DNA from: an uncultured delta proteobacterium
GTDB lineage: Bacteria; Desulfobacterota; Desulfobacteria; Desulfobacterales; B30-G6
Direction of reading: 5' to 3'
DNA length: 64,000 nucleotides
NCBI GenBank assembly: GCA_963823335.1
Contig: CAWGLD010000005.1
Coordinates: 256,001 to 320,000 of the forward strand
Every line of letters starts with the position of its first letter. The first letter of the stretch is position 1. The notes under the pieces are model-generated. The model searched no databases. It worked only from the letters and a program-made list of their open reading frames with translations, and had not been told where the DNA came from. Position numbers and translations under genes: made by a program. Below, piece after piece: positions 1 to 64,000 of the stretch.

Positions 1-1000
1 CTTTCACTTTTGCGACGAAGCGAAATCCGCTGCTGCCGGTTTCCGAATAGTTGGGAGTGATATGGTCCGCATTGCCCAAATAGAACCCGGTGCCGTATCC
101 TCTGTTACTGAGTTTAGCCAGCTCTTCGACCCACCATTTTTTCACTGTGTAGGCCTGTGGATCGTCCATGTAGCTGTCGACTGCTTCCCGGTAAACCTTC
201 ACGGTCGATGCCAGGTAGTTGATTCCTTTCATGCGGCCTTCAATTTTCAGGGAAATTATCCCCGAATCGATCATGTCCGGTATATGCTCAATCATGCAAA
301 GGTCACGAGAATTGAAGATATAGGACCCTCTCTTATCCTCGGCGATAGGGTAGTACTGCCCCGGTCGCTTTTCTTCACAAACCGTATAACTGAAGCGGCA
401 GGGTTGACAGCACATGCCACGGTTGCCGTCCCTGTTTTCCATGAAGTTGCTCAAAAGGCATCTTCCGGAATAGGAGATGCACATGGCGCCGTGTACAAAG
501 GCCTCAATCTCAAGAGTGGTGTGCTCAGCAATTGCTTCTATTTCCGGCAGGCTCAGCTCTCTCGCCACGTTGACTCTTTTGACGCCCTGAGATTCCCAGA
601 ACCGGGCGGCATTGTAGTTGGTCGTGTTGGTCTGGGTACTGAGGTGTATAGGTGTCTGTGGCATTCGTTCCCTGGACATGGCAAGGATGCCGGGGTCTGA
701 AATAATGATGGCGTCCGGATCCATGCTCCCCAGGGAGGTCAGGAAATCGGCGATGGCCACCTGTTCGTGGTTGCGCGGGAAAATGTTGCAGGCCACATAC
801 ACCTTTACCCCTTTTTCATGGGCAAAGGCGATGGCCTGTTGCATTTCGTCCAGTGTGAAATTGCCGGAAAAATTTCGCAGGCTGAAATCTTTGCCGGACA
901 AATACACGGCATCCGCGCCGAAGTGGACGGCGATCTCGAGTTTTTCAAAATTTCCAGCGGGAGCCAGAAGTTCCGGTTTTGATGGTGCCTGGTATTCCAT
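1..1000 (-). CDS. Peptidase U32 family protein (TrhP/YegQ-like), 3' end runs off the window
   Basis: Absent from the ORF track. My minus-strand translation from ATG 1000 gives MEYQAPSKPELLAPAGNFEKLEIAVHFGADAVYLSG... and the Fe-S motif HGAMCISYSGRCLLSNF...NRGMCCQPCR. Confidence 0.9.
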   Translation of the reverse strand, partial: MEYQAPSKPELLAPAGNFEKLEIAVHFGADAVYLSGKDFSLRNFSGNFTLDEMQQAIAFAHEKGVKVYVACNIFPRNHEQVAIADFLTSLGSMDPDAIIISDPGILAMSRERMPQTPIHLSTQTNTTNYNAARFWESQGVKRVNVARELSLPEIEAIAEHTTLEIEAFVHGAMCISYSGRCLLSNFMENRDGNRGMCCQPCRFSYTVCEEKRPGQYYPIAEDKRGSYIFNSRDLCMIEHIPDMIDSGIISLKIEGRMKGINYLASTVKVYREAVDSYMDDPQAYTVKKWWVEELAKLSNRGYGTGFYLGNADHITPNYSETGSSGFRFVAKVK

Positions 1001-1261
1001 TGGATTACTTTAAGGGGCATACGGCAAATATTCAAGTCTATAATTGGATGATCGCCCACTGCTTTCAGCGCGGGGTATCATCCAATTAGCGTGAAACGGA
1101 ATTATTCGCGTTTGCATATTGCCATTATTTATACTAATACCTGATCCAAGCCGGTCGGGAATCGTTACTTTTTGCGCAAGATGATATGCCAGGCGGGGCT
1201 ATAAGGCTGGAATGCTACAGACAACGCATGGCCCTAGGCTATAAGCAGTAAATAAGTATAG

Positions 1262-2176
1262 GTGGAACAGATGAATTTACGCTCCCTATTGATCTTTTCT
1301 CTGATAATCCTGGGATCGATATTTTCCTCCCCGGCCTGTGCTCAAAAGGTCAATGTTACGGACCTGCTGGGGCGACGCATGGCCATACCCAAAGATCCCG
1401 TGCGGGTGGTGTCCCTGGCGCCGAACATCACGGAGATCGTCTATGCACTGGGGCAGGCGCATCGCCTGGTGGGCGTCACGACCTACAGCGATTACCCGGC
1501 AGAGGCCGCCTCACTTCCCAAAGTCGGTTCTTATGTCCATCTCGATCTGGAGCGCATCGTATCCCTGGCGCCGGATTTATGCCTGGCCATCAAGGATGGC
1601 AACCCCATAGCGGCTGCATCGCGCCTGGAATCTTTAGGTATACCGGTATATGCTGCCGACCCGCGGGATCTTGAGAGTGTCATGGATACCATGTCCAGAA
1701 TCGGCAAACTTTTACAGGCCGATAAACAGGCAGAACAACTCGTGCAAGGCATGCAGCGTCGGATCCAGGCAGTGGAAGACCTGGTGGCCAAAACCGACCA
1801 CCGGCCGGGTCTGTTTTTTCAAATTGGTGTATCACCCATCGTATCCGTGGGAACCAACACATTTATCCATGAATTGATCATTCGGGCCGGTGCCAGGAAT
1901 CTTGCGGAGGGAGATGTTTCGTATCCAAGATTCAGCAAGGAGCAGGTATTGGGGATGATGCCGGATATCATCATTACGTCTTCCATGGCCCGCGCAGACG
2001 TTTTTGAGAAAATTAGAGCAGATTGGTACCAATGGAAGAATCTGCCGGCGGTAAAAAATGATCGAATTTATTTTCAGGACTCGAACCTTTTCAATCGGCC
2101 CTCACCCAGACTTGTGGATGCTCTGGAAATCCTGGTGCGGTTGGTCCATCCTGAAATGTTCAAGGAAGGTCCATGA
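1262..2176 (+). CDS. btuF: Cobalamin/iron-siderophore ABC transporter periplasmic binding protein
   Basis: Signal peptide, RVVSLAPNITEIVYALG, DYPAEA, RPSPRL motifs; B12 riboswitch locus. Confidence 0.85.
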   Translation: MEQMNLRSLLIFSLIILGSIFSSPACAQKVNVTDLLGRRMAIPKDPVRVVSLAPNITEIVYALGQAHRLVGVTTYSDYPAEAASLPKVGSYVHLDLERIVSLAPDLCLAIKDGNPIAAASRLESLGIPVYAADPRDLESVMDTMSRIGKLLQADKQAEQLVQGMQRRIQAVEDLVAKTDHRPGLFFQIGVSPIVSVGTNTFIHELIIRAGARNLAEGDVSYPRFSKEQVLGMMPDIIITSSMARADVFEKIRADWYQWKNLPAVKNDRIYFQDSNLFNRPSPRLVDALEILVRLVHPEMFKEGP

Positions 2177-3183
2177 ATAGAGACCATTCTTATATTATAA
2201 AACGTTTATCAACGGTTTCCGGGCTGTTGCTGATCGTTCTGGTGGCTGTGATGCTGGTGGGTATTTCCATCGGGTCTTCCGGGAGCGGGGTCACATCTCT
2301 ATGGCACATCGTCACGGATCAGGATCAAGCAGATCCTATGCTCTTCACCATTATATGGAAGCTCCGTTTGCCAAGGGTATTGCTGGCTGCACTGGTGGGG
2401 GCGGCGCTTTCTCTTGGTGGCCTGGTATTTCAGGCGATTTTGAGAAACCCCCTGGCAGAGCCCTATATTCTAGGAATATCCGGGGGGTCGGCCATCGGTG
2501 CCATTATAGGGATATTGCTGGGACTTTCCCAGTTTCCGGGAATCACCCTGACATCATTTGCCGGCAGTCTTGCTACGCTGCTGCTGATTATTGGTATTTC
2601 CGCGGGGCAGTCGATTCTGCAAAAAAACGCCCTGCTTCTGTCCGGTGTGATGGTGAATGCCTTTTGTTCGGCCGTGATCATGTTTCTGGTCTCCATGACC
2701 CATGACACACGTCTTCACAATATCATCTTCTGGTTAATGGGGGATCTGTCACTGGGGAACCTGCAGCATACCGGAATTCTGGCCTTGGCTTTGATCCCCT
2801 GCTTCGCGATTATTTTCTGGTTTTCAAACACCATGAATCTCATGCTGATGGGAAAGGAGATGGCCCTGAGCATGGGGGTGAATATCAAGCGTGCCACGGT
2901 CATTCTGCTGGTAACGACGTCGTTGATGGTGAGCGCCTGTGTCAGCCAGTGCGGGCTCATCGGATTTGTAGGGCTTGTCATTCCCCACCTTTTTCGCCTG
3001 ATGCTGGGGTCTGATCATCGGATTCTGTTACCTGCCTGTATTCTGGGAGGGGGGGCCTACATGGTTGTCTGTGATCTACTGGCAAGAGCCCTTCCCCAGC
3101 ACGGGGAAATGCCGGCAGGGGTGATAACCGCATTGATCGGCGCACCGTTGTTTATCTATCTTCTCAAACGGAGCGGACGATGA
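2173..3183 (+). CDS. btuC: FecCD/BtuC-family ABC permease
   Basis: LRLPRVLLA, RNPLAEPYILGISGG, GLIGFVGLVIPH motifs; overlaps btuF stop (ATGA). Confidence 0.88.
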   Translation: MNRDHSYIIKRLSTVSGLLLIVLVAVMLVGISIGSSGSGVTSLWHIVTDQDQADPMLFTIIWKLRLPRVLLAALVGAALSLGGLVFQAILRNPLAEPYILGISGGSAIGAIIGILLGLSQFPGITLTSFAGSLATLLLIIGISAGQSILQKNALLLSGVMVNAFCSAVIMFLVSMTHDTRLHNIIFWLMGDLSLGNLQHTGILALALIPCFAIIFWFSNTMNLMLMGKEMALSMGVNIKRATVILLVTTSLMVSACVSQCGLIGFVGLVIPHLFRLMLGSDHRILLPACILGGGAYMVVCDLLARALPQHGEMPAGVITALIGAPLFIYLLKRSGR

Positions 3184-3977
3184 AACACGCCATCGCCCTG
3201 GAAAAGATCCAGTATTCCTATGCCAGGACACCGGTATTGCGGGATATTACATTTTCGGTGACCCCGGGTGATTTTTTCATTATCATAGGACCCAATGGAT
3301 CCGGAAAAACAACCCTGATGAAACTGATTGCAGGCATCGTCCCGCCGGACAGCGGCTTGTTGAATATTCTTGAGCGCCCGATTCATTCCTACAGCCGAAA
3401 GATCCTGGCAAGACAGATCGCATTTGTGCCCCAGTCGGTTCCCATTGACTTCCCCTTTACCGTAAAAGAAGTTGTATTGATGGGGCGATCTCCCTACCAG
3501 GGGATGCTGGGTCTGGAAAACAAAGAAGATATGGAAAAGACCCAGCAGGCCATCACTTTTACGGGCATGACGCATCTGGCTGATCGAAACATGAATCAGT
3601 TGAGCGGTGGTGAATGTCAGCGGGCCTTTATCGCCAGGGCCATTTGTCAGGAGCCGAGTGTGCTTCTTCTGGACGAGCCAACGGCATCTCTCGATCTCTC
3701 TCATCAGATACGCATCATGGACCTGATGGAAAAATTAAAAGCGGAAAAACAGATCACAATTGTCATGGTGTCGCATGATGTGAATCTGGCTGCCATGTAT
3801 GGTAACCGTTTGCTGTTGCTTGACAAAGGTCGTATCGCCGAAATCGGCCCGCCCCGGGAGGTTCTGACATACCAGAATCTTGAGAAATCCTATGGTTGTA
3901 CGCTTCTGGTGGATAAAAACCCCCTGGGGGATGTTCCCAGGGTGACCCTTGTTCCAGGGAAATTTGTGCCCAAATAA
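3180..3977 (+). CDS. btuD: ABC transporter ATP-binding subunit (BtuD/FecE-like)
   Basis: Walker A GPNGSGKT, LSGGECQR, LLLDEPT. Confidence 0.88.
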   Translation: MKHAIALEKIQYSYARTPVLRDITFSVTPGDFFIIIGPNGSGKTTLMKLIAGIVPPDSGLLNILERPIHSYSRKILARQIAFVPQSVPIDFPFTVKEVVLMGRSPYQGMLGLENKEDMEKTQQAITFTGMTHLADRNMNQLSGGECQRAFIARAICQEPSVLLLDEPTASLDLSHQIRIMDLMEKLKAEKQITIVMVSHDVNLAAMYGNRLLLLDKGRIAEIGPPREVLTYQNLEKSYGCTLLVDKNPLGDVPRVTLVPGKFVPK

Positions 3978-4024
3978 TAATATCGCGGGGCGATATTATC
4001 TGACGCACCTGCGGTGCTTTTTTT
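3977..4024. repeat. Two-hairpin element, copy 1 (could also act as the btuD terminator)
   Basis: ataatatcgc-ggg-gcgatattat ctgac gcacc-tgc-ggtgc then T7; reverse complement matches the elements at 12591 and 34852. Confidence 0.75.
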
Positions 4025-4088
4025 GGTTTATAGGTTCGAAAAAATAAAATAGCTTGACGAACCTTCCAATATTCATTATCAGCTTTAT

Positions 4089-4297
4089 AAGGTTCAGGTG
4101 CGAATCGATTCAAAAATAACAATGATATTTTTGAATGCTTAACAGGGAACTCCGTTAAATTCGGAGACGGACCCGCCGCTGTAACCCCTCCCTGATCACA
4201 GGGAACCCTTTCAGCCTCTGCGAGCCACTGTTCTGCTATAATAAGGATGGGAAGGCCGCTGAAAGGGTGGGGGAGTCAGAAGACCTGCCTGAATCTT
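4089..4297 (+). ncRNA. Cobalamin (AdoCbl) riboswitch
   Basis: P1 aaggttcagg/cctgaatctt, aacagggaa, cccgccgctgtaa, gccactg...gggaagg, B12-box gagtcagaagacctgcc; lies upstream of B12 uptake genes. Confidence 0.95.
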
Positions 4298-4355
4298 GGA
4301 TGGCGTCCCCGTGGCCAGGGACCCATTGACAGATCAGTGGATAAAAAAGGGCAAT

Positions 4356-4387
4356 CCCGGATCGATGCAATCGGTCCGGGTTTTTTT
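4356..4387 (+). terminator. Intrinsic terminator, riboswitch expression platform
   Basis: cccggatcgat-gca-atcggtccggg followed by T7. Confidence 0.85.
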
Positions 4388-4463
4388 ATGCCGGACCCGT
4401 TCTGATGTCGATGTTCTGTGGGAACATCATTCTTGAAACGAAACAAAAATTAGAAACGGGGAA

Positions 4464-5252
4464 ATGAACATGAAAAAAATGATGTGGGTTATTGTGGGTC
4501 TGCTTTTCCTGTCGATTCCATCGGCAGATGCTGAAATCGTAACATTCGACGATTTAAATCTCGGTCCGGACTCTTTTTACAATGGTTCTGACGGAGCTGG
4601 TGAATTCGAGAGCAATGGCGTTGTCTTCAATATATTTTACGATGACGAATTTGGCCCCTATTGGGAAGGCGTTGCCTACTCCAACACCACCGATACGACC
4701 ACACCGGACTTTACAAATCAATACAGTGCCATTACCGGAACAGGCGCCGATAACTCCAGCATCTATGGTGTCGCCTATTTGGGATTCTACGGTATCATAC
4801 CTACCATCACTTTTGCAGATGAAGTCAATCTTGCCAAGGCCTATATCACCAACACCACCTACGCATTCTTGGCTATGCAGGATGGAAATGCGCCTGCCAA
4901 AAAATTTGGCGGAGACGACGGAGATGATCCGGACTGGTTTTTATTGACCATTACCGGAAAAGATGTGGATGAAAACGTTACAGGTGTTATCGAATTCTAC
5001 CTGGCGGATTTTCGTTTTGCTGACAATTTACAGGATTATATTATTGATGATTGGACTGCCGTAGACCTTGGCAGTCTAGGCATGGTCAAGACGGTCGAAT
5101 TTTCTGTTTCTTCATCGGACGTGGGTGATTTTGGCATCAACACACCCACATATTTTGCCATCGACAGCATCGTCATCGATGATGATGATGGCGGCAATGG
5201 CGGCAATGGCGGCAATAATTCCACCTGCTTTATACGCTCTTTGGGTATGTAG
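4464..5252 (+). CDS. Secreted DUF4465-family protein (putative corrinoid-binding) with C-terminal CFI tail
   Basis: Sec signal (SADA|), YWEGVAYSN, NQYSAITG, YITNTTYA, KKFGG...DWFLLTITG, NTPTYFAID; Gly/Asn linker then TCFIRSLGM*. Confidence 0.8.
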   Translation: MNMKKMMWVIVGLLFLSIPSADAEIVTFDDLNLGPDSFYNGSDGAGEFESNGVVFNIFYDDEFGPYWEGVAYSNTTDTTTPDFTNQYSAITGTGADNSSIYGVAYLGFYGIIPTITFADEVNLAKAYITNTTYAFLAMQDGNAPAKKFGGDDGDDPDWFLLTITGKDVDENVTGVIEFYLADFRFADNLQDYIIDDWTAVDLGSLGMVKTVEFSVSSSDVGDFGINTPTYFAIDSIVIDDDDGGNGGNGGNNSTCFIRSLGM

Positions 5253-5325
5253 TAAAGCCATAAGTCATAAGCGCTAAGCTGCTCACAGCTTACACCTTAT
5301 AGCTTAAAGCTTACCGCTTTTAGCT
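5253..5325. repeat. Degenerate heptamer inverted-repeat element
   Basis: (aagccat/aagtcat/aagcgct)n followed by (ttatagc/ttaaagc/ttaccgc)n. Confidence 0.7.
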
Positions 5326-5337
5326 GCAAGAACAACC

Positions 5338-7377
5338 ATGATACGACATCGAAAAATAAATAGCTTTCCCGGCGTGATCTTCTTGGGTCTTCTTCTCCTT
5401 TTATTGCATATGGGCAACATCCCCTCGTTACAGGCCCAAGAGACGCCGGAGGAGCGTACGGTTTCTGAAACAGGGCAAAACCCGCCGCGTTTCGAGCTGG
5501 ACGAAATTGTGGTGACCGCCAGTGCTATGCAAGAACCCCTCAATACCGTTCCCAGAAACATAACCGTGGTTACCCGCGAGGACATCGAACAGGCTCCCAG
5601 CAAGAACATTGTGGACCTGTTGAACCGTGAGGCCGGTATCAATATGCGCAGTCTTTTCGGCAGTGACAAACAGGCGGTTATCGACATGCGTGGTATGGGG
5701 GCCACCGCGGCCAGCGATGTCATTGTCATGGTGGACGGCATCCGTATGAACTCATCGGACATGTCCGGGGTCGATTTTTCCAGCATTCCACTGGAGATGA
5801 TCGAGCGCATCGAAATTGTCCGGGGAGCCGGGTCAGTTATCTACGGCAGCGGAGCGGTGGGTGGTGTGATCAACATCGTGACCCGTAAAGGTACCCCTCA
5901 TAAGGAAACGAGGCTCTATGCCGCCTATGGCAGTTACGACACCAGAGATACACGGGCCGGTATGAGTGGCAGTGTTCAAGATCTGGGATATCATCTTAGT
6001 GCCGGGTACTATGATTCCGAAGGTTACCGGGATAACGGTGATCTGACCAAAAAGGATCTGGGGGGTGTCTTTGACTATTTTCTCACGGATATGATCACCT
6101 TGAACCTGTCCGGGGCCTACCACAAAGATGACTATGGACTGCCGGGTCCCGTGGGAAAACAGGATGTCGACTCCGGCAAAGACCGCATCAAGACCGATTT
6201 TCCCAAAGACGACGGGGAAACCATTGATAAACGAATCTCCGGTGGGTTTGATATCGATACAGATCACTGGGGATCCCTGAAGCTGGATGGGGGTTTTCGC
6301 TGGCGGAACAATCAATATATCGTGGGATACAGCCCCCTGTTATCGAAATCCGACCAGACAGACGAAATCGAAGAAAAATCAAATACCATGACACTGATCT
6401 ATGAAAAAGGCTATTCTCTTTTTGAACGGGCACATACATTTCAGCTCGGTATGGATCACTTTTTCACCGATTATGTACGCGAAGAGAATCCCGGGGGGCC
6501 ACGACAGAACAGCCAGATGACCTCGTTGGGTATTTTTACCAATAACCACTGGGCTTTATCCGAAAAGGCAGAATTTCAGTGGGGCTACAGGGTGAACCAG
6601 GTGGACGTAAAATTCCGCACAGATGAACAGGTTTCGTTTGGGGGGGTTCAGCGCTGGGTAAATGGTGATACCGATCACCCCGATTGGCGGAACACAGCCT
6701 ATGATGTGGGCTTGACTTACCGTTTGTTATCCGGGTTGACCATGTACACGAACTATGCCGCCCATTTCAGGGTTCCCAATGTTGATGAGCTTGCCGAGGC
6801 CGAACCGGGTCTGAAACCTCAGGAGGGAACCCAGGTGGAAGCGGGAGGACGTATGCAATTCGGCGATAACATGGAAGCTGCCATGACCCTCTTCACTATC
6901 ACCATCGAGGATGAAATATATTTCAGCGAAATCAACCGCAATTATGACCACAAGACAGTTCGAAACGGCATTGAAACAGATCTAAAATGGTACCCCAAAC
7001 CATTTTTGTTCATTTGGGGCAACTATTCTTATACCGAAGCAAGATTTAAAGGGGACGATGCGACGGTGCCGCTGGTTCCCCGCCACAAGGGATCTTTGGG
7101 CGTCGAGTGGGAGGCTGTACATGGTTTGACCCTCTCTGCAACCGGTACGTATGTCGGCTCGAGATATGATGGCAACGATGTGGACAACGACCGTTATGAG
7201 AAACTGGATGCCTACCAGGTCTTTGACACCAAAGCGACCTATGGGAAAAAAAGTCTCACGGTTTTTGTCGGTGTCAACAACCTTCTGGATGAACGATACG
7301 AAACGTCTTCATTCAGCGAAAGCTATTACCCCATGCCCGGCCGGAATTATTATGCCGGGGCGGAGATGAAGTTTTAA
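5338..7377 (+). CDS. btuB: TonB-dependent outer membrane receptor, probable cobalamin receptor
   Basis: TonB box DEIVVTA, plug IERIEIVRGAGSVIYGSGAVGGVINIVT, C-terminal PGRNYYAGAEMKF; downstream of the B12 riboswitch. Confidence 0.85.
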   Translation: MIRHRKINSFPGVIFLGLLLLLLHMGNIPSLQAQETPEERTVSETGQNPPRFELDEIVVTASAMQEPLNTVPRNITVVTREDIEQAPSKNIVDLLNREAGINMRSLFGSDKQAVIDMRGMGATAASDVIVMVDGIRMNSSDMSGVDFSSIPLEMIERIEIVRGAGSVIYGSGAVGGVINIVTRKGTPHKETRLYAAYGSYDTRDTRAGMSGSVQDLGYHLSAGYYDSEGYRDNGDLTKKDLGGVFDYFLTDMITLNLSGAYHKDDYGLPGPVGKQDVDSGKDRIKTDFPKDDGETIDKRISGGFDIDTDHWGSLKLDGGFRWRNNQYIVGYSPLLSKSDQTDEIEEKSNTMTLIYEKGYSLFERAHTFQLGMDHFFTDYVREENPGGPRQNSQMTSLGIFTNNHWALSEKAEFQWGYRVNQVDVKFRTDEQVSFGGVQRWVNGDTDHPDWRNTAYDVGLTYRLLSGLTMYTNYAAHFRVPNVDELAEAEPGLKPQEGTQVEAGGRMQFGDNMEAAMTLFTITIEDEIYFSEINRNYDHKTVRNGIETDLKWYPKPFLFIWGNYSYTEARFKGDDATVPLVPRHKGSLGVEWEAVHGLTLSATGTYVGSRYDGNDVDNDRYEKLDAYQVFDTKATYGKKSLTVFVGVNNLLDERYETSSFSESYYPMPGRNYYAGAEMKF

Positions 7378-7570
7378 GGGCAGGGTATGGATCTGAGGGT
7401 TGGAGGGGTAAAAGGGCAGGGTTGGAGGTTTGGAGGGTGCAGGGCTAAGAGAGCAGGAAAAGGAATTGTCTAGTTTTATTCTATCATATAAAACCTGATC
7501 CTTTGGGCCCGGGTTTCTACTGTTTAAAAAATCATATAATACTATAAGTTATATCGAGTAACTTAAAGTT

Positions 7571-8416
7571 ATGGTTAAGGTAAATGTAACAAGTATGATT
7601 AAGAAAAACATGATTGGCTTTCTTTTTTTTACGATGCAGTTGGTTGCTGTGTCGCTGACCTGGGCGGGGCCTTATCCACCCAGTGCGGACGAGTTCGGAT
7701 CCCATGCCATATCCATGAATGATTCTGCGCTGATATCCTGGGCCATCGGATACAGCGACTATCTTGTGGGGCAAAATGTGGATAAGACCTGGCAGGTTCC
7801 GGGAAATGCATTGGGGCCGGCAGAAGGTAATTCCTTTGACATCGTCGCCTTGGGAAGCGGCGGCAGGATCACGCTGAGATTTGATCCGCCCATCGAAAAC
7901 GGTGAGGGCTGGGATTTTGCTGTCTTTGAGAATTCTTTCAGCGATCGATATCTGGAACTGGCTTATGTAGAGGTTTCATCCAACGGAATTGATTTTGTTC
8001 GTTTTGATGCCATTTCTCTGACCCCCCATCCCGTACCGGGGTTCGGTAACATCGATCCTACGGATGTGGATGGTCTGGCCGGTAAATATCGACAGGGTTA
8101 CGGGACCCCTTTTGATCTCGAGGAGATTTCGGATAAGCCCGGAGTGCTTTCCGGAGATGTCGACCTTTCCAGTATATCCTTCATCAGAATTGTCGATGTC
8201 GTTGGTGACGGTACCTTTCTGGACAGTCTCGGGGAGGTCATCTATGATCCATATCCCACGGCCGGTAGCGCGGGATTCGATCTCGATGCCGTGGGGGTTT
8301 CAAACGGCGCACCTTATCCGGACGGCGAATATATCCCACCCAGCGCCCCGCCGGAAAATGGCGATTCCGGGTTTGGTGAGGATACGGGGTGCTTTATTTC
8401 AGCAGTGCTGTCGTAA
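7571..8416 (+). CDS. Secreted cell-surface-type protein with C-terminal CFI tail (start may be ATG 7595)
   Basis: Signal peptide (LTWA|), [13 protein letters not shown]...DFAVFENSF...[18 protein letters not shown]; Pro/Gly linker then GCFISAVLS*. Confidence 0.75.
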
Positions 8417-9038
8417 AAATAGCCAGATTTCCCAGGATATGGATGGTTATGGGCACCATGAGGTTTTTTTCTTTTTCATAGGCCAGGGCAAACAGGATGC
8501 CGCCGACGATCTGTGGCAATGGAATCCGATGGAAGATTGCATGGGCCAAGACGAAGGCAGTCGTGCTGAAAAGAAGCGCCGCCCACATTCCCCAGCGCCG
8601 GAAGTACCCATAGAGCATGCCCCGGAAAAAAATCTCTTCGGCCACCGGACTGATGATACCGCCCACCACAAATAATAAAAACAGGCCTGGTTGTGTTGAG
8701 GAGATATTGGCGGCAATCAGATCTGCGGGATGCAGACCAGTTATCATCAGAATGACAGCCACCAGACCGACCATCAATCCGAACCCCGCCGACCAGAGAA
8801 ACCCTCTTAACAGACCATAGGTGATACGTTTCGGGAGAATACCGAGTGTTTTGATGCCGCCTGACTCGGTCATGTAGACGATCGTCAGAAGGAGTATGAT
8901 TTCGAGACTCCTGGCGCCACCGACAATGAGAATGGCTGCAGCGCTAAGGTTGTTCATGAGCGTTGCCAGCGATTCAATTATCAGAATGGCCGCCATGCCA
9001 AGCCCTACAGTTTTCAGTTTGATGCGATCTGTTTCCAA
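8394..9038 (-). CDS. CPBP (CAAX protease/Abi) family intramembrane glutamic protease
   Basis: EEIFFRG (EExxxR), FVLAH (FxxxH), IHILGN (HxxxN); multiple transmembrane segments. Confidence 0.9.
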
Positions 9039-10537
9039 CCCAGTTTCCTCAGTGCATTATAGGCGTATAACTGGACATACCAGTGATCAGACGTCTTAAT
9101 AGTTTCCAGAAGTCTTGCCGTGGTTTTCCGGAATTTCCTTTTTCCCATGCTGTAAAGCGCCTGACACACCACATTGGGGTGGGGATCTCGCATGAGGGTG
9201 ATCAGGTGTGTTTCGTCATCGGGGTGCCTGCCTGTTCCCAGGTTTCTGGCCAGCCAGTAACGAACCGGTATCGATGGGTGCTGTGACAGGTCTTTGGTAA
9301 GATCGAATTGATGCAGATCCAACCTGTTTGCTTCAATCTGCTTGAGTGCCTGGACCGTATCTTTCCAGTTGTCCGACGCAAGCATTCCGGGCAGGCTCTC
9401 AATTGTGAGGTCTTTTTTATCCCGCATGGGCATCAACATGAGCAACAGGATGCCCAACAGGCAGCAGACGACGATGCCGGCAATGGCAGATGACTGCCTG
9501 CCAAGGAAGCATGAGAATCCCCGGCACAACAGTCCGTTGAACAGCCAATAGAGTATCAGGGGGAATCCCACCAGCAATGATATTGATGTTGCTGCGCGAA
9601 AATGGATATAGGCATCATTGCTCTTGGACAGATCCTGCAGGATTTGTCGCGTATTTTCAAAAAAATCCTGCAGATCCGTCTCTATGACTGCCTGTCGACT
9701 TCCAGACAATCGTATACGTTCTTTTTCGACCGTGACTTCAAGGTCCGCCTTTCCCCTTCCATCGATCAATAAATAGTCGTAGTTGCCGAGCTTTCTTTTT
9801 AATTGCTTATATTCCCGGGAACCTTCTGACCCCGAGAGGTGATAGGTCTTGATCAGTTTTTGATTCAGGTTGCGAAAGACTTCTGCTGGATACAGGGTAT
9901 ACTGATAATAGAAGTCGTTGAGGTGTACGCCCGGAGCATTCGACAATAAAAGGTTGTCTCTGATATTGATATAGAGAGAGGCATTCATCTGGGTCGACCA
10001 GAGAAAGGCCAACAGCGAAACGACCAGAAAATGCAGCGATAGCGTCAGCCGGGAATGCCGTCCCGGATCGTTGGGGCTTAAAAGCAGGAAAAGTATGACC
10101 ACAACAGCAGGAATAAGGATGGCATGCAGGGTCGGCATGAGCACGAAGCCATGCCAGTTAAGGGCTGTTATCGACGATGCCCACAGCCCCAGGAAGACAA
10201 ATAGAAAACCCTTGTTCATGCGGCACAGGTATTTCCAGATCCAGACACACGCCAGGGATGCCAGAGAAATGCCCACCCCTACAGTGAGGGTGAAAAAGAG
10301 CCCACCGTTAAAGGCAGGGGATATCATTTTGAGTGTCGGTAATATCTTTTGGTTGGGGACCGTGAGAAAGCCGGCCTGGGCAAGCCAAAACATTTTCTCA
10401 TAAAGCGCCAGGTTGCTGATGAATACCTGTACCGTGCCAATTGTCTGTGCCAGGAGTAGGCCGGAACCGACAGATATGGATGCTGAAAACCGTGTTTTCA
10501 ATGTGCAGGTTCCTTTTTGTCTCGGAGCTATGAACAA
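9014..10537 (-). CDS. Multi-pass membrane protein with C-terminal HEAT-like repeats
   Basis: About 7-8 hydrophobic segments; C-terminal VRYWLARNLG, DPHPNVVCQALYSMG, WYVQLYAYNALRKL; overlaps the protease start. Confidence 0.7.
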   Translation of the reverse strand: MFIAPRQKGTCTLKTRFSASISVGSGLLLAQTIGTVQVFISNLALYEKMFWLAQAGFLTVPNQKILPTLKMISPAFNGGLFFTLTVGVGISLASLACVWIWKYLCRMNKGFLFVFLGLWASSITALNWHGFVLMPTLHAILIPAVVVILFLLLSPNDPGRHSRLTLSLHFLVVSLLAFLWSTQMNASLYINIRDNLLLSNAPGVHLNDFYYQYTLYPAEVFRNLNQKLIKTYHLSGSEGSREYKQLKRKLGNYDYLLIDGRGKADLEVTVEKERIRLSGSRQAVIETDLQDFFENTRQILQDLSKSNDAYIHFRAATSISLLVGFPLILYWLFNGLLCRGFSCFLGRQSSAIAGIVVCCLLGILLLMLMPMRDKKDLTIESLPGMLASDNWKDTVQALKQIEANRLDLHQFDLTKDLSQHPSIPVRYWLARNLGTGRHPDDETHLITLMRDPHPNVVCQALYSMGKRKFRKTTARLLETIKTSDHWYVQLYAYNALRKLGWKQIASN

Positions 10538-10790
10538 AAAGAAGGTGAATATCGCGGCTGCTGGATAATCCCTGTTCGACTGTGAAAAACTCAGACAGTT
10601 TCACAGTCACTCAGAGATCACCCATCAGCCTTAGGGTCTTACCTCTGTTTGGTTTACAGGCCCGTTTTGTTTAATGTTTGAGACTTATAGCGATGACGTA
10701 TACCATATATGGCAACCCTTGGGCAAATACCAATCTTTTCTTGTCTATTCAAAGGAATTGGGATATAAAAATCGTTTTATTGAAGAGCAT

Positions 10791-10838
10791 CCATAAGCCG
10801 TAAGCTATTTGCGGCTTATGGCTTAATGCTTACAGCTT
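10791..10838. repeat. Degenerate heptamer inverted-repeat element
   Basis: ccataagccgtaagctatttgcggcttatggcttaatgcttacagctt. Confidence 0.65.
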
Positions 10839-10853
10839 GAAAAAGAGGTTATC

Positions 10854-12227
10854 ATGAAAATTATCGTGGCAGGTACAGGGTATGTAGGGCTCGTCCATGC
10901 AGCGGTCTGCTCGGAGTTCGGTCATGAAGTGATCGCTTATGATAATGATGAAGAGAAAATAGAGGCATTCTCCAGTGGGGAGACGGACCGAATCCTTCAA
11001 TATGTCAATGAGCCTGGATTGGCCGACATCATCCGGAAGGTCTATGGGAAGCATCTTTTCTTTTCTACGAGCCTGAAGGATATTGTCGAGGGAACGGATG
11101 TGATTTTTCTGTGTCTGCCTACGCCTCCCAACCTGGATGGCTCCACCAACCTGACCTATTACGATGCCGCCCTTGAAGTTATCGCAAAACACCTGCAGGA
11201 CCGGAAAGATCTGAGACGGGTCGTGGTCGTCAACAAAAGCACCGTACCCATCGGTACGGCAAACCACCTGAAATCGGTCCTGGAGCGCAACAAGGTCGAA
11301 AATGTCGGTGTGGCCTCCAATCCTGAGTTTCTTGCCGAGGGGACAGCGGTGCCGGAGGCCAGAAAACCGGATAGAATCATCGTGGGATGTAATGATGATG
11401 AAGATTTTATCCTTCTGCAGCGGGTTTATTCCAAATTCGTTCACCATGTGCAGACAAAATATATCGAGACCTCCCCGGAAACCGCCGAAGCCATCAAGTA
11501 TGTGGCCAATACCATGCTTCTGACCTATATATCGTTCTGGAACGGCATCGGTGCAAAACTGGGTGAGAAAATACCGAATGTGAAGATCGACGACCTGCGG
11601 CTTGGCGTCACGGCAGACAAACGCATCAGTACCTGGGGCTCGTTTGTCAGTAACGGTGCCGGTGGGAGCTGCTTTGGCAAGGATATCGCCTCCCTGATAT
11701 ACCAATTGCGACGGGCGAACGTCGACACAAAGATGTTGGAGGCTTCCTTCGAGGTCAATGAAAACCAGAAAGTCTATCTGGTGGATCGTGCCATCACCGA
11801 AAGTGGTTTCCAGTTCAATAACAAAACCATAGCTGTACTGGGTCTGGCTTTCAAGAAAAACACCAACGACATGCGTGATGCATCATCCATCAAGGCCATA
11901 GAACGTTTGCTGGGCAAAGGTGTTTCGTCCATAAGAGCTTACGATCCCCTGGCCAATGATGCTGCCAGGCTGGAATTCAATCCTTCCAGAAATGTGTTGT
12001 TTGAAAAAATACAGTATTTTGACTCGGCCAGGTCGGCCATCAAAGGATCGGATGCCCTGTTTATTTCTTCGGATTGCGAAGAATTTCGAGGGCTTTCCCG
12101 AACCATCGAAGATACGGCGGCCCCGCCGTATCTTATCTTGGATGGCAGACGCATGATCCCGGACTTTGAAATACTTGTGAAAAAAGGGTATACATACTTG
12201 GCAGTCGGATCCATGGTAATGGGTTAG
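10854..12227 (+). CDS. ugd: UDP-glucose/GDP-mannose dehydrogenase
   Basis: GTGYVGL, KSTVPIGT, SNPEFLAEG, catalytic GGSCFGKD, LGLAFKKNTNDMRD. Confidence 0.9.
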   Translation: MKIIVAGTGYVGLVHAAVCSEFGHEVIAYDNDEEKIEAFSSGETDRILQYVNEPGLADIIRKVYGKHLFFSTSLKDIVEGTDVIFLCLPTPPNLDGSTNLTYYDAALEVIAKHLQDRKDLRRVVVVNKSTVPIGTANHLKSVLERNKVENVGVASNPEFLAEGTAVPEARKPDRIIVGCNDDEDFILLQRVYSKFVHHVQTKYIETSPETAEAIKYVANTMLLTYISFWNGIGAKLGEKIPNVKIDDLRLGVTADKRISTWGSFVSNGAGGSCFGKDIASLIYQLRRANVDTKMLEASFEVNENQKVYLVDRAITESGFQFNNKTIAVLGLAFKKNTNDMRDASSIKAIERLLGKGVSSIRAYDPLANDAARLEFNPSRNVLFEKIQYFDSARSAIKGSDALFISSDCEEFRGLSRTIEDTAAPPYLILDGRRMIPDFEILVKKGYTYLAVGSMVMG

Positions 12228-12289
12228 GCTTGGATCCAGGCGGCTATTAGCATGTAGCTGTTAGCTGATAGCTCGATTAAAAGTTAAAT

Positions 12290-12535
12290 CTCAACTTTCG
12301 GGGTTCAGTGAACGCGAAATGAATAATCCCCTGGCGCTTTGCGAACTCGCCGCAAGGGCTCCTAACATCAGCACTTGCCATAAAGTTTAACAGGTATGAC
12401 TGTTAAATGATCGGGTTTTCATATTGGATTTTCATTGTCCTGCGCTGATGTAAGGAGCCCTAAGCGCCTCAAACAGCGCAAATCGCCATTGGATCACCCA
12501 TTTCGCTCTATCTATGACGAAACCCGAAAGTTGAG
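12290..12535. mobile_element. MITE-like non-autonomous element
   Basis: Terminal inverted repeats ctcaactttcggg / cccgaaagttgag, no transposase; the right end recurs at 23832-23875. Confidence 0.7.
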
Positions 12536-12590
12536 TTAAGTGTCTTGTTACCATCGGACAAAAGCAGATGAGAGAAGCGGGAATTATTAA

Positions 12591-12636
12591 AATAAGCGGC
12601 GAAGCCGCGTCAAATAAAATCACGCAGTGATTTTAT
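12591..12636. repeat. Two-hairpin element, copy 2
   Basis: gcggc-gaa-gccgc gtcaa ataaaatcac-gca-gtgattttat. Confidence 0.75.
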
Positions 12637-12646
12637 GGGGGTATGG

Positions 12647-15451
12647 ATGGATTACAAACAAACCTTGAATTTGCCCAAGACGAAATTTCCCATGAAGGCC
12701 AATCTGGCGGTTCGTGAGCCGGAACAGATTGCTGAATGGGAAACCTTAAAACTTTATGACAGAATTCGTGAGGAATCCAGGGAGCGGGAACCCTTTATCC
12801 TGCATGACGGCCCTCCTTATGCCAACGGCAATATTCATATCGGTACGGCCTTAAACAAGATTCTGAAAGATATTATTGTTCGTTCGCGCCAGATGTCCGG
12901 GTTCAATGCCACCTACGTTCCTGGATGGGACTGCCACGGCCTGCCCATCGAGCATAATGTCGACAAGGAAATGGGTGACAGGAAAAAAGAGATTTCCCAG
13001 GCGGATTTCCGTCGCAAGTGTCGGGCCTATGCTGAAAAGTGGATAGATATACAGCGGGAAGAATTCAAACGGCTGGGGGTCATGGGTGAATGGGAGAACC
13101 CGTACCTGACCATGAAATACCGCTACGAAGCGATTATCGCCACCGAATGCCTGAAGTTCGGGCTCAACGGCACTCTTTTCAGAAGCAAGAAACCGATTCA
13201 CTGGTGCTGTAGCTGTCAAACCGCCCTGGCAGAAGCCGAAATCGAATACCATGATGAAACCTCCCCATCCATTTATGTCAAATTTCCCATGATTGACGGG
13301 CTGGATGACGAAATACCGGCACTCAAGGGCAAGACGGTATCGGTAATTATCTGGACAACGACACCCTGGACGATACCGGCAAATCTGGCCATTACCCTGC
13401 ATCCCAATTTTATCTATGCGGCTGTGGATGTGGGCAACAACGATGTTTATATCCTCGCCAGGGAACTGGTGGAAAACTGCATGCAGACTTTCGGTATTTC
13501 CGACTATACAATTCTGGCCGAAATCGAGGCGTCGACACTGGAACGGAAAAAATGCCGTCATCCCCTTTACGACAGGGAATCCATGCTGATACTTGGCGAC
13601 CATGTAACCCTGGAAGCTGGAACCGGCTGTGTTCACACGGCTCCGGGTCATGGCCGGGAAGACTACGAAGTTGGGCTGGCATACGGTATCGACGCCTATT
13701 CTCCGGTGGACGATGACGGTCGTTTCACCGATGAGGTGGATCTTTTCAAGGGTGGCTTTGTTTTTGACACCAATAAAGCCATCAATGACACCTTGAATGA
13801 AGCCGGGGCCTTGCTGGCCAGTGAAAGCATCAAGCATTCCTATCCCCATTGCTGGCGGTGCAAAAAACCCGTGATATTCCGGGCAACTCCCCAGTGGTTT
13901 ATCTCGATGGATAAGACCGGTCTGAGGGAAAAGAGCCTGAAAGCCATTGATAAGGTTGAGTGGATACCGCATTGGGGAAAAGACCGGATATTCGGAATGA
14001 TCGAAAACCGCCCGGACTGGTGTATCTCACGGCAGCGGGCGTGGGGGGTTCCCATTGCGGCTTTTTATTGCAAAGACTGTGAAACACTGCTCTTGAACCA
14101 GGAGATGATCGACAACGTATTTCGATTGTTTGAAGCGCACGGCGCTGATGCATGGTTTGAAAGGGATACCAGTGAAATACTTCCCAAAGACGCAAGCTGT
14201 GAAAACTGTGGGAGTCAAACATTTGTCAAGGAAACCGATATTCTGGATGTGTGGTTTGACTCCGGTGTGAGCCACGCTGCCGTGCTCGAAGATCGGGACT
14301 ACTTGCGATGGCCCGCGGAACTCTATCTGGAAGGGAGCGATCAGCACCGGGGCTGGTTTCACAGCTCACTTCTGACTGCGGTGGGCACCCGGGGAAGTGC
14401 GCCCTATAAATCTGTTTTGACCCATGGGTTCGTGGTGGATGCCGATGGCCGCAAGATGTCAAAATCCATCGGAAACGTCATTGCACCCAAAAAAGTGATC
14501 GATAAATACGGCGCAGAGATTTTGCGTCTCTGGGTGGCGGCATCCGATTACAGGGACGATATCCGCATTTCTGAAAATATCTTGAGACAGCTCAGCGATG
14601 CCTATCGCCGTATTCGCAACACAAGTCGTTTCATGCTTGGAAACCTGTACGACTTTGATCCTGAAAAGGACAGTGTCACTTATGACGAAATGCCGGAAGT
14701 CGATCAATATGCACTGCATCGGCTTTACAGAATCATCGAAAAGACGCGCAAGGCCTACAACACCTATGAATTTCATGTGATTTATCATGCACTCTACAAT
14801 TTTTGTACACTGGATCTGTCTGCTTTCTATCTGGATATCCTGAAGGACCGTCTTTATACGTCACCACCGACGTCCGTGGCAAGACGAAGCGCCCAGACCG
14901 TCATGTGTGCCATCCTGGATGCCATGGGACGACTGATGAGCCCGATTCTACCTTTCACGGCTGAGGAGATCTGGAAATATATGCCCGGCCGGAATGAACA
15001 AGGAGAGAGTATCCATCTGCAGAGTCTCCCTGAGGCCAAGACCGTATGGAAAAACGATGCATTGGCCAAAAACTGGAAACTGTTGCTCGAGATCCGTGGC
15101 GAGGTTACCAAAGCGCTCGAAGAGGCCAGAACGCAGAAACTGATCGGTCACCCCCTCGATGCCGCTGTGACCTTGTCCGTTGATCCAGAAACGTATAAAA
15201 AATTGAAGCCATATTCAGAGGATCTAAGATTTATCCTCATTGTGTCCCAGGCGGATCTGACCAAGGGTCCCCTGGACGGGCACACTTTTCAGAGCGACGA
15301 TATCGAGGGCCTCAGCATAGAAGTGGCGCCTTCGCAAGGGACAAAATGTGAGCGGTGTTGGACGCACAGTCCCTCTGTCGGGTCACATGAGAGCTTTCCC
15401 ACCATCTGTGATCGTTGCGTGGGCACCATGGAGAAGTTAGATATAGCTTGA
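12647..15451 (+). CDS. ileS: Isoleucyl-tRNA synthetase
   Basis: [39 protein letters not shown]-terminal CERC/CDRC Zn finger; start [10 protein letters not shown]. Confidence 0.98.
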
Positions 15452-15502
15452 GTGCTTCAATAAAAGGAATATTTGGAATATGAGCTTAGAAGTGGGGGCC
15501 CC

Positions 15503-15994
15503 GTGTCGGCAATTTTAGGAAACCGGTATGCCAAACTGGTGATGATCGCCGGAACTGTCTGCATCGTGGATCAGCTTGTGAAGGCCCTGATTGTATCCAT
15601 GGTTCCTGTATACCAGACGATTTCGGTCATTCCTGGATTTTTTAACCTGACACACATATATAATCCCGGAGGGGCATTTGGCTTCTTGTCCGGCAGTCCA
15701 TCGGAGCTGCGACATCTTTTTTTTGTGGTCGCATCGGTGGTGGCTATGGGTCTGATCATCTTTCTCTATGCCAAGACACCGTCCGGCCAGGGCTTGCTGG
15801 AATTCGGGCTGTCTTTGATCCTGGGTGGGGCTGTCGGTAATATTATAGACAGAATTCGTCTTGGAAAGGTGATCGACTTTCTCGATGTTTATGTCAAAGG
15901 TATTCACTGGCCTGCATTTAATGTCGCCGACAGTGCCATCACCATAGGTATCGGCTTATTTATTTATCATCTGCTCTTCAAAGAACTCAATTGA
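15503..15994 (+). CDS. lspA: Lipoprotein signal peptidase II
   Basis: DQLVK, NPGGAFG, GGAVGNIIDR, VIDF, WPAFNVADS; follows ileS. Confidence 0.95.
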   Translation: MSAILGNRYAKLVMIAGTVCIVDQLVKALIVSMVPVYQTISVIPGFFNLTHIYNPGGAFGFLSGSPSELRHLFFVVASVVAMGLIIFLYAKTPSGQGLLEFGLSLILGGAVGNIIDRIRLGKVIDFLDVYVKGIHWPAFNVADSAITIGIGLFIYHLLFKELN

Positions 15995-17274
15995 CGTCCA
16001 TCAAACACAACGAGATTCAGCAGTATTTAAAGCGCTTAAGCCAGGACAAAGGATCGGTTTTTTATCCGGTTTGCCTGTTGCACGGAGAGGAAGTGTTGAC
16101 CAAGGCCGCGCTTCAAAGCGTGTTGAACCTTCTCATGCCTGGGTCAGCCAGGCAATACAGTTACGAAACCTGGGAAGGCATACCTGAGAACGTCTTTGCT
16201 GCTGTGCAGTATTTGAACACCTATGCGCTGCTTAACAGCGGCAAGGTTGTGGCCCTGCTGAACAGTTCTCTTTTCTCTGCAACCCAAAAAGGAACACCCC
16301 CGTCTGACGACGCCCGTCAAGGACGGTCGACACCCGGTGATGCCGCTGAAATACTGATGACGGCCCTGTCGGAAAAATTTCCAGACAATCATTATTTAAT
16401 CATGACGGCAGAATCCGTTGATAAACGTCGACGGCTCTACAAGGTTGTGGAAAATGCCGGTCTGGTGGTTGACTGTTCCGTGCCACAGGGTGACCGTCAG
16501 GCGGACAGGGTCGCACAGGAGTCCGTTCTCAGAGAAAGCATGCAGAGCCTTCTTTCACAACACGATAAAATTCTGGAACCTTCAGCATTTGAAGCGCTCT
16601 GTGACATGACCGGGTTCGACATCCGAACATTTCAGAACAATCTCAACAAGCTTATCGATTATGTAGGTGACCGGAAAAATATCGCTCTGGAGGACATTTC
16701 GATTGCCCTGGAGCGGACCAAGCAGGACCCTATTTATGCATTCACGAATGCCTTGTCGGAAAAAGATGTTGGGAACGTGTTGTTTTATATGGATTCACTG
16801 CTTTCGAACGGATATCACGAACTGCAGCTTGTGGCGGCAGCGGTCAATCAGATCAGGCGTTTGCTGGTCATCAGAGACTTTGCGACAACAGTTGCCGGTG
16901 GTACCTGGCAGGCCGGTATGTCCTACAATACTTTCCGGGGCCATGTCATGCCCCTGATTCAAAAGCATGACACGGCTTTGAAGGAACAGCTCGCGGATTG
17001 GGACCGGTCTCTTGCGGGTGACGCGGAGACGGCCGGTGAGTCAAAAAAGCGAGTGACCGGGAGCGACCTTTTGATTGCTCCGAACCCGAACAATGCCTAT
17101 CCTGTTTACAAACTGATGCAAAATGCTGTGACATTCCATGTTGCAGAACTTCTTGACGCGCTGAAGACGCTCGGTCGAGCGGACCGGTATCTCAAATCTT
17201 CGGGGCAGCCACCCAGAGCGATTCTGGCCGATGCAGTATTGAATATATGTAGTGGGTTAAGATCGCATAGTTAA
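15991..17274 (+). CDS. holA: DNA polymerase III delta subunit
   Basis: PVCLLHGEE, VDKRRRLYK, NNLNKLIDY, IYAFTNAL, RADRYLKSSG pattern. Confidence 0.75.
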   Translation: MTSIKHNEIQQYLKRLSQDKGSVFYPVCLLHGEEVLTKAALQSVLNLLMPGSARQYSYETWEGIPENVFAAVQYLNTYALLNSGKVVALLNSSLFSATQKGTPPSDDARQGRSTPGDAAEILMTALSEKFPDNHYLIMTAESVDKRRRLYKVVENAGLVVDCSVPQGDRQADRVAQESVLRESMQSLLSQHDKILEPSAFEALCDMTGFDIRTFQNNLNKLIDYVGDRKNIALEDISIALERTKQDPIYAFTNALSEKDVGNVLFYMDSLLSNGYHELQLVAAAVNQIRRLLVIRDFATTVAGGTWQAGMSYNTFRGHVMPLIQKHDTALKEQLADWDRSLAGDAETAGESKKRVTGSDLLIAPNPNNAYPVYKLMQNAVTFHVAELLDALKTLGRADRYLKSSGQPPRAILADAVLNICSGLRSHS

Positions 17275-17290
17275 ATAAAAACATGAGGGT

Positions 17291-17418
17291 TTGCGGGGCA
17301 ATAAATGACGCGCGTAGCGCTAATGACGCCTGAAAGGCAAATGTCATCCGCAGGATAAATTGCACCCGTAAGGGTAAATATCGTCCGAAGGACTAATGAC
17401 ACCCGAAGGGCAAATAGT
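17291..17418. repeat. Tandem array of ~18-bp mini-hairpin units
   Basis: Six units of a 7-nt spacer ((a/t)aatgac-like) plus a 4-bp stem and a GNA loop; stem sequences differ but stay complementary. Confidence 0.85.
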
Positions 17419-17631
17419 ATGCTAAAGTTTGTTAAACAACAGGAACAAAAATTGGCCATGCGGCTCCTGGCCTGGCACTATGAGAAAAACTCCATTGTGA
17501 TGCCGCCGCCTTCCGAATTGAGGCAACAGGCCGAGCGTCTTGTCAATGACGCCCATCGCATCGCGAGGGAGAGGGGACGCAATGTGATGTCGATTATCAA
17601 GGACCTGGTTGCGGATATCAAGAAAGGTTAG
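17419..17631 (+). CDS. Small hypothetical protein (70 aa)
   Basis: Clean ORF, helical charged composition, co-oriented between holA and argC. Confidence 0.7.
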   Translation: MLKFVKQQEQKLAMRLLAWHYEKNSIVMPPPSELRQQAERLVNDAHRIARERGRNVMSIIKDLVADIKKG

Positions 17632-17654
17632 AAACCCGTAGCACACTGTTCATC

Positions 17655-17708
17655 AATTGAAGAACCTCGCAGCAAGCTACGGGGAATGCGCTCGCTGTTG
17701 CGGTTCAT
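17655..17708. repeat. Palindromic intergenic repeat, short copy of the 23715 element in reverse orientation
   Basis: attgaagaacctcgcagcaagctacggggaatgcgctcgctgttgcggttca matches both ends of 23715-23832. Confidence 0.8.
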
Positions 17709-17811
17709 TATCGGTTGCAAAAAAGAAAACGAGTATGTTAAGAAAATAATTTAATAGCGATAAGCGATAAGCCGTTAGCAGCGTATTGCTTATACACAGG
17801 TTAATAAACAC

Positions 17812-18870
17812 ATGACAAACCAGGGAAATAAAAGAATCACCGTCGGTATCATAGGGGCGACCGGTTATGCGGGTGCGGAACTTGTGAGAATCCTTTCCGG
17901 TCATCCCCATGTGACCGTGACAGTGCTGACATCACGTCAGTACACCGGGATCCGGTTCGACCAGGTATACCCGGCAATGAAGGACCGCATGCCGCTGGTA
18001 TGTGAAACGCTTTCCATGGAGAGACTGGACAATGCCTGTGAAGTGATATTTATGGCACTCCCGCATCAGATACCCATGACCATTGCTCCCGAACTGATTG
18101 CAAAAGGGAAACGCGTCATCGATCTCTCAGCCGATTTTCGATTCAACGACCCCAGTCTATATGAATCCGTATATCAACGCCATACTGCAATAGAGCTGCT
18201 GGGTGATGCTGTTTACGGTCTGAGTGAAATATATCCGGAGGCTATTCAGGATGCCGTGTTGATCGGAAATCCAGGTTGTTATCCTACCAGCGCGCTTTTA
18301 CCGATTATTCCACTTTTGCGGAGTGGGTTGATCGACTTGACGTCGATTATCATCGACGCTAAATCAGGGGTTAGTGGTGCCGGGCGTTCCTTGTCTCTGG
18401 GTACTCACTTCTGCCAGGTAAACGATTCCTTCAAGGCTTACAAGGTAGCCGAACATCGTCACAATCCTGAAATCGACGCCATCTTGAGCCGCGAAGCCGC
18501 AGAATCTGTGAGCGTTCTTTTTGTACCCCACCTGGTGCCAATGACCCGGGGTATGCTGACGACCATGTACGCAGGCTTGCAAAATCAGGTGACAGGGGAT
18601 GATATTCGGGCTTGTCTGAATGCATTCTATGGCAAGCGCCCCTTTGTGCGTATCTGCCCGGAAGGAAGCCTGCCGGAAACCCTTCATGTCAAAGGAACCA
18701 ATTACTGTGATATCGGTTTCAAGCTGGATCAAAAACAGGGTCGGGTCATCCTGATATCCGCCATCGACAATCTGGTAAAAGGTTCTGCAGGGCAAGCTGT
18801 TCAAAACATGAACATCATGTGTGGTTTTGATGAAAGCGCTGGATTGATGCAGATGCCATACCCGGTCTGA
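17812..18870 (+). CDS. argC: N-acetyl-gamma-glutamyl-phosphate reductase
   Basis: GATGYAGAEL, IDLSADFR, NPGCYPT, SGVSGAGR, DNLVKGSAGQA. Confidence 0.97.
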   Translation: MTNQGNKRITVGIIGATGYAGAELVRILSGHPHVTVTVLTSRQYTGIRFDQVYPAMKDRMPLVCETLSMERLDNACEVIFMALPHQIPMTIAPELIAKGKRVIDLSADFRFNDPSLYESVYQRHTAIELLGDAVYGLSEIYPEAIQDAVLIGNPGCYPTSALLPIIPLLRSGLIDLTSIIIDAKSGVSGAGRSLSLGTHFCQVNDSFKAYKVAEHRHNPEIDAILSREAAESVSVLFVPHLVPMTRGMLTTMYAGLQNQVTGDDIRACLNAFYGKRPFVRICPEGSLPETLHVKGTNYCDIGFKLDQKQGRVILISAIDNLVKGSAGQAVQNMNIMCGFDESAGLMQMPYPV

Positions 18871-18879
18871 CCCAAGCAC

Positions 18880-18908
18880 TTGACATGATCCGGTTCATGC
18901 AATAAAAC
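18880..18908 (+). promoter_or_regulatory. Candidate sigma70 promoter for folD
   Basis: TTGACA-17 nt-TAAAAC. Confidence 0.4.
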
Positions 18909-18949
18909 CGTTTTACTATCAATTATTTATTCAGGAAAGGAGAGCCATT

Positions 18950-19864
18950 ATGACAGCAACGCTGATCAAAGGGACCGAGATTCGCGAAGAAATCTTGGAA
19001 GAAATTACAGCAGAAGTAGCTGAAATTAAAGCCAAACATGGTGTCGTTCCAGGTCTTGTCACTATTCTTGTTGGCGAGAGTCCCGCGTCCATATCCTATG
19101 TCACGCTAAAGATAAAAACAGCCCACAGAGTCGGATTCAAGGAAATTCAGGACAGCCAGCCGGTTGATATCTCAGAAGAGGCCCTGTTGGCCCTGATCGA
19201 CAAGTATAACAATGATGAATCCATCAACGGTATTCTTGTTCAACTACCGCTTCCCAAACATATCAATGAAAAGAAAGTGCTCAATGCCATCGACCCGGAC
19301 AAGGATGTGGACGGATTCCATCCTGTCAATGTCGGTAGGTTAATGATTGGCGGCGACGAGGTCAAGTTTCCTCCCTGCACACCCTATGGTATTCAAGAGA
19401 TGATTATTAGGGCCGGTGTTGAGACAAGTGGTGCCGAGGTGGTGGTTGTCGGCCGATCCAATATCGTTGGAAAACCCATCGCCAATATGATGGTTCAAAA
19501 AGGACCGGGTGCCAACGCCACTGTCACGGTGGTGCATACGCGGACCAAGGATCTTGCCGCACATTGTCTACGCGCAGATATTCTTATCGTTGCTGCCGGT
19601 GTTCCTGGATTGGTCAAACCGGAGTGGATCAAACCCGGTGCCTGTGTCATCGATGTCGGTGTGAACCGCGTCGGCGAAAAACCTAGCCAGAAGAATCCCG
19701 GGAAAATGGTCGCAATACTAAAAGGCGATGTCGACTTTGACGAAGCCAAGGAAATTGCAGGTTTTATTACACCGGTTCCTGGGGGCGTCGGTCCCATGAC
19801 CATTACCATGCTCATGCTGAATACCCTGAAAGCACTCAAATTTAAGCTCGGTATAGCCGCCTAA
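18950..19864 (+). CDS. folD: Methylene-THF dehydrogenase/cyclohydrolase
   Basis: GILVQLPLP, KDVDGFHP, PCTP, GRSNIVGKP, TPVPGGVGPMT. Confidence 0.97.
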   Translation: MTATLIKGTEIREEILEEITAEVAEIKAKHGVVPGLVTILVGESPASISYVTLKIKTAHRVGFKEIQDSQPVDISEEALLALIDKYNNDESINGILVQLPLPKHINEKKVLNAIDPDKDVDGFHPVNVGRLMIGGDEVKFPPCTPYGIQEMIIRAGVETSGAEVVVVGRSNIVGKPIANMMVQKGPGANATVTVVHTRTKDLAAHCLRADILIVAAGVPGLVKPEWIKPGACVIDVGVNRVGEKPSQKNPGKMVAILKGDVDFDEAKEIAGFITPVPGGVGPMTITMLMLNTLKALKFKLGIAA

Positions 19865-19872
19865 TCTGGATT

Positions 19873-19916
19873 TTTTCCGTGAAGCACCGTTCTTGCCGGC
19901 GGTGCTTCATGGAAAA
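19873..19916. terminator. Stem-loop after folD
   Basis: ttttccgtgaagcaccgt...gcggtgcttcatggaaaa inverted repeat. Confidence 0.6.
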
Positions 19917-20119
19917 CGTTCTTCGCTGTCTGATTGTAGAAAAAACATGGCCATGTCATGCTGGAGGCCAGGGACACCAGCCCAGGCTTGACAGGCTGTT
20001 TCAATCGTGGTAAAAATAAACTTTAGCAAATTCGATATCCTTATAATAGACCATTGAAAAGAGGATCTAATATGTTTTAAGATCCTGTTTTCAATTGGAC
20101 GATTGCAGAGCGCATAGTC

Positions 20120-21043
20120 ATGAAGAAAATGACCTTTTTTGTTTTGAGCAATACCGGTTCACGGGCCAGTCAGATTTCGGTGCCGGGTAGTCTTATTTAT
20201 GTTTCCTTTGCCGCTATTTTTATCGCTCTATCGATTCTGGGTTATTTAGCCTACGATTATTATCAGCTCAGAACAGTCGGTCTGGTCAATCAAGCATATG
20301 AAAGACAGATCGATGATCAAAAGGATACCATTGCCGGTCAGCAAGCCCAAATCCAGACCTTTACTTCCGAAATAAACAAGCTGAAATCAAAACTGGTGAC
20401 ACTCAATAATTTTGAAAAGAAGATCCGCGTGATTGCCAATCTTGATCAAGAGAACGATCAGGAAAATCTTTTCGGGGTTGGTGGCTCAATACCGGAAGAC
20501 CTTGAAACCGATCTTGATTTGACAAAAAGACAGACGGGTCTGCTCCGGGAGATGCACGAACAGGTCGATAACTTGAATCTGGCGACTTCCAATCAGAAGA
20601 CCGGTTTTTCATCCCTTCTGGAGGCCCTTGAAGGCCAGAAAAATCTTCTGGCATGTACCCCAGCTCTCAGACCTGTCAAGGGATGGATGACATCTCGATT
20701 CGGGTACCGAAAGTCTCCTTTTACGGGTCGTAAAGAACTTCACAAGGGGCTTGATATCGCCAACAGAGAAGGCACTCAGATAATTGCACCTGCCGATGGG
20801 ATAGTAAAATTTACAGGCAGAAAAGGGCTTTTAGGTAAGTCGATGGATATCGATCACGGCCACGGTATGATAACCCGTTACGGTCATCTCAAAGAGATAT
20901 TAAAAAAGCGGGGTGAGCCGGTCAAAAGAGGAGATATCATTGCAGAAATGGGTGACACAGGACGAAGTACCGGTCCGCACCTTCACTATGAGGTTCATCT
21001 CAACAGTGTACCCGTCAATCCAATCAAGTATATCCTAAACTAG
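20120..21043 (+). CDS. M23 family metallopeptidase with N-terminal TM helix and coiled coil
   Basis: HKGLD, YGHL, TGRSTGPHLHYEV. Confidence 0.92.
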   Translation: MKKMTFFVLSNTGSRASQISVPGSLIYVSFAAIFIALSILGYLAYDYYQLRTVGLVNQAYERQIDDQKDTIAGQQAQIQTFTSEINKLKSKLVTLNNFEKKIRVIANLDQENDQENLFGVGGSIPEDLETDLDLTKRQTGLLREMHEQVDNLNLATSNQKTGFSSLLEALEGQKNLLACTPALRPVKGWMTSRFGYRKSPFTGRKELHKGLDIANREGTQIIAPADGIVKFTGRKGLLGKSMDIDHGHGMITRYGHLKEILKKRGEPVKRGDIIAEMGDTGRSTGPHLHYEVHLNSVPVNPIKYILN

Positions 21044-21188
21044 TTATGGCATCGCTGCCGCGCTGCCATCCAATCCAGGCTGCAATCTTTTTAAAATCAA
21101 ATTGCGTAATATGGGTTTTACCATTGCCTTGGTGATCTTTATGTATTAATTCGTGAAGCGAATTTATTTTCGGAGGGAACACTTCCAC

Positions 21189-23717
21189 ATGGTTATGAAT
21201 TTTTTGACAAAAATATTCGGCAGTAAAAATGAACGGGAACTAAAAAAGCTTCAACCCATGGTTGGTCAAATCAACCTACACGAGCCGACTGTTCAGGCCA
21301 TGAACGATGGGCAGCTGACGCAGCAGACCTTGCGCTTCAAAGAACGATTGACGAATGGTGAGTCCCTGGACGACATTCTGCCCGAAGCGTTTGCTACAGT
21401 TCGTGAAGCGTCTGTACGCACATTGGGGATGCGTCATTTCGACGTTCAGCTCATCGGCGGGATAGTACTCCACAATGGATGTATCGCTGAAATGAAGACC
21501 GGTGAGGGCAAAACACTTGTGGCCACACTGCCGGCTTATTTGAATGCTTTGGCGGGAAAAGGCGTCCATATTATCACGGTCAATGACTATCTGGCAAAAC
21601 GTGATACTGAGTGGATGGGAAAGCTCTATAATTTTCTCGGCTTGTCTGTCGGTACTATCGTTCATGGAATAAATGACAACGAGCGTAAAACAGCCTATGG
21701 CTCAGACATTACCTATGGAACAAACAACGAGTTCGGTTTTGATTATCTGCGGGACAACATGAAGTTTGACCACAAGACTCTGGTGCAATCCGAGTTGAAT
21801 TATGTCATCGTCGATGAAGTGGACAGCATCCTGATCGATGAGGCGCGAACCCCATTGATTATTTCCGGCCCTGCTGAAAAATCAACCCATCTCTACTACC
21901 AGGTTAACAGCATTATTCCCAAACTAAAGCGTGAACATGATTTTACCATTGACGAAAAGGCACGATCCGCTGTTCTTACAGAAGAAGGTGTCGCCAATGC
22001 AGAGCGTATCCTGAATGTCGACAATCTGTACGATCCCAAACAGATCGAGCTTTTGCATCATATCAACCAGGCTGTCAAAGCCCACGCCCTGTTCAAAAGA
22101 GATGTAGACTATATCGTTAAAAACGGTGAAGTCATCATTGTGGATGAATTCACCGGGCGTTTGATGCCGGGAAGGCGCTATAGTGAAGGTTTGCACCAGG
22201 CGCTCGAAGCCAAAGAGAACGTTAAAATCGAAAATGAGAATCAGACCCTGGCTACGGTCACATTCCAGAATTATTTCAGAATGTACAATAAACTTGCCGG
22301 TATGACCGGCACCGCGGACACGGAAGCGGCTGAATTCAAAAAGATCTATCAACTTGATGTCTTGGTCGCTCCAACCAACCAGCCCATGATCCGCAAAGAT
22401 TTTTCGGATGTTATCTATAAAACACGCAGGGAAAAATTCGAAGCGGTCATGGATGAAATCGTAGAACTCAATCAAAAAGGCCAACCGGTTTTAGTGGGAA
22501 CCATCTCCATCGATGTTTCCGAAGAACTGAGCAAAAAACTGAAAAAGAGAGGTATCCAGCATGAAGTTCTGAATGCCAAGAACCACGAGAAAGAGGCAGA
22601 GATCATTTCAATGGCCGGTCAAAAAGGGGCTGTAACAATCTCCACCAACATGGCGGGTCGCGGTACAGATATCGTGTTGGGTGACGGTGTTGTCGATCTG
22701 GGGGGGCTCCATATTTTAGGAACCGAGCGTCATGAGAGCCGTCGAATCGACAATCAGCTCAGGGGGCGGTCCGGTCGTCAGGGGGATCCGGGGTCCTCAC
22801 GTTTTTATCTTTCCCTGGAAGACGATCTTCTGCGGATTTTCGGTGGTGAAAGGATTACCGGAATCATGGAAAAACTTGGCATGGAGGAGGGTGAGCCTAT
22901 TGAGCATAGTCTGATCAGTCGCGCCATCGAGAATGCACAGGCCAAGGTTGAAGGTCATAATTTTGATATTCGTAAACACCTGCTCGAGTACGACGATGTC
23001 ATGAACCAACAGCGTGAAGTCATTTACAAACAGCGCCGTGAGGCGCTGGATGGGAAGAATCTGAAGGAAACCATTCAGGATATCATATTTGACAAGGCTT
23101 CAGGGATAGCTGAATTGTTTGCAGACGAAAAGATTTTGCCCGAAGAATGGGATTTCAAGGGGATTGATGAAGCGGTTTTTAAGCAGTTCAACTTGAGGAT
23201 CGGTAAACCTGATGACGATACACTCGATGGCCTGACGGGCGAGGGGCTTACTCAGTTGATTCACGACGTTGCCGTCTCAGCCTACCATGAAAAAGAAACC
23301 CTTATCGGTCCTGATGAATTTAGAAATCTGGAACGCTATATTCTGCTGCAGACGGTGGACCAGTTGTGGAAGGACCATCTGCTCAGCATGGATCACCTGA
23401 AAGAAGGGATAGGACTCAGGGGATATGCCCAGCAGAACCCATTGCTTGTGTATAAAAAAGAGGGGTTTGAGATGTTTCAGGATATGATCTCAAGGGTTCA
23501 GGAAGAGACGCTTTCGATTCTATACCGAATTCAGCTGGCAGAACCTGAGAATCTGAAGGAACTACAAAAGCCCGAGGAACCACCGCTGATGTTTTCCGGT
23601 GGCGATATGGCAGCTGCCAAGAAAAAGCCGGCGACACGATCTGACAAGAAAGTTGGCCGCAATGCACCATGCCCCTGTGGCAGCGGGAAAAAATATAAAA
23701 AATGCTGCGGGCAGTGA
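21189..23717 (+). CDS. secA: Preprotein translocase subunit SecA
   Basis: [37 protein letters not shown]-terminal [17 protein letters not shown]. Confidence 0.98.
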
Positions 23718-23832
23718 ACCGAAACAGCGAGCGCATTCCCCGTAGCTTGCTGCGGGGTTAGCGAGCGAATCTAAATTAGACAGAATTCCTTACGGTCGAA
23801 GATTCCTCGTAGCTTGCTGCGAGGTTCTTCAA
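23715..23832. repeat. Palindromic intergenic repeat (REP/PATE-like), full copy
   Basis: Two internal cgtagcttgctgcg hairpin units; begins with the TGA that terminates secA; related copies at 17655 and 53970. Confidence 0.8.
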
Positions 23833-23875
23833 TCACCCATTTCACTCTGTCGATGGCGAAACCCGAAAGTTGAGT
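23832..23875. mobile_element. Isolated right end of the 12290-12535 MITE family
   Basis: tcacccatttcactctgtcgatggcgaaacccgaaagttgag versus tcacccatttcgctctatctatgacgaaacccgaaagttgag at 12494-12535. Confidence 0.7.
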
Positions 23876-23907
23876 TATAAAGCGTAAAGGGTATCAATTG
23901 CATAGTC

Positions 23908-24411
23908 ATGCCTACAGAACTTCAAATATCAGACTACATTGAATCAACATCCTGGACCATTGGTGTCATCTCCGATACACACGGACTGTTACGCCCGGAA
24001 GTGATGAAATCCTTTGAAGGTGTGGATCTCATTCTCCATGCAGGTGATGTCGGAGACCCGGAAGTGATTGATCTCCTGGAATCCGTTGCACCGCTGGTTG
24101 TGGTCAGGGGTAACATGGATTACGGGAGTTGGGCGGATCGACTTCCCGTTTCAACATCCCTTGTCATCGATAAAATCAAGCTGTTTCTAATTCATGATAT
24201 TGAGCGGGTCGATGCTAAAATGAAACTGCAAAACTATCAGGTCGTTATTACCGGGCATACCCATTGCCCGCTTATCGAAAAGCAGGACAACATTCTATTT
24301 ATAAATCCAGGCAGCGCAGGGCCTCAAAGAAACCGGCATTCCGTGTCGATTGGAAAACTGACCTTCTTCGATGGCCAACTGGATGCCCAACTTGTAGAAC
24401 TGGATGTCTGA
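23908..24411 (+). CDS. Metallophosphoesterase (YfcE/MJ0936 family)
   Basis: SDTHG, HAGD, RGNMD, GHTH, NPGS. Confidence 0.9.
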   Translation: MPTELQISDYIESTSWTIGVISDTHGLLRPEVMKSFEGVDLILHAGDVGDPEVIDLLESVAPLVVVRGNMDYGSWADRLPVSTSLVIDKIKLFLIHDIERVDAKMKLQNYQVVITGHTHCPLIEKQDNILFINPGSAGPQRNRHSVSIGKLTFFDGQLDAQLVELDV

Positions 24412-24536
24412 TCTGGATGCCTCTTTACAAAGCAGTGTCTTGATGCTTATAGTATAGATACTGTTGTGCCGGCCTTGTGAGTGCCGCTTCAATAATGTTA
24501 ATAAATATAGATGGATGTGCGCAGGAACAGGCAAAA

Positions 24537-24851
24537 ATGAACATGTCAAAAACCGATATCACGGCCGATGCGCAGACCAGGACCCGTAAACGCGTTCAAG
24601 AGCCGCCGCTGTACCGGGTGCTACTCCATAATGACGATTATACCACCATGGAGTTTGTCATCGAGGTCTTGAAGGTTGTTTTCAATCGGTCCATGGAGGA
24701 TGCGACGCAAATCATGCTGAATGTCCACAGAAATGGTATCGGCATTTGCGGTGTCTATCCATATGAGATTGCGGAAACCAAAGTGGAGATTGTAGAGGTG
24801 CTTGCCAGAACAAATGACTTTCCTTTAAAATGCTCCATGGAGAAAGCGTAA
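24537..24851 (+). CDS. clpS: Clp protease adaptor ClpS
   Basis: YRVLLHNDDYTTMEFV, IMLNVHRNG, IAETKV, FPLKC. Confidence 0.95.
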   Translation: MNMSKTDITADAQTRTRKRVQEPPLYRVLLHNDDYTTMEFVIEVLKVVFNRSMEDATQIMLNVHRNGIGICGVYPYEIAETKVEIVEVLARTNDFPLKCSMEKA

Positions 24852-24854
24852 AAA

Positions 24855-27125
24855 ATGATCAGTAAAGAACTCAGCGAAACATTGGGATTCGCTGTCAAAG
24901 AAGCCAAAAAAAGACGGCATGAATATGTGTGCGTGGAGCATGTACTTTACGCTATCCTGCATGACGAGAGCGGTGTCGATATCGTTGAAAACTGTGGTGG
25001 GAACGTAGAGAACCTCAAAGCATTGCTTGAAAAATTCTTTTCAGAGAAGGTAGAACGCATCCCTGAAGGATCTGAATACGTCCTGCAGCAGACCATCGGT
25101 TTTCAGCGGGTCATCCAGCGGGCTGTCAACCATGCACGTTCGGCTGAAAAACAGGAAGTGGCCGTGGGGGATATCCTGGCATCCATTTTCCAGGAGAAGA
25201 ATTCCCATGCCGATAACTTTTTAAAATCGGAGGGTGTAACGCGCTTCGATATTCTGAATTATATATCGCACAATATCCACAACGAAGCTTTAAAACCCGG
25301 GGACAGCAGAATATCCAGACCGGATCAGAAAGAGAAAAAGAAATCAGATCCCCTGGCACTTTTTACCATCGATCTTATGGAAAGAGCCGCCCAAGGAAAA
25401 CTGGATCCGTTGATCGGCAGGCAGCTTGAATTGGAACGAACCATGCAGGTCCTCTGCAGACGGCGCAAGAACAACCCTGTTTTTGTCGGTGATCCCGGTG
25501 TTGGAAAGACTGCGATGGCTGAAGGTCTGGTACAACGGATTGTGGCAGGGGCTGTCCCGGATATCCTGAAAGGTATTCGGATTTACGCTCTCGACCTGGG
25601 GGCGCTCCTGGCCGGAACAAAGTTTCGGGGTGATTTTGAGCAGCGTCTTAAAGGGGTCATTTCAAAGCTGATCAGTACCCCGAATTCGATCCTCTTTATC
25701 GATGAAATCCACACCATTGTGGGAGCAGGTGCCACGAGTTCCGGCTCCATGGACGCTTCCAACATTTTGAAACCAGTACTCGGTTCCGGTGACTTGCGCT
25801 GTATCGGCTCAACGACCTATGAGGAATACAAAAATCATTTTGATAAAGATCGAGCCTTTTCCCGCCGTTTCGAAAAAATCGAAATTGCGGAACCACCTGT
25901 GGATGAAACAGTGAAAATACTGAAAGGCCTGCGTTCGCGGTATGAGGCGCACCACAATATACGTTACAGCGACACGGCATTGAAGGCTGCAGCAGAACTG
26001 TCTGCCAAGCATCTGAATGACCGATATCTCCCTGATAAGGCCATCGATGTCATCGACGAGGCAGGCGCGTTCGTCCGGCTTTCAGGATCCACCCGCCGGA
26101 AGAGAATCAATCCGACCGATATCGAAAAAATCGTTGCAAAAATGGCCCGGATTCCCACCAGGAGTGTTTCCATAAATGACAGGACCAGGCTGTCGACACT
26201 TGAAAACCGACTCAAAGAATATGTTTACGGCCAGGACGAAGCCATTACTTCACTGGTAACCTCCATCAAGCGCTCCAGGGCCGGGCTGGGGTTTCCCGGT
26301 CATCCCATCGGTTCATTTCTGTTTACCGGACCAACGGGTGTGGGCAAGACAGAGGTGGCCATCCAGATAGCTAAGAATCTGGGTATCGAATTCATGCGAT
26401 TCGACATGAGCGAATATATGGAGAAACACGCCATTGCACGGTTGATCGGTGCGCCGCCGGGTTATATCGGATTCGAACAGGGGGGACTGTTGACGGACGG
26501 TATCCGCAAACATCCCTACTGTGTCCTTCTGCTGGATGAAATTGAAAAGGCCCACCTGGATCTCTTCAATATATTGTTGCAGGTGATGGACCATGCTACC
26601 TTGACAGACAACAACGGCAAAAAGGCAGACTTTCGCAATGTCATCCTGATCATGACCACCAACGCCGGCGCCCGTGAAATGAGCTCCCAGTCCATTGGTT
26701 TTGGGGATCCCAAATCTGATACGGTCTTCAAGGGGAAAAAGGCCATTGAAAAAATATTCAACCCGGAATTCAGGAATCGTCTCGATGCCATCATCACATT
26801 CAATTCATTATCGAAGGATATCATGGGGTTGATTGTGGATAAGTTTATCAAAGAATTGAATGACCAGTTGGTTCCCCGAAATGTAAGGATAGAGCTTTCA
26901 GCGGAGGCAAGGGAATGGATGGCCCAAAAGGGTCATGACCCCCAGTATGGTGCCAGACCCCTGACAAGATTGATACAGACCGAAATCAAGAATATGCTGT
27001 CCGATGAAATTCTTTTCGGAAAACTGGAAAAGGGTGGTCATGTGCTCGTTGAAAGGGACGGTGACAAACTTTCTTTAAATACGACAGCGAAGCAAAAGGC
27101 CATTGCTGAAGCCCCGGCTGTATAA
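24855..27125 (+). CDS. clpA: ATP-dependent Clp protease ATP-binding subunit ClpA
   Basis: Two AAA+ modules (GDPGVGKT, GPTGVGKT), RFDMSEYME; between clpS and aat. Confidence 0.96.
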   Translation: MISKELSETLGFAVKEAKKRRHEYVCVEHVLYAILHDESGVDIVENCGGNVENLKALLEKFFSEKVERIPEGSEYVLQQTIGFQRVIQRAVNHARSAEKQEVAVGDILASIFQEKNSHADNFLKSEGVTRFDILNYISHNIHNEALKPGDSRISRPDQKEKKKSDPLALFTIDLMERAAQGKLDPLIGRQLELERTMQVLCRRRKNNPVFVGDPGVGKTAMAEGLVQRIVAGAVPDILKGIRIYALDLGALLAGTKFRGDFEQRLKGVISKLISTPNSILFIDEIHTIVGAGATSSGSMDASNILKPVLGSGDLRCIGSTTYEEYKNHFDKDRAFSRRFEKIEIAEPPVDETVKILKGLRSRYEAHHNIRYSDTALKAAAELSAKHLNDRYLPDKAIDVIDEAGAFVRLSGSTRRKRINPTDIEKIVAKMARIPTRSVSINDRTRLSTLENRLKEYVYGQDEAITSLVTSIKRSRAGLGFPGHPIGSFLFTGPTGVGKTEVAIQIAKNLGIEFMRFDMSEYMEKHAIARLIGAPPGYIGFEQGGLLTDGIRKHPYCVLLLDEIEKAHLDLFNILLQVMDHATLTDNNGKKADFRNVILIMTTNAGAREMSSQSIGFGDPKSDTVFKGKKAIEKIFNPEFRNRLDAIITFNSLSKDIMGLIVDKFIKELNDQLVPRNVRIELSAEAREWMAQKGHDPQYGARPLTRLIQTEIKNMLSDEILFGKLEKGGHVLVERDGDKLSLNTTAKQKAIAEAPAV

Positions 27126-27194
27126 GCTGTAGACTGTTAGGCTATTAGACTGTAGGCTGTTGAGCGCCTAATGGCCTAATAGTCTACAGCCTAA
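27122..27194. repeat. Degenerate 7-8-mer inverted-repeat element
   Basis: (agactgt/aggctat)n ... (ctaatagt/ctacagc)n; close relative of 38061-38123. Confidence 0.7.
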
Positions 27195-27215
27195 CCAAGC
27201 TAATCTCTTAAACTC

Positions 27216-27905
27216 ATGCCTGTTTATCTTTTGTCAGAAGCCCTCACGTTTCCTCCTCCCCGTTTGGCATCCCAGGAAGGGTTGCTCGCTGTGGGCGGGG
27301 ATCTGAGCCCGGAGCGCTTGCTGGCGGCATATGGTCAGGGCATCTTTCCATGGTTTTCAGAAGGCGAGCCCATTCTGTGGTGGTCGCCGGACCCGCGCCT
27401 GGTTCTCTTTCCCCATGAATTCAAGATCTCCAAAAACCTTAAAAAAATTATCAGACGATCTTTTTTCGAAATCACGGTTGATCAGGCGTTTCAAAAGGTG
27501 ATTACCGAATGTGCCGAGATCCGGGTGAAACAGAAAGAACCTACCTGGATCGTGGGGGACATGATCGATGCGTATTGCCGGTTGCATGAATCCGGCTTTG
27601 CCCACTCGGTGGAAGCCTGGCAGGGTGGTGTGCTGGCGGGTGGTCTGTATGGCGTTTCCCTGGGTAAATGCTTTTTCGGCGAGTCCATGTTTGCCAGGGC
27701 CAGCAACGCATCCAAAATCGCGCTTGCCTGGTTAGTGGATTTCTTGCGGTCGCATGCGTTTCACCTGATTGATTGCCAGGTCACCACGACACATCTGGTC
27801 AGTCTGGGGGCAAGGGAGATCCCACGAGACAGGTTTCTGAAACTGCTGAAGACAGCATTAAAGGAACCGACCATCAAGGGCAAGTGGCAATATCTTGACG
27901 GGTGA
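27216..27905 (+). CDS. aat: Leucyl/phenylalanyl-tRNA--protein transferase
   Basis: GLLAVGGDLSPERL, GIFPW, WWSPDPR, FFGESMF, IDCQ. Confidence 0.96.
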   Translation: MPVYLLSEALTFPPPRLASQEGLLAVGGDLSPERLLAAYGQGIFPWFSEGEPILWWSPDPRLVLFPHEFKISKNLKKIIRRSFFEITVDQAFQKVITECAEIRVKQKEPTWIVGDMIDAYCRLHESGFAHSVEAWQGGVLAGGLYGVSLGKCFFGESMFARASNASKIALAWLVDFLRSHAFHLIDCQVTTTHLVSLGAREIPRDRFLKLLKTALKEPTIKGKWQYLDG

Positions 27906-28078
27906 TGATGCTATAGGGGTTGTCAGAAAAACGTTCCGACGGTTTATTTGTACATTATCAGATGTGAAAACAGTATATTAGGCTTAATAAAAAAACGTTG
28001 AAATTCTGATAATTCCCGAATTAGATGAAATCTTCTATTTCGCAGATGCCCAGATTGCTATGATTTGCATTCACATAA

Positions 28079-28340
28079 ATGGTGAGCACACAAGATCTCT
28101 GGGAAATTAGAGCTTCTGCTGGCTCGAACATTTTTCGGCTTATTGGCTTTTTTGATGGCGCCAATATTGTGGTTGTGGCACATGGGTTTCAAAAAAAGAC
28201 CCAAAAAACACTCAAAGAGCCATTGAACTTGTCGAAGAGAGAAAAATAGACTATTCCAGGAGGAAAAAGATATGAGTGATCTTCAAAAATATATAAATAG
28301 AAGAAAGTCTCTCGATAGCAACTTTGCAGAAGGATATCCA
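28079..28340 (+). pseudogene. Type II toxin-antitoxin remnant (RelE/HigB-like toxin C-half plus HTH antitoxin N-terminus)
   Basis: My translation: DLWEIRASAGSNIFRLIGFFDGANIVVVAHGFQKKTQKT, frameshift near 28215, AIELVEERKIDYSRR*; overlapping ATG 28272 gives MSDLQKYINRRKSLDSNFAEGY, then similarity stops. Confidence 0.75.
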
Positions 28341-28550
28341 TTCGAAGCTATCCATTTTATCGATGATCCTTTGAAAAAGGGTCTGCGGCAACTTTAATTC
28401 AGTCAATAAACGGCCCGAGTATTCTGTTTCCTGCTGGTCGGTGACAGGTTGTTTTTGAAAGCTGATTGACAGTAATAAGTAAAAATACATAAAATAGGGT
28501 AAACGTATAACTTTTGGGGTCGTTGTACTGAATAAAAAGAGGGGGTAAAT

Positions 28551-30482
28551 TTGGCTGAAAATAAAAAAGAGACTTTACATTCTTTAAGCTACGGTTGGTG
28601 TGGAAAAATTTTAAAGGTTGATCTTTCTTCAGGCGTCATCACAAAGATTGACACCCAGCCGTATGCAGACCGTTTTTTAGGTGGACGGGGAATCGCTACT
28701 CGTCTCTATTGGGAAAATGTACCTGCCGCAGCCAAGGCGTTTGACCCGGAAAATCATTTGATTTTCATGACAGGACCAATCACGGCTACCGGTGCTCAAG
28801 GCGCATCGAGGTTTTCCATCATCGGAAAATCGCCAATGCTGATGCCAGAGGGGTTTTGCTACGGCAATATGGGCGGATACTGGGGCGCTTCATTAAAAAG
28901 AGCTGGTTTTGACGGACTGATGGTATCCGGCAAGGCGGAGAGACCTGTTTACCTGTTCATTTCTGACGGGAACGCAACAATAGAGGATGCATCCGGGATT
29001 CATCTTGAAGGGGTTAAACAGGTCGAGGAGTATTTGCGCCAGACCCACGGGAAAAAAACACATTTCATTACAACAGGCCCAGCCGGGATGAATCTATGCC
29101 GCAATGCGAACCTGATGACGGATAATGAGGGCAGTGCAACCGGGGGGTTTGGCGCGATTCTAGGTGCAAAAAATTTAAAGGCAATTGCAGTGATAGGCAC
29201 TCAATCTCCCCGGGTAAGCGACCCTGTGGCGCTAAAGGAACTCAATCAGTTCACCATAAAGTTAAACAAGCGTGATACTTCCTTTAATCCATATCCGCCT
29301 GATCAGATTTCCCGTAAAGGAAAAGCTTCATGTTTTCAGTGTGGCTTGGACTGTGTCATGCGATCCACCTATAAAACCCAATCGAACAGAGAGGTTGTCA
29401 GAAAGTGTCAGGCCATGTTTGTGTATTTCCCTTGGGTAATGGGACGCCAGGGGGAACCGGCTGAAACAGCTTTAAATGCAACCGGACTGTGCAACGATTT
29501 GTCCATATGCACGATGGAGATGGCAAATATCATTCAGTGGATAAGTGCGGGTTACAAGGCTGGCTATTTAAACGATGCCCAAACCGGTCTTGAAATTGAC
29601 AAACTGGGCACATGGCAGTTTTTTGAAGACCTGTGCGACATGATCGCCTATCGAAAAGGATTTGGTAATCTTTTGGCCGAAGGTCTTTTAAGAGCGGGAG
29701 AAACCTTGGGGGAGGAAGCCAAAAACCTGTTTGCCAATGAGGTTGCAGGTGTCGGCGACGGTGCCACGTATTCTGCAAGAGAGTACCTGATGAATGGTTT
29801 GCTGTATGCCTTTGAACCCCGACAGCCCATTGCCATGCTGCATGAGGTCAGCAGAACGATTGGCATGTGGGTTATGAACTTGCAATATCCAGGATCAACA
29901 CCGGTTTCCGCAGATGTTTACCGGGCAGCAGCAGCTAAATTCTGGGGCCATGAAAAGGCCTGGGACCTGAATACGCATGAAGGAAAAGCCATGGCTGCCA
30001 CACGCATAATTGATCGCACTTATGTTAAGGACAGCCTGGGGCTATGTGATTCCTGCTGGCCATTGATGTTTTCACACCACACAGACGATAATGTGGGCGA
30101 TTCAACCTTGGAAGTCCGCACATTCAATGCAGTTACTGGAAAAGAAATCGATGAAGACGCTTTGTTGAAAATCGGTGAAATCATTTTTAATCAACAGCGT
30201 GCTATCCTATTACGGGAAGGTTGGAACCCAAGGAAAGATGATACTATTGCAGACTTCAATTTCACCGATCCGGTCCAATCAGTTTTTATGAACGATGAGG
30301 TGCTTATCCCTGGCGAGGGTACTGTTGTTTTAAACCGTAAAGGCCAAGTTCTGGACCGTGAAGTCTTCGAGGAAATGCGGGATGAGTTTTATCGATTAAG
30401 AGGGTGGGATCCAGAAACAGGATATCCTGGGGCAAAAAAACTTCACGAACTTGGACTCTTAGACCTTTTAGATGCGAAGTGA
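28551..30482 (+). CDS. Aldehyde:ferredoxin oxidoreductase family protein (tungstopterin)
   Basis: GWCGKILKVDLS, FLGGRG, LKRAGFDG, GAKNLKAIAV, CFQCGLDC, DSLGLC, FYRLRGWD. Confidence 0.9.
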   Translation: MAENKKETLHSLSYGWCGKILKVDLSSGVITKIDTQPYADRFLGGRGIATRLYWENVPAAAKAFDPENHLIFMTGPITATGAQGASRFSIIGKSPMLMPEGFCYGNMGGYWGASLKRAGFDGLMVSGKAERPVYLFISDGNATIEDASGIHLEGVKQVEEYLRQTHGKKTHFITTGPAGMNLCRNANLMTDNEGSATGGFGAILGAKNLKAIAVIGTQSPRVSDPVALKELNQFTIKLNKRDTSFNPYPPDQISRKGKASCFQCGLDCVMRSTYKTQSNREVVRKCQAMFVYFPWVMGRQGEPAETALNATGLCNDLSICTMEMANIIQWISAGYKAGYLNDAQTGLEIDKLGTWQFFEDLCDMIAYRKGFGNLLAEGLLRAGETLGEEAKNLFANEVAGVGDGATYSAREYLMNGLLYAFEPRQPIAMLHEVSRTIGMWVMNLQYPGSTPVSADVYRAAAAKFWGHEKAWDLNTHEGKAMAATRIIDRTYVKDSLGLCDSCWPLMFSHHTDDNVGDSTLEVRTFNAVTGKEIDEDALLKIGEIIFNQQRAILLREGWNPRKDDTIADFNFTDPVQSVFMNDEVLIPGEGTVVLNRKGQVLDREVFEEMRDEFYRLRGWDPETGYPGAKKLHELGLLDLLDAK

Positions 30483-30868
30483 AGCCAGGCCAGAATACAG
30501 CAAATATTCTGGTTAGATTTATACTACATTACAAGTTTCATAAAGGAGTTTTCTGCTTGAAAAAATGTAGGCCTATTTAAGATTTGCTCATTCTACCAGA
30601 TTTTGGCGAATTAATACTTTGGTATACGGCAGTGCGGCAGGTCTTAATCTCAATTTGAGGTTTTGACACCTTATTTCCAGATAAAAGGTTTGACATCCGG
30701 CCGTCAAGACGGGTAATAATTGAAAAATATAGGGTGGAAGATGCCTTCGATATCTATCTCACAATCGGATTGCTTTCGATTTGTACCCTGGCGCACATAC
30801 TCCTCTCAAAGATTCAAACACGCTCCAACATCACCAACGAAAACCCTTTCAACTATGGGAGGCTCCAA

Positions 30869-31348
30869 ATGATCAAAACCATCCAATTTACCCTCAACGA
30901 CAAACCCGTTCGTGTCGAAGTCGACACGGAGCGGACACTCCTATGGGTTTTGCGAACTGATCTGGGCCTTACCGGTGCAAAATATGGTTGCGGAGAGGGT
31001 TTGTGCGGTGCTTGCACGGTCCTTTTAGACGACGAGGCGGTTCCCTCGTGTCAAATGTCCGTAGGGTCCGTCGCGGGTGGGAACATAAAAACAATTGAAG
31101 GTCTCGCCAAGAACGGGCAGATGCACCCCATCCAACGGGCCTTTATCAAGCACGATGCCCTTCAATGCGGGTTTTGCACGCCCGGCATGATTCTCAAGGC
31201 CTATAGTCTCCTGGTTTCGAATCCAAAACCGACCCGCGATCAAATCATTTCGGGAATGGACGCCAATCTTTGCCGCTGTGGCACCCATATTCGGATTGTT
31301 CAAGCCATTCAAACCGCATCCGAAGAGCTGAAAGGAGGCAGACCATGA
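30869..31348 (+). CDS. (2Fe-2S)-binding small subunit, IorA/CoxS family
   Basis: GCGEGLCGACTV, QCGFCTPG, NLCRC; RBS ggagg before ATG 30869. Confidence 0.92.
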   Translation: MIKTIQFTLNDKPVRVEVDTERTLLWVLRTDLGLTGAKYGCGEGLCGACTVLLDDEAVPSCQMSVGSVAGGNIKTIEGLAKNGQMHPIQRAFIKHDALQCGFCTPGMILKAYSLLVSNPKPTRDQIISGMDANLCRCGTHIRIVQAIQTASEELKGGRP

Positions 31349-33519
31349 TGACAAAAGAGACCTTCGTGGGAAATGAAATCGGCCAAACTGCCCCTTTCGC
31401 ATCGCTAAGTAGAAGGGAGTTTATAAAACGCATGGGCCTGATGGGCGGTGGCCTCATCGTCTATTGTACCATAGGAGATATAACAGCCCAGGCCCGGGCT
31501 CCGAGAGAGGGCTATGCCGGTAGTAATGTACCCACCGATTTCAACGCTTTTCTGCGAATCGGCATAGATAACCGGGTAACCTGTTTTGTGGGGAAAATTG
31601 AAATGGGCCAAGGCCCCATTACCTCCTTTGCCCAGATGCTGGCCGAAGAGCTTGACGTCGCATATGAGTCGGTGGACATGGTCATGGGGGATACGGACAG
31701 ATGCCCGTGGGACGCGGGAACGTGGGGATCCCTGTCGACCCGCTATTATGGTATCTTCGTGAAAGAAGCCGCCGCAGAGGCCAAAGGGGCCCTGAAGGAA
31801 TTGGCCGCCGAAAGACTTTTATGTCCTGTAACGCGCTTGGTCACGGAGAATGGTATCATATCCGACAGAAAACATCCTATGTCCCGAGTGACCTACGGAG
31901 AGCTGACTACCGGGAAAATCATTGAACGGCATTTGAAAGAGCTGCCCCCTCTTAAGCCTGCATCCGAATATATCATCAGTGGCAAGTCCTATTTGCGAAG
32001 GGATGCATTAGACAAAGTTACCGGCCGGGCACAGTACACAGCGGATATTCGTCTTCCGGGGATGGTCTATGCCAGGATTTTGAGGCCACCCGCTCATGGT
32101 GCAAAACTGCTGAACGTGGATACCTCCGCCGCGGAAAGGATGAAGGATGTCCAGGTCGTTCACGATGGTGATTTGATAGCCGTTCTACACCCGCATCCGG
32201 ACGGTGCCGAAAAAGCTCTTGTCAGTATTAAGGCCGATTTTGACCTACCAGATACGGGTATCAACGACGAAACCATTTTCAACCACCTTCTCGAAAATGC
32301 TCCGGAACCGGTGGTCGCGTCCGAAGCAGGCAATCTCAAAGTAGGCGAAAAAAAGGCCGTTTCGATTGTCGAGGAGACTTACCTGAATAGCTATGTAGCA
32401 CATGCGCCCATGGAACCCCATGCAGCCTTGGCCTCTGTAGATGGAAACAAAGCATCGGTGTGGGCCTCGACGCAGACGCCCTTCGGTGTTCAAAGACTCG
32501 TTGCAAAAACGCTGGGCTTGCCAGTGGAAAACGTTCGCGTCATTACACCTTTCGTGGGAGGAGGATTCGGAGGTAAGTCGGCATCTTCCCAGGCCGCAGA
32601 AGCGGCGCGGCTTGCCAAACTTTCTGGTAAACCCGTCATGGTTATCTGGACACGGGAAGAGGAGTTTTTTTTCGATACTTTTCGGCCGGCCGCAGTGGTT
32701 AAAATTCGATCCGGCATTGACGACACAGGTCGCATGTCGTTTTGGGACTACCTTGTGTATTTTGCCGGCCAAAGAGGCTGCCAAAACTTTTACGAAATTC
32801 CCCATCATCGTGAAGCAGTTTACGGAGAATGGCGAATTGAATCGGGCATTCATCCCTTTGCAGTCGGTCCTTGGCGTGCCCCCGCTGCAAATACGAACAT
32901 CTATGCTAGGGATCTACAGATGAATATCATGGCATCCATGGCAGGAAAAGATCCCTTGGAGTTTCGCCTGAGCCATCTGAAAGACAAACGAATGCGCGGG
33001 GTTCTCGAAGCGGCCGCAAAACAATTCGGCTGGACACCATCAAAAACACCCAGCGGCCGTGGCTACGGGATATCCTGCGGCATCGATGCAGAGACATACG
33101 TAGCTTCCATGGCAGAGGTCGAAGTGGACCGCAGCAGCGGAATGATCAATGTGAAGCGGGTCGTTTGCGCACAGGATATGGGCCAGGTAGTTAATCCGCA
33201 GGGGGCTACCATACAGATGGAAGGCTGTATTACCATGGGACTGGGCTATGCCTTGAGAGAAGAAATTCACTTCAGCAATGGCCGACTTCTCGATGTCAAT
33301 TTCGACACCTATGCCATTCCGCAATTTTCATGGCTTCCCTTAATCGAAACCGTGATCGTGCCGAATCCGACCCTGGGGCCCAAAGGAGGTGGTGAGCCAG
33401 CCATTGTCTGCATGGGCGGCGTACTGGCCACGGCGGTGTACGATGCAACGGGGGCCAAAGTACTTCAGCTTCCCATGACACCACAACGTGTCAAAAGAGC
33501 CCTGAACAAAACGGGCTAA
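31345..33519 (+). CDS. Molybdopterin-binding large subunit, IorB/xanthine oxidase family, Tat-exported
   Basis: SRREFIK twin-arginine signal, EMGQG, AHAPMEP, GGGFGGK, GGGEP. Confidence 0.9.
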   Translation: MMTKETFVGNEIGQTAPFASLSRREFIKRMGLMGGGLIVYCTIGDITAQARAPREGYAGSNVPTDFNAFLRIGIDNRVTCFVGKIEMGQGPITSFAQMLAEELDVAYESVDMVMGDTDRCPWDAGTWGSLSTRYYGIFVKEAAAEAKGALKELAAERLLCPVTRLVTENGIISDRKHPMSRVTYGELTTGKIIERHLKELPPLKPASEYIISGKSYLRRDALDKVTGRAQYTADIRLPGMVYARILRPPAHGAKLLNVDTSAAERMKDVQVVHDGDLIAVLHPHPDGAEKALVSIKADFDLPDTGINDETIFNHLLENAPEPVVASEAGNLKVGEKKAVSIVEETYLNSYVAHAPMEPHAALASVDGNKASVWASTQTPFGVQRLVAKTLGLPVENVRVITPFVGGGFGGKSASSQAAEAARLAKLSGKPVMVIWTREEEFFFDTFRPAAVVKIRSGIDDTGRMSFWDYLVYFAGQRGCQNFYEIPHHREAVYGEWRIESGIHPFAVGPWRAPAANTNIYARDLQMNIMASMAGKDPLEFRLSHLKDKRMRGVLEAAAKQFGWTPSKTPSGRGYGISCGIDAETYVASMAEVEVDRSSGMINVKRVVCAQDMGQVVNPQGATIQMEGCITMGLGYALREEIHFSNGRLLDVNFDTYAIPQFSWLPLIETVIVPNPTLGPKGGGEPAIVCMGGVLATAVYDATGAKVLQLPMTPQRVKRALNKTG

Positions 33520-33673
33520 CGGATGCAGATATCATGCATGATATCTGCACGGGCCCAATTATTCAGATTGTTGTGTTTTCATGGTATCGTCCACACACAA
33601 ATTTAAGAGACCCCAAGTAAGATTATCATAGAAGCTTTTGATTATTGACTGATTCAGGAAAGTGAAGATTTGA

Positions 33674-33955
33674 TCAAGATTGGTGATAACCCACGATTGA
33701 AGATACTGTAACAGAGTTTCGGACTGCACCAGTCTTCAACAGGCGCATCAGGCTTTTAGGGGATTTAGCTGCTACTGTACCAAGGGCATCAAAACCGATA
33801 GTGGCGTTAATATAATCGCGCAAGATAGCTTTTCCGGTATCCATATCACCGACCAGAAGGCATTCAATTCCTTGCATAAGTAGTTCTTCCCGAAATATCG
33901 GATCGCGTTCAATCCGGTTTTTAACAGTTTCTTTAAAATTTCTTGTAAGTGCCAT
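33674..33955 (-). pseudogene. Truncated addiction-module antitoxin/transcriptional regulator, no toxin partner
   Basis: MALTRNFKETVKNRIERDPIFREELL...GKAILRDYINATIGF...KSPKSLMRL, then sequence that looks unrelated to the family C-terminus. Confidence 0.65.
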
Positions 33956-34017
33956 TTCAAAACCTCTATGTAACGTCATTTCCAAAGAGATTACTTCCTG
34001 AAAAACACTGAGCAATA

Positions 34018-34767
34018 TTATTTCCGGTTGATGATGGCGGCCATATACCCCGCCCCGAAGCCATTGTCGATGTTGACGACAGCTACGTTTGAACTGCAAC
34101 TGTTCAACATGGCAAAAAGCGCTGTCAGGCCTCCGAGACTCGCGCCGTAGCCGATACTGGTGGGTACGGCAATTACCGGCCGACACACCATCCCGGCCAC
34201 CACGCTGGGAAGTGCTCCCTCCATGCCGGCAACGACGATGATAACCGCGGCTTTTTCGATGAGGTCCTGGTGGGCGAAAAGTCGATGGATGCCGGCCACA
34301 CCTACATCATAAATTGATTTGACCTTGTTTCCCATAGCCTGGGCTGTCAGGTGGGCTTCCCTGGCAACGGGGATATCGGATGTGCCTGCCGATATGACCA
34401 ATATCTCACCTTTGGCGCTGGATGAGGGCTTTTGTTTCCCCAGGAGAATCATTCTGGCCTCCAGGTCATATATGGCGTCCGTAAAAATGGGCATGATTTT
34501 GGCCGCTTTTTCCGCATCGACCCGGGTGACCAGGATCACGGACTCCTGCGGGATCATCCTTTCCATGATGCCGATGATCTGTGGGGCTGTTTTTCCGAGA
34601 CCGAAAATGACTTCCGGAAAACCTTTGCGAAGGGATCGGTGGTGATCGATATGTGCAAAATCGATATCTTCGTAGGGGAGTTTCTTGATTAAATCCGATG
34701 CCTCTTCAATGGAAGTCTTCCCATTAGCTACGGCATGTAACAGCTGATTGAGTCTTTCCTGATCCAT
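34018..34767 (-). CDS. larB: Nickel-pincer cofactor biosynthesis protein LarB (PurE-like)
   Basis: DHHRSLRKGFPEVIFG, AGTSDIPVA, DVGVAGIHRL, AGMEGALPS, VNIDNGFGA. Confidence 0.93.
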   Translation of the reverse strand: MDQERLNQLLHAVANGKTSIEEASDLIKKLPYEDIDFAHIDHHRSLRKGFPEVIFGLGKTAPQIIGIMERMIPQESVILVTRVDAEKAAKIMPIFTDAIYDLEARMILLGKQKPSSSAKGEILVISAGTSDIPVAREAHLTAQAMGNKVKSIYDVGVAGIHRLFAHQDLIEKAAVIIVVAGMEGALPSVVAGMVCRPVIAVPTSIGYGASLGGLTALFAMLNSCSSNVAVVNIDNGFGAGYMAAIINRK

Positions 34768-34851
34768 AATTTATTACGTATCGAAAACCTGGTCTTCTGG
34801 GCCAGGTCAGAGAAGTTTGGCTGTGCCGATGTCGTTAGTTACTTAAATATT

Positions 34852-34897
34852 AATAAGCGACAACGTCGCGTCAAATAAAATCGTGCAACGATTTTAT
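34852..34897. repeat. Two-hairpin element, copy 3
   Basis: gcgac-aac-gtcgc gtcaa ataaaatcgt-gca-acgattttat. Confidence 0.75.
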
Positions 34898-35796
34898 TAT
34901 TCAATGGTCTGTTCCACAATATCGCCAGATTCACTGGTGGCAGGTTTGTTTTTTTCACTTTCAGACACCGGAGCTTGTGAAACCGGCGGTGGCGGTTGCG
35001 TGGCGGGTGCAACGCCGGATGAGCCGCTATTGCTTTTCTGAAGATTTTTCATCTCTTTCCTAATGGTCTGAATTTCTTTTTCCAAGAGGGCTGTTTTATC
35101 TAAAAGTGATTGTCGATACCCGATTTCCTTAAGTTTGAGTGCCAGTTCGAGGTCGTCCTTATCGATGGCTTTCTCACTGAACATCTCAAGTTCTTTTCTG
35201 ATGGTATTGGTACGGATATCGATCTCCGCCATTTTTTCAGACAACATCCTTAAATTGTTAGACATCTGCCGTGATTCATCAACGATCTGGTCATTCACCA
35301 ATGCAAGCGCTTCAATTTCGGGCTTCAAACTCTGTGGAATTTCGGCAATTTTGCTCGTCAAGGTTTTGGTAACACGGCTCAATTCATCCCGGTTAATTGA
35401 CGAATCGCTTATCTGGGTCATTGACTCCTGAAGTTTGGTGATCCTGGATTTCAAAAAAGCAGCAGATTTTTCAAGTTCCGGAAGTTTTTTAGCCTGGATG
35501 TCATTTATCTTTGCCTGTTCGAGGGAAAGGGAGGAAAATTTTGATGCGAGATCCTTGGAAAGCTTTTGTACACCAATGGCCCCGGTGTCATAAGATCGCG
35601 TAACCCTGTCCTTGATATCGAGATAGGTGATAACCAGGATGACCCCGATCATGCAAGGGATGAGAATGGTCAACAGGGTTACCCGATGGCCGAGTTTTTC
35701 AATTTTGAGTTCTCGAAGCTCATCCTGGTGAATGGTCTCGGGCTCATCCTCGTCCGCGCTGAATTGAAATCTGGAATTGTCATTTTTTTCGATCAT
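34897..35796 (-). CDS. Hypothetical membrane-anchored coiled-coil protein
   Basis: Single TM helix, long heptad-rich region, Pro/Ser tail; follows guaA. Confidence 0.75.
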   Translation of the reverse strand: MIEKNDNSRFQFSADEDEPETIHQDELRELKIEKLGHRVTLLTILIPCMIGVILVITYLDIKDRVTRSYDTGAIGVQKLSKDLASKFSSLSLEQAKINDIQAKKLPELEKSAAFLKSRITKLQESMTQISDSSINRDELSRVTKTLTSKIAEIPQSLKPEIEALALVNDQIVDESRQMSNNLRMLSEKMAEIDIRTNTIRKELEMFSEKAIDKDDLELALKLKEIGYRQSLLDKTALLEKEIQTIRKEMKNLQKSNSGSSGVAPATQPPPPVSQAPVSESEKNKPATSESGDIVEQTIE

Positions 35797-35799
35797 TGC

Positions 35800-37329
35800 T
35801 TATTCCCATTCTATTGTGCTCGGCGGTTTCGAGCTGATATCGTACACAACCCGGTTGACGCCACGAACTTCGTTGATAATCCGATTCGATATTTTTCCTA
35901 AAAATGCGTGGGGTAATCTGGCCCAGTCTGCAGTCATGGCATCTTTGCTGGTAACTGCGCGGATTGCCACAATATGCTCATATGTGCGGCTGTCCCCCAT
36001 GATACCGACACTTTTCAGGGGTAATAGTACGGCAAAGGATTGCCATACTTTTTTATAATAACCACCCGCCCGAATCTCTTCAAGCAGGACAGCATCTACT
36101 TCCCTGAGAATGGCGAGCCTCTGTTGTGTTATTTCACCGATGATCCGGATGGCGAGGCCCGGACCTGGGAACGGCTGGCGCCAGGTGAGATCTTCGGGGA
36201 GGCCGATTGCCTTACCGAGAGCCCGGACTTCATCCTTGAAGAGAAACTTCAGTGGTTCCACGAGTTTGAGCTTCATTTTCTTGGGAAGACCACCCACGTT
36301 GTGATGGGATTTTATGACCGAAGTGGGACCGCCAAAGGCGGATACCGATTCGATAACATCGGGATAGAGGGTTCCCTGAGCCAGGAATTCAGCTCCTTTT
36401 ATTTTTCGGGCCTGATCTTCGAATACTTCCATGAAGACCCTGCCGATAATTTTTCTCTTTTTCTCCGGATCTGAGACCCGGGCCAGGGCTTTCAGAAATT
36501 TTGATTTGGCGCTCACAAATTTGATGTTGATATTTAAATGTTGCTTAAGGCGCTGCTTGAGTTGAGATGTCTCGTTTTTTCGCAGCAGCCCGTTGTCTAC
36601 AAAGATACAGGTCAAATTTTTGCCCACCGCTTTGTGAATCAAAAGGGCCGTGACCGAGGAATCGACTCCGCCGCTCAAACCAAGGATGACTTTCTGGTTT
36701 CCGATCTGTTGCCTGATTTCTGTGATTGATGATTTTGCAAAAGATTTCATGGTCCATGACCGTCGGCAGCCACATATATCAAAAAGAAAATGCTGGAGCA
36801 TCAACTTGCCTTTGGGTGTGTGCTCTACCTCAGGATGGAATTGGAAACCATACAAACGCTTGCGATAATGTTGAGCTGCGGCAATGGGTGTGTTGCTGGT
36901 GGCGGCCGTCGCAACGAACCCTGTGGGGAGCTTCTGAATCGAGTCCCCGTGGCTCATCCATGTCTGGGTCTTGCTGTCCATGTCTTTAAAGAGCCCTGTC
37001 TGCTTTTTAATGGTCAGTTCGGCAAAACCATATTCCCGTTTCCGGGAACTGTTCACAACCCCTCCAAGAGCATCCACCATGAACTGCATGCCGTAACAGA
37101 TGCCCAGTACGGGGATCTTCAGATTGAAAATATTTGTATCGATACGGGGGCTGTTTTCTTCATAGATACTTGAAGGCCCCCCGGATAAAATGATGCCTTC
37201 AGGTTTCATGGCCCTGATATCATTGATGGAAATTCTGGGCGATTCAATCTGGCAGTACACATGGCACTCCCTGACCCGGCGTGCGATCAACTGATTGAAC
37301 TGTGACCCGAAATCGATGATCAGTATCAT
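35800..37329 (-). CDS. guaA: GMP synthase (glutamine-hydrolysing)
   Basis: DFGSQF, GICYGMQ, QFHPEV, SGGVDS, IKSHHNVGGLP, KPPSTIEWE. Confidence 0.98.
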   Translation of the reverse strand: MILIIDFGSQFNQLIARRVRECHVYCQIESPRISINDIRAMKPEGIILSGGPSSIYEENSPRIDTNIFNLKIPVLGICYGMQFMVDALGGVVNSSRKREYGFAELTIKKQTGLFKDMDSKTQTWMSHGDSIQKLPTGFVATAATSNTPIAAAQHYRKRLYGFQFHPEVEHTPKGKLMLQHFLFDICGCRRSWTMKSFAKSSITEIRQQIGNQKVILGLSGGVDSSVTALLIHKAVGKNLTCIFVDNGLLRKNETSQLKQRLKQHLNINIKFVSAKSKFLKALARVSDPEKKRKIIGRVFMEVFEDQARKIKGAEFLAQGTLYPDVIESVSAFGGPTSVIKSHHNVGGLPKKMKLKLVEPLKFLFKDEVRALGKAIGLPEDLTWRQPFPGPGLAIRIIGEITQQRLAILREVDAVLLEEIRAGGYYKKVWQSFAVLLPLKSVGIMGDSRTYEHIVAIRAVTSKDAMTADWARLPHAFLGKISNRIINEVRGVNRVVYDISSKPPSTIEWE

Positions 37330-37415
37330 GGGTATTCCCTTTTATAGGTTTGCGAAATCATGGTGAATATGTTAGAGACGGCTACAAAAGTCAACTATTT
37401 TTAGAAGATTCAGGT

Positions 37416-37475
37416 ATAAGCCATAAGCGGTGAGCTGCTTAACAGCCTACAGCTTAACGCTTATGGCTTATTGCT
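37416..37475. repeat. Degenerate heptamer inverted-repeat element
   Basis: ataagccataagcggtgagctg...cagcttaacgcttatggcttat. Confidence 0.7.
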
Positions 37476-37499
37476 TATCCAAATATAGAGAGGTGACCC

Positions 37500-38063
37500 A
37501 TGATAGAAAGCGGTGATTTGAGAAAGGGTCTGAAGTTAGAAATTGACGGAGAACCCTTTGTGATTGTCCAGTTCGAGTTTGTAAAACCCGGCAAAGGACA
37601 GTCGCTGTATAAATGCAAATTAAAAAACCTGTTAACCGGTGTTCAATTCGACAGGACATTTCGATCGGGAGATAAATTCAACGAAGCCGGTTTGGAAGAA
37701 CATGAGATGGAGTATCTCTATTTCGACGGCGAAAGCTACTGCTTCATGAATACATCTACATACGAGCAAGAATTCATGAATGTGGAACAGATCGGGGATT
37801 TAAAGAATTTTTTAAAAGAGAACACGACCGTCAACATGCTGTTCTATGAGAGGCGGCCCATTGATCTTACATTGCCGAATTTTGTCGAGTTGACCATTAC
37901 GCAAGCCGATCCCTGGGCAAAAGGGGACACGGCTTCGGGTGATTCAAAACCGGCGACAGTGGAAACGGGCTATGTGCTTCAGGTGCCGCCTTTTGTCGAG
38001 GAAGGGGAGGCCGTCAAGATCGATACCAGGACAGGGCAATATGTGGAGAGGGTGAAGCAATAA
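37500..38063 (+). CDS. efp: Elongation factor P
   Basis: KPGKG, KGDTASG, KPATVETG, VPPFVEEGE, IDTRTGQY. Confidence 0.97.
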   Translation: MIESGDLRKGLKLEIDGEPFVIVQFEFVKPGKGQSLYKCKLKNLLTGVQFDRTFRSGDKFNEAGLEEHEMEYLYFDGESYCFMNTSTYEQEFMNVEQIGDLKNFLKENTTVNMLFYERRPIDLTLPNFVELTITQADPWAKGDTASGDSKPATVETGYVLQVPPFVEEGEAVKIDTRTGQYVERVKQ

Positions 38064-38123
38064 GCCCATTAGGCTGAAGACTGTTAGACTATTAGGTGTC
38101 TAAAGCCTACAGTCTAATAGCCT
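38061..38123. repeat. Degenerate 7-8-mer inverted-repeat element between convergent genes
   Basis: taggctgaagactgttagactattagg...ctacagtctaatagccta. Confidence 0.7.
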
Positions 38124-38134
38124 ATTTGCCTGTA

Positions 38135-39376
38135 CTATGAAATGTCCGCATATCGGTTTTGAATAGATTTCAGGATGCTGAGTCTGGAGAAGAATATTTC
38201 GATCAGTTCAGGATCGAACTGAGCACCCGATTCTTTTTCAATGGTTGTGAGAACGTCACTTTCATCCCAGGCTTCTTTGTAGACTCTTTTAGAGGAAAGG
38301 GCATCATACACATCCGCCAGGGCGACAATTCTGCCGAAGATAGGGATTTCATTCCCTTTTTTCCCCATGGGTTTCCCCTCGGGGGTCATACGTTCAGCCA
38401 GAGACTCGCCTGTCATCACATCAATATGGCCCGGGTATCCATGGCCATCCCAGCGTTCATGGTGGCTCAGGGCAACATCGAAGGCAGCCTCATCAAAATC
38501 TGACTGGGTGTTGAGAAATAACCGGGCTCCTAGAAAGGTATGCTGTTTCATGGTTTCGAATTCATCCTCATTAAAACGACTCGGTTTATTGAGGATGACG
38601 TCGGGAATGGCAACTTTCCCTACATCGTGCAACATGGCGGCCATACGGAGGCTATCCCGGTTCCGGTCAAATTCTTCTTTGGGCAGATTGTGTTTTCGCG
38701 CCCACTGTTCGTAAATTTCGATGGAATAACCACCCACACGGTTGACATGTGGTCCGGTTTCCTTCGGGTCCCGCATTTCAGACATGCGGATCATGCGAAG
38801 CAAAATAGATCGTGTCATCTGGGCGCGTTCTAGCGCCACGGCAGCTGTACTGGCAAAATGGAGCATGCATTTTTCATCGCTATCCGAAAATGGAATAATA
38901 TTTTTGTTTTCATCCTGAGCGTTGATAATCTGCAGAATGCCGAGAATATCCCCCCTGCGTGTTTTCAACGGAACAGTGATAACGGACCTGGTTTGGTAAC
39001 CTGACTCCTCATCAAATTGTTTCCCAAAATGGTAGGGCGCTGTTGGTTCAATCTCATAAACATTCGGGATGTTGAGAAGCTGACCTGTGGTAGCCACATA
39101 CCCGGAGATGCTTTCTTTGTTTATGGGCAGGGTAAACGTGGCGTAAATGAGTTTCCCGCCTTTGGGGAGGCGTTCCTGCAGGGTATCGTTCTGGGTATAG
39201 GTGAATTGAAGTGTATTCTCATCCGTGTTTCTGATATAGATAGAGCCGGCATCCGCGTTTACAAAACTTCTGGCGCATTCCAAGACACGCTCCATCAGAA
39301 TGTCAAGATCACGGACCTGATTCAGTTCAATTCCCAGGTAGGTCAGCTTGTCAAGTTTCTCTTTTTCACTGAGCAT
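38135..39376 (-). CDS. GAF + HD-GYP cyclic di-nucleotide phosphodiesterase
   Basis: N-terminal GAF; RDPKETGPHVNRV, LHDVGK, HHERWDGHGYPG, ADVYDAL. Confidence 0.9.
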   Translation of the reverse strand: MLSEKEKLDKLTYLGIELNQVRDLDILMERVLECARSFVNADAGSIYIRNTDENTLQFTYTQNDTLQERLPKGGKLIYATFTLPINKESISGYVATTGQLLNIPNVYEIEPTAPYHFGKQFDEESGYQTRSVITVPLKTRRGDILGILQIINAQDENKNIIPFSDSDEKCMLHFASTAAVALERAQMTRSILLRMIRMSEMRDPKETGPHVNRVGGYSIEIYEQWARKHNLPKEEFDRNRDSLRMAAMLHDVGKVAIPDVILNKPSRFNEDEFETMKQHTFLGARLFLNTQSDFDEAAFDVALSHHERWDGHGYPGHIDVMTGESLAERMTPEGKPMGKKGNEIPIFGRIVALADVYDALSSKRVYKEAWDESDVLTTIEKESGAQFDPELIEIFFSRLSILKSIQNRYADIS

Positions 39377-39484
39377 GGGGTCTCCCCTCAATCAGTATCC
39401 GTAACCCGGGTCTGTCTGTGTAATCAGGCTATTTTAGGGTATGACGATAGGAAAGTCCAGTCTGTGTGTCGACAGAGAGTTCCA

Positions 39485-40705
39485 CTAGGTGTGGTTTTTA
39501 ACGAGATACTTACTGATCCGGTTGCCTTCTCTTCTTTCTATGACAATGGTGAAGTTGGCAATGGTGAATTCTTCTTTTTCCTTGGGTATTTTACCGATGG
39601 TGTCCAGTACATAACCGGAGAAGGTGTCGTAGGCTGTGGTGTCCGGGATATTCATTCCGGTGGCTTCGTTGACATCTTCGATGTCTGACTTTCCGAGGAT
39701 CATCCATTCACCTTTTTTCAGAGGGATAATATGTTTTTCATCCTTATCGGTTTCGTCTTCGATTTCTCCGACGAGTTCCTCCAGCGCATCTTCCAGTGAA
39801 ATCAGGCCGGACACACCCCCGTGCTCATCTACGACGATGGCCATATGATTTTTTGCTTTTTTAAACTGATGCAGCAGGGTGTCCAGTTTTTTGTTTTCCG
39901 GGATGAAATAGGGTGTCCGCATGATTTTTCGAACATCCATCTGTGGTTCACCCGTGGCCATGTGCATGAAGAGATCTTTGATATTCAGAATGCCGATTAC
40001 ATGGTCGATGGAGCCTTCTATCAACGGAATTCTCGAAAATCCGGAATTGAGGATCGATTTCATGTCCAGCGGCTGGTCTGCATCCACCACAAACATATCG
40101 GCTCTGGGAGTCATGATTTCATAGGCATTGGTATCGTCAAACTCGAAGATGTTGTGAATCAGCTCTTTTTCCTCCTCTTTGATCTCCCCTTCTTCTTCCA
40201 CCACTTCCACGAAGGTTATCAGCTCTTCTTCGGTGACGGTGCTCGGTTTTTTTATGCGACCGGTGAGCCAGGGGATGAAATTGAGAAACTTGATTACAGG
40301 GAAAAAGAGCAGCGACAGCCAGTATACCGGATAGATGGCCATTCTGGCGATGAGAAGATTATTCCTGGTTGCAATGGATTTGGGAAAAACTTCGCCGAAA
40401 ACCAGAAGCAGGAAGGTCATGCCACCGGTGGCGACACCCACGCCGAAACTCGGAAAAGTTTTAATGGCAAGGGTGGTGGCCAGGGCTGCCGCACCGACAT
40501 TGACCAGGTTGTTTCCGATTAAAATGGTTGTCAGAAGCGTATGGGGGTCTGCCTTCAATTTCTTGATCAGATGGGAGGTTTTCTTACCATCTTTGGATAT
40601 GTGAATGGCCTTGGTTTTGCTGATGGAAAAGAGCGCTGTTTCGGCCGACGAAAAAAAACCGGACACGAGGACCAACAGCAATAGGATTAACAACTGATCT
40701 GTCAT
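39485..40705 (-). CDS. CNNM/HlyC-CorC family membrane protein (DUF21 + CBS pair + CorC)
   Basis: FFSSAETA, ILIGNNLVN, FGEVFPKS, IMTPR, VVDEHGG, EDALEELVGEI. Confidence 0.92.
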   Translation of the reverse strand: MTDQLLILLLLVLVSGFFSSAETALFSISKTKAIHISKDGKKTSHLIKKLKADPHTLLTTILIGNNLVNVGAAALATTLAIKTFPSFGVGVATGGMTFLLLVFGEVFPKSIATRNNLLIARMAIYPVYWLSLLFFPVIKFLNFIPWLTGRIKKPSTVTEEELITFVEVVEEEGEIKEEEKELIHNIFEFDDTNAYEIMTPRADMFVVDADQPLDMKSILNSGFSRIPLIEGSIDHVIGILNIKDLFMHMATGEPQMDVRKIMRTPYFIPENKKLDTLLHQFKKAKNHMAIVVDEHGGVSGLISLEDALEELVGEIEDETDKDEKHIIPLKKGEWMILGKSDIEDVNEATGMNIPDTTAYDTFSGYVLDTIGKIPKEKEEFTIANFTIVIERREGNRISKYLVKNHT

Positions 40706-40911
40706 GATGACTGTTTCCTTAGCTTGTCCTCACAGGAATGAGTGGACGAAAAGAACAATAGATGGCATGTTCTTCGTGCTGGCTGAGGTAAAAATGGGTC
40801 TTGCAAGTTTTGTGGCATCCTCTTGAAATGGCTATGGGATCATGTAATAGTTAACATATTATTATAACCCACATTTTCGAAAGATCAAGTTTTAATCGAA
40901 ATTTTGAAGGT

Positions 40912-43900
40912 ATGGCACCCTTAATGAAGAAAGCGCCTCATATGGAAATGAAAAAAAAAATCCAAGAATATGTCCGATCCTTGAAGGCCTCCAAACGCTT
41001 GGGAGGCCAGGTTGTTTTCCATAAAGTCATTCCAGAGGAAACAGGGACCTGGGGAGAGCCTGTAGAGGCGTGGCCTGAAAAAATAGGACAGATGCTCCAC
41101 GATGCAGATATCCAAAGACTCTTTGCTCATCAGGCCCGGGCCATCGATCTCGTGAGAGCCGGCGAGCATGTGGTGGTGGCCACACCAACTGCCAGTGGAA
41201 AAACCCTGATATACAATCTCGTGGTCATGGATAGGTTTCTGGTACGACCGGATAGCAAGGCCCTCTACATGTTTCCTTTGAAGGCGCTTGCCCAGGATCA
41301 GCTTCTCAATCTGAATAAATTCACGGCCGCTCTGGAAGGCCGGATACCGACCGCGGTTATCTATGATGGGGATACGTCTGCATGGCACAGAAAGCGCATC
41401 CGAGAGAAGCCGCCCAATGTCATCATGACCAACCCGGAGATGCTTCACTTGTCGTTTCTACCGCATCACCCCCGTTGGGCATCTTTTTTCTCGGGGCTCG
41501 AAACGATCGTGGTGGATGAGGTTCACACCTATCGCGGTCTGTTGGGATCGCATATGTCCCAGGTGTTCAGGCGCCTGATAAGGGTGTGCAGTCATTATGG
41601 TTCATCGCCGGTTTTTATTTTCAATTCGGCGACGGTGGCCAATCCGGACCAGCTGGCGCAGCAGCTCACAGGCCTTGAGGTGCGAACGGTTACAAAGAGC
41701 GGATCACCCAAAGGGAAGCGGCACCTTCTGTTTGTGGATCCTGTCGACAGCCCGGCCCAGACGGCTATATTGCTGCTGAAGGCGGCCCTGCGACGAAATT
41801 TGAGAACGATTGTCTACACACAGTCGCGCAAGATGACCGAGTTGATCGCCATCTGGGCTGGAACCCAGGCCGGAGAATATGCGGACCGGATCAGTGCATA
41901 TCGGGCCGGATTTCTACCGCAAGAACGACGAGAGATCGAGTCTAAACTGAGCAGGGGAGAACTACTGGCAGTTATTTCCACCAGTGCCCTGGAGCTTGGT
42001 ATCGACATCGGCGACCTGGATCTTTGCCTGCTGGTGGGATATCCAGGAACCATCGTGTCCACATGGCAGAGAGAGGGGAGGGTGGGAAGAAGCGGACAAG
42101 AATCGGCCATGATACTCATTGCCGGTGAGGACGCCCTGGACCAGTATTTCATGCGGAATCCGGAGGATTTTCTTCGGAGAAGTCCTGAAGCCGCCGTGGT
42201 TAATCCCTTTAACCCGAACATTCTTGCCCGGCATGTCGTCTGTGCGGCCAATGAGCTGCCGTTGTCAAAGGGCGAAGCCTATATGCAGCCGAAACAGATT
42301 GCGGCGGCGGTATCGACACTTGAAACAGACGGAGAACTGCTCCGGAGCGGGGAGGGGAATCAATGGTTTTCGAGCCGCAAGACGCCACATCGCCGGGTGC
42401 ATCTGCGGGGTAACGGTAATCAATATGCCATCGTGGGCAGCTCCGATGGTGAAAACAAGGGTGCTATCGACGGTCTGCGGGTTTTTAAGGAGACCCATCC
42501 CGGTGCAGTTTATCTGCACAAGGGGGATACTTATTTAGTGGACACCCTGGACATTGAAACAAACACCGTCAGGGTTACACAAGCTGAGGTTGACTACTAT
42601 ACACGGGTTCGGGCGCACAAGCAGACGGATCTTCTGGAAATCTATCATGAAAAGCAAGTTGCGGGCACCCGGGTGTTTACGGGCAAGCTCAAGGTCACGG
42701 AACAGGTAAGTGGCTTCGAGCGCTGGCGTATACGAGGCCGGAAATTCATGAACCGGGTGTCGTTGGATCTTCCAGAGTACACATTTGAAACCGATGGAAT
42801 CTGGTTCGAGATTCCCGCCCCTGTGCAGACGGAAGCGGAATCCCGGTACCTGCATTTTATGGGGGGCATACATGCCATGGAACATGCCGCCATCGGGATG
42901 TTTCCGCTGATCGTCATGACGGACAGAAATGATCTCGGGGGAATTTCCATACCGTATCATCCACAGGTGGGATCGGCTGCCGTTTTTATCTATGACGGTA
43001 TTCCGGGTGGTGCCGGCCTGTGCAGTCAGGCATTTTACAGAGCTGAAGATCTGTTGGATGTCACCCTGAAAGCCATTCAGACGTGTCCTTGCAGGACGGG
43101 ATGCCCGTCCTGTGTGCATTCCCCGAAATGCGGGTCAGGAAACCGTCCCATCGACAAGGCATCGGCAATATTTATTTTGAAAAAGCTTCTGCAGATGCCG
43201 GGGGATATTGTGGATATATCCGGCGATTTTGCTGCGGACCAAAGCAGACATTCAGCGCAATCCCGGGAAACTCACAGTCCAGGGAATTCATCAACCCTCC
43301 GGAGCGATGTGGGGATGCTGCCATCCATGCAGGAAAAAGAGTCCCAGGTATCGGGGCCCTGTGGAAACCCCAGCGGCGATGATGCAAAAGGACCAGAGTT
43401 GTCAGGGCCTTTGGTGGTGGACCGATCCCCTGCCAGAGGAACCAGCATGGATCGATTGGGTGTATTCGATCTCGAGACGCAACGATCGGCCCAGGAGGTG
43501 GGAGGGTGGCATCGGGCTGACCTCATGAAGGTCAGCTGTGCAGTGCTTTACGATGCCGGAGAGCAGGTGTATCACGAGTACCTCGAAAAGGATATGCCTC
43601 GATTCATCGAGCGCCTCCAGCAGTATGATTGTGTGGTGGGATTCAATATCAGTCGTTTTGACTACAAAGTCCTCAGTGGCTACTCGAATTTTGACTTCAA
43701 GAGCCTCTTCACCCTCGATTTGCTGGCAGAAATTCACAAGCAGTTGGGGTATCGATTGTCTCTGGATCATCTGGCCAAGGTAACCCTGGGGTCACAAAAG
43801 TCAGCCGACGGGCTGCAAGCCTTACGCTGGTGGAAACAGGGAAAGATCCGTGAAATCATCGACTACTGCAGGCAGGATGTGCGGATCACATGGGAAATTT

Positions 43901-43980
43901 TTTGTTACGGGAGAGAAAACGGTTACCTGCTGTTCCAGAACAAGGCCGGCAACACCGTGCGGGTGCCGGTCAGCTGGTAA
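40912..43980 (+). CDS. DEAH-box helicase with DUF1998 (MrfA/SftH-like) fused to a C-terminal RNase H-fold DEDD exonuclease (YprB/MrfB-like)
   Basis: PTASGKT, DEVH, TSALELGID, CPCRTGCPSC; after a linker FDLETQ...GFN...FDY...YCRQDV. Confidence 0.88.
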   Translation: MAPLMKKAPHMEMKKKIQEYVRSLKASKRLGGQVVFHKVIPEETGTWGEPVEAWPEKIGQMLHDADIQRLFAHQARAIDLVRAGEHVVVATPTASGKTLIYNLVVMDRFLVRPDSKALYMFPLKALAQDQLLNLNKFTAALEGRIPTAVIYDGDTSAWHRKRIREKPPNVIMTNPEMLHLSFLPHHPRWASFFSGLETIVVDEVHTYRGLLGSHMSQVFRRLIRVCSHYGSSPVFIFNSATVANPDQLAQQLTGLEVRTVTKSGSPKGKRHLLFVDPVDSPAQTAILLLKAALRRNLRTIVYTQSRKMTELIAIWAGTQAGEYADRISAYRAGFLPQERREIESKLSRGELLAVISTSALELGIDIGDLDLCLLVGYPGTIVSTWQREGRVGRSGQESAMILIAGEDALDQYFMRNPEDFLRRSPEAAVVNPFNPNILARHVVCAANELPLSKGEAYMQPKQIAAAVSTLETDGELLRSGEGNQWFSSRKTPHRRVHLRGNGNQYAIVGSSDGENKGAIDGLRVFKETHPGAVYLHKGDTYLVDTLDIETNTVRVTQAEVDYYTRVRAHKQTDLLEIYHEKQVAGTRVFTGKLKVTEQVSGFERWRIRGRKFMNRVSLDLPEYTFETDGIWFEIPAPVQTEAESRYLHFMGGIHAMEHAAIGMFPLIVMTDRNDLGGISIPYHPQVGSAAVFIYDGIPGGAGLCSQAFYRAEDLLDVTLKAIQTCPCRTGCPSCVHSPKCGSGNRPIDKASAIFILKKLLQMPGDIVDISGDFAADQSRHSAQSRETHSPGNSSTLRSDVGMLPSMQEKESQVSGPCGNPSGDDAKGPELSGPLVVDRSPARGTSMDRLGVFDLETQRSAQEVGGWHRADLMKVSCAVLYDAGEQVYHEYLEKDMPRFIERLQQYDCVVGFNISRFDYKVLSGYSNFDFKSLFTLDLLAEIHKQLGYRLSLDHLAKVTLGSQKSADGLQALRWWKQGKIREIIDYCRQDVRITWEIFCYGRENGYLLFQNKAGNTVRVPVSW

Positions 43981-44498
43981 ACAATATTTATTTCAAACCT
44001 TACCGTATCATTTTTCCATGATTATGACTTCGGTATGTAGTTTTAAGCAACTGCGAATTGATTTGTTTCTTCCATTTTTTCCAGCCACCATTTCAATCTA
44101 AGAAACGCATTTCATAAAACAACCACCGTGCAAGGTCGAGAGGCTTGAAATAAGAATGCGGCTCAATCTGCATAATTCAGAATAATAGGAACTCGGAGCA
44201 ACAAAACAAACTAATGGATCAAAAATTGTATTGACAGGCCAAATTTAAATTAATATTTATTATAAAATCTATAGTTAAATATAATCCTAAAATGGCTAGC
44301 ATACTATATGCCCTATAAAGGACTGTATTTAAACCGACAATGCTTACGCAGTATCCTTTTGTCCAGAAATGACAACCCCGGCATTGTTGTTTCAATTTCG
44401 ATTATCCATGGCTGCCCACTTTATTGGAGACGGATTTCGATACTTTTTGGATCCGAGACTTAGAAAAATATTCTAAATACATTTTGAAAGGAGTTATT

Positions 44499-45653
44499 AT
44501 GATTGATTATCAATCTCGCCTGGAAGGAATCAGGGGATTTATGGAAGAGCAGGGCATTGGCGGTTTCATGTTATCCCCTTCCGGAGACGCCGAATGGCTG
44601 ACCGGCATCCGCCGGCAGCGGCCTAACGCCACCCATAGCCACTATCCTGGTGATTGGCTCTATGGTCTATGGGGAAACCAGAAAGAAGCCGTCTATGTCA
44701 GCCCTTCTCTGCCTCTGGAATTTGTGAAAAGCCAGGTGGCGGACAAGGACTATGTCACTGATATCATGATCATGCCGGATGGACATGACTCCCATGAATC
44801 CGCACGCAAAATCGTCGAACGCCTGGGGTTGGCCAAGAGTCGATTGGCCATGCCAAAAACAGCGTTGTCAAAAACGCTGGTCAACCTGAAAGCGTTGTTT
44901 CCGGAAATGAGCTTCACTTGCACCGAAGACTACACCTTGAAACGGCGCATGATTAAAACCGATGAAGAACTGGCCCTGATGCGGGAGGCGGCGGAAATCA
45001 CCGATAAGGTTTTTTACGCCGTCTTCGACAAACTCAAGGTTGGTATGAGCGAAATCGAAGTAGCCAGCGAAGTGGATCTGCAGATGCTTATCCATGGGAC
45101 CGAAGGCTCGTCCTTCATTACCGGCATCATGGTGCGTGGCCAGGGCACGCCCCAGAACATCGAAGGCATCGGGCGGATCGGCGGAACAAAACTCGAACCG
45201 GGTAAAACGTTGTCCTTTGATTTCGGCGTGGTCCTGAATGGGTACGTCTCCGACTTTGGTCGCACCGTTTATATCGGGCAGCCCACCAAGCGAATGCTGG
45301 AAGTCCACAAACTGGTCATGGACTCTCAACGTGCGGGTATGAAGGCGCTGGTTCCCGGCAAGCACACCGCCCAGGAAATAAATCAAATCGCTCGTAAGAT
45401 CATTGAAGATGCAGGTTTGAAGAAGGAATTCTTTCATCGCCTGGGGCATGGCATAGGCGTAGACGTCCATGAGTATCCATTTTTGGATAAAGGTTACATT
45501 GAACCGATCCAGGAAAATATGACCTTTACCGTGGAACCCAGCATCCTTATCCCGGAAGAATTGTGGATCAGGGTGGAGGACGTCGTACATGTCACCCCCG
45601 AAGGGGGACGTTCTTTCAACCAGGTTTCTTGGGAGCCGCTGATAATAGAGTAA
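44499..45653 (+). CDS. M24 family Xaa-Pro peptidase
   Basis: RMIKTDEEL, DFG...YVSDFGRT, HRLGHGIGVDVHE, VEP, RVED. Confidence 0.9.
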   Translation: MIDYQSRLEGIRGFMEEQGIGGFMLSPSGDAEWLTGIRRQRPNATHSHYPGDWLYGLWGNQKEAVYVSPSLPLEFVKSQVADKDYVTDIMIMPDGHDSHESARKIVERLGLAKSRLAMPKTALSKTLVNLKALFPEMSFTCTEDYTLKRRMIKTDEELALMREAAEITDKVFYAVFDKLKVGMSEIEVASEVDLQMLIHGTEGSSFITGIMVRGQGTPQNIEGIGRIGGTKLEPGKTLSFDFGVVLNGYVSDFGRTVYIGQPTKRMLEVHKLVMDSQRAGMKALVPGKHTAQEINQIARKIIEDAGLKKEFFHRLGHGIGVDVHEYPFLDKGYIEPIQENMTFTVEPSILIPEELWIRVEDVVHVTPEGGRSFNQVSWEPLIIE

Positions 45654-45724
45654 CATAACCATTTCTGCTTGTTCGGCCGAAACCGGTCATAGGACGGACA
45701 AGCAGATTTCAGTTTGATGGTGGA

Positions 45725-45896
45725 TAGAAGCCATCTCAAAAAAAGGGTTTTGGTTCCCCGCAAAAAGAGCGGGATCTTCGTCAAGTTCAAGGCGGGCCCG
45801 AACTTCAACCCGCAGGCATACTGTAGTATTCCGAGGAGTTGAAGCAAGGGACCAACACAGAAATTGGGCCAAAATATTTTTTTGAGATAGCTTCTA
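45725..45896. mobile_element. 172-bp MITE
   Basis: 20-bp terminal inverted repeats tagaagccatctcaaaaaaa / tttttttgagatagcttcta (1 mismatch); no transposase. Confidence 0.8.
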
Positions 45897-45962
45897 GTAT
45901 TTATGAAGCAATACCCATTGAGGGTATATTGACAAAAACATTTAACAAGGAGGTTGGATGCT

Positions 45963-47573
45963 GTGAAAAAACTATCGATTTTATTGACAATTCTATTGAT
46001 GACGGCGTTCGCTTTTCCAGGTTATGCCGATCAACCTAAGGAAGGCGGAACATTGGTTTTCGGCCGGGGTGGAGACACCGTCGGTCTGGACCCGGCCTAT
46101 GAAACCGACGGCAACTCCTACATGATTTGCGATAATATTTACGAAGGTCTAATTGCCTACGAAGATGAATCGACCGTATTGAAACCCAGTCTGGCCGAAT
46201 CATGGTCCATCAGCGATGACGGCCTTACCTACACCATGAACATCCGCCGGGGCGTCAAATTTCACGACGGCTCCCAGTTGGATGCCAACGCCGTGGTCTT
46301 TTCCTTGGGTAGAATGATGAAAAAGCCCAATGTAAAATGGTTTGGGGAGGGTTATAAAATTCCAACCCAGGAACGCCCCCCGGAGTACTGGTCCAACATG
46401 TCCATGGACAGCATCATCGACGCGGTGGAAGCTGAAGGGGAATACACGGTGGTTTTTCGGCTGAAGGTTATCACCGCCCCGTTTCTCTCTAACCTGGGCA
46501 TGGACTTTGCCAGCATCATCAGCCCGACGGCTTTTTTAAAAAACCCCGAGGAATTTGTGCGAAATCCTGTGGGAACCGGCCCGTTCAAGTTCAGTAAATG
46601 GATTAGAGACGATAAACTTACCTTGGTCAAGAACGAAAACTATTGGGACAAGGCCAACGGCGGACCGTACCTGGACAAAGTGGTATTTCGGTCCATTCCT
46701 GAAAATGCAGTTCGGTTCCTGGAACTTAAAACAGGCGGTGTCAATATTTGCCAGTTCCCCAACGCGGCCGACATCCCCATGGCCAAACAGGATAAAAACT
46801 TGAAAATGGCGTCTCAGGCCGGAATGAATGTTGGATACGTCAGTTTCAATTTCACTAAAAAGCTTTGGCAGGATGTCAACATGCGCAAAGCAGTGGCGCA
46901 CGCCATCAACCGGAAGGCCATTGTGGATAATATCTATCAGGGCATGGGGCAAGTGGCCAAGAATCCCCTGCCGCCCAATATTTGGGGATGGAACAAGGAT
47001 GTCCCGGACATCACCTATGATCCCGAACTGGCCAAGGAATATTTAGCAAAAGCGGGGTATCCGGACGGCAAGGGTCTACCTGAAATTTCCTTATGGTCCA
47101 TGCCGGTCCCCAGGCCCTACAACCCGGACGGGCTTAAACTCGGGATCGCCATGTGCGGCGATCTGGCCAAGATCGGAATCAAGGCCAAGGTCGTCAGTTA
47201 CGACTGGGGCACTTACCTCAAGAGACAAAAGGAACAACCCGATGACATGGATCTTTTTCAGCTCGGGAACACCGGTGACAACGGAGACCCTGACAACTTT
47301 CTGGGACTTTTATTTGACGGACTTGTCTCGCCGGCCATTCGTACTCAATGGAAGAATGAGGAATACCACCGTTTGATGGTATTAGGCCGGGAGACGCTCG
47401 ACCAGGCCAAACGAGTCGAAATATATGAAAAGGCGTTGCAGATCATATATGAAGAAATGCCGGCCATCGCCATTGCCCATTCACGGGTCATCTGGCCCAT
47501 GAGCAATAACATGATGGGCTTCAAATTGCACCCGACCGGCTCCGTCTTTTTGAAGAACGTTTGGTTGAACTAA
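45963..47573 (+). CDS. dppA: Dipeptide/oligopeptide ABC transporter substrate-binding protein
   Basis: Signal peptide, LDPA, PSLAESW, RRGVKFHDG, PVGTGPFKF, MPVPRPYNP, GDNGDPDNF. Confidence 0.88.
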   Translation: MKKLSILLTILLMTAFAFPGYADQPKEGGTLVFGRGGDTVGLDPAYETDGNSYMICDNIYEGLIAYEDESTVLKPSLAESWSISDDGLTYTMNIRRGVKFHDGSQLDANAVVFSLGRMMKKPNVKWFGEGYKIPTQERPPEYWSNMSMDSIIDAVEAEGEYTVVFRLKVITAPFLSNLGMDFASIISPTAFLKNPEEFVRNPVGTGPFKFSKWIRDDKLTLVKNENYWDKANGGPYLDKVVFRSIPENAVRFLELKTGGVNICQFPNAADIPMAKQDKNLKMASQAGMNVGYVSFNFTKKLWQDVNMRKAVAHAINRKAIVDNIYQGMGQVAKNPLPPNIWGWNKDVPDITYDPELAKEYLAKAGYPDGKGLPEISLWSMPVPRPYNPDGLKLGIAMCGDLAKIGIKAKVVSYDWGTYLKRQKEQPDDMDLFQLGNTGDNGDPDNFLGLLFDGLVSPAIRTQWKNEEYHRLMVLGRETLDQAKRVEIYEKALQIIYEEMPAIAIAHSRVIWPMSNNMMGFKLHPTGSVFLKNVWLN

Positions 47574-47597
47574 CAACCGTAGAAGGAATGCTAAATT

Positions 47598-47637
47598 AAT
47601 ATCGGGGGAGCACTTTGAAAGAGCTCCCCCTAATATT
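47598..47637 (+). terminator. Intercistronic stem-loop after dppA
   Basis: gggggagc...gctccccc hairpin, typical after ABC binding-protein genes. Confidence 0.6.
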
Positions 47638-47658
47638 GTTTAGCGGGAGTCGGTATTA

Positions 47659-48663
47659 ATGCTCGGATACATTATTAGACGCTGTTTTTCAGTCATTCCC
47701 ACTTTGCTAGGCGTATCCATCATAATTTTTCTCATGTTGCGCCTTACGCCCGGCGACCCGGCCGAGTTGCTGCTCGGCGAGCGGGCCACTGACGAATCTC
47801 TGCACGCCATGCGCGAACACCTGGGCCTCAACGAGCCGATTTACATACAGTACGGCTTATTTTTAAAACGCTTGATGAAGGGTGATTTGGGGGTGACCAT
47901 CTGGAGTCGCCAGAAGGTCTGGCACGAAATCAAGGAGCGTTTTCCGGCCACGATGGAACTAGCCATCGCCGCCATGTTTATCAGTTCGATATTGGGCGTT
48001 CTACTCGGCTTGATATCTGCGGCCAGGCAGTATTCCGTTTTCGACTACATTAGTATGCTGGTGTCACTGATCGGGGTCAGTATGCCGGTATTTTGGCTGG
48101 CCCTTATGCTGATGCTTATTTTTTCCCTTTGGCTGGGCTGGTTGCCCATGTCTGGCCGGCTTGGCGTGAGTGAAACTTTGGAAGTCATTACAAATTTTTA
48201 TGTTCTGGACAGCATCCTGACTCGGAACTGGTCGGCGCTCTCTGATTCGATCAAACATTTGGTCTTGCCGGCAGTCGCTTTGTCTACCATTCCCTTGGCC
48301 ATTATAGCCCGTATGACCCGGTCGAGCATGCTGGAAGTCCTTCGGCAGGATTACATCAAGACGGCCAGGGCCAAAGGGCTTGGAACCATGATGATTTATT
48401 TCAAACACGCTCTTAGAAACGGCTTGATTCCCGTCATCACCGTCATCGGTCTTCAAGTGGGCGCTATGATGGGCGGCGCCATCCTGACGGAAACAGTTTT
48501 CGCCTGGCCCGGCGTGGGCAAGTGGATTTTCGACGGTGTGGCCAAGCGCGACTATATGGTCATTCAGGGCGGCACCCTGGTCATCGCCGCCACGTTCGTC
48601 CTGGTCAATCTGCTGGTGGACCTTTTATACGCCGTCATTAACCCGAGAATCAACGTAAAGTGA
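47659..48663 (+). CDS. dppB: Peptide ABC transporter permease
   Basis: PGDPA, RFPATMEL, DYIKTARAKGL, TETVFAWPG. Confidence 0.9.
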   Translation: MLGYIIRRCFSVIPTLLGVSIIIFLMLRLTPGDPAELLLGERATDESLHAMREHLGLNEPIYIQYGLFLKRLMKGDLGVTIWSRQKVWHEIKERFPATMELAIAAMFISSILGVLLGLISAARQYSVFDYISMLVSLIGVSMPVFWLALMLMLIFSLWLGWLPMSGRLGVSETLEVITNFYVLDSILTRNWSALSDSIKHLVLPAVALSTIPLAIIARMTRSSMLEVLRQDYIKTARAKGLGTMMIYFKHALRNGLIPVITVIGLQVGAMMGGAILTETVFAWPGVGKWIFDGVAKRDYMVIQGGTLVIAATFVLVNLLVDLLYAVINPRINVK

Positions 48664-48667
48664 CGGT

Positions 48668-49543
48668 ATGAAGAATCACGAAGACAGACATCCGATATTC
48701 GATCAAATGGAGAAACTGATCAAGAACCGGACCGGCTTGATCGGTTTGATCATTATCACCATTTTTGTTTTGGCGGCGATTTTCGCGCCCTGGATCAGCC
48801 CCCATGACCCGATTGAAAACGCTCTTTACGAACAGTTAAAACCACCTATCTGGGACGAACAAGGCGCCTGGAAGAATGTCCTTGGCACCGACGACCTCGG
48901 CCGCGACATTTTTTCGCGCTTGATTTGGGGGGCGCGGGTTTCTCTGATAGTCGGTGTGGTCAGCGTCGGAATCGGCCTTTTTTTCGGTTCATTTTTAGGC
49001 GCGATCGCCGGGTATTTCAAGGGCCGGCTGGATAACGTGATTATGCGCCTGATGGATATCATGCTGGCTTTTCCGAGTATTCTGCTGGCCATTGTTATCG
49101 TGGCCTATCTGGGGCCGGGCCTGATGAACGCCATGATCGCCATCGGCATCATGAGTATTCCCCGTTTCGCTCGAATCGTGCGCGCCTCGGTGATAGAGGA
49201 ATACGACAAGGACTACGTCCTGGCGGCAAAGGCCCTTGGCACTCGCAATTTTCGCATAATTTTCAACGCCATCTTTCCCAACTGTCTGGCGCCCATCATC
49301 GTGCAGGCGTCCTTGGGTTTCGGCGCCGCCATATTGGACGCTGCGGGCCTGAGTTTTCTCGGGCTGGGCGCCCAACCGCCGATTCCGGAATGGGGCGCCA
49401 TGATCGCCATGGGGCGAGGCTTGATACTCAGGGCTTGGTGGGTGATGACCTTTCCCGGCATCGCGATTTTATTTGGCGTGCTGGGTTTCAACTTGCTGGG
49501 CGACGGACTCCGGGACGCCCTGGATCCGAGGTTGAGAGACTAA
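48668..49543 (+). CDS. dppC: Peptide ABC transporter permease
   Basis: [36 protein letters not shown]. Confidence 0.9.
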
Positions 49544-50520
49544 TGGCCAGCGAATATTTATTGAAAATAAAAGGCCTGAAAACCTATTTCGATGCTCGGG
49601 GCGGCGTGGTCAAAGCCGTGGACGACGTCAGTTTTTCCCTCAAACCGGGCCACACCCTCGGACTGGTCGGCGAATCCGGATGCGGAAAAAGCGTCACCGC
49701 CGCCTCCATCATGGGACTGATCCCGTCACCGCCCGGACGCAACGCCGGCGGAGAAATCCTGTTCGAGGGCGAAGACCTGCTCAAGCTCCCGGAATCCCGA
49801 ATGAAAAAAATTCGCGGCGCCCGTATATCCATGATCTTTCAGGAACCTATGACCTCCCTGAACCCGGTCTTTACGGTGGGCGATCAGGTGTCGGAAGTGA
49901 TTCGGCTCCACGAAAAACTTTCCAAACGGGATACACGTGATCGCGTGATCGAAATGTTTTCCCTTGTGGGCATCCCGGCGCCGGAAACCCGCATCAATGA
50001 TTATCCCTACCAAATGAGCGGCGGTATGCGCCAACGGGTGATGATCGCCATCGCCCTGGCCTGTTCGCCGCGATTGATGATCGCTGATGAGCCCACCACG
50101 GCCTTGGACGTCACAATACAAGCCCAGATTCTCGGCCTGATGAACAAGCTTAAAAGTGAAATTGGGGCGTCCATTTTGTTTATCACCCACGACCTGGGCG
50201 TGATTGCAGAAACCGCGCAACACGTGGCCGTCATGTACGCCGGGCAGGTTATGGAATACGCGGATGTCGGGCCGTTGTTCGAGGATCCCAAGCATCCATA
50301 CACGATTGGGCTCTTACGCTCGATACCGCGTGTGGGACGTAGCGAAAAACTGAAAAGGCTATCCACCATCAAAGGCACGGTGCCGTCTTTATTCAATTTA
50401 CCGAAAGGCTGTCTGTTTTCCGAACGATGTCCGGACGTCTTCGACCTATGTCAAAAGGCCAGACCGGATTTAATCGATTTGGGCGAAGGGCGGCAGGTGC
50501 GGTGTTATAAATATGTCTGA
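49543..50520 (+). CDS. dppD: Peptide ABC transporter ATP-binding protein
   Basis: [32 protein letters not shown] overlaps the dppC stop. Confidence 0.9.
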
Positions 50521-51502
50521 AACAGCCATGAATACGAATTTCAAGTTCCTTGTCGAAGTCAAGGATGTGGTGAAATATTATCCGATTCGGGGCGGGGTTC
50601 TGTTGCGGGAAGTCGCGCAGGTGAAGGCTGTGGACGGCGTATCCTTGGGCATCGCCCCCGGTGAAACCCTGGGTCTGGTTGGGGAATCCGGGTGCGGTAA
50701 GTCTACCTTGGGCCGAGTTGTTTTGCGCCTTGAAGACCCGACTTCAGGAGATGTGTTTTTTCAGGGCGAAAATATTTTAAAGTTCGGCAAGCAACGAATG
50801 CGCGGACTAAGAAGGCATATGCAGATTGTTTTCCAGGATCCGTTCTCCTCGCTCAACCCTCGAAAGAACGTCGAACATATTGTCGGTGAACCGCTTTTCG
50901 TTCACGGTATGACCAGCCGAAGAGAACGACGGGAAAAGGTTGTCGACCTACTGGATGTGGTTGGACTAAGGTCCGAACACCTGCGCCGGTTTCCACATCA
51001 ATTTTCAGGCGGTCAAAGGCAGCGGTTGAGCGTGGCCAGGGCCCTGGCCCTGAACCCGAAGCTAATTGTTTGCGACGAGGCGGTCAGCGCCCTTGACGTC
51101 TCCATCCAGGCTCAGGTGATCAATCTGTTTCAGGATCTTCAGGAAGAATTCGGCCTAACGTATCTCTTTATCTCCCATGACCTGTCCGTGGTCGAACACA
51201 TCAGCGACCGGGTGGCTGTAATGTACCTGGGGCGCATTGTGGAGCTGGCCGATTCCGACGAACTCTATGAATCGCCCATGCATCCGTACACCCAGGCCCT
51301 TCTGGCCGCGGCGCCTGTGCCGGACCCGAAAAACATCCCTGACCGGGTGGTGTTGACCGGCGACGTGCCCAGCCCCATCAGTCCGCCGTCGGGGTGCCAT
51401 TTCCACACTCGCTGTCCAAAAGCCATGAGTATGTGCAGTCAGAGCCCTCCGCGTATGAAAGAGCTGAAATCGGGGTACTTTGTGTCGTGCTTTTTGTATT
51501 AG
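50513..51502 (+). CDS. dppF: Peptide ABC transporter ATP-binding protein
   Basis: [38 protein letters not shown]. Confidence 0.9.
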
Positions 51503-51797
51503 AGTTAATAATTTTTGGATATAGGGAAGTCATCTCCGTAATTGCGGATAAAGGATTCTTGTCTTGCTGTTTCAATGCCTGCTCCAGGGTCACAGCGACT
51601 CGATGAAGTCGAGTGAGCGATAAATTGCCGGAGGCGCCCTTGATGTCATGAATATTTTTTCCGGCGACTTCCCATTCACCGCCTTTTACGTGCACTCGGA
51701 TCGATCCCGAGGCCCCGGCGTATAAATATTGATAATCCTCGATTAACGACGCATAGAGTTCCATATCCCCAGCCAGGAGAGATGCGCCTTTTTCCAT
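51503..51797 (-). pseudogene. Orphan Hpt domain, likely remnant of a hybrid histidine kinase
   Basis: GDMELYASLIEDY...IHDIKGASGNLSLTRL; the ORF lacks its own stop and runs antisense into dppF. Confidence 0.6.
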
Positions 51798-51907
51798 ATC
51801 GATATCCGGCGTCTCCTCCTCCGACTTTTCCCTCGAGCGCCGTTTAATGGGAAGTCAAGGTTTGCCGAGTCGCTTTGGGATGCATTCTTAACATCATCCG
51901 GAGATAT

Positions 51908-52069
51908 GCGAAACGTTGACGGAGACTTGCAGGCCGGGCTATTGAGCCGCGAAAGATGTGGCAAATCTCTGGGGCGTCGACGTCGTCCACAAGAACGGAA
52001 GGTAACATCGGCCACGTCGTTAACGCAAGACGTGGTCGAGCCGTGCGTGGTCAGAGACCCCGAGCATGT
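51908..52069 (+). mobile_element. Group II intron domain I fragment (no RT ORF)
   Basis: cgttgac...gcaggccgggctattgagccgcgaaa...ctctggggcgtcgacg...cggaaggtaaca...cgtggtcagagaccccgagcatg, recalled as the conserved 5' ribozyme motif order; internal stem ccacgtc/gacgtgg. Confidence 0.6.
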
Positions 52070-52352
52070 TCTAATTTACTTATTTGTCATTGATTTTGAT
52101 GAGAAAACAGTAAGGCCAACCAAGGACAGCTTAGTAAGAAAAATCAGTAAAATTAGACATATTGGACATATCGAAAACAAACTTGTGCTCCAAGGTGTCG
52201 AGGAAGGCGTGGAAAATGTTGATGACGGACTGGCCTGGAGTATAGCCATTTCTAAAAAAACAGGTAAGGTTGTCCTATCGGCTTCGGGAAATGGCGTGGC
52301 GTATGTTGTATTTGGGACGTGTACCGCAGTTCAAGATGACTGGAATAAATGA
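52070..52352 (+). pseudogene. C-terminal fragment of a hypothetical protein
   Basis: Protein-like stretch KLVLQGVEEG...DGLAWSIAISKKTGKVVLSASG...VFGTC with no start of its own; its upstream part is the intron fragment. Confidence 0.4.
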
Positions 52353-52400
52353 ATCTTAGAGCACTTTCGATCGAGATTGTACTTTCATCATAGCCGGCGA

Positions 52401-53834
52401 TTAACCAAAAGTAGGTAGTTTAGATGCCAAAAAGTGTTCCCCGTTGGAGATTATATCAGAACTATCCTCAGGACTGATCGGGTTGTTCAATAGCTCACAA
52501 GTCCTGTCTTTTAAGAGTTTATCGGCTCCTGGTTTTCCCAAATGCCTCCATTTATCAAGAGACAACTGCGGCCATATTTTGCTCGTAAACTGTGATTCTT
52601 TGAAGTATTTTCCGGTAAGGTTTGACAAGAAAAAATCTCCGCCAGCGCCGATGGAGGTTATTTCGGTCAATCCCACTTCTGCATCTTCCAGGGAAAATCC
52701 GGACGAGAAGATACGTGTCTGTTGAATTAAGTCATCGGCCAACACTACGATTTCGGGAGAGAAGACCAGTGAATCAAAACTGCTTCCCACGAATGGAACC
52801 AGGCCAACAGAACTCAATGCGCTGGTGAGATGGTTGATGCACATGGTCGTTGCGGTAAGCAAATCCGCACCCCACCCGTTTCCACAGCCGGATGTACCGC
52901 AATGGGGGATGTTGTAGGTGGTCATCATTTCAGCGCATGCCAGATTCAGCAACAATGACTTTGGAGAATAAAAACTGCCGGCTTGCTTCATGTCAAAGGC
53001 TGCCGGAAGACTTCCCAGGATGATGGGTGTTCCTTGCTTTACGAGCTGACTGTACACCAGTCCTGCCAGCAATTCCGCCGTAAGCAGTGCCAATGTTCCG
53101 GCTGGTGTGATCGGACAGGTCGCACCGGACATGCCGTAGTTTGAAAATATAAGTGGCAGCCCTCTTTTTATGGTTGCTTCCATTTTTATAGTGGTTTCAG
53201 AATTCAATACCAGCGGAGTGATCGGGTTCACATAGGGGATCACAAAAGGATGGGTGCTCAAATCACCGTGGAGGTGTTCACAAAGATCCAAGGCTGCATG
53301 AAAACAACCCGGATTGGAGATGAGCAACACGATCGGCTTGGTAGTATGAGCCACCATTTCCAAAACACCATAAAAATCAGCGGATTCAGGAGGAAGATCC
53401 TGGATAACGCCGGGGGTCGAAATCAAATCGAAGCCCTCAAGGCTGTGTCCAAGCCCAGTGGAAGCAGCCATATGTTTTCGGCAAAAAGGCAGGATTTCCT
53501 CCTTAAAGGGATCCTGGTAGTAAAGATTGGTAACACCGATGCCGAAAACAGCATCCAAACTCCCATCCCCTTTAAGTTCGAAGCAGGGTTTACCCAGACG
53601 GTCGTACACCTGTATACTGGATGGTGTGGAGGCAATCGCCCATTGAACGAGTTCTTTGGGCAGCCTTATGCAGTGATCCTTGTGGGTGGCTCCGATGGCT
53701 TTTTTCAGCACGGATCGGGCGCCTGGATCGTCAACGATCACACCTGTTTTCTCTAGAATTGATAGCGCATCCCGGTGCACTTTATTCACTTGCTCTTTCG
53801 TCAGAACCCTTATCTTCGGCTTCAGATCATACAT
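52401..53834 (-). CDS. Trimethylamine methyltransferase (MttB) superfamily protein, non-pyrrolysine type
   Basis: LTKEQVNKVHRDALSILEKTGV, NPITPL, MSGATCPITPAGTL, ELLAGLV; no in-frame TAG. Confidence 0.88.
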   Translation of the reverse strand: MYDLKPKIRVLTKEQVNKVHRDALSILEKTGVIVDDPGARSVLKKAIGATHKDHCIRLPKELVQWAIASTPSSIQVYDRLGKPCFELKGDGSLDAVFGIGVTNLYYQDPFKEEILPFCRKHMAASTGLGHSLEGFDLISTPGVIQDLPPESADFYGVLEMVAHTTKPIVLLISNPGCFHAALDLCEHLHGDLSTHPFVIPYVNPITPLVLNSETTIKMEATIKRGLPLIFSNYGMSGATCPITPAGTLALLTAELLAGLVYSQLVKQGTPIILGSLPAAFDMKQAGSFYSPKSLLLNLACAEMMTTYNIPHCGTSGCGNGWGADLLTATTMCINHLTSALSSVGLVPFVGSSFDSLVFSPEIVVLADDLIQQTRIFSSGFSLEDAEVGLTEITSIGAGGDFFLSNLTGKYFKESQFTSKIWPQLSLDKWRHLGKPGADKLLKDRTCELLNNPISPEDSSDIISNGEHFLASKLPTFG

Positions 53835-53969
53835 GGATTACATTGCCTCATACGATGCCAAGCATTGCTATCTAAACCCCTAAGGATTTCCCAAAGGGTA
53901 AACAACATGGCTGAATGGAAGTCATTCTTATTTTTCACCTGCAGGGGCATCCAAAAAATAGCGCTTTTA

Positions 53970-54047
53970 CAAGGATTTCTATTGATTTTTATTCGCTCGC
54001 TGGACCCCGTGCAAAGCCTCGCGGAATGCACTTGTTATCGCGGTTCA
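53970..54047. repeat. Degenerate copy of the 23715 palindromic repeat
   Basis: aaggatttct...attcgctcgctggaccccg...ggaatgc...gcggttca; its TGA end is the GntR stop codon. Confidence 0.6.
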
Positions 54048-54713
54048 AGCAGTCAAATAGCCGTCTGGGAGAAGCCTTTCTAAATCAATGCCTCTCAAGC
54101 TGCTCTCCAAATGATTTTTTATTTCATTTCCAGCTTTTTCGGCTTCGTTTATCTCCAGGTATCGCACAATTTTGCGGTGTTCCTGTGGTGAAGGGTTGTT
54201 TGTCATTAGAAGTTGGTAAAACGGATCAAATAAGATAAGATAAATAGTTGTTTTCTGCAATAGCTCGGTCACGTAATGAACAAGCACTCGGTTGCCTGAT
54301 TTTTGTGCGATCTTTAAATGAAAAGCACTGTTGATTTGATAATATTTATCTAGTTTCCTGTCAGTAAAAACGCTTTCCTCCTCACAAATCAACGTTTGAA
54401 GTGCATCAATGTCTTCAGGATCAAATTTCCCAGCAGCCAAAGTGGTTGACATCTTTTCAAGTTGGGCCCGAACCTGAAATGACTCCTTAATATCCTCCAG
54501 AGACGGGTTGACAACGGAGACCCCCTTGTTCTGCCTATATTCCGCAAGACCTTCGTGGACAAGTCGTTTGAAAGCCCCTTTAACTGTGGCACGGCTCATC
54601 TTTAAATTCTTGGCCATTGGGACTTCTTTGAGTTTTTCCCCTTTTTTGATGTAGCCTCTGCTAATAGCAACCTTGATCTTTTCGTACGCCAAATCTTCCA
54701 AGTTATCTGTCAT
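54045..54713 (-). CDS. GntR/FCD family transcriptional regulator
   Basis: N-terminal wHTH (AYEKIK...MSRATVKGAFKRL), FCD domain NSAFHLKI...EHRKI. Confidence 0.9.
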   Translation of the reverse strand: MTDNLEDLAYEKIKVAISRGYIKKGEKLKEVPMAKNLKMSRATVKGAFKRLVHEGLAEYRQNKGVSVVNPSLEDIKESFQVRAQLEKMSTTLAAGKFDPEDIDALQTLICEEESVFTDRKLDKYYQINSAFHLKIAQKSGNRVLVHYVTELLQKTTIYLILFDPFYQLLMTNNPSPQEHRKIVRYLEINEAEKAGNEIKNHLESSLRGIDLERLLPDGYLTA

Positions 54714-54828
54714 CGATACCTCCGGCATCCAAAGCAACAAACTAAAATGATTACGGTTTGAGACAATACGAGCCGGTTCTTCAGTTTTCGTGCATGCAAG
54801 GAATGCTTTGGATCGTTCTCGTTTCGCA

Positions 54829-57291
54829 TCAAATTTTGATTCTCTTCATTCCGGGATCATAGAACGGTTTTAAAGAAACGCTTGCTGGGTAGATGTTTCC
54901 AGCAATGTCGATTTCCCATAAGCCATCCGCGATATAAGCATCATTAATGACCTCATCAGCCTCGATCATAAACAAACCGACTGCACCGCCAAGCGTATAG
55001 CCATAGGAAGCAGATCTGACATATCCTGCTTGCTTACCATTTCGAGTAATAACCTCGGCATGGTATAACAGTGGTTCAGGATCATTGACCAACACCTGGG
55101 CGAGTCGCCGTTTCAGTCCACCCTGAGTTTTCTTTCGGAGACAGGCCTCTTTACCGATAAAGCCGGAAGCCTTATCCAATTTAAGCGTAAATTCCAAACC
55201 GGTTTCATATGGATCGTCCGTGTTATCCATATCATGGCCATAGTCGCGATATCCTTTTTCCATTCTCAAGCTGCCCAGAGCTTTGAGACCTGCATGGGAG
55301 AGGCCAAAGGCTTTTCCGGCCTCAACAATGATGTCGTAGATATGCGAGGCTTGTTCGGTGGGAATGTAAATCTCGTATCCCAATTCGCCCACATAAGTCA
55401 GCCTGACACAAATGGCACGACCGTACCCAATGGCGATTTCCTTGACGTGACGGTAGGGAAAAGTTTCGTTAGACATGTTTGTATCGGTTACTGCCTGCAT
55501 AAGTTCTCGAGATCTGGGTCCCTGGATATTGATTTGAGCATAAGCGGAGGTCATATCTGTTACAAAACAATGGGCGTCGCTGGGGATGTGCCGCTTCAGC
55601 CATGTTTCGGCATGCCGGTGCATGGTGTCTGTGACAACCACCATGTAGTTTTCCGCCGCCAGTTTGCTGACGGTAAGGTCCGCTTCAAGCTTACCGTCTT
55701 TGTTTAACCAAGGGGTGTAGGTGATCTGGTTCGATTTTCCGTCAACATCATTGGCTGAAATATAATTCAGCACCTTGCCAGCGTGCCGGCCCTGAACCAT
55801 AAATTTGGACATAAAAGACATATCCATGAGGACAACGTTTTCCCGCGCTGCATTGTGCTCCTCCTTCCAGAATTCGAACCACGACTCCCGATTCCAGGAA
55901 TGTTTTGCAATTTTGGCCTGTTTTCCATTAATAGCGAACCAGTCCGCGCCTTCCCAGCCGCTGACGTCTTTGAAATATGCACCCTGCTTTTTCAGGCGGT
56001 CATAGATCGCCGACCTTTTGGCCCCTCTGGCTGTATTCATGGATTTGTATGGATAGTGGCATGTATATACCTTGCCGAGGGATTCGACGGTCCGGTGTCT
56101 TCTGTATTCCGGGTTGTTCTGATAGGTGTGCAGTCGATCGATGTTAAATCCGGTAATATCGACATCCGGTTTCCCGTCCACAATCCAGTGCGCCATCATT
56201 CTGCCCAACCCGGGTCCCATAATAATACCGACGGAATTCAATCCGGCGGTCACAAAGTAATTCTTCAACTCCGGTGCTTCACCGACAATTGCTTGCAGAT
56301 CGGCAGTAAAACTTTCAGGCCCGCAGAAAAACTTCTTGATTCCCAGTTCCGTTGAAATAGGAACACGCGACATGGCTTTTTCAACAAACGGTCCCATGCG
56401 CTCCCAATCAGGTTCAATCTCTCCCATGGAGAAATCATCTGGTATGTGCTCGATATTCCATGGCGCACAGACCGGTTCAAACAGGCCAATCATCAACCCA
56501 CCCACTTCTTCACGATAATAGCCGTAATGAGAGGGATCCTCTAGAATTGGCATATTGGGCGGGATATCTTCGATCTCTTCAGTTATCAAGTAATAGTGTT
56601 CGGCTGCCTGGTTGGGAATGTTGACGCCAGCATCTGCACCAATCTGCCGTGCCCACATGCCGGCACAATTGACAACAACATCGGCCTTGATATCTCCGTA
56701 AAGTGTTTTAACACCGCTAACCGCACCGTTTTGCGTGATGATACCTGTGGCGGAAACTTTTTCAATGATCTGCACGCCTTGGTTGCGGGCACCTTTGGCC
56801 AGGGCGATGGTTGCATCAGCTGGGTTTACGCGCCCGTCTTCTTTTACATAAAAACCGGCTAACAAGTCATTGACACGGGCCAGCGGGAAGAGATCCTTGA
56901 TTTCTTTGGGAGAAATCTCATGCACATCCACACCACAGTAACGATTAAAAGCCGCTACGCGGCGGTATTCTTCCAATCTGTCTCGGTTACTAGCCGCTTC
57001 GATAAATCCAATTGGCGTGAATCCGGTCGATAATCCAGTTTCAGCCTCCAATCGGCTGTAGAGTTCGCGGCCATAAATTCTCATTTGGGTTGATGTTTCA
57101 GACATTGACCCAAAAGTCACCATCAAACCGGCGGCATGCCAGGTGGTTCCGGAAGTCAGTTCATCCCTTTCTATTAGCACCACATCCGCGCACCCCAAAA
57201 GGCCCAGATGATAGGCAATGGAGCAGCCGATAATACCACCGCCGATAATAACTACATTGGCTTGTTTGGGAAGTTCTACTTGTTTTGGCAT
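54829..57291 (-). CDS. FAD-dependent oxidoreductase + GcvT domain (dimethylglycine/sarcosine dehydrogenase family)
   Basis: GGGIIG, TSGTTWHAAG, GPESFTAD, GWEGADWF, TYVGELGYE, SLRMEKGYR. Confidence 0.92.
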   Translation of the reverse strand: MPKQVELPKQANVVIIGGGIIGCSIAYHLGLLGCADVVLIERDELTSGTTWHAAGLMVTFGSMSETSTQMRIYGRELYSRLEAETGLSTGFTPIGFIEAASNRDRLEEYRRVAAFNRYCGVDVHEISPKEIKDLFPLARVNDLLAGFYVKEDGRVNPADATIALAKGARNQGVQIIEKVSATGIITQNGAVSGVKTLYGDIKADVVVNCAGMWARQIGADAGVNIPNQAAEHYYLITEEIEDIPPNMPILEDPSHYGYYREEVGGLMIGLFEPVCAPWNIEHIPDDFSMGEIEPDWERMGPFVEKAMSRVPISTELGIKKFFCGPESFTADLQAIVGEAPELKNYFVTAGLNSVGIIMGPGLGRMMAHWIVDGKPDVDITGFNIDRLHTYQNNPEYRRHRTVESLGKVYTCHYPYKSMNTARGAKRSAIYDRLKKQGAYFKDVSGWEGADWFAINGKQAKIAKHSWNRESWFEFWKEEHNAARENVVLMDMSFMSKFMVQGRHAGKVLNYISANDVDGKSNQITYTPWLNKDGKLEADLTVSKLAAENYMVVVTDTMHRHAETWLKRHIPSDAHCFVTDMTSAYAQINIQGPRSRELMQAVTDTNMSNETFPYRHVKEIAIGYGRAICVRLTYVGELGYEIYIPTEQASHIYDIIVEAGKAFGLSHAGLKALGSLRMEKGYRDYGHDMDNTDDPYETGLEFTLKLDKASGFIGKEACLRKKTQGGLKRRLAQVLVNDPEPLLYHAEVITRNGKQAGYVRSASYGYTLGGAVGLFMIEADEVINDAYIADGLWEIDIAGNIYPASVSLKPFYDPGMKRIKI

Positions 57292-57317
57292 TGACGTTCC
57301 TTTTCAGATTTAAATCG

Positions 57318-57539
57318 CTATTTCTCAGAGTCTAAAACCAACTGACCATAATCAAAGGTGATGCCGCTTTCAAGCATCCCTGGCCCATAAATCATATTGG
57401 CACCTGCCAACGCGGGTATGAGCGCGGTTAATGTCTTTTCGTGGCCGGTCTGTGTATCGGATTGCTTGCTGTCAGCCTATCCACCAGCCATAGCCATGGA
57501 CAGGATATTGCAGACCACATTGTTTCTAACCGCCTCCAT
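57318..57539 (-). pseudogene. mttB: Fragment of pyrrolysine-type trimethylamine methyltransferase with in-frame amber codon
   Basis: My translation: ...MAMAGG(TAG 57479-57477)[52 protein letters not shown]; matches the Pyl-site segment of MttB. Confidence 0.85.
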
Positions 57540-57585
57540 CTAAGTTAACAACTTATTTTAATGCCTTACAGAACTGCCAATATAT

Positions 57586-57608
57586 TGTCAAACAAAAATT
57601 GTTCGACA
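57586..57608. promoter_or_regulatory. Candidate GntR operator
   Basis: Inverted repeat tgtcaaacaa-aaa-ttgttcgaca upstream of the mttB'/gcvT/gntR cluster. Confidence 0.45.
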
Positions 57609-57699
57609 TTACTGATCGAAAATTATCTAATTGTTTTGCGTTTAATCAAAATGCTGCGGTAAATAGCAATCATAGTTCTTAAAAATGGAAAAATGAACT

Positions 57700-57905
57700 A
57701 TGGTATTACATCAAGCTGCGCTGATCAATTTTACAATGAAAGTTCTCGAAAGTAAGGGTCATGTTAGTGACGGTGATATTGAGGCGTTTAAGGGTGCTGG
57801 ATTCACAGATGCCCATACAGCAGAGATAACGGTGATAATTGCCCATAAATCGCTTTCCAATCTTTTCAATCACATATACGATACAGATCTTGATCTGCCC
57901 TCAGT
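57700..57905 (+). pseudogene. C-terminal half of an AhpD/carboxymuconolactone decarboxylase-like protein
   Basis: AALINFTMKVLESKGHVSDGDIEAFKGAGFTD...SNLFNHIYDTDLDLP; the N-terminal CxxC half is absent. Confidence 0.65.
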
Positions 57906-58010
57906 CCCTAGATATATAGGTAACAATTTACAGCATCGTGCCCAGGGGAGGGCTCAACATTTATCTTTGCCTGCCAAATCAATGGTGGATCATTTTTCAT
58001 GCATTCAGAT

Positions 58011-58937
58011 ATGAAACCAGATAATTCTGCCCTGGCATTTATTGGAATTTGTCGGGTTCATATTCGTGCAGCGCTTGTTTTGGGATATATCACATGCAAT
58101 CTGGCTTTTTGGATCACGCCCCTGTTGGTGCTGGTGGTATTCAAATGGTTTGTGCCAATCTCTTCGGTGCGAACCGGTATTTATGGGATGATGGCATGGA
58201 TTTACAGGGCCGCAGTCCAGATGAACGACTGGATCTTATTTCAAGGTCTGAAAATTCAATTGGACCTAACGGGAATCAATCAAACTTATCCCGGCAATTT
58301 CTATTTAGCACTATGTAACCATCAGAGCTGGAGCGATATTTTTATCCTGCAACATCTTCTCAATCGCAAAACACCCATCATGAAATTTCTGGTCAAAAAG
58401 GAATTGATGTACCTTCCTGTGGTTGGTTTGATCTGCTGGGCATATGATTTTCCGTTTTTAAATCGTGGGAAACAGACAAAAAAAAGATTCGGGAAATTTA
58501 ATCGTGTGAATGATTCTCAAGCGCTAAATAAGTCACTTACCCAATTTTTGCGGTCTTCGGCAACCATCATAAATTTTGCGGAGGGGACCCGATTTACGTC
58601 ACTTAAGGCCAAAAGGCAACAATCCCCATACCAATATCTCCTGAGACCTAAGGCCGGTGGGCTTATTGCCATCTATAAAATGATGGGCCAAGAGTTGGCG
58701 GCTGTGCTGGATTTTACAATTGTATATGATGCACCCAAGCCGAATTTCTGGCGCTTTATCTGCGGCAAAATTCAGCGTGTGAAGATTCATCTTGATACAA
58801 TCTCATCAGACGAGCTTAAAGAGAATTTAGGCTTGCCGGAAGCCGACTTTAATTCTGACCGTGCAATTGAATGGATAAATCAGCGCTGGGAGCAAAAGGA
58901 TAGAAAAATTGAACATATCTCTTCCGATTTTGGTTGA
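58011..58937 (+). CDS. PlsC/YihG-family acyltransferase
   Basis: NHQSWSD (NHxxxxD), KFLVKKEL, FAEGTRFT, LLRPKAGG. Confidence 0.88.
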   Translation: MKPDNSALAFIGICRVHIRAALVLGYITCNLAFWITPLLVLVVFKWFVPISSVRTGIYGMMAWIYRAAVQMNDWILFQGLKIQLDLTGINQTYPGNFYLALCNHQSWSDIFILQHLLNRKTPIMKFLVKKELMYLPVVGLICWAYDFPFLNRGKQTKKRFGKFNRVNDSQALNKSLTQFLRSSATIINFAEGTRFTSLKAKRQQSPYQYLLRPKAGGLIAIYKMMGQELAAVLDFTIVYDAPKPNFWRFICGKIQRVKIHLDTISSDELKENLGLPEADFNSDRAIEWINQRWEQKDRKIEHISSDFG

Positions 58938-59013
58938 CCAATCTCCATTACTCTTTGCGTTTGCAATGATAATAGTTTTTTTAACAAAAAATCCTTTATT
59001 CATTTTCCGATAT

Positions 59014-59823
59014 ATGACCACTGAAGAAAGGAAAGATATTCATCGACTTCTATTGATTCTTTTGGCTGGAATGGTACTGGCCGGCTGCACCGTCGGGGCA
59101 CTATCCGGTGGCGAGCATACGCGCAGCACTGACCCTAAGGATATTTTGGACAAGACCTGGCAGTGGGAATCGACCATCACCCCAGTCGAAAAGATCACGG
59201 TGCCGAATCCGGAGCGTTACACGATCCTGTTGACTGCCGATGGCAGGGCTCAGATTCGGTTCGACTGCAACCGCGGCGGCGGGGAGTTCAAAAATTCTCT
59301 TGGCAAGCTTTCCTTTGGTCCGCTGCTGTCCACACGCATGGCCTGCCCGCCAGGCAGTCTGGACAGCGCCTTCATGCGGGACCTGCAGCGGGTGGTTTCC
59401 TTTTTCGTTGACAGCGACATACTTTATCTGGAGCTGCCGCGTACCGCTGAGGCCGCGAAGCTGGTTTGTGAGGATGCTTTGGCCGTAAAAGAAGCCGGGG
59501 CCCTCATGCTGCTTGTCGAAGCGGTGCCGCCGGAAGTTTGTGGATTCATTGCGGGACAACTGGATATTCCGGTTCTTTCGATCGGCGCCGGACCCGAAGG
59601 CGATGGACAACTGTTGATTGTTTCAGATTTGATCGGTCAATTCCAGGCATTTACACCTAAATTTGTAAAAAAATATTGCAATGTGGCTGAAATCATAACC
59701 AATGCCATGAAAGAATATTGTGAGGAAATCCGTACCGGCCAATTCCCCCAAGAGGAGCATTGCTATCGGATGATACAGGGCGAAGAAGATAAGTTCGTAG
59801 AATTGATGAAAACAGCTAAATAA
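59014..59823 (+). pseudogene. In-frame chimera: META-domain lipoprotein N-part joined to the C-terminal half of PanB
   Basis: Lipobox LAGC, WQWE, DCNRGGG, STRMACP, LYLELP, then abruptly RTAEAAKLVCEDALAVKEAGA...EAVP...IGAG...DGQLL...PKFVKKY; junction near 59440. Confidence 0.8.
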
Positions 59824-59865
59824 TTGGTGACCGATTTACTTGCTTTAATTAAGGAGATATTTACC

Positions 59866-61131
59866 ATGCCAGAACTCAGAGAAAGTCTTAAAATAGCAGC
59901 TGAACGCGTGGATGTGATCAATGAATTCTTGTTAGACCCGAACAATGCGATGGTCAACCAACTTCTTGAAATTATGGAACGTTACGGTGGACCACAAGAG
60001 ATCAATCGCAAGGCTAGCGAAGCACGAAATCTGGACCACATTATGGATCAGCTCAAAACCCAGAATTCGCCTTATGTGCTGGATTTGGAATGGCTGATGG
60101 AGCAACGGAATGCCAAAGCATTTATCTCCATGGCGGAATATCGAAATCGGGTTATGGGTCAAAAGGTAACGGAGAGCGAAATCAACCAAGAAAATGCGGT
60201 CACGCTCGAGATCAGTGCGTTGCAGTACTTTCCTTGGCTGATATCTCAAGCCAAACAAGCCATTCAAAAGAAAGAATTGATGCCGGGGCGCTATATCAGG
60301 GTGCGCAATATGGCAGAACAAACTAACGATCAGGGAGACACACTTGCCGTAGCCGCAGGTATGCAGATTGTCGGGGCATCTTATGTCGAAACACTAGATA
60401 CCAAAGGAATAGATGGATCCAATGTACACTTAGGAGGTCCTGAAACCATCACCGGATATTTCGGTGGTATTGGTCAGCCCAACGAATACCCGCTCAAATG
60501 GATCGATGAATACCTTAAGTACTATACCACCTACGGTATTAAACAAGTGCTCAACATTAATGCCGGATCCATTCTGGCAGCCTATCTTCTCCACCGCATG
60601 GGAGTTGATAATGAATTCAAGATATCCGTGTTTATGGGTATCGACAATCCGTATTCCATATTCTGGACGCTGATGACCGCGCAGATGTTCTCGCGACCGG
60701 ACGGAAGCACCTCGTTAATTGGCTTCAATTTGTCCAATTCTGTAAACAACGCTACCATCAGGGAAGCCGCAAAAATCAGGAAAGCATTGGGTCTTGAGAA
60801 GGTTGTTCGCTTCGAGCATCATATTACGGAAACATATAGATCAATAGTGCGCCAGCCCTATAATCGAAGAGAAGAACTCGTGGAAATTGCCAAAGAGGTC
60901 CCCAATATCGCCGCCAAGCACGAGGGTGGAGAACCGGAGAGGGAAGCTACCTTGGAACATCCCTCCGATATTCTGGATTACTTTTTGCCAAAAGCCGAAG
61001 TTGTTGAAAATGGGTTAATGGATACGCTAATGCAAAATTATCTTGAAAAACACTATGCCTTGAACCTTACGGCTGATGCACTTACCAGGGCAGGTATCGG
61101 GGTGGTATGTGCGACCAACCTTCATCAGTAG
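59866..61131 (+). CDS. Hypothetical soluble protein (421 aa)
   Basis: Long intact ORF with RBS aaggag; enzyme-like Gly-rich motif ETLDTKGIDGSNVHLGG...GYFGGIGQPN; family not recognised. Confidence 0.8.
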   Translation: MPELRESLKIAAERVDVINEFLLDPNNAMVNQLLEIMERYGGPQEINRKASEARNLDHIMDQLKTQNSPYVLDLEWLMEQRNAKAFISMAEYRNRVMGQKVTESEINQENAVTLEISALQYFPWLISQAKQAIQKKELMPGRYIRVRNMAEQTNDQGDTLAVAAGMQIVGASYVETLDTKGIDGSNVHLGGPETITGYFGGIGQPNEYPLKWIDEYLKYYTTYGIKQVLNINAGSILAAYLLHRMGVDNEFKISVFMGIDNPYSIFWTLMTAQMFSRPDGSTSLIGFNLSNSVNNATIREAAKIRKALGLEKVVRFEHHITETYRSIVRQPYNRREELVEIAKEVPNIAAKHEGGEPEREATLEHPSDILDYFLPKAEVVENGLMDTLMQNYLEKHYALNLTADALTRAGIGVVCATNLHQ

Positions 61132-61192
61132 GAATTATGCATTAGTTGTATGAACCTATCTTCATAGGAAAATTAACGAGGGCGAAACTAAA

Positions 61193-61453
61193 ATGAACAG
61201 GTCGATGGAAAAACGCTATTCGAAAACGACCGCATCCATGCAGCATTCCTATATCCGGGAGATATTGAAGGTAACCAAAGGTGTTCCAGGCATGATGTCT
61301 TTTGCCGGTGGCCTTCCAAGTCCAGCCTCATTCCCTAAACAGCTGTTGGCAGAGCTATTTTCAGATGTAATCACGCAGGAAGGTGACGATGTGCTGCAGT
61401 ACGGCGCGAGTGACGGGGATCTGGCATTTAAACAGATTATCAAGAAATTGTGA
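61193..61453 (+). pseudogene. N-terminal fragment of a PLP-dependent aminotransferase (class I/MocR-type)
   Basis: SYIREILKV, SFAGGLP, SFP, LQYGASDG; only 86 aa. Confidence 0.8.
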
Positions 61454-63050
61454 AATCATCACGGCGCGCAATCTATCTTACCTGGGGATAATCATCACAA
61501 CTTTAATAGGCGCATACGCGCTCAATCAACTGGTTAAAATTGGTGATAACTATGTCCGGCATTCACTGGGAGAAAAATTCATTTTCGATTTGCGGGTCCG
61601 CTTGTATGCATATCTTCAGAAAATGTCCCTATCATTTTTTGAACGCACATCAACCGGAGAGCTGATGTCCCGTGTCACCAATGATCTCAGCGCCTTGGAG
61701 AGCTTCGTCACCCACGGATCAGCATTGACCGCCGTTGACTGTATGCGCCTGATCGGCGGCGCAACCATTCTCTTTGTGCTGGATTGGCGTTTGGCCGCCC
61801 TGGTTATGATCCCGGTGCCGATTTTGGCCCTGGCATTTCGCCACTATAACACCAAAATACGTCCGGTTTATCGACAGGTGCGTGCGCGCCTGGGAAACAT
61901 CAATGCAAAACTGCAGGACAATCTTTCCGGTATTCGGGTCATTCAAGCCTTTGCTCGTGAAGACATTGAGTATAAGCGCTTTTCAAAAGAAAGTGAGCGC
62001 TACTATCAGGCGCGGGTGAAAGGTATCCGCTATTGGTCCATTTTTTTTCCTGCTATCGGGTTTTTCGGGGCAATGGGAACCGTCATCGTGCTGGGCGTCG
62101 GATCCATCATGGTGGTAAAAGACCAAATGTCTCTGGGTACCCTTGTGGCCTTTATCGCGTATATCGCTTCAATTTACGATCCCATCAATCGTCTGACGGA
62201 AGTGGACAATATATTTCAGGAAGCCATCGCAGCCGGTGAACGCATCTTCGAGTTACTGGATGAAGCGATGGAAGTTAAAGACGCTCCGGATGCGATTGGA
62301 TTACCCGTTATCCAGGGCGAGATGGTTTTTGACCAAGTCCAGTTCAAATATGGTAGCGGCGATCCGGTACTGCATTCCGTCAGCTTTACAATGGCACCGG
62401 GCGAGGTAGTAGCCCTGGTCGGTCCCAGCGGAGCCGGCAAAACCAGTATCGCCAACCTGATCTGCCGCTTTTATGACCCCGTCAAAGGTCATATCTCTGT
62501 TGACGGTTACAATCTGCGCAGAATTAAATTAACGTCGTTGCGAAGCCAGGTGGCGGTGGTGTTGCAAGACTCATTTCTTTTCAATAATACTGTAGCCGAG
62601 AACTTGCACTACGGCAAACCGGAAGCCACCAAACATGAGTTGATTGCAGCTGCCCGGGCCGCCAATGCACATGATTTTATCATGCAACTACCGGACGGAT
62701 ATGACACCGAAGTAGGCGAACGGGGAGTCAAGTTAAGCGGTGGGCAAAAACAGCGCCTCGCGTTGGCCCGGGCGATTCTGGCCGATCCGCGAATTTTGAT
62801 TCTGGATGAAGCCACCTCATCCGTGGATGCGGAAGCCGAGTACCTGATTCAGCAGGCCTTGGAAAGAGTACTCAAGGGTCGCACCGCACTGATTATCGCT
62901 CACCGCCTAAGTACGATTCGCAATGCGGATAAAATCATTGTGCTCGATCGCGGACGGATCGCCGAGACCGGCAACCACACGGAATTGATGCAGCGCGGCG
63001 GTCTCTACAACCAGCTTTATCAACGGCAAATGGAAATGACATCCGAATAG
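61452..63050 (+). pseudogene. 5'-truncated ABC exporter (MsbA/Sav1866-like TMD+NBD)
   Basis: TGELMSRVTND, GPSGAGKT, LSGGQKQR, LDEATS, IAHRLST; first TM helix and native start missing, abuts the aminotransferase fragment. Confidence 0.75.
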
Positions 63051-63569
63051 TTTCCGTGATAAACATCCAAGAGGTTCCATCGTTTTTGTAAACATTGTTT
63101 CGGGAGATCTCCTTTCTATCATGAAATTTCTGACAGGTCATTGGCTTATGGATGCGATAGAGGCTCAATAACAAGGCATACATTGGATTCCATGTCAGGG
63201 ATATAACTGGTATCATATTATTCCGGATATTATATTTAAAAAGCCATGGATCGTCTTTTCTCGACGGTATTGGCGAAAAACCTTGTTTGAACCTCAATAT
63301 ACTTCGATTCATTTCCTCTGGTAACTCAATTACGGTCTGATTTATAAGTATATTGCATAAATGGTAATCCCAGTTAAGATTTACATAAGAAGCCTTGGAA
63401 ATTTGATCACCTTACAAAATTGAAGACTTGGTCAATTCTGAAGAAGCCTTCCAATTGTAGACTTTGAAAAAATATAGATAGGAAGGTTTAATTTATCTAT
63501 AATAATTGGTGGTTTATATTTAACTGATCACAGATTTACTCAAACCTTTGATACGAGAATAATACCATC

Positions 63570-64000
63570 CTCATAAACATCATTACCGATCGGGAAACCC
63601 TAAGGCTCTTGGCAGAGTTGACGCTGGCTCTGGTTCTGTTCACGGATGCTGCCGGCGCCGACCTGGCTGTTCTGAGAAGGACGGTGGCAGTGCCAACCCG
63701 TCTGCTGTTGGTCGGCCTGTCCTTAACCATATTGCTCGGTTTCGGGGTGGCTGCGCTCTTCTTTCGACAGCTGTCCTTTTTAGAACTGGCCCTGCTGGTA
63801 ACCCTGCTGGCACCGCCTGAATGTGGAAAGCGGCTTGAACGATGGTATCCGCGTACCGATTCTGTTCGTGTTTTTAACCCTTGCGACGGGAAAGGCTGGT
63901 GAAGGGGGGGGCTGGCACCTCGCCCTGATGCTGGTCGCCAGAGAAAGCTTTTTATGGGTTGGTTTCGCCCCCGGGGGCTTGCAAGCATTGTGTTCGGGGT
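63570..64000 (+). pseudogene. Internally deleted CPA1/NhaP cation:proton antiporter
   Basis: Three collinear family segments, frameshifted and abutting: LAELTLALVLFTDA...LLAP; LNVESGLNDGI (63817); KLFMGWFRPRGLASIVFG (63945). Confidence 0.8.

Follow-up and report, generated by a model that had tools for sequence, protein, structure and literature searches.

A short C-terminal CFI motif in two vitamin B12-capture proteins is probably a surface-anchoring tag handled by an adjacent CPBP protease and its membrane partner

Why should two exported proteins encoded in a vitamin B12 locus of a sulfate-reducer-type bacterium both end in a short cysteine-containing tail, and does the membrane protease encoded beside them act on it? 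In the window (the whole 64-kb stretch of DNA analysed), the first of these proteins is a DUF4465/BtuJ-like corrinoid-binding protein (4464-5252, + strand; 262 aa). It starts with a signal peptide, and a linker of Asp, Gly and Asn precedes its short CFI tail, the C-terminal end reading ...GGNNSTCFIRSLGM. The second, P3 (7571-8416, + strand; 281 aa), has a similar tail and corresponds to a domain that is fused to DUF4465 in other lineages. Both C-termini consist of G/T-C-F-I plus five residues: C-F-I-R-S-L-G-M in the DUF4465 protein (5226-5249, + strand) and C-F-I-S-A-V-L-S in P3 (8390-8413, + strand), where the codons were read directly from TGC at 8390-8392 to the stop at 8414-8416. By reading, each N-terminus resembles a type-I signal peptide (...LSIPSADA, then E; ...VSLTWA, then G), and neither protein has a lipobox, because residues 1-30 are free of Cys. 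A C-terminal helix is likewise absent from both, the seven residues past the Cys being too few for a membrane span, and the tail Cys (C255 and C274, respectively) is the sole Cys of each. The initial annotation, which had described two secreted proteins with C-F-I-x5 tails (Cys eighth from the end) and neither lipobox nor C-terminal transmembrane helix, was correct on these points. Of the 395 stop-to-stop frames of at least 60 aa in the window, only these two finish with CFI and 2-10 further residues, with approximately 0.41 expected from the window's own CFI frequency; the real proof that the tails did not arise by chance is, at the level of sequence comparison, their conservation rather than this frequency.

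Assignment of the locus to vitamin B12 is supported both by its RNA and by its proteins. A cobalamin riboswitch aptamer (4079-4306, + strand) matched RF00174 over the full model (1-189) at 85.7 bits, relative to a gathering score of 31.5. It is followed by a terminator-like hairpin with a T run (4356-4380, + strand; 11-pair stem with seven G-C pairs, then TTTTTTT), which, judged from its position and a consensus scan only, is probably the expression platform. The DUF4465 protein matched PF14717 (180 bits, Pfam) and the solved B12 binders 9FCT (E 4.4e-22) and 9HMU (E 1.4e-20), and its NTPxYF loop aligned to that of 9QPM, 9FCT and 9HMU. The PF14717 domain, this loop and the B12 transport locus place it among DUF4465/BtuJ-like proteins and predict B12 binding, which the accessible part of one report describes broadly for DUF4465 proteins (PMC13398666). 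P3 matched no family in the Pfam scan, and has 6757 relatives among 8000 scored candidates. Between the two tailed genes lies a TonB-dependent receptor (5338-7377, + strand; Plug 98.1 bits, TonB_dep_Rec_b-barrel 132.7 bits), whose BtuB-like B12 role we infer from the riboswitch; it is not a formal BtuB equivalog (TIGR01779, 196.5 vs. 599.7 bits; NF007926, 161.7 vs. 836 bits). ABC importer genes (1262..3977, + strand) are found upstream of the riboswitch operon: btuF-like (1262-2176, + strand; BtuF 144.4 bits), btuC-like (2173-3183, + strand; BtuC 242.8 bits) and btuD-like (3180-3977, + strand; corrinoid ABC ATPase 245.7 bits), each under the equivalog cut-off and above the Pfam cut-off for Peripla_BP_2, FecCD and ABC_tran, respectively. 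A cobalamin riboswitch also precedes the homologous operon in five related loci (L001, L003, L005, L006 and L021).

Conservation across relatives indicates that the tail is a genuine C-terminal signal and not noise, a conclusion that the alignments support. G-C-F-[IVL] was kept in all 120 listed P3 relatives (59-98% identity), with G-C-F invariant and the next residue I in 86, V in 32 and L in two; in 82 of them the mature body contains no further Cys. The positions past the Cys (F, I/V, T/S/A, I/L/V) are conserved in the manner of a recognition site, and DUF4465 orthologues in L001, L006, L009 and L021 keep C-F-[IV]-x-x-x-G. The placement of the Cys at -8, to which attention had been drawn, is true of both window proteins but is not conserved: 91 of the 120 relatives have 5-9 residues past the Cys, and the exact position must be coincidental because the full range is 5 to 49. 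The two carriers had also been called unrelated; we count them as separate families, but functionally they are not unrelated, because a P3-like domain is part of the same polypeptide in 34 of 150 DUF4465 representatives. One observation counts against a sorting system, namely that the P3 homologue in L024 has the same arrangement but lacks the box.

Among the same 150 DUF4465 representatives, regular expressions identified one short CFI tail, six CFI boxes among the final 45 residues (several of them preceding a hydrophobic stretch and a basic end) and 11 PEP-CTERM-like ends, while many others were seen by eye to end in T9SS-type C-terminal domains. Two relatives (P0472 and P0478) combine a P3-like domain, DUF4465 and a PEP-CTERM-like end. 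These comparisons support the view that the CFI tail occupies the slot of other sorting signals within the family, and so would behave like an anchor signal. The tail might instead be a functional element of B12 capture, its Cys serving as a ligand for the corrinoid cobalt or its peptide docking to the TonB-dependent receptor, as both window carriers lie within the B12 riboswitch operon and have no Cys other than that of the tail. We find this hardly credible, as (i) other sorting ends take the tail position in DUF4465 relatives, (ii) the same tail is borne by subtilases, C25 peptidases, propeller/PKD and Ig-domain proteins without B12 context, and (iii) solved DUF4465 relatives grip B12 by jellyroll loops, not by a C-terminal tail, according to the accessible part of the structural report (PMC13398666).

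A putative sorting signal of this type is already known to the family databases: NCBIfam lists a "CFI-box putative sorting motif", although none of its models names a cognate protease or partner for the box, and we found no paper on the motif in the literature. Comparison with these models gave a divided answer, in that the motif type is already catalogued while the window tails score under cut-off. Against NF041763 (sort_motif_CFI; 14 positions, cut-off 15.9 bits), the DUF4465 tail scored 10.2 bits (E 0.5), and P3 gave no match at E up to 1, as was the case for all 12 P3-family members scanned. NF041770 (CFI_box_CTERM; 69 positions comprising box and downstream region, cut-off 40 bits) matched neither tailed protein. 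Conversely, all four PQQ-propeller proteins matched NF041763 (19.1, 13.8, 13.2 and 10.4 bits); the one that passes the cut-off, at 19.1 vs. 15.9 bits, is a neighbour of the same CPBP clade, in L019. The tail of the P3 alignment also aligned to the start of the full CFI-box-CTERM domain (hhalign, E 5e-4). The window tails share with the models a G-C-F-I box that follows a Gly-rich linker at the C-terminus, and differ in ending after the box, without the downstream region. By position, they are G-C-F-I boxes that follow a low-complexity linker and lie a few residues from the end of an exported protein; this positional definition is our reading of the models' matches, as we found no published one. 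The window tails are not tripartite signals of the MYXO-CTERM, JDVT-CTERM or PEP-CTERM type, having seven residues past the Cys; among relatives, P0045 and P0052 of the P3 family have the box and then a helix, and the tripartite feature is present in these two, in P0396, P0481 and P0494, and in L015, L024 and L076. Nor are they true CaaX boxes. In a CaaX box, a feature of cytosolic proteins, the Cys lies exactly four residues from the C-terminus and is prenylated ahead of cleavage. The CaaX-like tail envisaged at the outset could not be upheld in this strict sense, given the 5-9 residues past the Cys in most relatives and the Sec export of these proteins by signal peptides.

The proposed processing enzyme is an Rce1-like glutamic intramembrane protease of the CPBP family, PF02517 (8394-9038, - strand), whose gene overlaps that of P3 convergently by 23 nt. 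It matched PF02517 at 66.4 bits (gathering cut-off, 22.4), with intact EExxxR, FxxxH and HxxxN motifs that place it in this family; E134, E135, R139, F162, H166, H200 and N204 were invariant in all 34 aligned relatives. Its TTG start at 9038 is supported because residues 1-14 are conserved in relatives. On the same strand, the CPBP start overlaps by 25 nt a gene (9014-10537, - strand) for a protein, hereafter HEAT-TM, with seven hydrophobic segments, a large loop and, at the C-terminus, a HEAT domain (HEAT_2, 34.3 bits). Its translation may begin 12 codons downstream of the start given here, as it does in relatives of 495 aa. Profile positions ~392-489 matched HEAT-repeat (alphaRep) chains down to E 5.8e-22, while the membrane part gave no match in the same structure-chain comparison. 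The two genes are same-strand neighbours in 72 of 80 related loci, the overlap is 25 nt in 64 of the 67 measured, and there is a single fused form (P0283); on this comparative evidence, HEAT-TM is an almost obligate partner of CPBP, rather than an accessory. The earlier claims of a CPBP protease with intact catalytic motifs, convergent with the second tailed gene and coupled to a TM+HEAT protein, were borne out.

HEAT-TM also provides a link to the box. Residues 188-223 (9869-9976, - strand) contain a motif, R-D...N..G......Y-Y.Y-T, common to the CFI-box-CTERM domain, and R193, D194, G203, Y210, Y211, Y213, T214, P217 and E219 are invariant in 50 HEAT-TM sequences. All nine HEAT-TM family members scanned matched NF041770 at positions ~18-47, just past the box, at 14.0-18.0 bits (cut-off 40), the window protein partially so at 14.0 bits. 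By hhalign, the motif aligned to CFI-box-CTERM with P 6.1e-5 and a score of 37.4, compared with a maximum of 28.9 in 100 shuffles; the match is sub-threshold in every single sequence and has an hhalign probability of 65%. We suggest, as a new observation, that the partner has a motif of about 36 residues in common with NCBI's long CFI-box-CTERM domain.

Of 248 confirmed CPBP relatives, we compared the gene neighbourhoods of the best 80. Short CF[IVL] tails numbered 22 among 912 closed ORFs near CPBP, relative to 2.7 expected from internal frequency, and no Cys tripeptide was commoner than CFI close to the ends of ORFs (CFI 17 and CFV 4 of 141). Twelve of these 22 genes lie within 410 nt of CPBP (median distance, 362 nt). 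CFI-box proteins occur nearby in 23 of the 80 loci and come from no fewer than seven unrelated families: P3, DUF4465, cluster 61, PQQ-type propeller+PKD, Peptidase_S8+fn3, Peptidase_C25 and Big_2/Big_1. Such loci are scattered over the CPBP tree, with 15 changes, at least 13 of them forced by well-supported branches. Beside the CPBP/HEAT-TM pair in L008 and L048, a riboswitch-controlled TonB-dependent receptor is followed by a third unrelated protein with a CFI tail, and in L058 the pair shares its locus with a full CFI-box-CTERM protein (NF041770, 101.7 bits). For at least 16 of the 120 P3 clusters listed, the longest contig is equal in length to that of a listed CPBP cluster, which is a proxy only; some of these contigs span 1.7-3.6 kb. 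These data support clustering of CFI-tailed genes from several unrelated families beside this CPBP clade, as far as gene order can indicate; in these genomes, CFI proteins may be so frequent as to exaggerate the adjacency.

The same loci bear on another explanation, that some other enzyme processes the tail, still a true signal for sorting or anchoring, and that the CPBP/HEAT-TM pair has a different envelope function (e.g., in exopolysaccharide biology or type II secretion) and lies near CFI genes only since genes for surface proteins cluster. A CFI-box protein was absent from 57 of the 80 loci within the DNA examined (median 12.3 kb, and 17.5 kb where one is present), and many loci instead have T2SS, OmpA-family, glycosyltransferase, Poly_export and NTP_transf_5/PqqD neighbours; in the window, the pair is on the opposite strand, outside the riboswitch operon. 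This explanation is unlikely in our estimation: it does not predict the short distances of most tailed genes to CPBP, the variety of carriers scattered over its tree, or the motif that HEAT-TM has in common with the CFI-box-CTERM domain itself, and CPBP enzymes have been proven to process another Cys-bearing signal. Specifically, MrtX, a CPBP, cleaves MYXO-CTERM Cys-dependently and its clients reach the surface via the T2SS, according to the accessible part of PMC11980579. T2SS families (GspC, D, E, F, G, K, L, M and pseudopilins) were present in 21 of the 80 related loci, two or more of them in 15, and none was found within the 64-kb window; judged from the related loci, type II secretion is the probable export route.

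The proposed recognition of the tail by the adjacent machinery resembles several known systems, each in part. As with MYXO-CTERM and MrtX of Myxococcus xanthus, the C-terminal signal contains an invariant Cys and follows a low-complexity linker, a CPBP is the candidate processing enzyme, and Sec-exported surface clients are tied to type II secretion (PMC11980579, as far as accessible). The window tails differ in lacking the helix and the Arg cluster and in being of G-C-F-[IV] rather than GCGC type, the protease in having its almost obligate 7-TM/HEAT partner, and the lineage in being Desulfobacterota-type, not Myxococcota. All named myxosortase models scored under cut-off against the window CPBP, the best being MrtJ (42.7 vs. 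75 bits) and MrtS (39.6 vs. 130), ahead of Mrt_core NF040914 (16.2 vs. 100) and MrtA (15.8 vs. 200). The cognate JDVT-CTERM and Synerg-CTERM signals are tripartite with a conserved helix, and for JDVT-CTERM the protease gene adjoins the client gene, as here; a text search of the accessible part of this source gave no match to the CFI motif (10.1101/2023.06.07.544157). Eukaryotic and archaeal CaaX processing (Rce1, MmRce1) also involves a PF02517 protease and a Cys close to the C-terminus, followed by aliphatic residues and no helix; here 5-9 residues rather than three follow the Cys, the substrates are Sec-exported, not cytosolic, and no prenyltransferase was seen. In Bacteroides, BtuG, BtuH and BtuJ share the DUF4465 fold family, a riboswitch-controlled locus, a TonB-dependent receptor and btuFCD, but are anchored via an N-terminal lipobox instead of an ordinary signal peptide plus C-terminal Cys tail.

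Taken with the conservation and linkage described above, these comparisons lead us to consider it reasonably likely that the two tails are a minimal, helix-less CFI-box sorting signal, recognized by the adjacent CPBP and its translationally coupled 7-TM/HEAT partner. The pair might process the tail by chemistry other than Cys lipidation and then trimming, either passing the new C-terminus to a lipid or glycan in one step or making a thiol-linked attachment to an envelope component. For rhombosortase, such a one-step transfer has been proposed. Consistent with other chemistry, no lipid-transferase gene was recognized beside the pair in the window or related loci, and the residues past the Cys look like a recognition site; the Cys-modifying enzyme for MYXO-CTERM is likewise not known, in the accessible part of PMC11980579. 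We regard such chemistry as quite improbable, since the CPBP enzymes studied to date are described there as hydrolases acting beside a modified Cys, and no feature in our data indicates a transferase. The best reading is a myxosortase-like, Cys-dependent system with a minimal helix-less signal, in which Cys modification and cleavage are assigned by analogy; counting against it, a seven-residue tail has no helix to carry the Cys into an intramembrane active site.

For this myxosortase-like system, we propose the following sequence of events. Corrinoid scarcity would, through the cobalamin riboswitch identified here, turn on DUF4465-TBDR-P3, and Sec would export the DUF4465 protein and P3 via the ordinary signal peptides read from their sequences. 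In the periplasm, the tail G-C-F-[IV]-x-[TSA]-[ILV], after its Gly/Asp-rich linker, would be captured at the inner membrane by CPBP/HEAT-TM, whose motif loop and HEAT domain are predicted to face the periplasm. The single Cys would be modified, most likely by lipid, and CPBP would trim the residues past it, by analogy with CaaX/Rce1 and the working model of MYXO-CTERM/MrtX. The anchored proteins would then reach the cell surface, probably via the type II secretion system, where these B12 binders could sit near the TonB-dependent receptor in the manner of lipidated BtuG/H/J in Bacteroides. As the pair adjoins CFI-tailed subtilases, C25 peptidases, propeller/PKD proteins and Ig-domain proteins as well, the system would be a general one in Desulfobacterota-type genomes.

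The B12-uptake locus of the window opens with btuF-, btuC- and btuD-like genes (1262-3977), followed by a cobalamin riboswitch (4079-4306; RF00174, 85.7 bits) with a terminator-like hairpin on its 3' side (4356-4380). The plus strand then encodes a DUF4465 protein (4464-5252; PF14717, 180 bits), a TonB-dependent receptor (5338-7377), and P3, a 281-residue protein that belongs to no Pfam family (7571-8416). Convergent to these genes are those for a CPBP/Rce1-like protease (8394-9038; PF02517, 66.4 bits) and HEAT-TM, a 507-residue membrane protein that ends in a HEAT domain (9014-10537). The convergent P3 and CPBP genes share 23 nt (8394-8416), the HEAT-TM gene overlaps the start of the CPBP gene by 25 nt, and the EExxxR, FxxxH, and HxxxN residues of CPBP are invariant in all 34 aligned relatives, confirming the initial annotation of a catalytically intact protease that converges on P3 and is coupled to HEAT-TM. 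In the closest relatives of this locus (L001, L002, and L004-L006), P3 and CPBP lie 213-317 nt apart, rather than overlapping as they do in the window. No type II secretion system (T2SS) genes were found in the rest of the window, which contains housekeeping genes. Elsewhere, a group encoding an MttB-family methyltransferase, a GntR/FCD regulator, and an 820-residue DAO + GCV_T oxidase (52404-57291) resembles a gene cluster for the use of methylamine or glycine betaine, and a 1022-residue protein (40912-43977) joins a DEAD/Helicase_C core to an MrfA Zn-binding domain and an RNase_H_2-like end.

Both exported proteins carry the short tails originally described, one of them ending in ...NNSTCFIRSLGM. 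As read from the sequence, each begins with an ordinary signal peptide and has no early cysteine, and thus no lipobox; the seven residues that follow the tail cysteine are too few to form a helix, and that cysteine is the only one in either protein. Within the window, two of the 395 frames of at least 60 residues end in CFI plus 2-10 residues, vs. 0.41 expected. All 120 of the P3 relatives listed (59-98% identity) retain the box, that is, G-C-F followed by isoleucine, valine, or leucine (86, 32, and 2, respectively), with T, S, or A, and then I, L, or V, favoured in the positions after it; 82 of the 120 have no other cysteine in the mature body. On these sequence grounds, we regard the P3 and DUF4465 tails as exceeding chance, and the description of two CFI-tailed exported proteins lacking both lipobox and helix stands. 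The number of residues beyond the cysteine ranges from 5 to 49 in these P3 relatives (5-9 in 91 of the 120), so that its position at exactly -8 is a coincidence and was dropped as a defining feature. In a few relatives, including P0045 and P0052, the box is extended by a hydrophobic helix. That the tail is an artefact, a truncated PEP-CTERM, was considered and rejected, as the short or box-led form is kept by every one of the 120 P3 relatives listed. At one locus (L024:13473-14282), a P3 homologue occupying the same receptor-adjacent place ends without a CFI box (...MPGVFLLLLGGQD), and a separate 362-residue protein of that locus bears the box and then a helix.

The DUF4465 protein of the window aligns with the solved B12 binders 9FCT and 9HMU, NTPxYF loop included. 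The available portion of the work on this family reports that it binds B12, that most of its members are N-terminal lipoproteins, and that approximately 30% carry a periplasmic targeting signal only (PMC13398666). The 150 best DUF4465 representatives were sorted by their termini with simple patterns: one had a short CFI tail, six had a CFI box somewhere in their final 45 residues (in several, a hydrophobic stretch and then a basic terminus come after the box), and 11 had a PEP-CTERM-like end; by eye, T9SS-type C-terminal domains end many of the others. Such a choice-of-anchor pattern is what an anchoring signal would be expected to show. Further, a P3-like region is part of the same polypeptide in 34 of the 150, with 37-59% identity over ~180-280 residues, and two of these fusions (P0472 and P0478) have PEP-CTERM-like ends. 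The two tailed proteins of the window had been thought unrelated, a view that these fusions do not bear out; because of them, P3 is likely to be a second corrinoid-capture module. In these fusions, found among representatives P0361-P0510, the P3-like domain often stands N-terminally in a protein of 1200-2600 residues. A search of the P3 profile against PDB sequences gave nothing meaningful (best E 0.89). Matches of the P3 family to the LIC_13355 lipoprotein family are consistent, and at 13-18 bits, far below the cut-off of 120, serve as a lead only.

The CPBP alignment was scanned over one genome per species, giving 248 confirmed relatives, from which the best 80 loci were kept (L001-L080). 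Seventy-eight of these are labelled as Desulfobacterales, Syntrophales/Syntrophaceae, Deltaproteobacteria, or Thermodesulfobacteriota; the other two are labelled 'Pseudomonadota bacterium' (L023) and 'Olavius sp. associated proteobacterium Delta 1' (L040). Among the 912 closed ORFs that a simple ORF picker returned from the 80 loci, 22 end in CF[IVL] plus 2-14 residues, vs. 2.7 expected; they are spread over 17 loci, and 12 of them lie no more than 410 nt from the CPBP gene. CFI is the commonest cysteine tripeptide near ORF ends (17 of 141, with CFV accounting for 4). Longer box-led tails occur in six more loci (L003, L015, L024, L058, L067, and L076), bringing the loci with a short- or long-tailed CFI-box protein to 23 of 80, a count that leaves out two cases, a 100-residue frame of L053 and a fragmentary P3 where L007 ends. 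On a CPBP tree of the window and 77 loci (L005, L017, and L028 lost the CPBP frame in ORF picking and were left out), the presence of a CFI neighbour changes 15 times, at least 13 of these changes being forced by well-supported branches, so that the association recurs across the family, rather than having been inherited from one ancestor. Against this, the flanking DNA covered contains no box protein in the remaining 57 loci. A search with the CPBP profile returned one match, to a kinase, which appears chance-like.

The carriers include P3, DUF4465 proteins, an unnamed protein family (cluster 61), PQQ-type propeller + PKD proteins, Peptidase_S8 + fn3 proteins, Peptidase_C25 proteins, a C39-like + fn3 protein, and a 1571-residue Ig-domain protein. 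That the tail might be a corrinoid ligand was rejected, as the same tail is found on carriers without a B12 context (subtilases, C25 peptidases, and the propeller/PKD and Ig-domain proteins). The C25 (PorU-like) peptidases were likewise rejected as the processing enzyme, being box carriers themselves and occurring in only five of the 80 loci; these relatives of the T9SS sortase bear CFI tails or a full CFI-box-CTERM in L058, L059, L076, and L078. At 8-14 loci (L072, L075, L076, L078, and others), genes bordering the CPBP/HEAT-TM pair encode an OmpA-family protein, a nucleotidyltransferase of the NTP_transf_5 family, a 288-residue protein with no name, and a PqqD-like protein (clusters 6, 18, and 20 and the PqqD cluster), and some of these loci also contain exopolysaccharide genes (Poly_export, glycosyltransferases, and a GNVR kinase).

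NCBIfam catalogues the box in two models, the 14-position NF041763 ("CFI-box putative sorting motif") and the 69-position NF041770 ("CFI-box-CTERM"). The profile of the P3 tail can be aligned with positions 1-18 of the CFI-box-CTERM domain in L058 (E 5e-4). The DUF4465 tail reaches 10.2 bits with NF041763 against a cut-off of 15.9, and P3 is unmatched by that model. Of the propeller/PKD neighbours, that in L019 passes NF041763 (19.1 bits) and three others score 10.4-13.8 bits. The L058 protein, which bears a full CFI-box-CTERM (101.7 bits), is encoded ~8 kb from the CPBP/HEAT-TM pair.

In 72 of the 80 loci, HEAT-TM and CPBP are direct neighbours on one strand, with HEAT-TM upstream in 69 and downstream in three; HEAT-TM is nearby with a gap in three more loci, and is missing from five, two of which end at a contig end. 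The overlap between the two genes is exactly 25 nt in 64 of 67 measurable loci. In P0283 (456 residues), the C-terminal half of HEAT-TM runs in frame into a full CPBP, with the junction precisely at the 25-nt overlap; this single sequence from one contig may reflect a true gene fusion or a sequencing error of one base. The HEAT-TM profile matches only HEAT-repeat chains, through its C-terminal part, and homologues P0277 and P0005 fall in clusters of "hypothetical protein" only, mostly from Thermodesulfobacteriota, with some PEP-CTERM-bearing clusters as weak leads (0.82-0.87).

Conservation across the HEAT-TM family is highest in the loop that follows the fifth hydrophobic segment, in which R193, D194, G203, Y210, Y211, Y213, T214, P217, and E219 are invariant across 50 sequences. 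This loop matches positions ~18-47 of NF041770, at 14.0 bits for the window protein and 14.4-18.0 bits for all eight other members scanned (each below the cut-off of 40), and no match of this sort was found in seven other window proteins or in 34 other proteins scanned. In a further comparison, hhalign aligned the HEAT-TM family profile with the L058 tail over 36 columns (P 6.1e-5, probability 65%, score 37.4), vs. 28.9 for the best of 100 shuffles, 13.4 for the reversed tail, and 10.0 for the CPBP profile. In long CFI-box-CTERM proteins, this motif stretch must be periplasmic because it follows the exported box and precedes the first helix. Judged by hydropathy and short-loop charge, HEAT-TM appears to have an N-in topology, which would place its motif loop and HEAT domain in the periplasm as well.

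Genes for GspC, D, E, F, G, K, L, M and/or pseudopilins are among the neighbours of the pair, with at least one in 21 of the 80 loci and at least two in 15. At L013:827-10918, the HEAT-TM/CPBP pair sits within a T2SS cluster, between pseudopilin genes and gspG/gspF but on the opposite strand to them, and it is likewise found inside a T2SS gene cluster in L010-L014, L017, L025, L037, L071, L077, and L079. These neighbours parallel the T2SS surface delivery of MYXO-CTERM clients, which in the available portion of the published account are first cleaved in a cysteine-dependent manner by the CPBP enzyme MrtX (PMC11980579). A cobalamin riboswitch precedes the same operon as in the window in L001, L003, L005, L006, and L021. 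A second type of B12 operon, in which a riboswitch is followed by a TonB-dependent receptor and then by a cluster 61 protein, is found at L008:2232-5791 and L048:3355-6978; in both, the receptor gene overlaps the downstream cluster 61 gene, which directly adjoins the CPBP/HEAT-TM pair, and each has one more riboswitch upstream. The unnamed cluster 61 protein is 455-470 residues long and CFI-tailed, with weak matches to beta-propeller repeats. Since it adds to P3 and the DUF4465 protein, three unrelated B12-uptake accessory proteins bear the tail in this lineage.

We postulate that the CFI tails represent the CFI-box signal in a minimal version, and that the CPBP/HEAT-TM pair is the machinery that would handle it, with the tailed proteins probably exported to the surface by the T2SS. 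By analogy with CaaX and MYXO-CTERM processing, the cysteine would be modified, the tail cleaved after it, and the protein anchored by lipid. The window system is partly supported as a cysteine-dependent CPBP sorting system: conservation and the recurrence of CFI carriers beside the pair favour the proposal that the tail is sorted via the protease, and the fixed -8 spacing and the unrelatedness of the two proteins drop out of it. HEAT-TM may act either as a receptor or as a modifying enzyme. More speculatively, and on present evidence rather doubtfully, HEAT-TM could be the missing second component of cysteine-dependent CPBP sorting, whether as the modifier of the box cysteine or as a receptor in trans. 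On the receptor version of this speculation, it would supply the R-D...Y-Y.Y module that is present in cis, close to the membrane, in long CFI-box-CTERM proteins, and a helix-less signal of only 6-10 residues could thereby be sorted. The whole would then be a two-component split system, physically embedded in T2SS operons in part of the lineage. A literature search by motif name, box string, and model numbers and names found no paper on the CFI-box; CFI is absent from the available portion of the myxosortase preprint (10.1101/2023.06.07.544157), and among the papers listed on CPBP, C-terminal sorting, Desulfobacter, and HEAT repeats, none concerned this pair, as judged by title and the start of the abstract. 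The motif is thus catalogued but apparently unpublished, and none of the sources searched seems to describe the machinery, its secretion context, or the split-motif relation.

If this is correct, no shorter C-terminal sorting signal would be known from a diderm bacterium; the tail would work without a membrane helix, and the finding would tie a database-only motif to a concrete protease and its partner gene. The Cys-modifying enzyme of myxosortase-type pathways is described as still unknown in the available text of the MrtX study (PMC11980579), and HEAT-TM, almost obligate and translationally coupled, is a concrete candidate for it. Thousands of "hypothetical" proteins from Desulfobacterota and metagenomes would become annotatable as surface proteins, the P3 family alone having 6757 scored relatives. 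A possible surface location of DUF4465 proteins without a lipobox would likewise be explained, with a bearing on the competition for corrinoids among anaerobic sediment bacteria.
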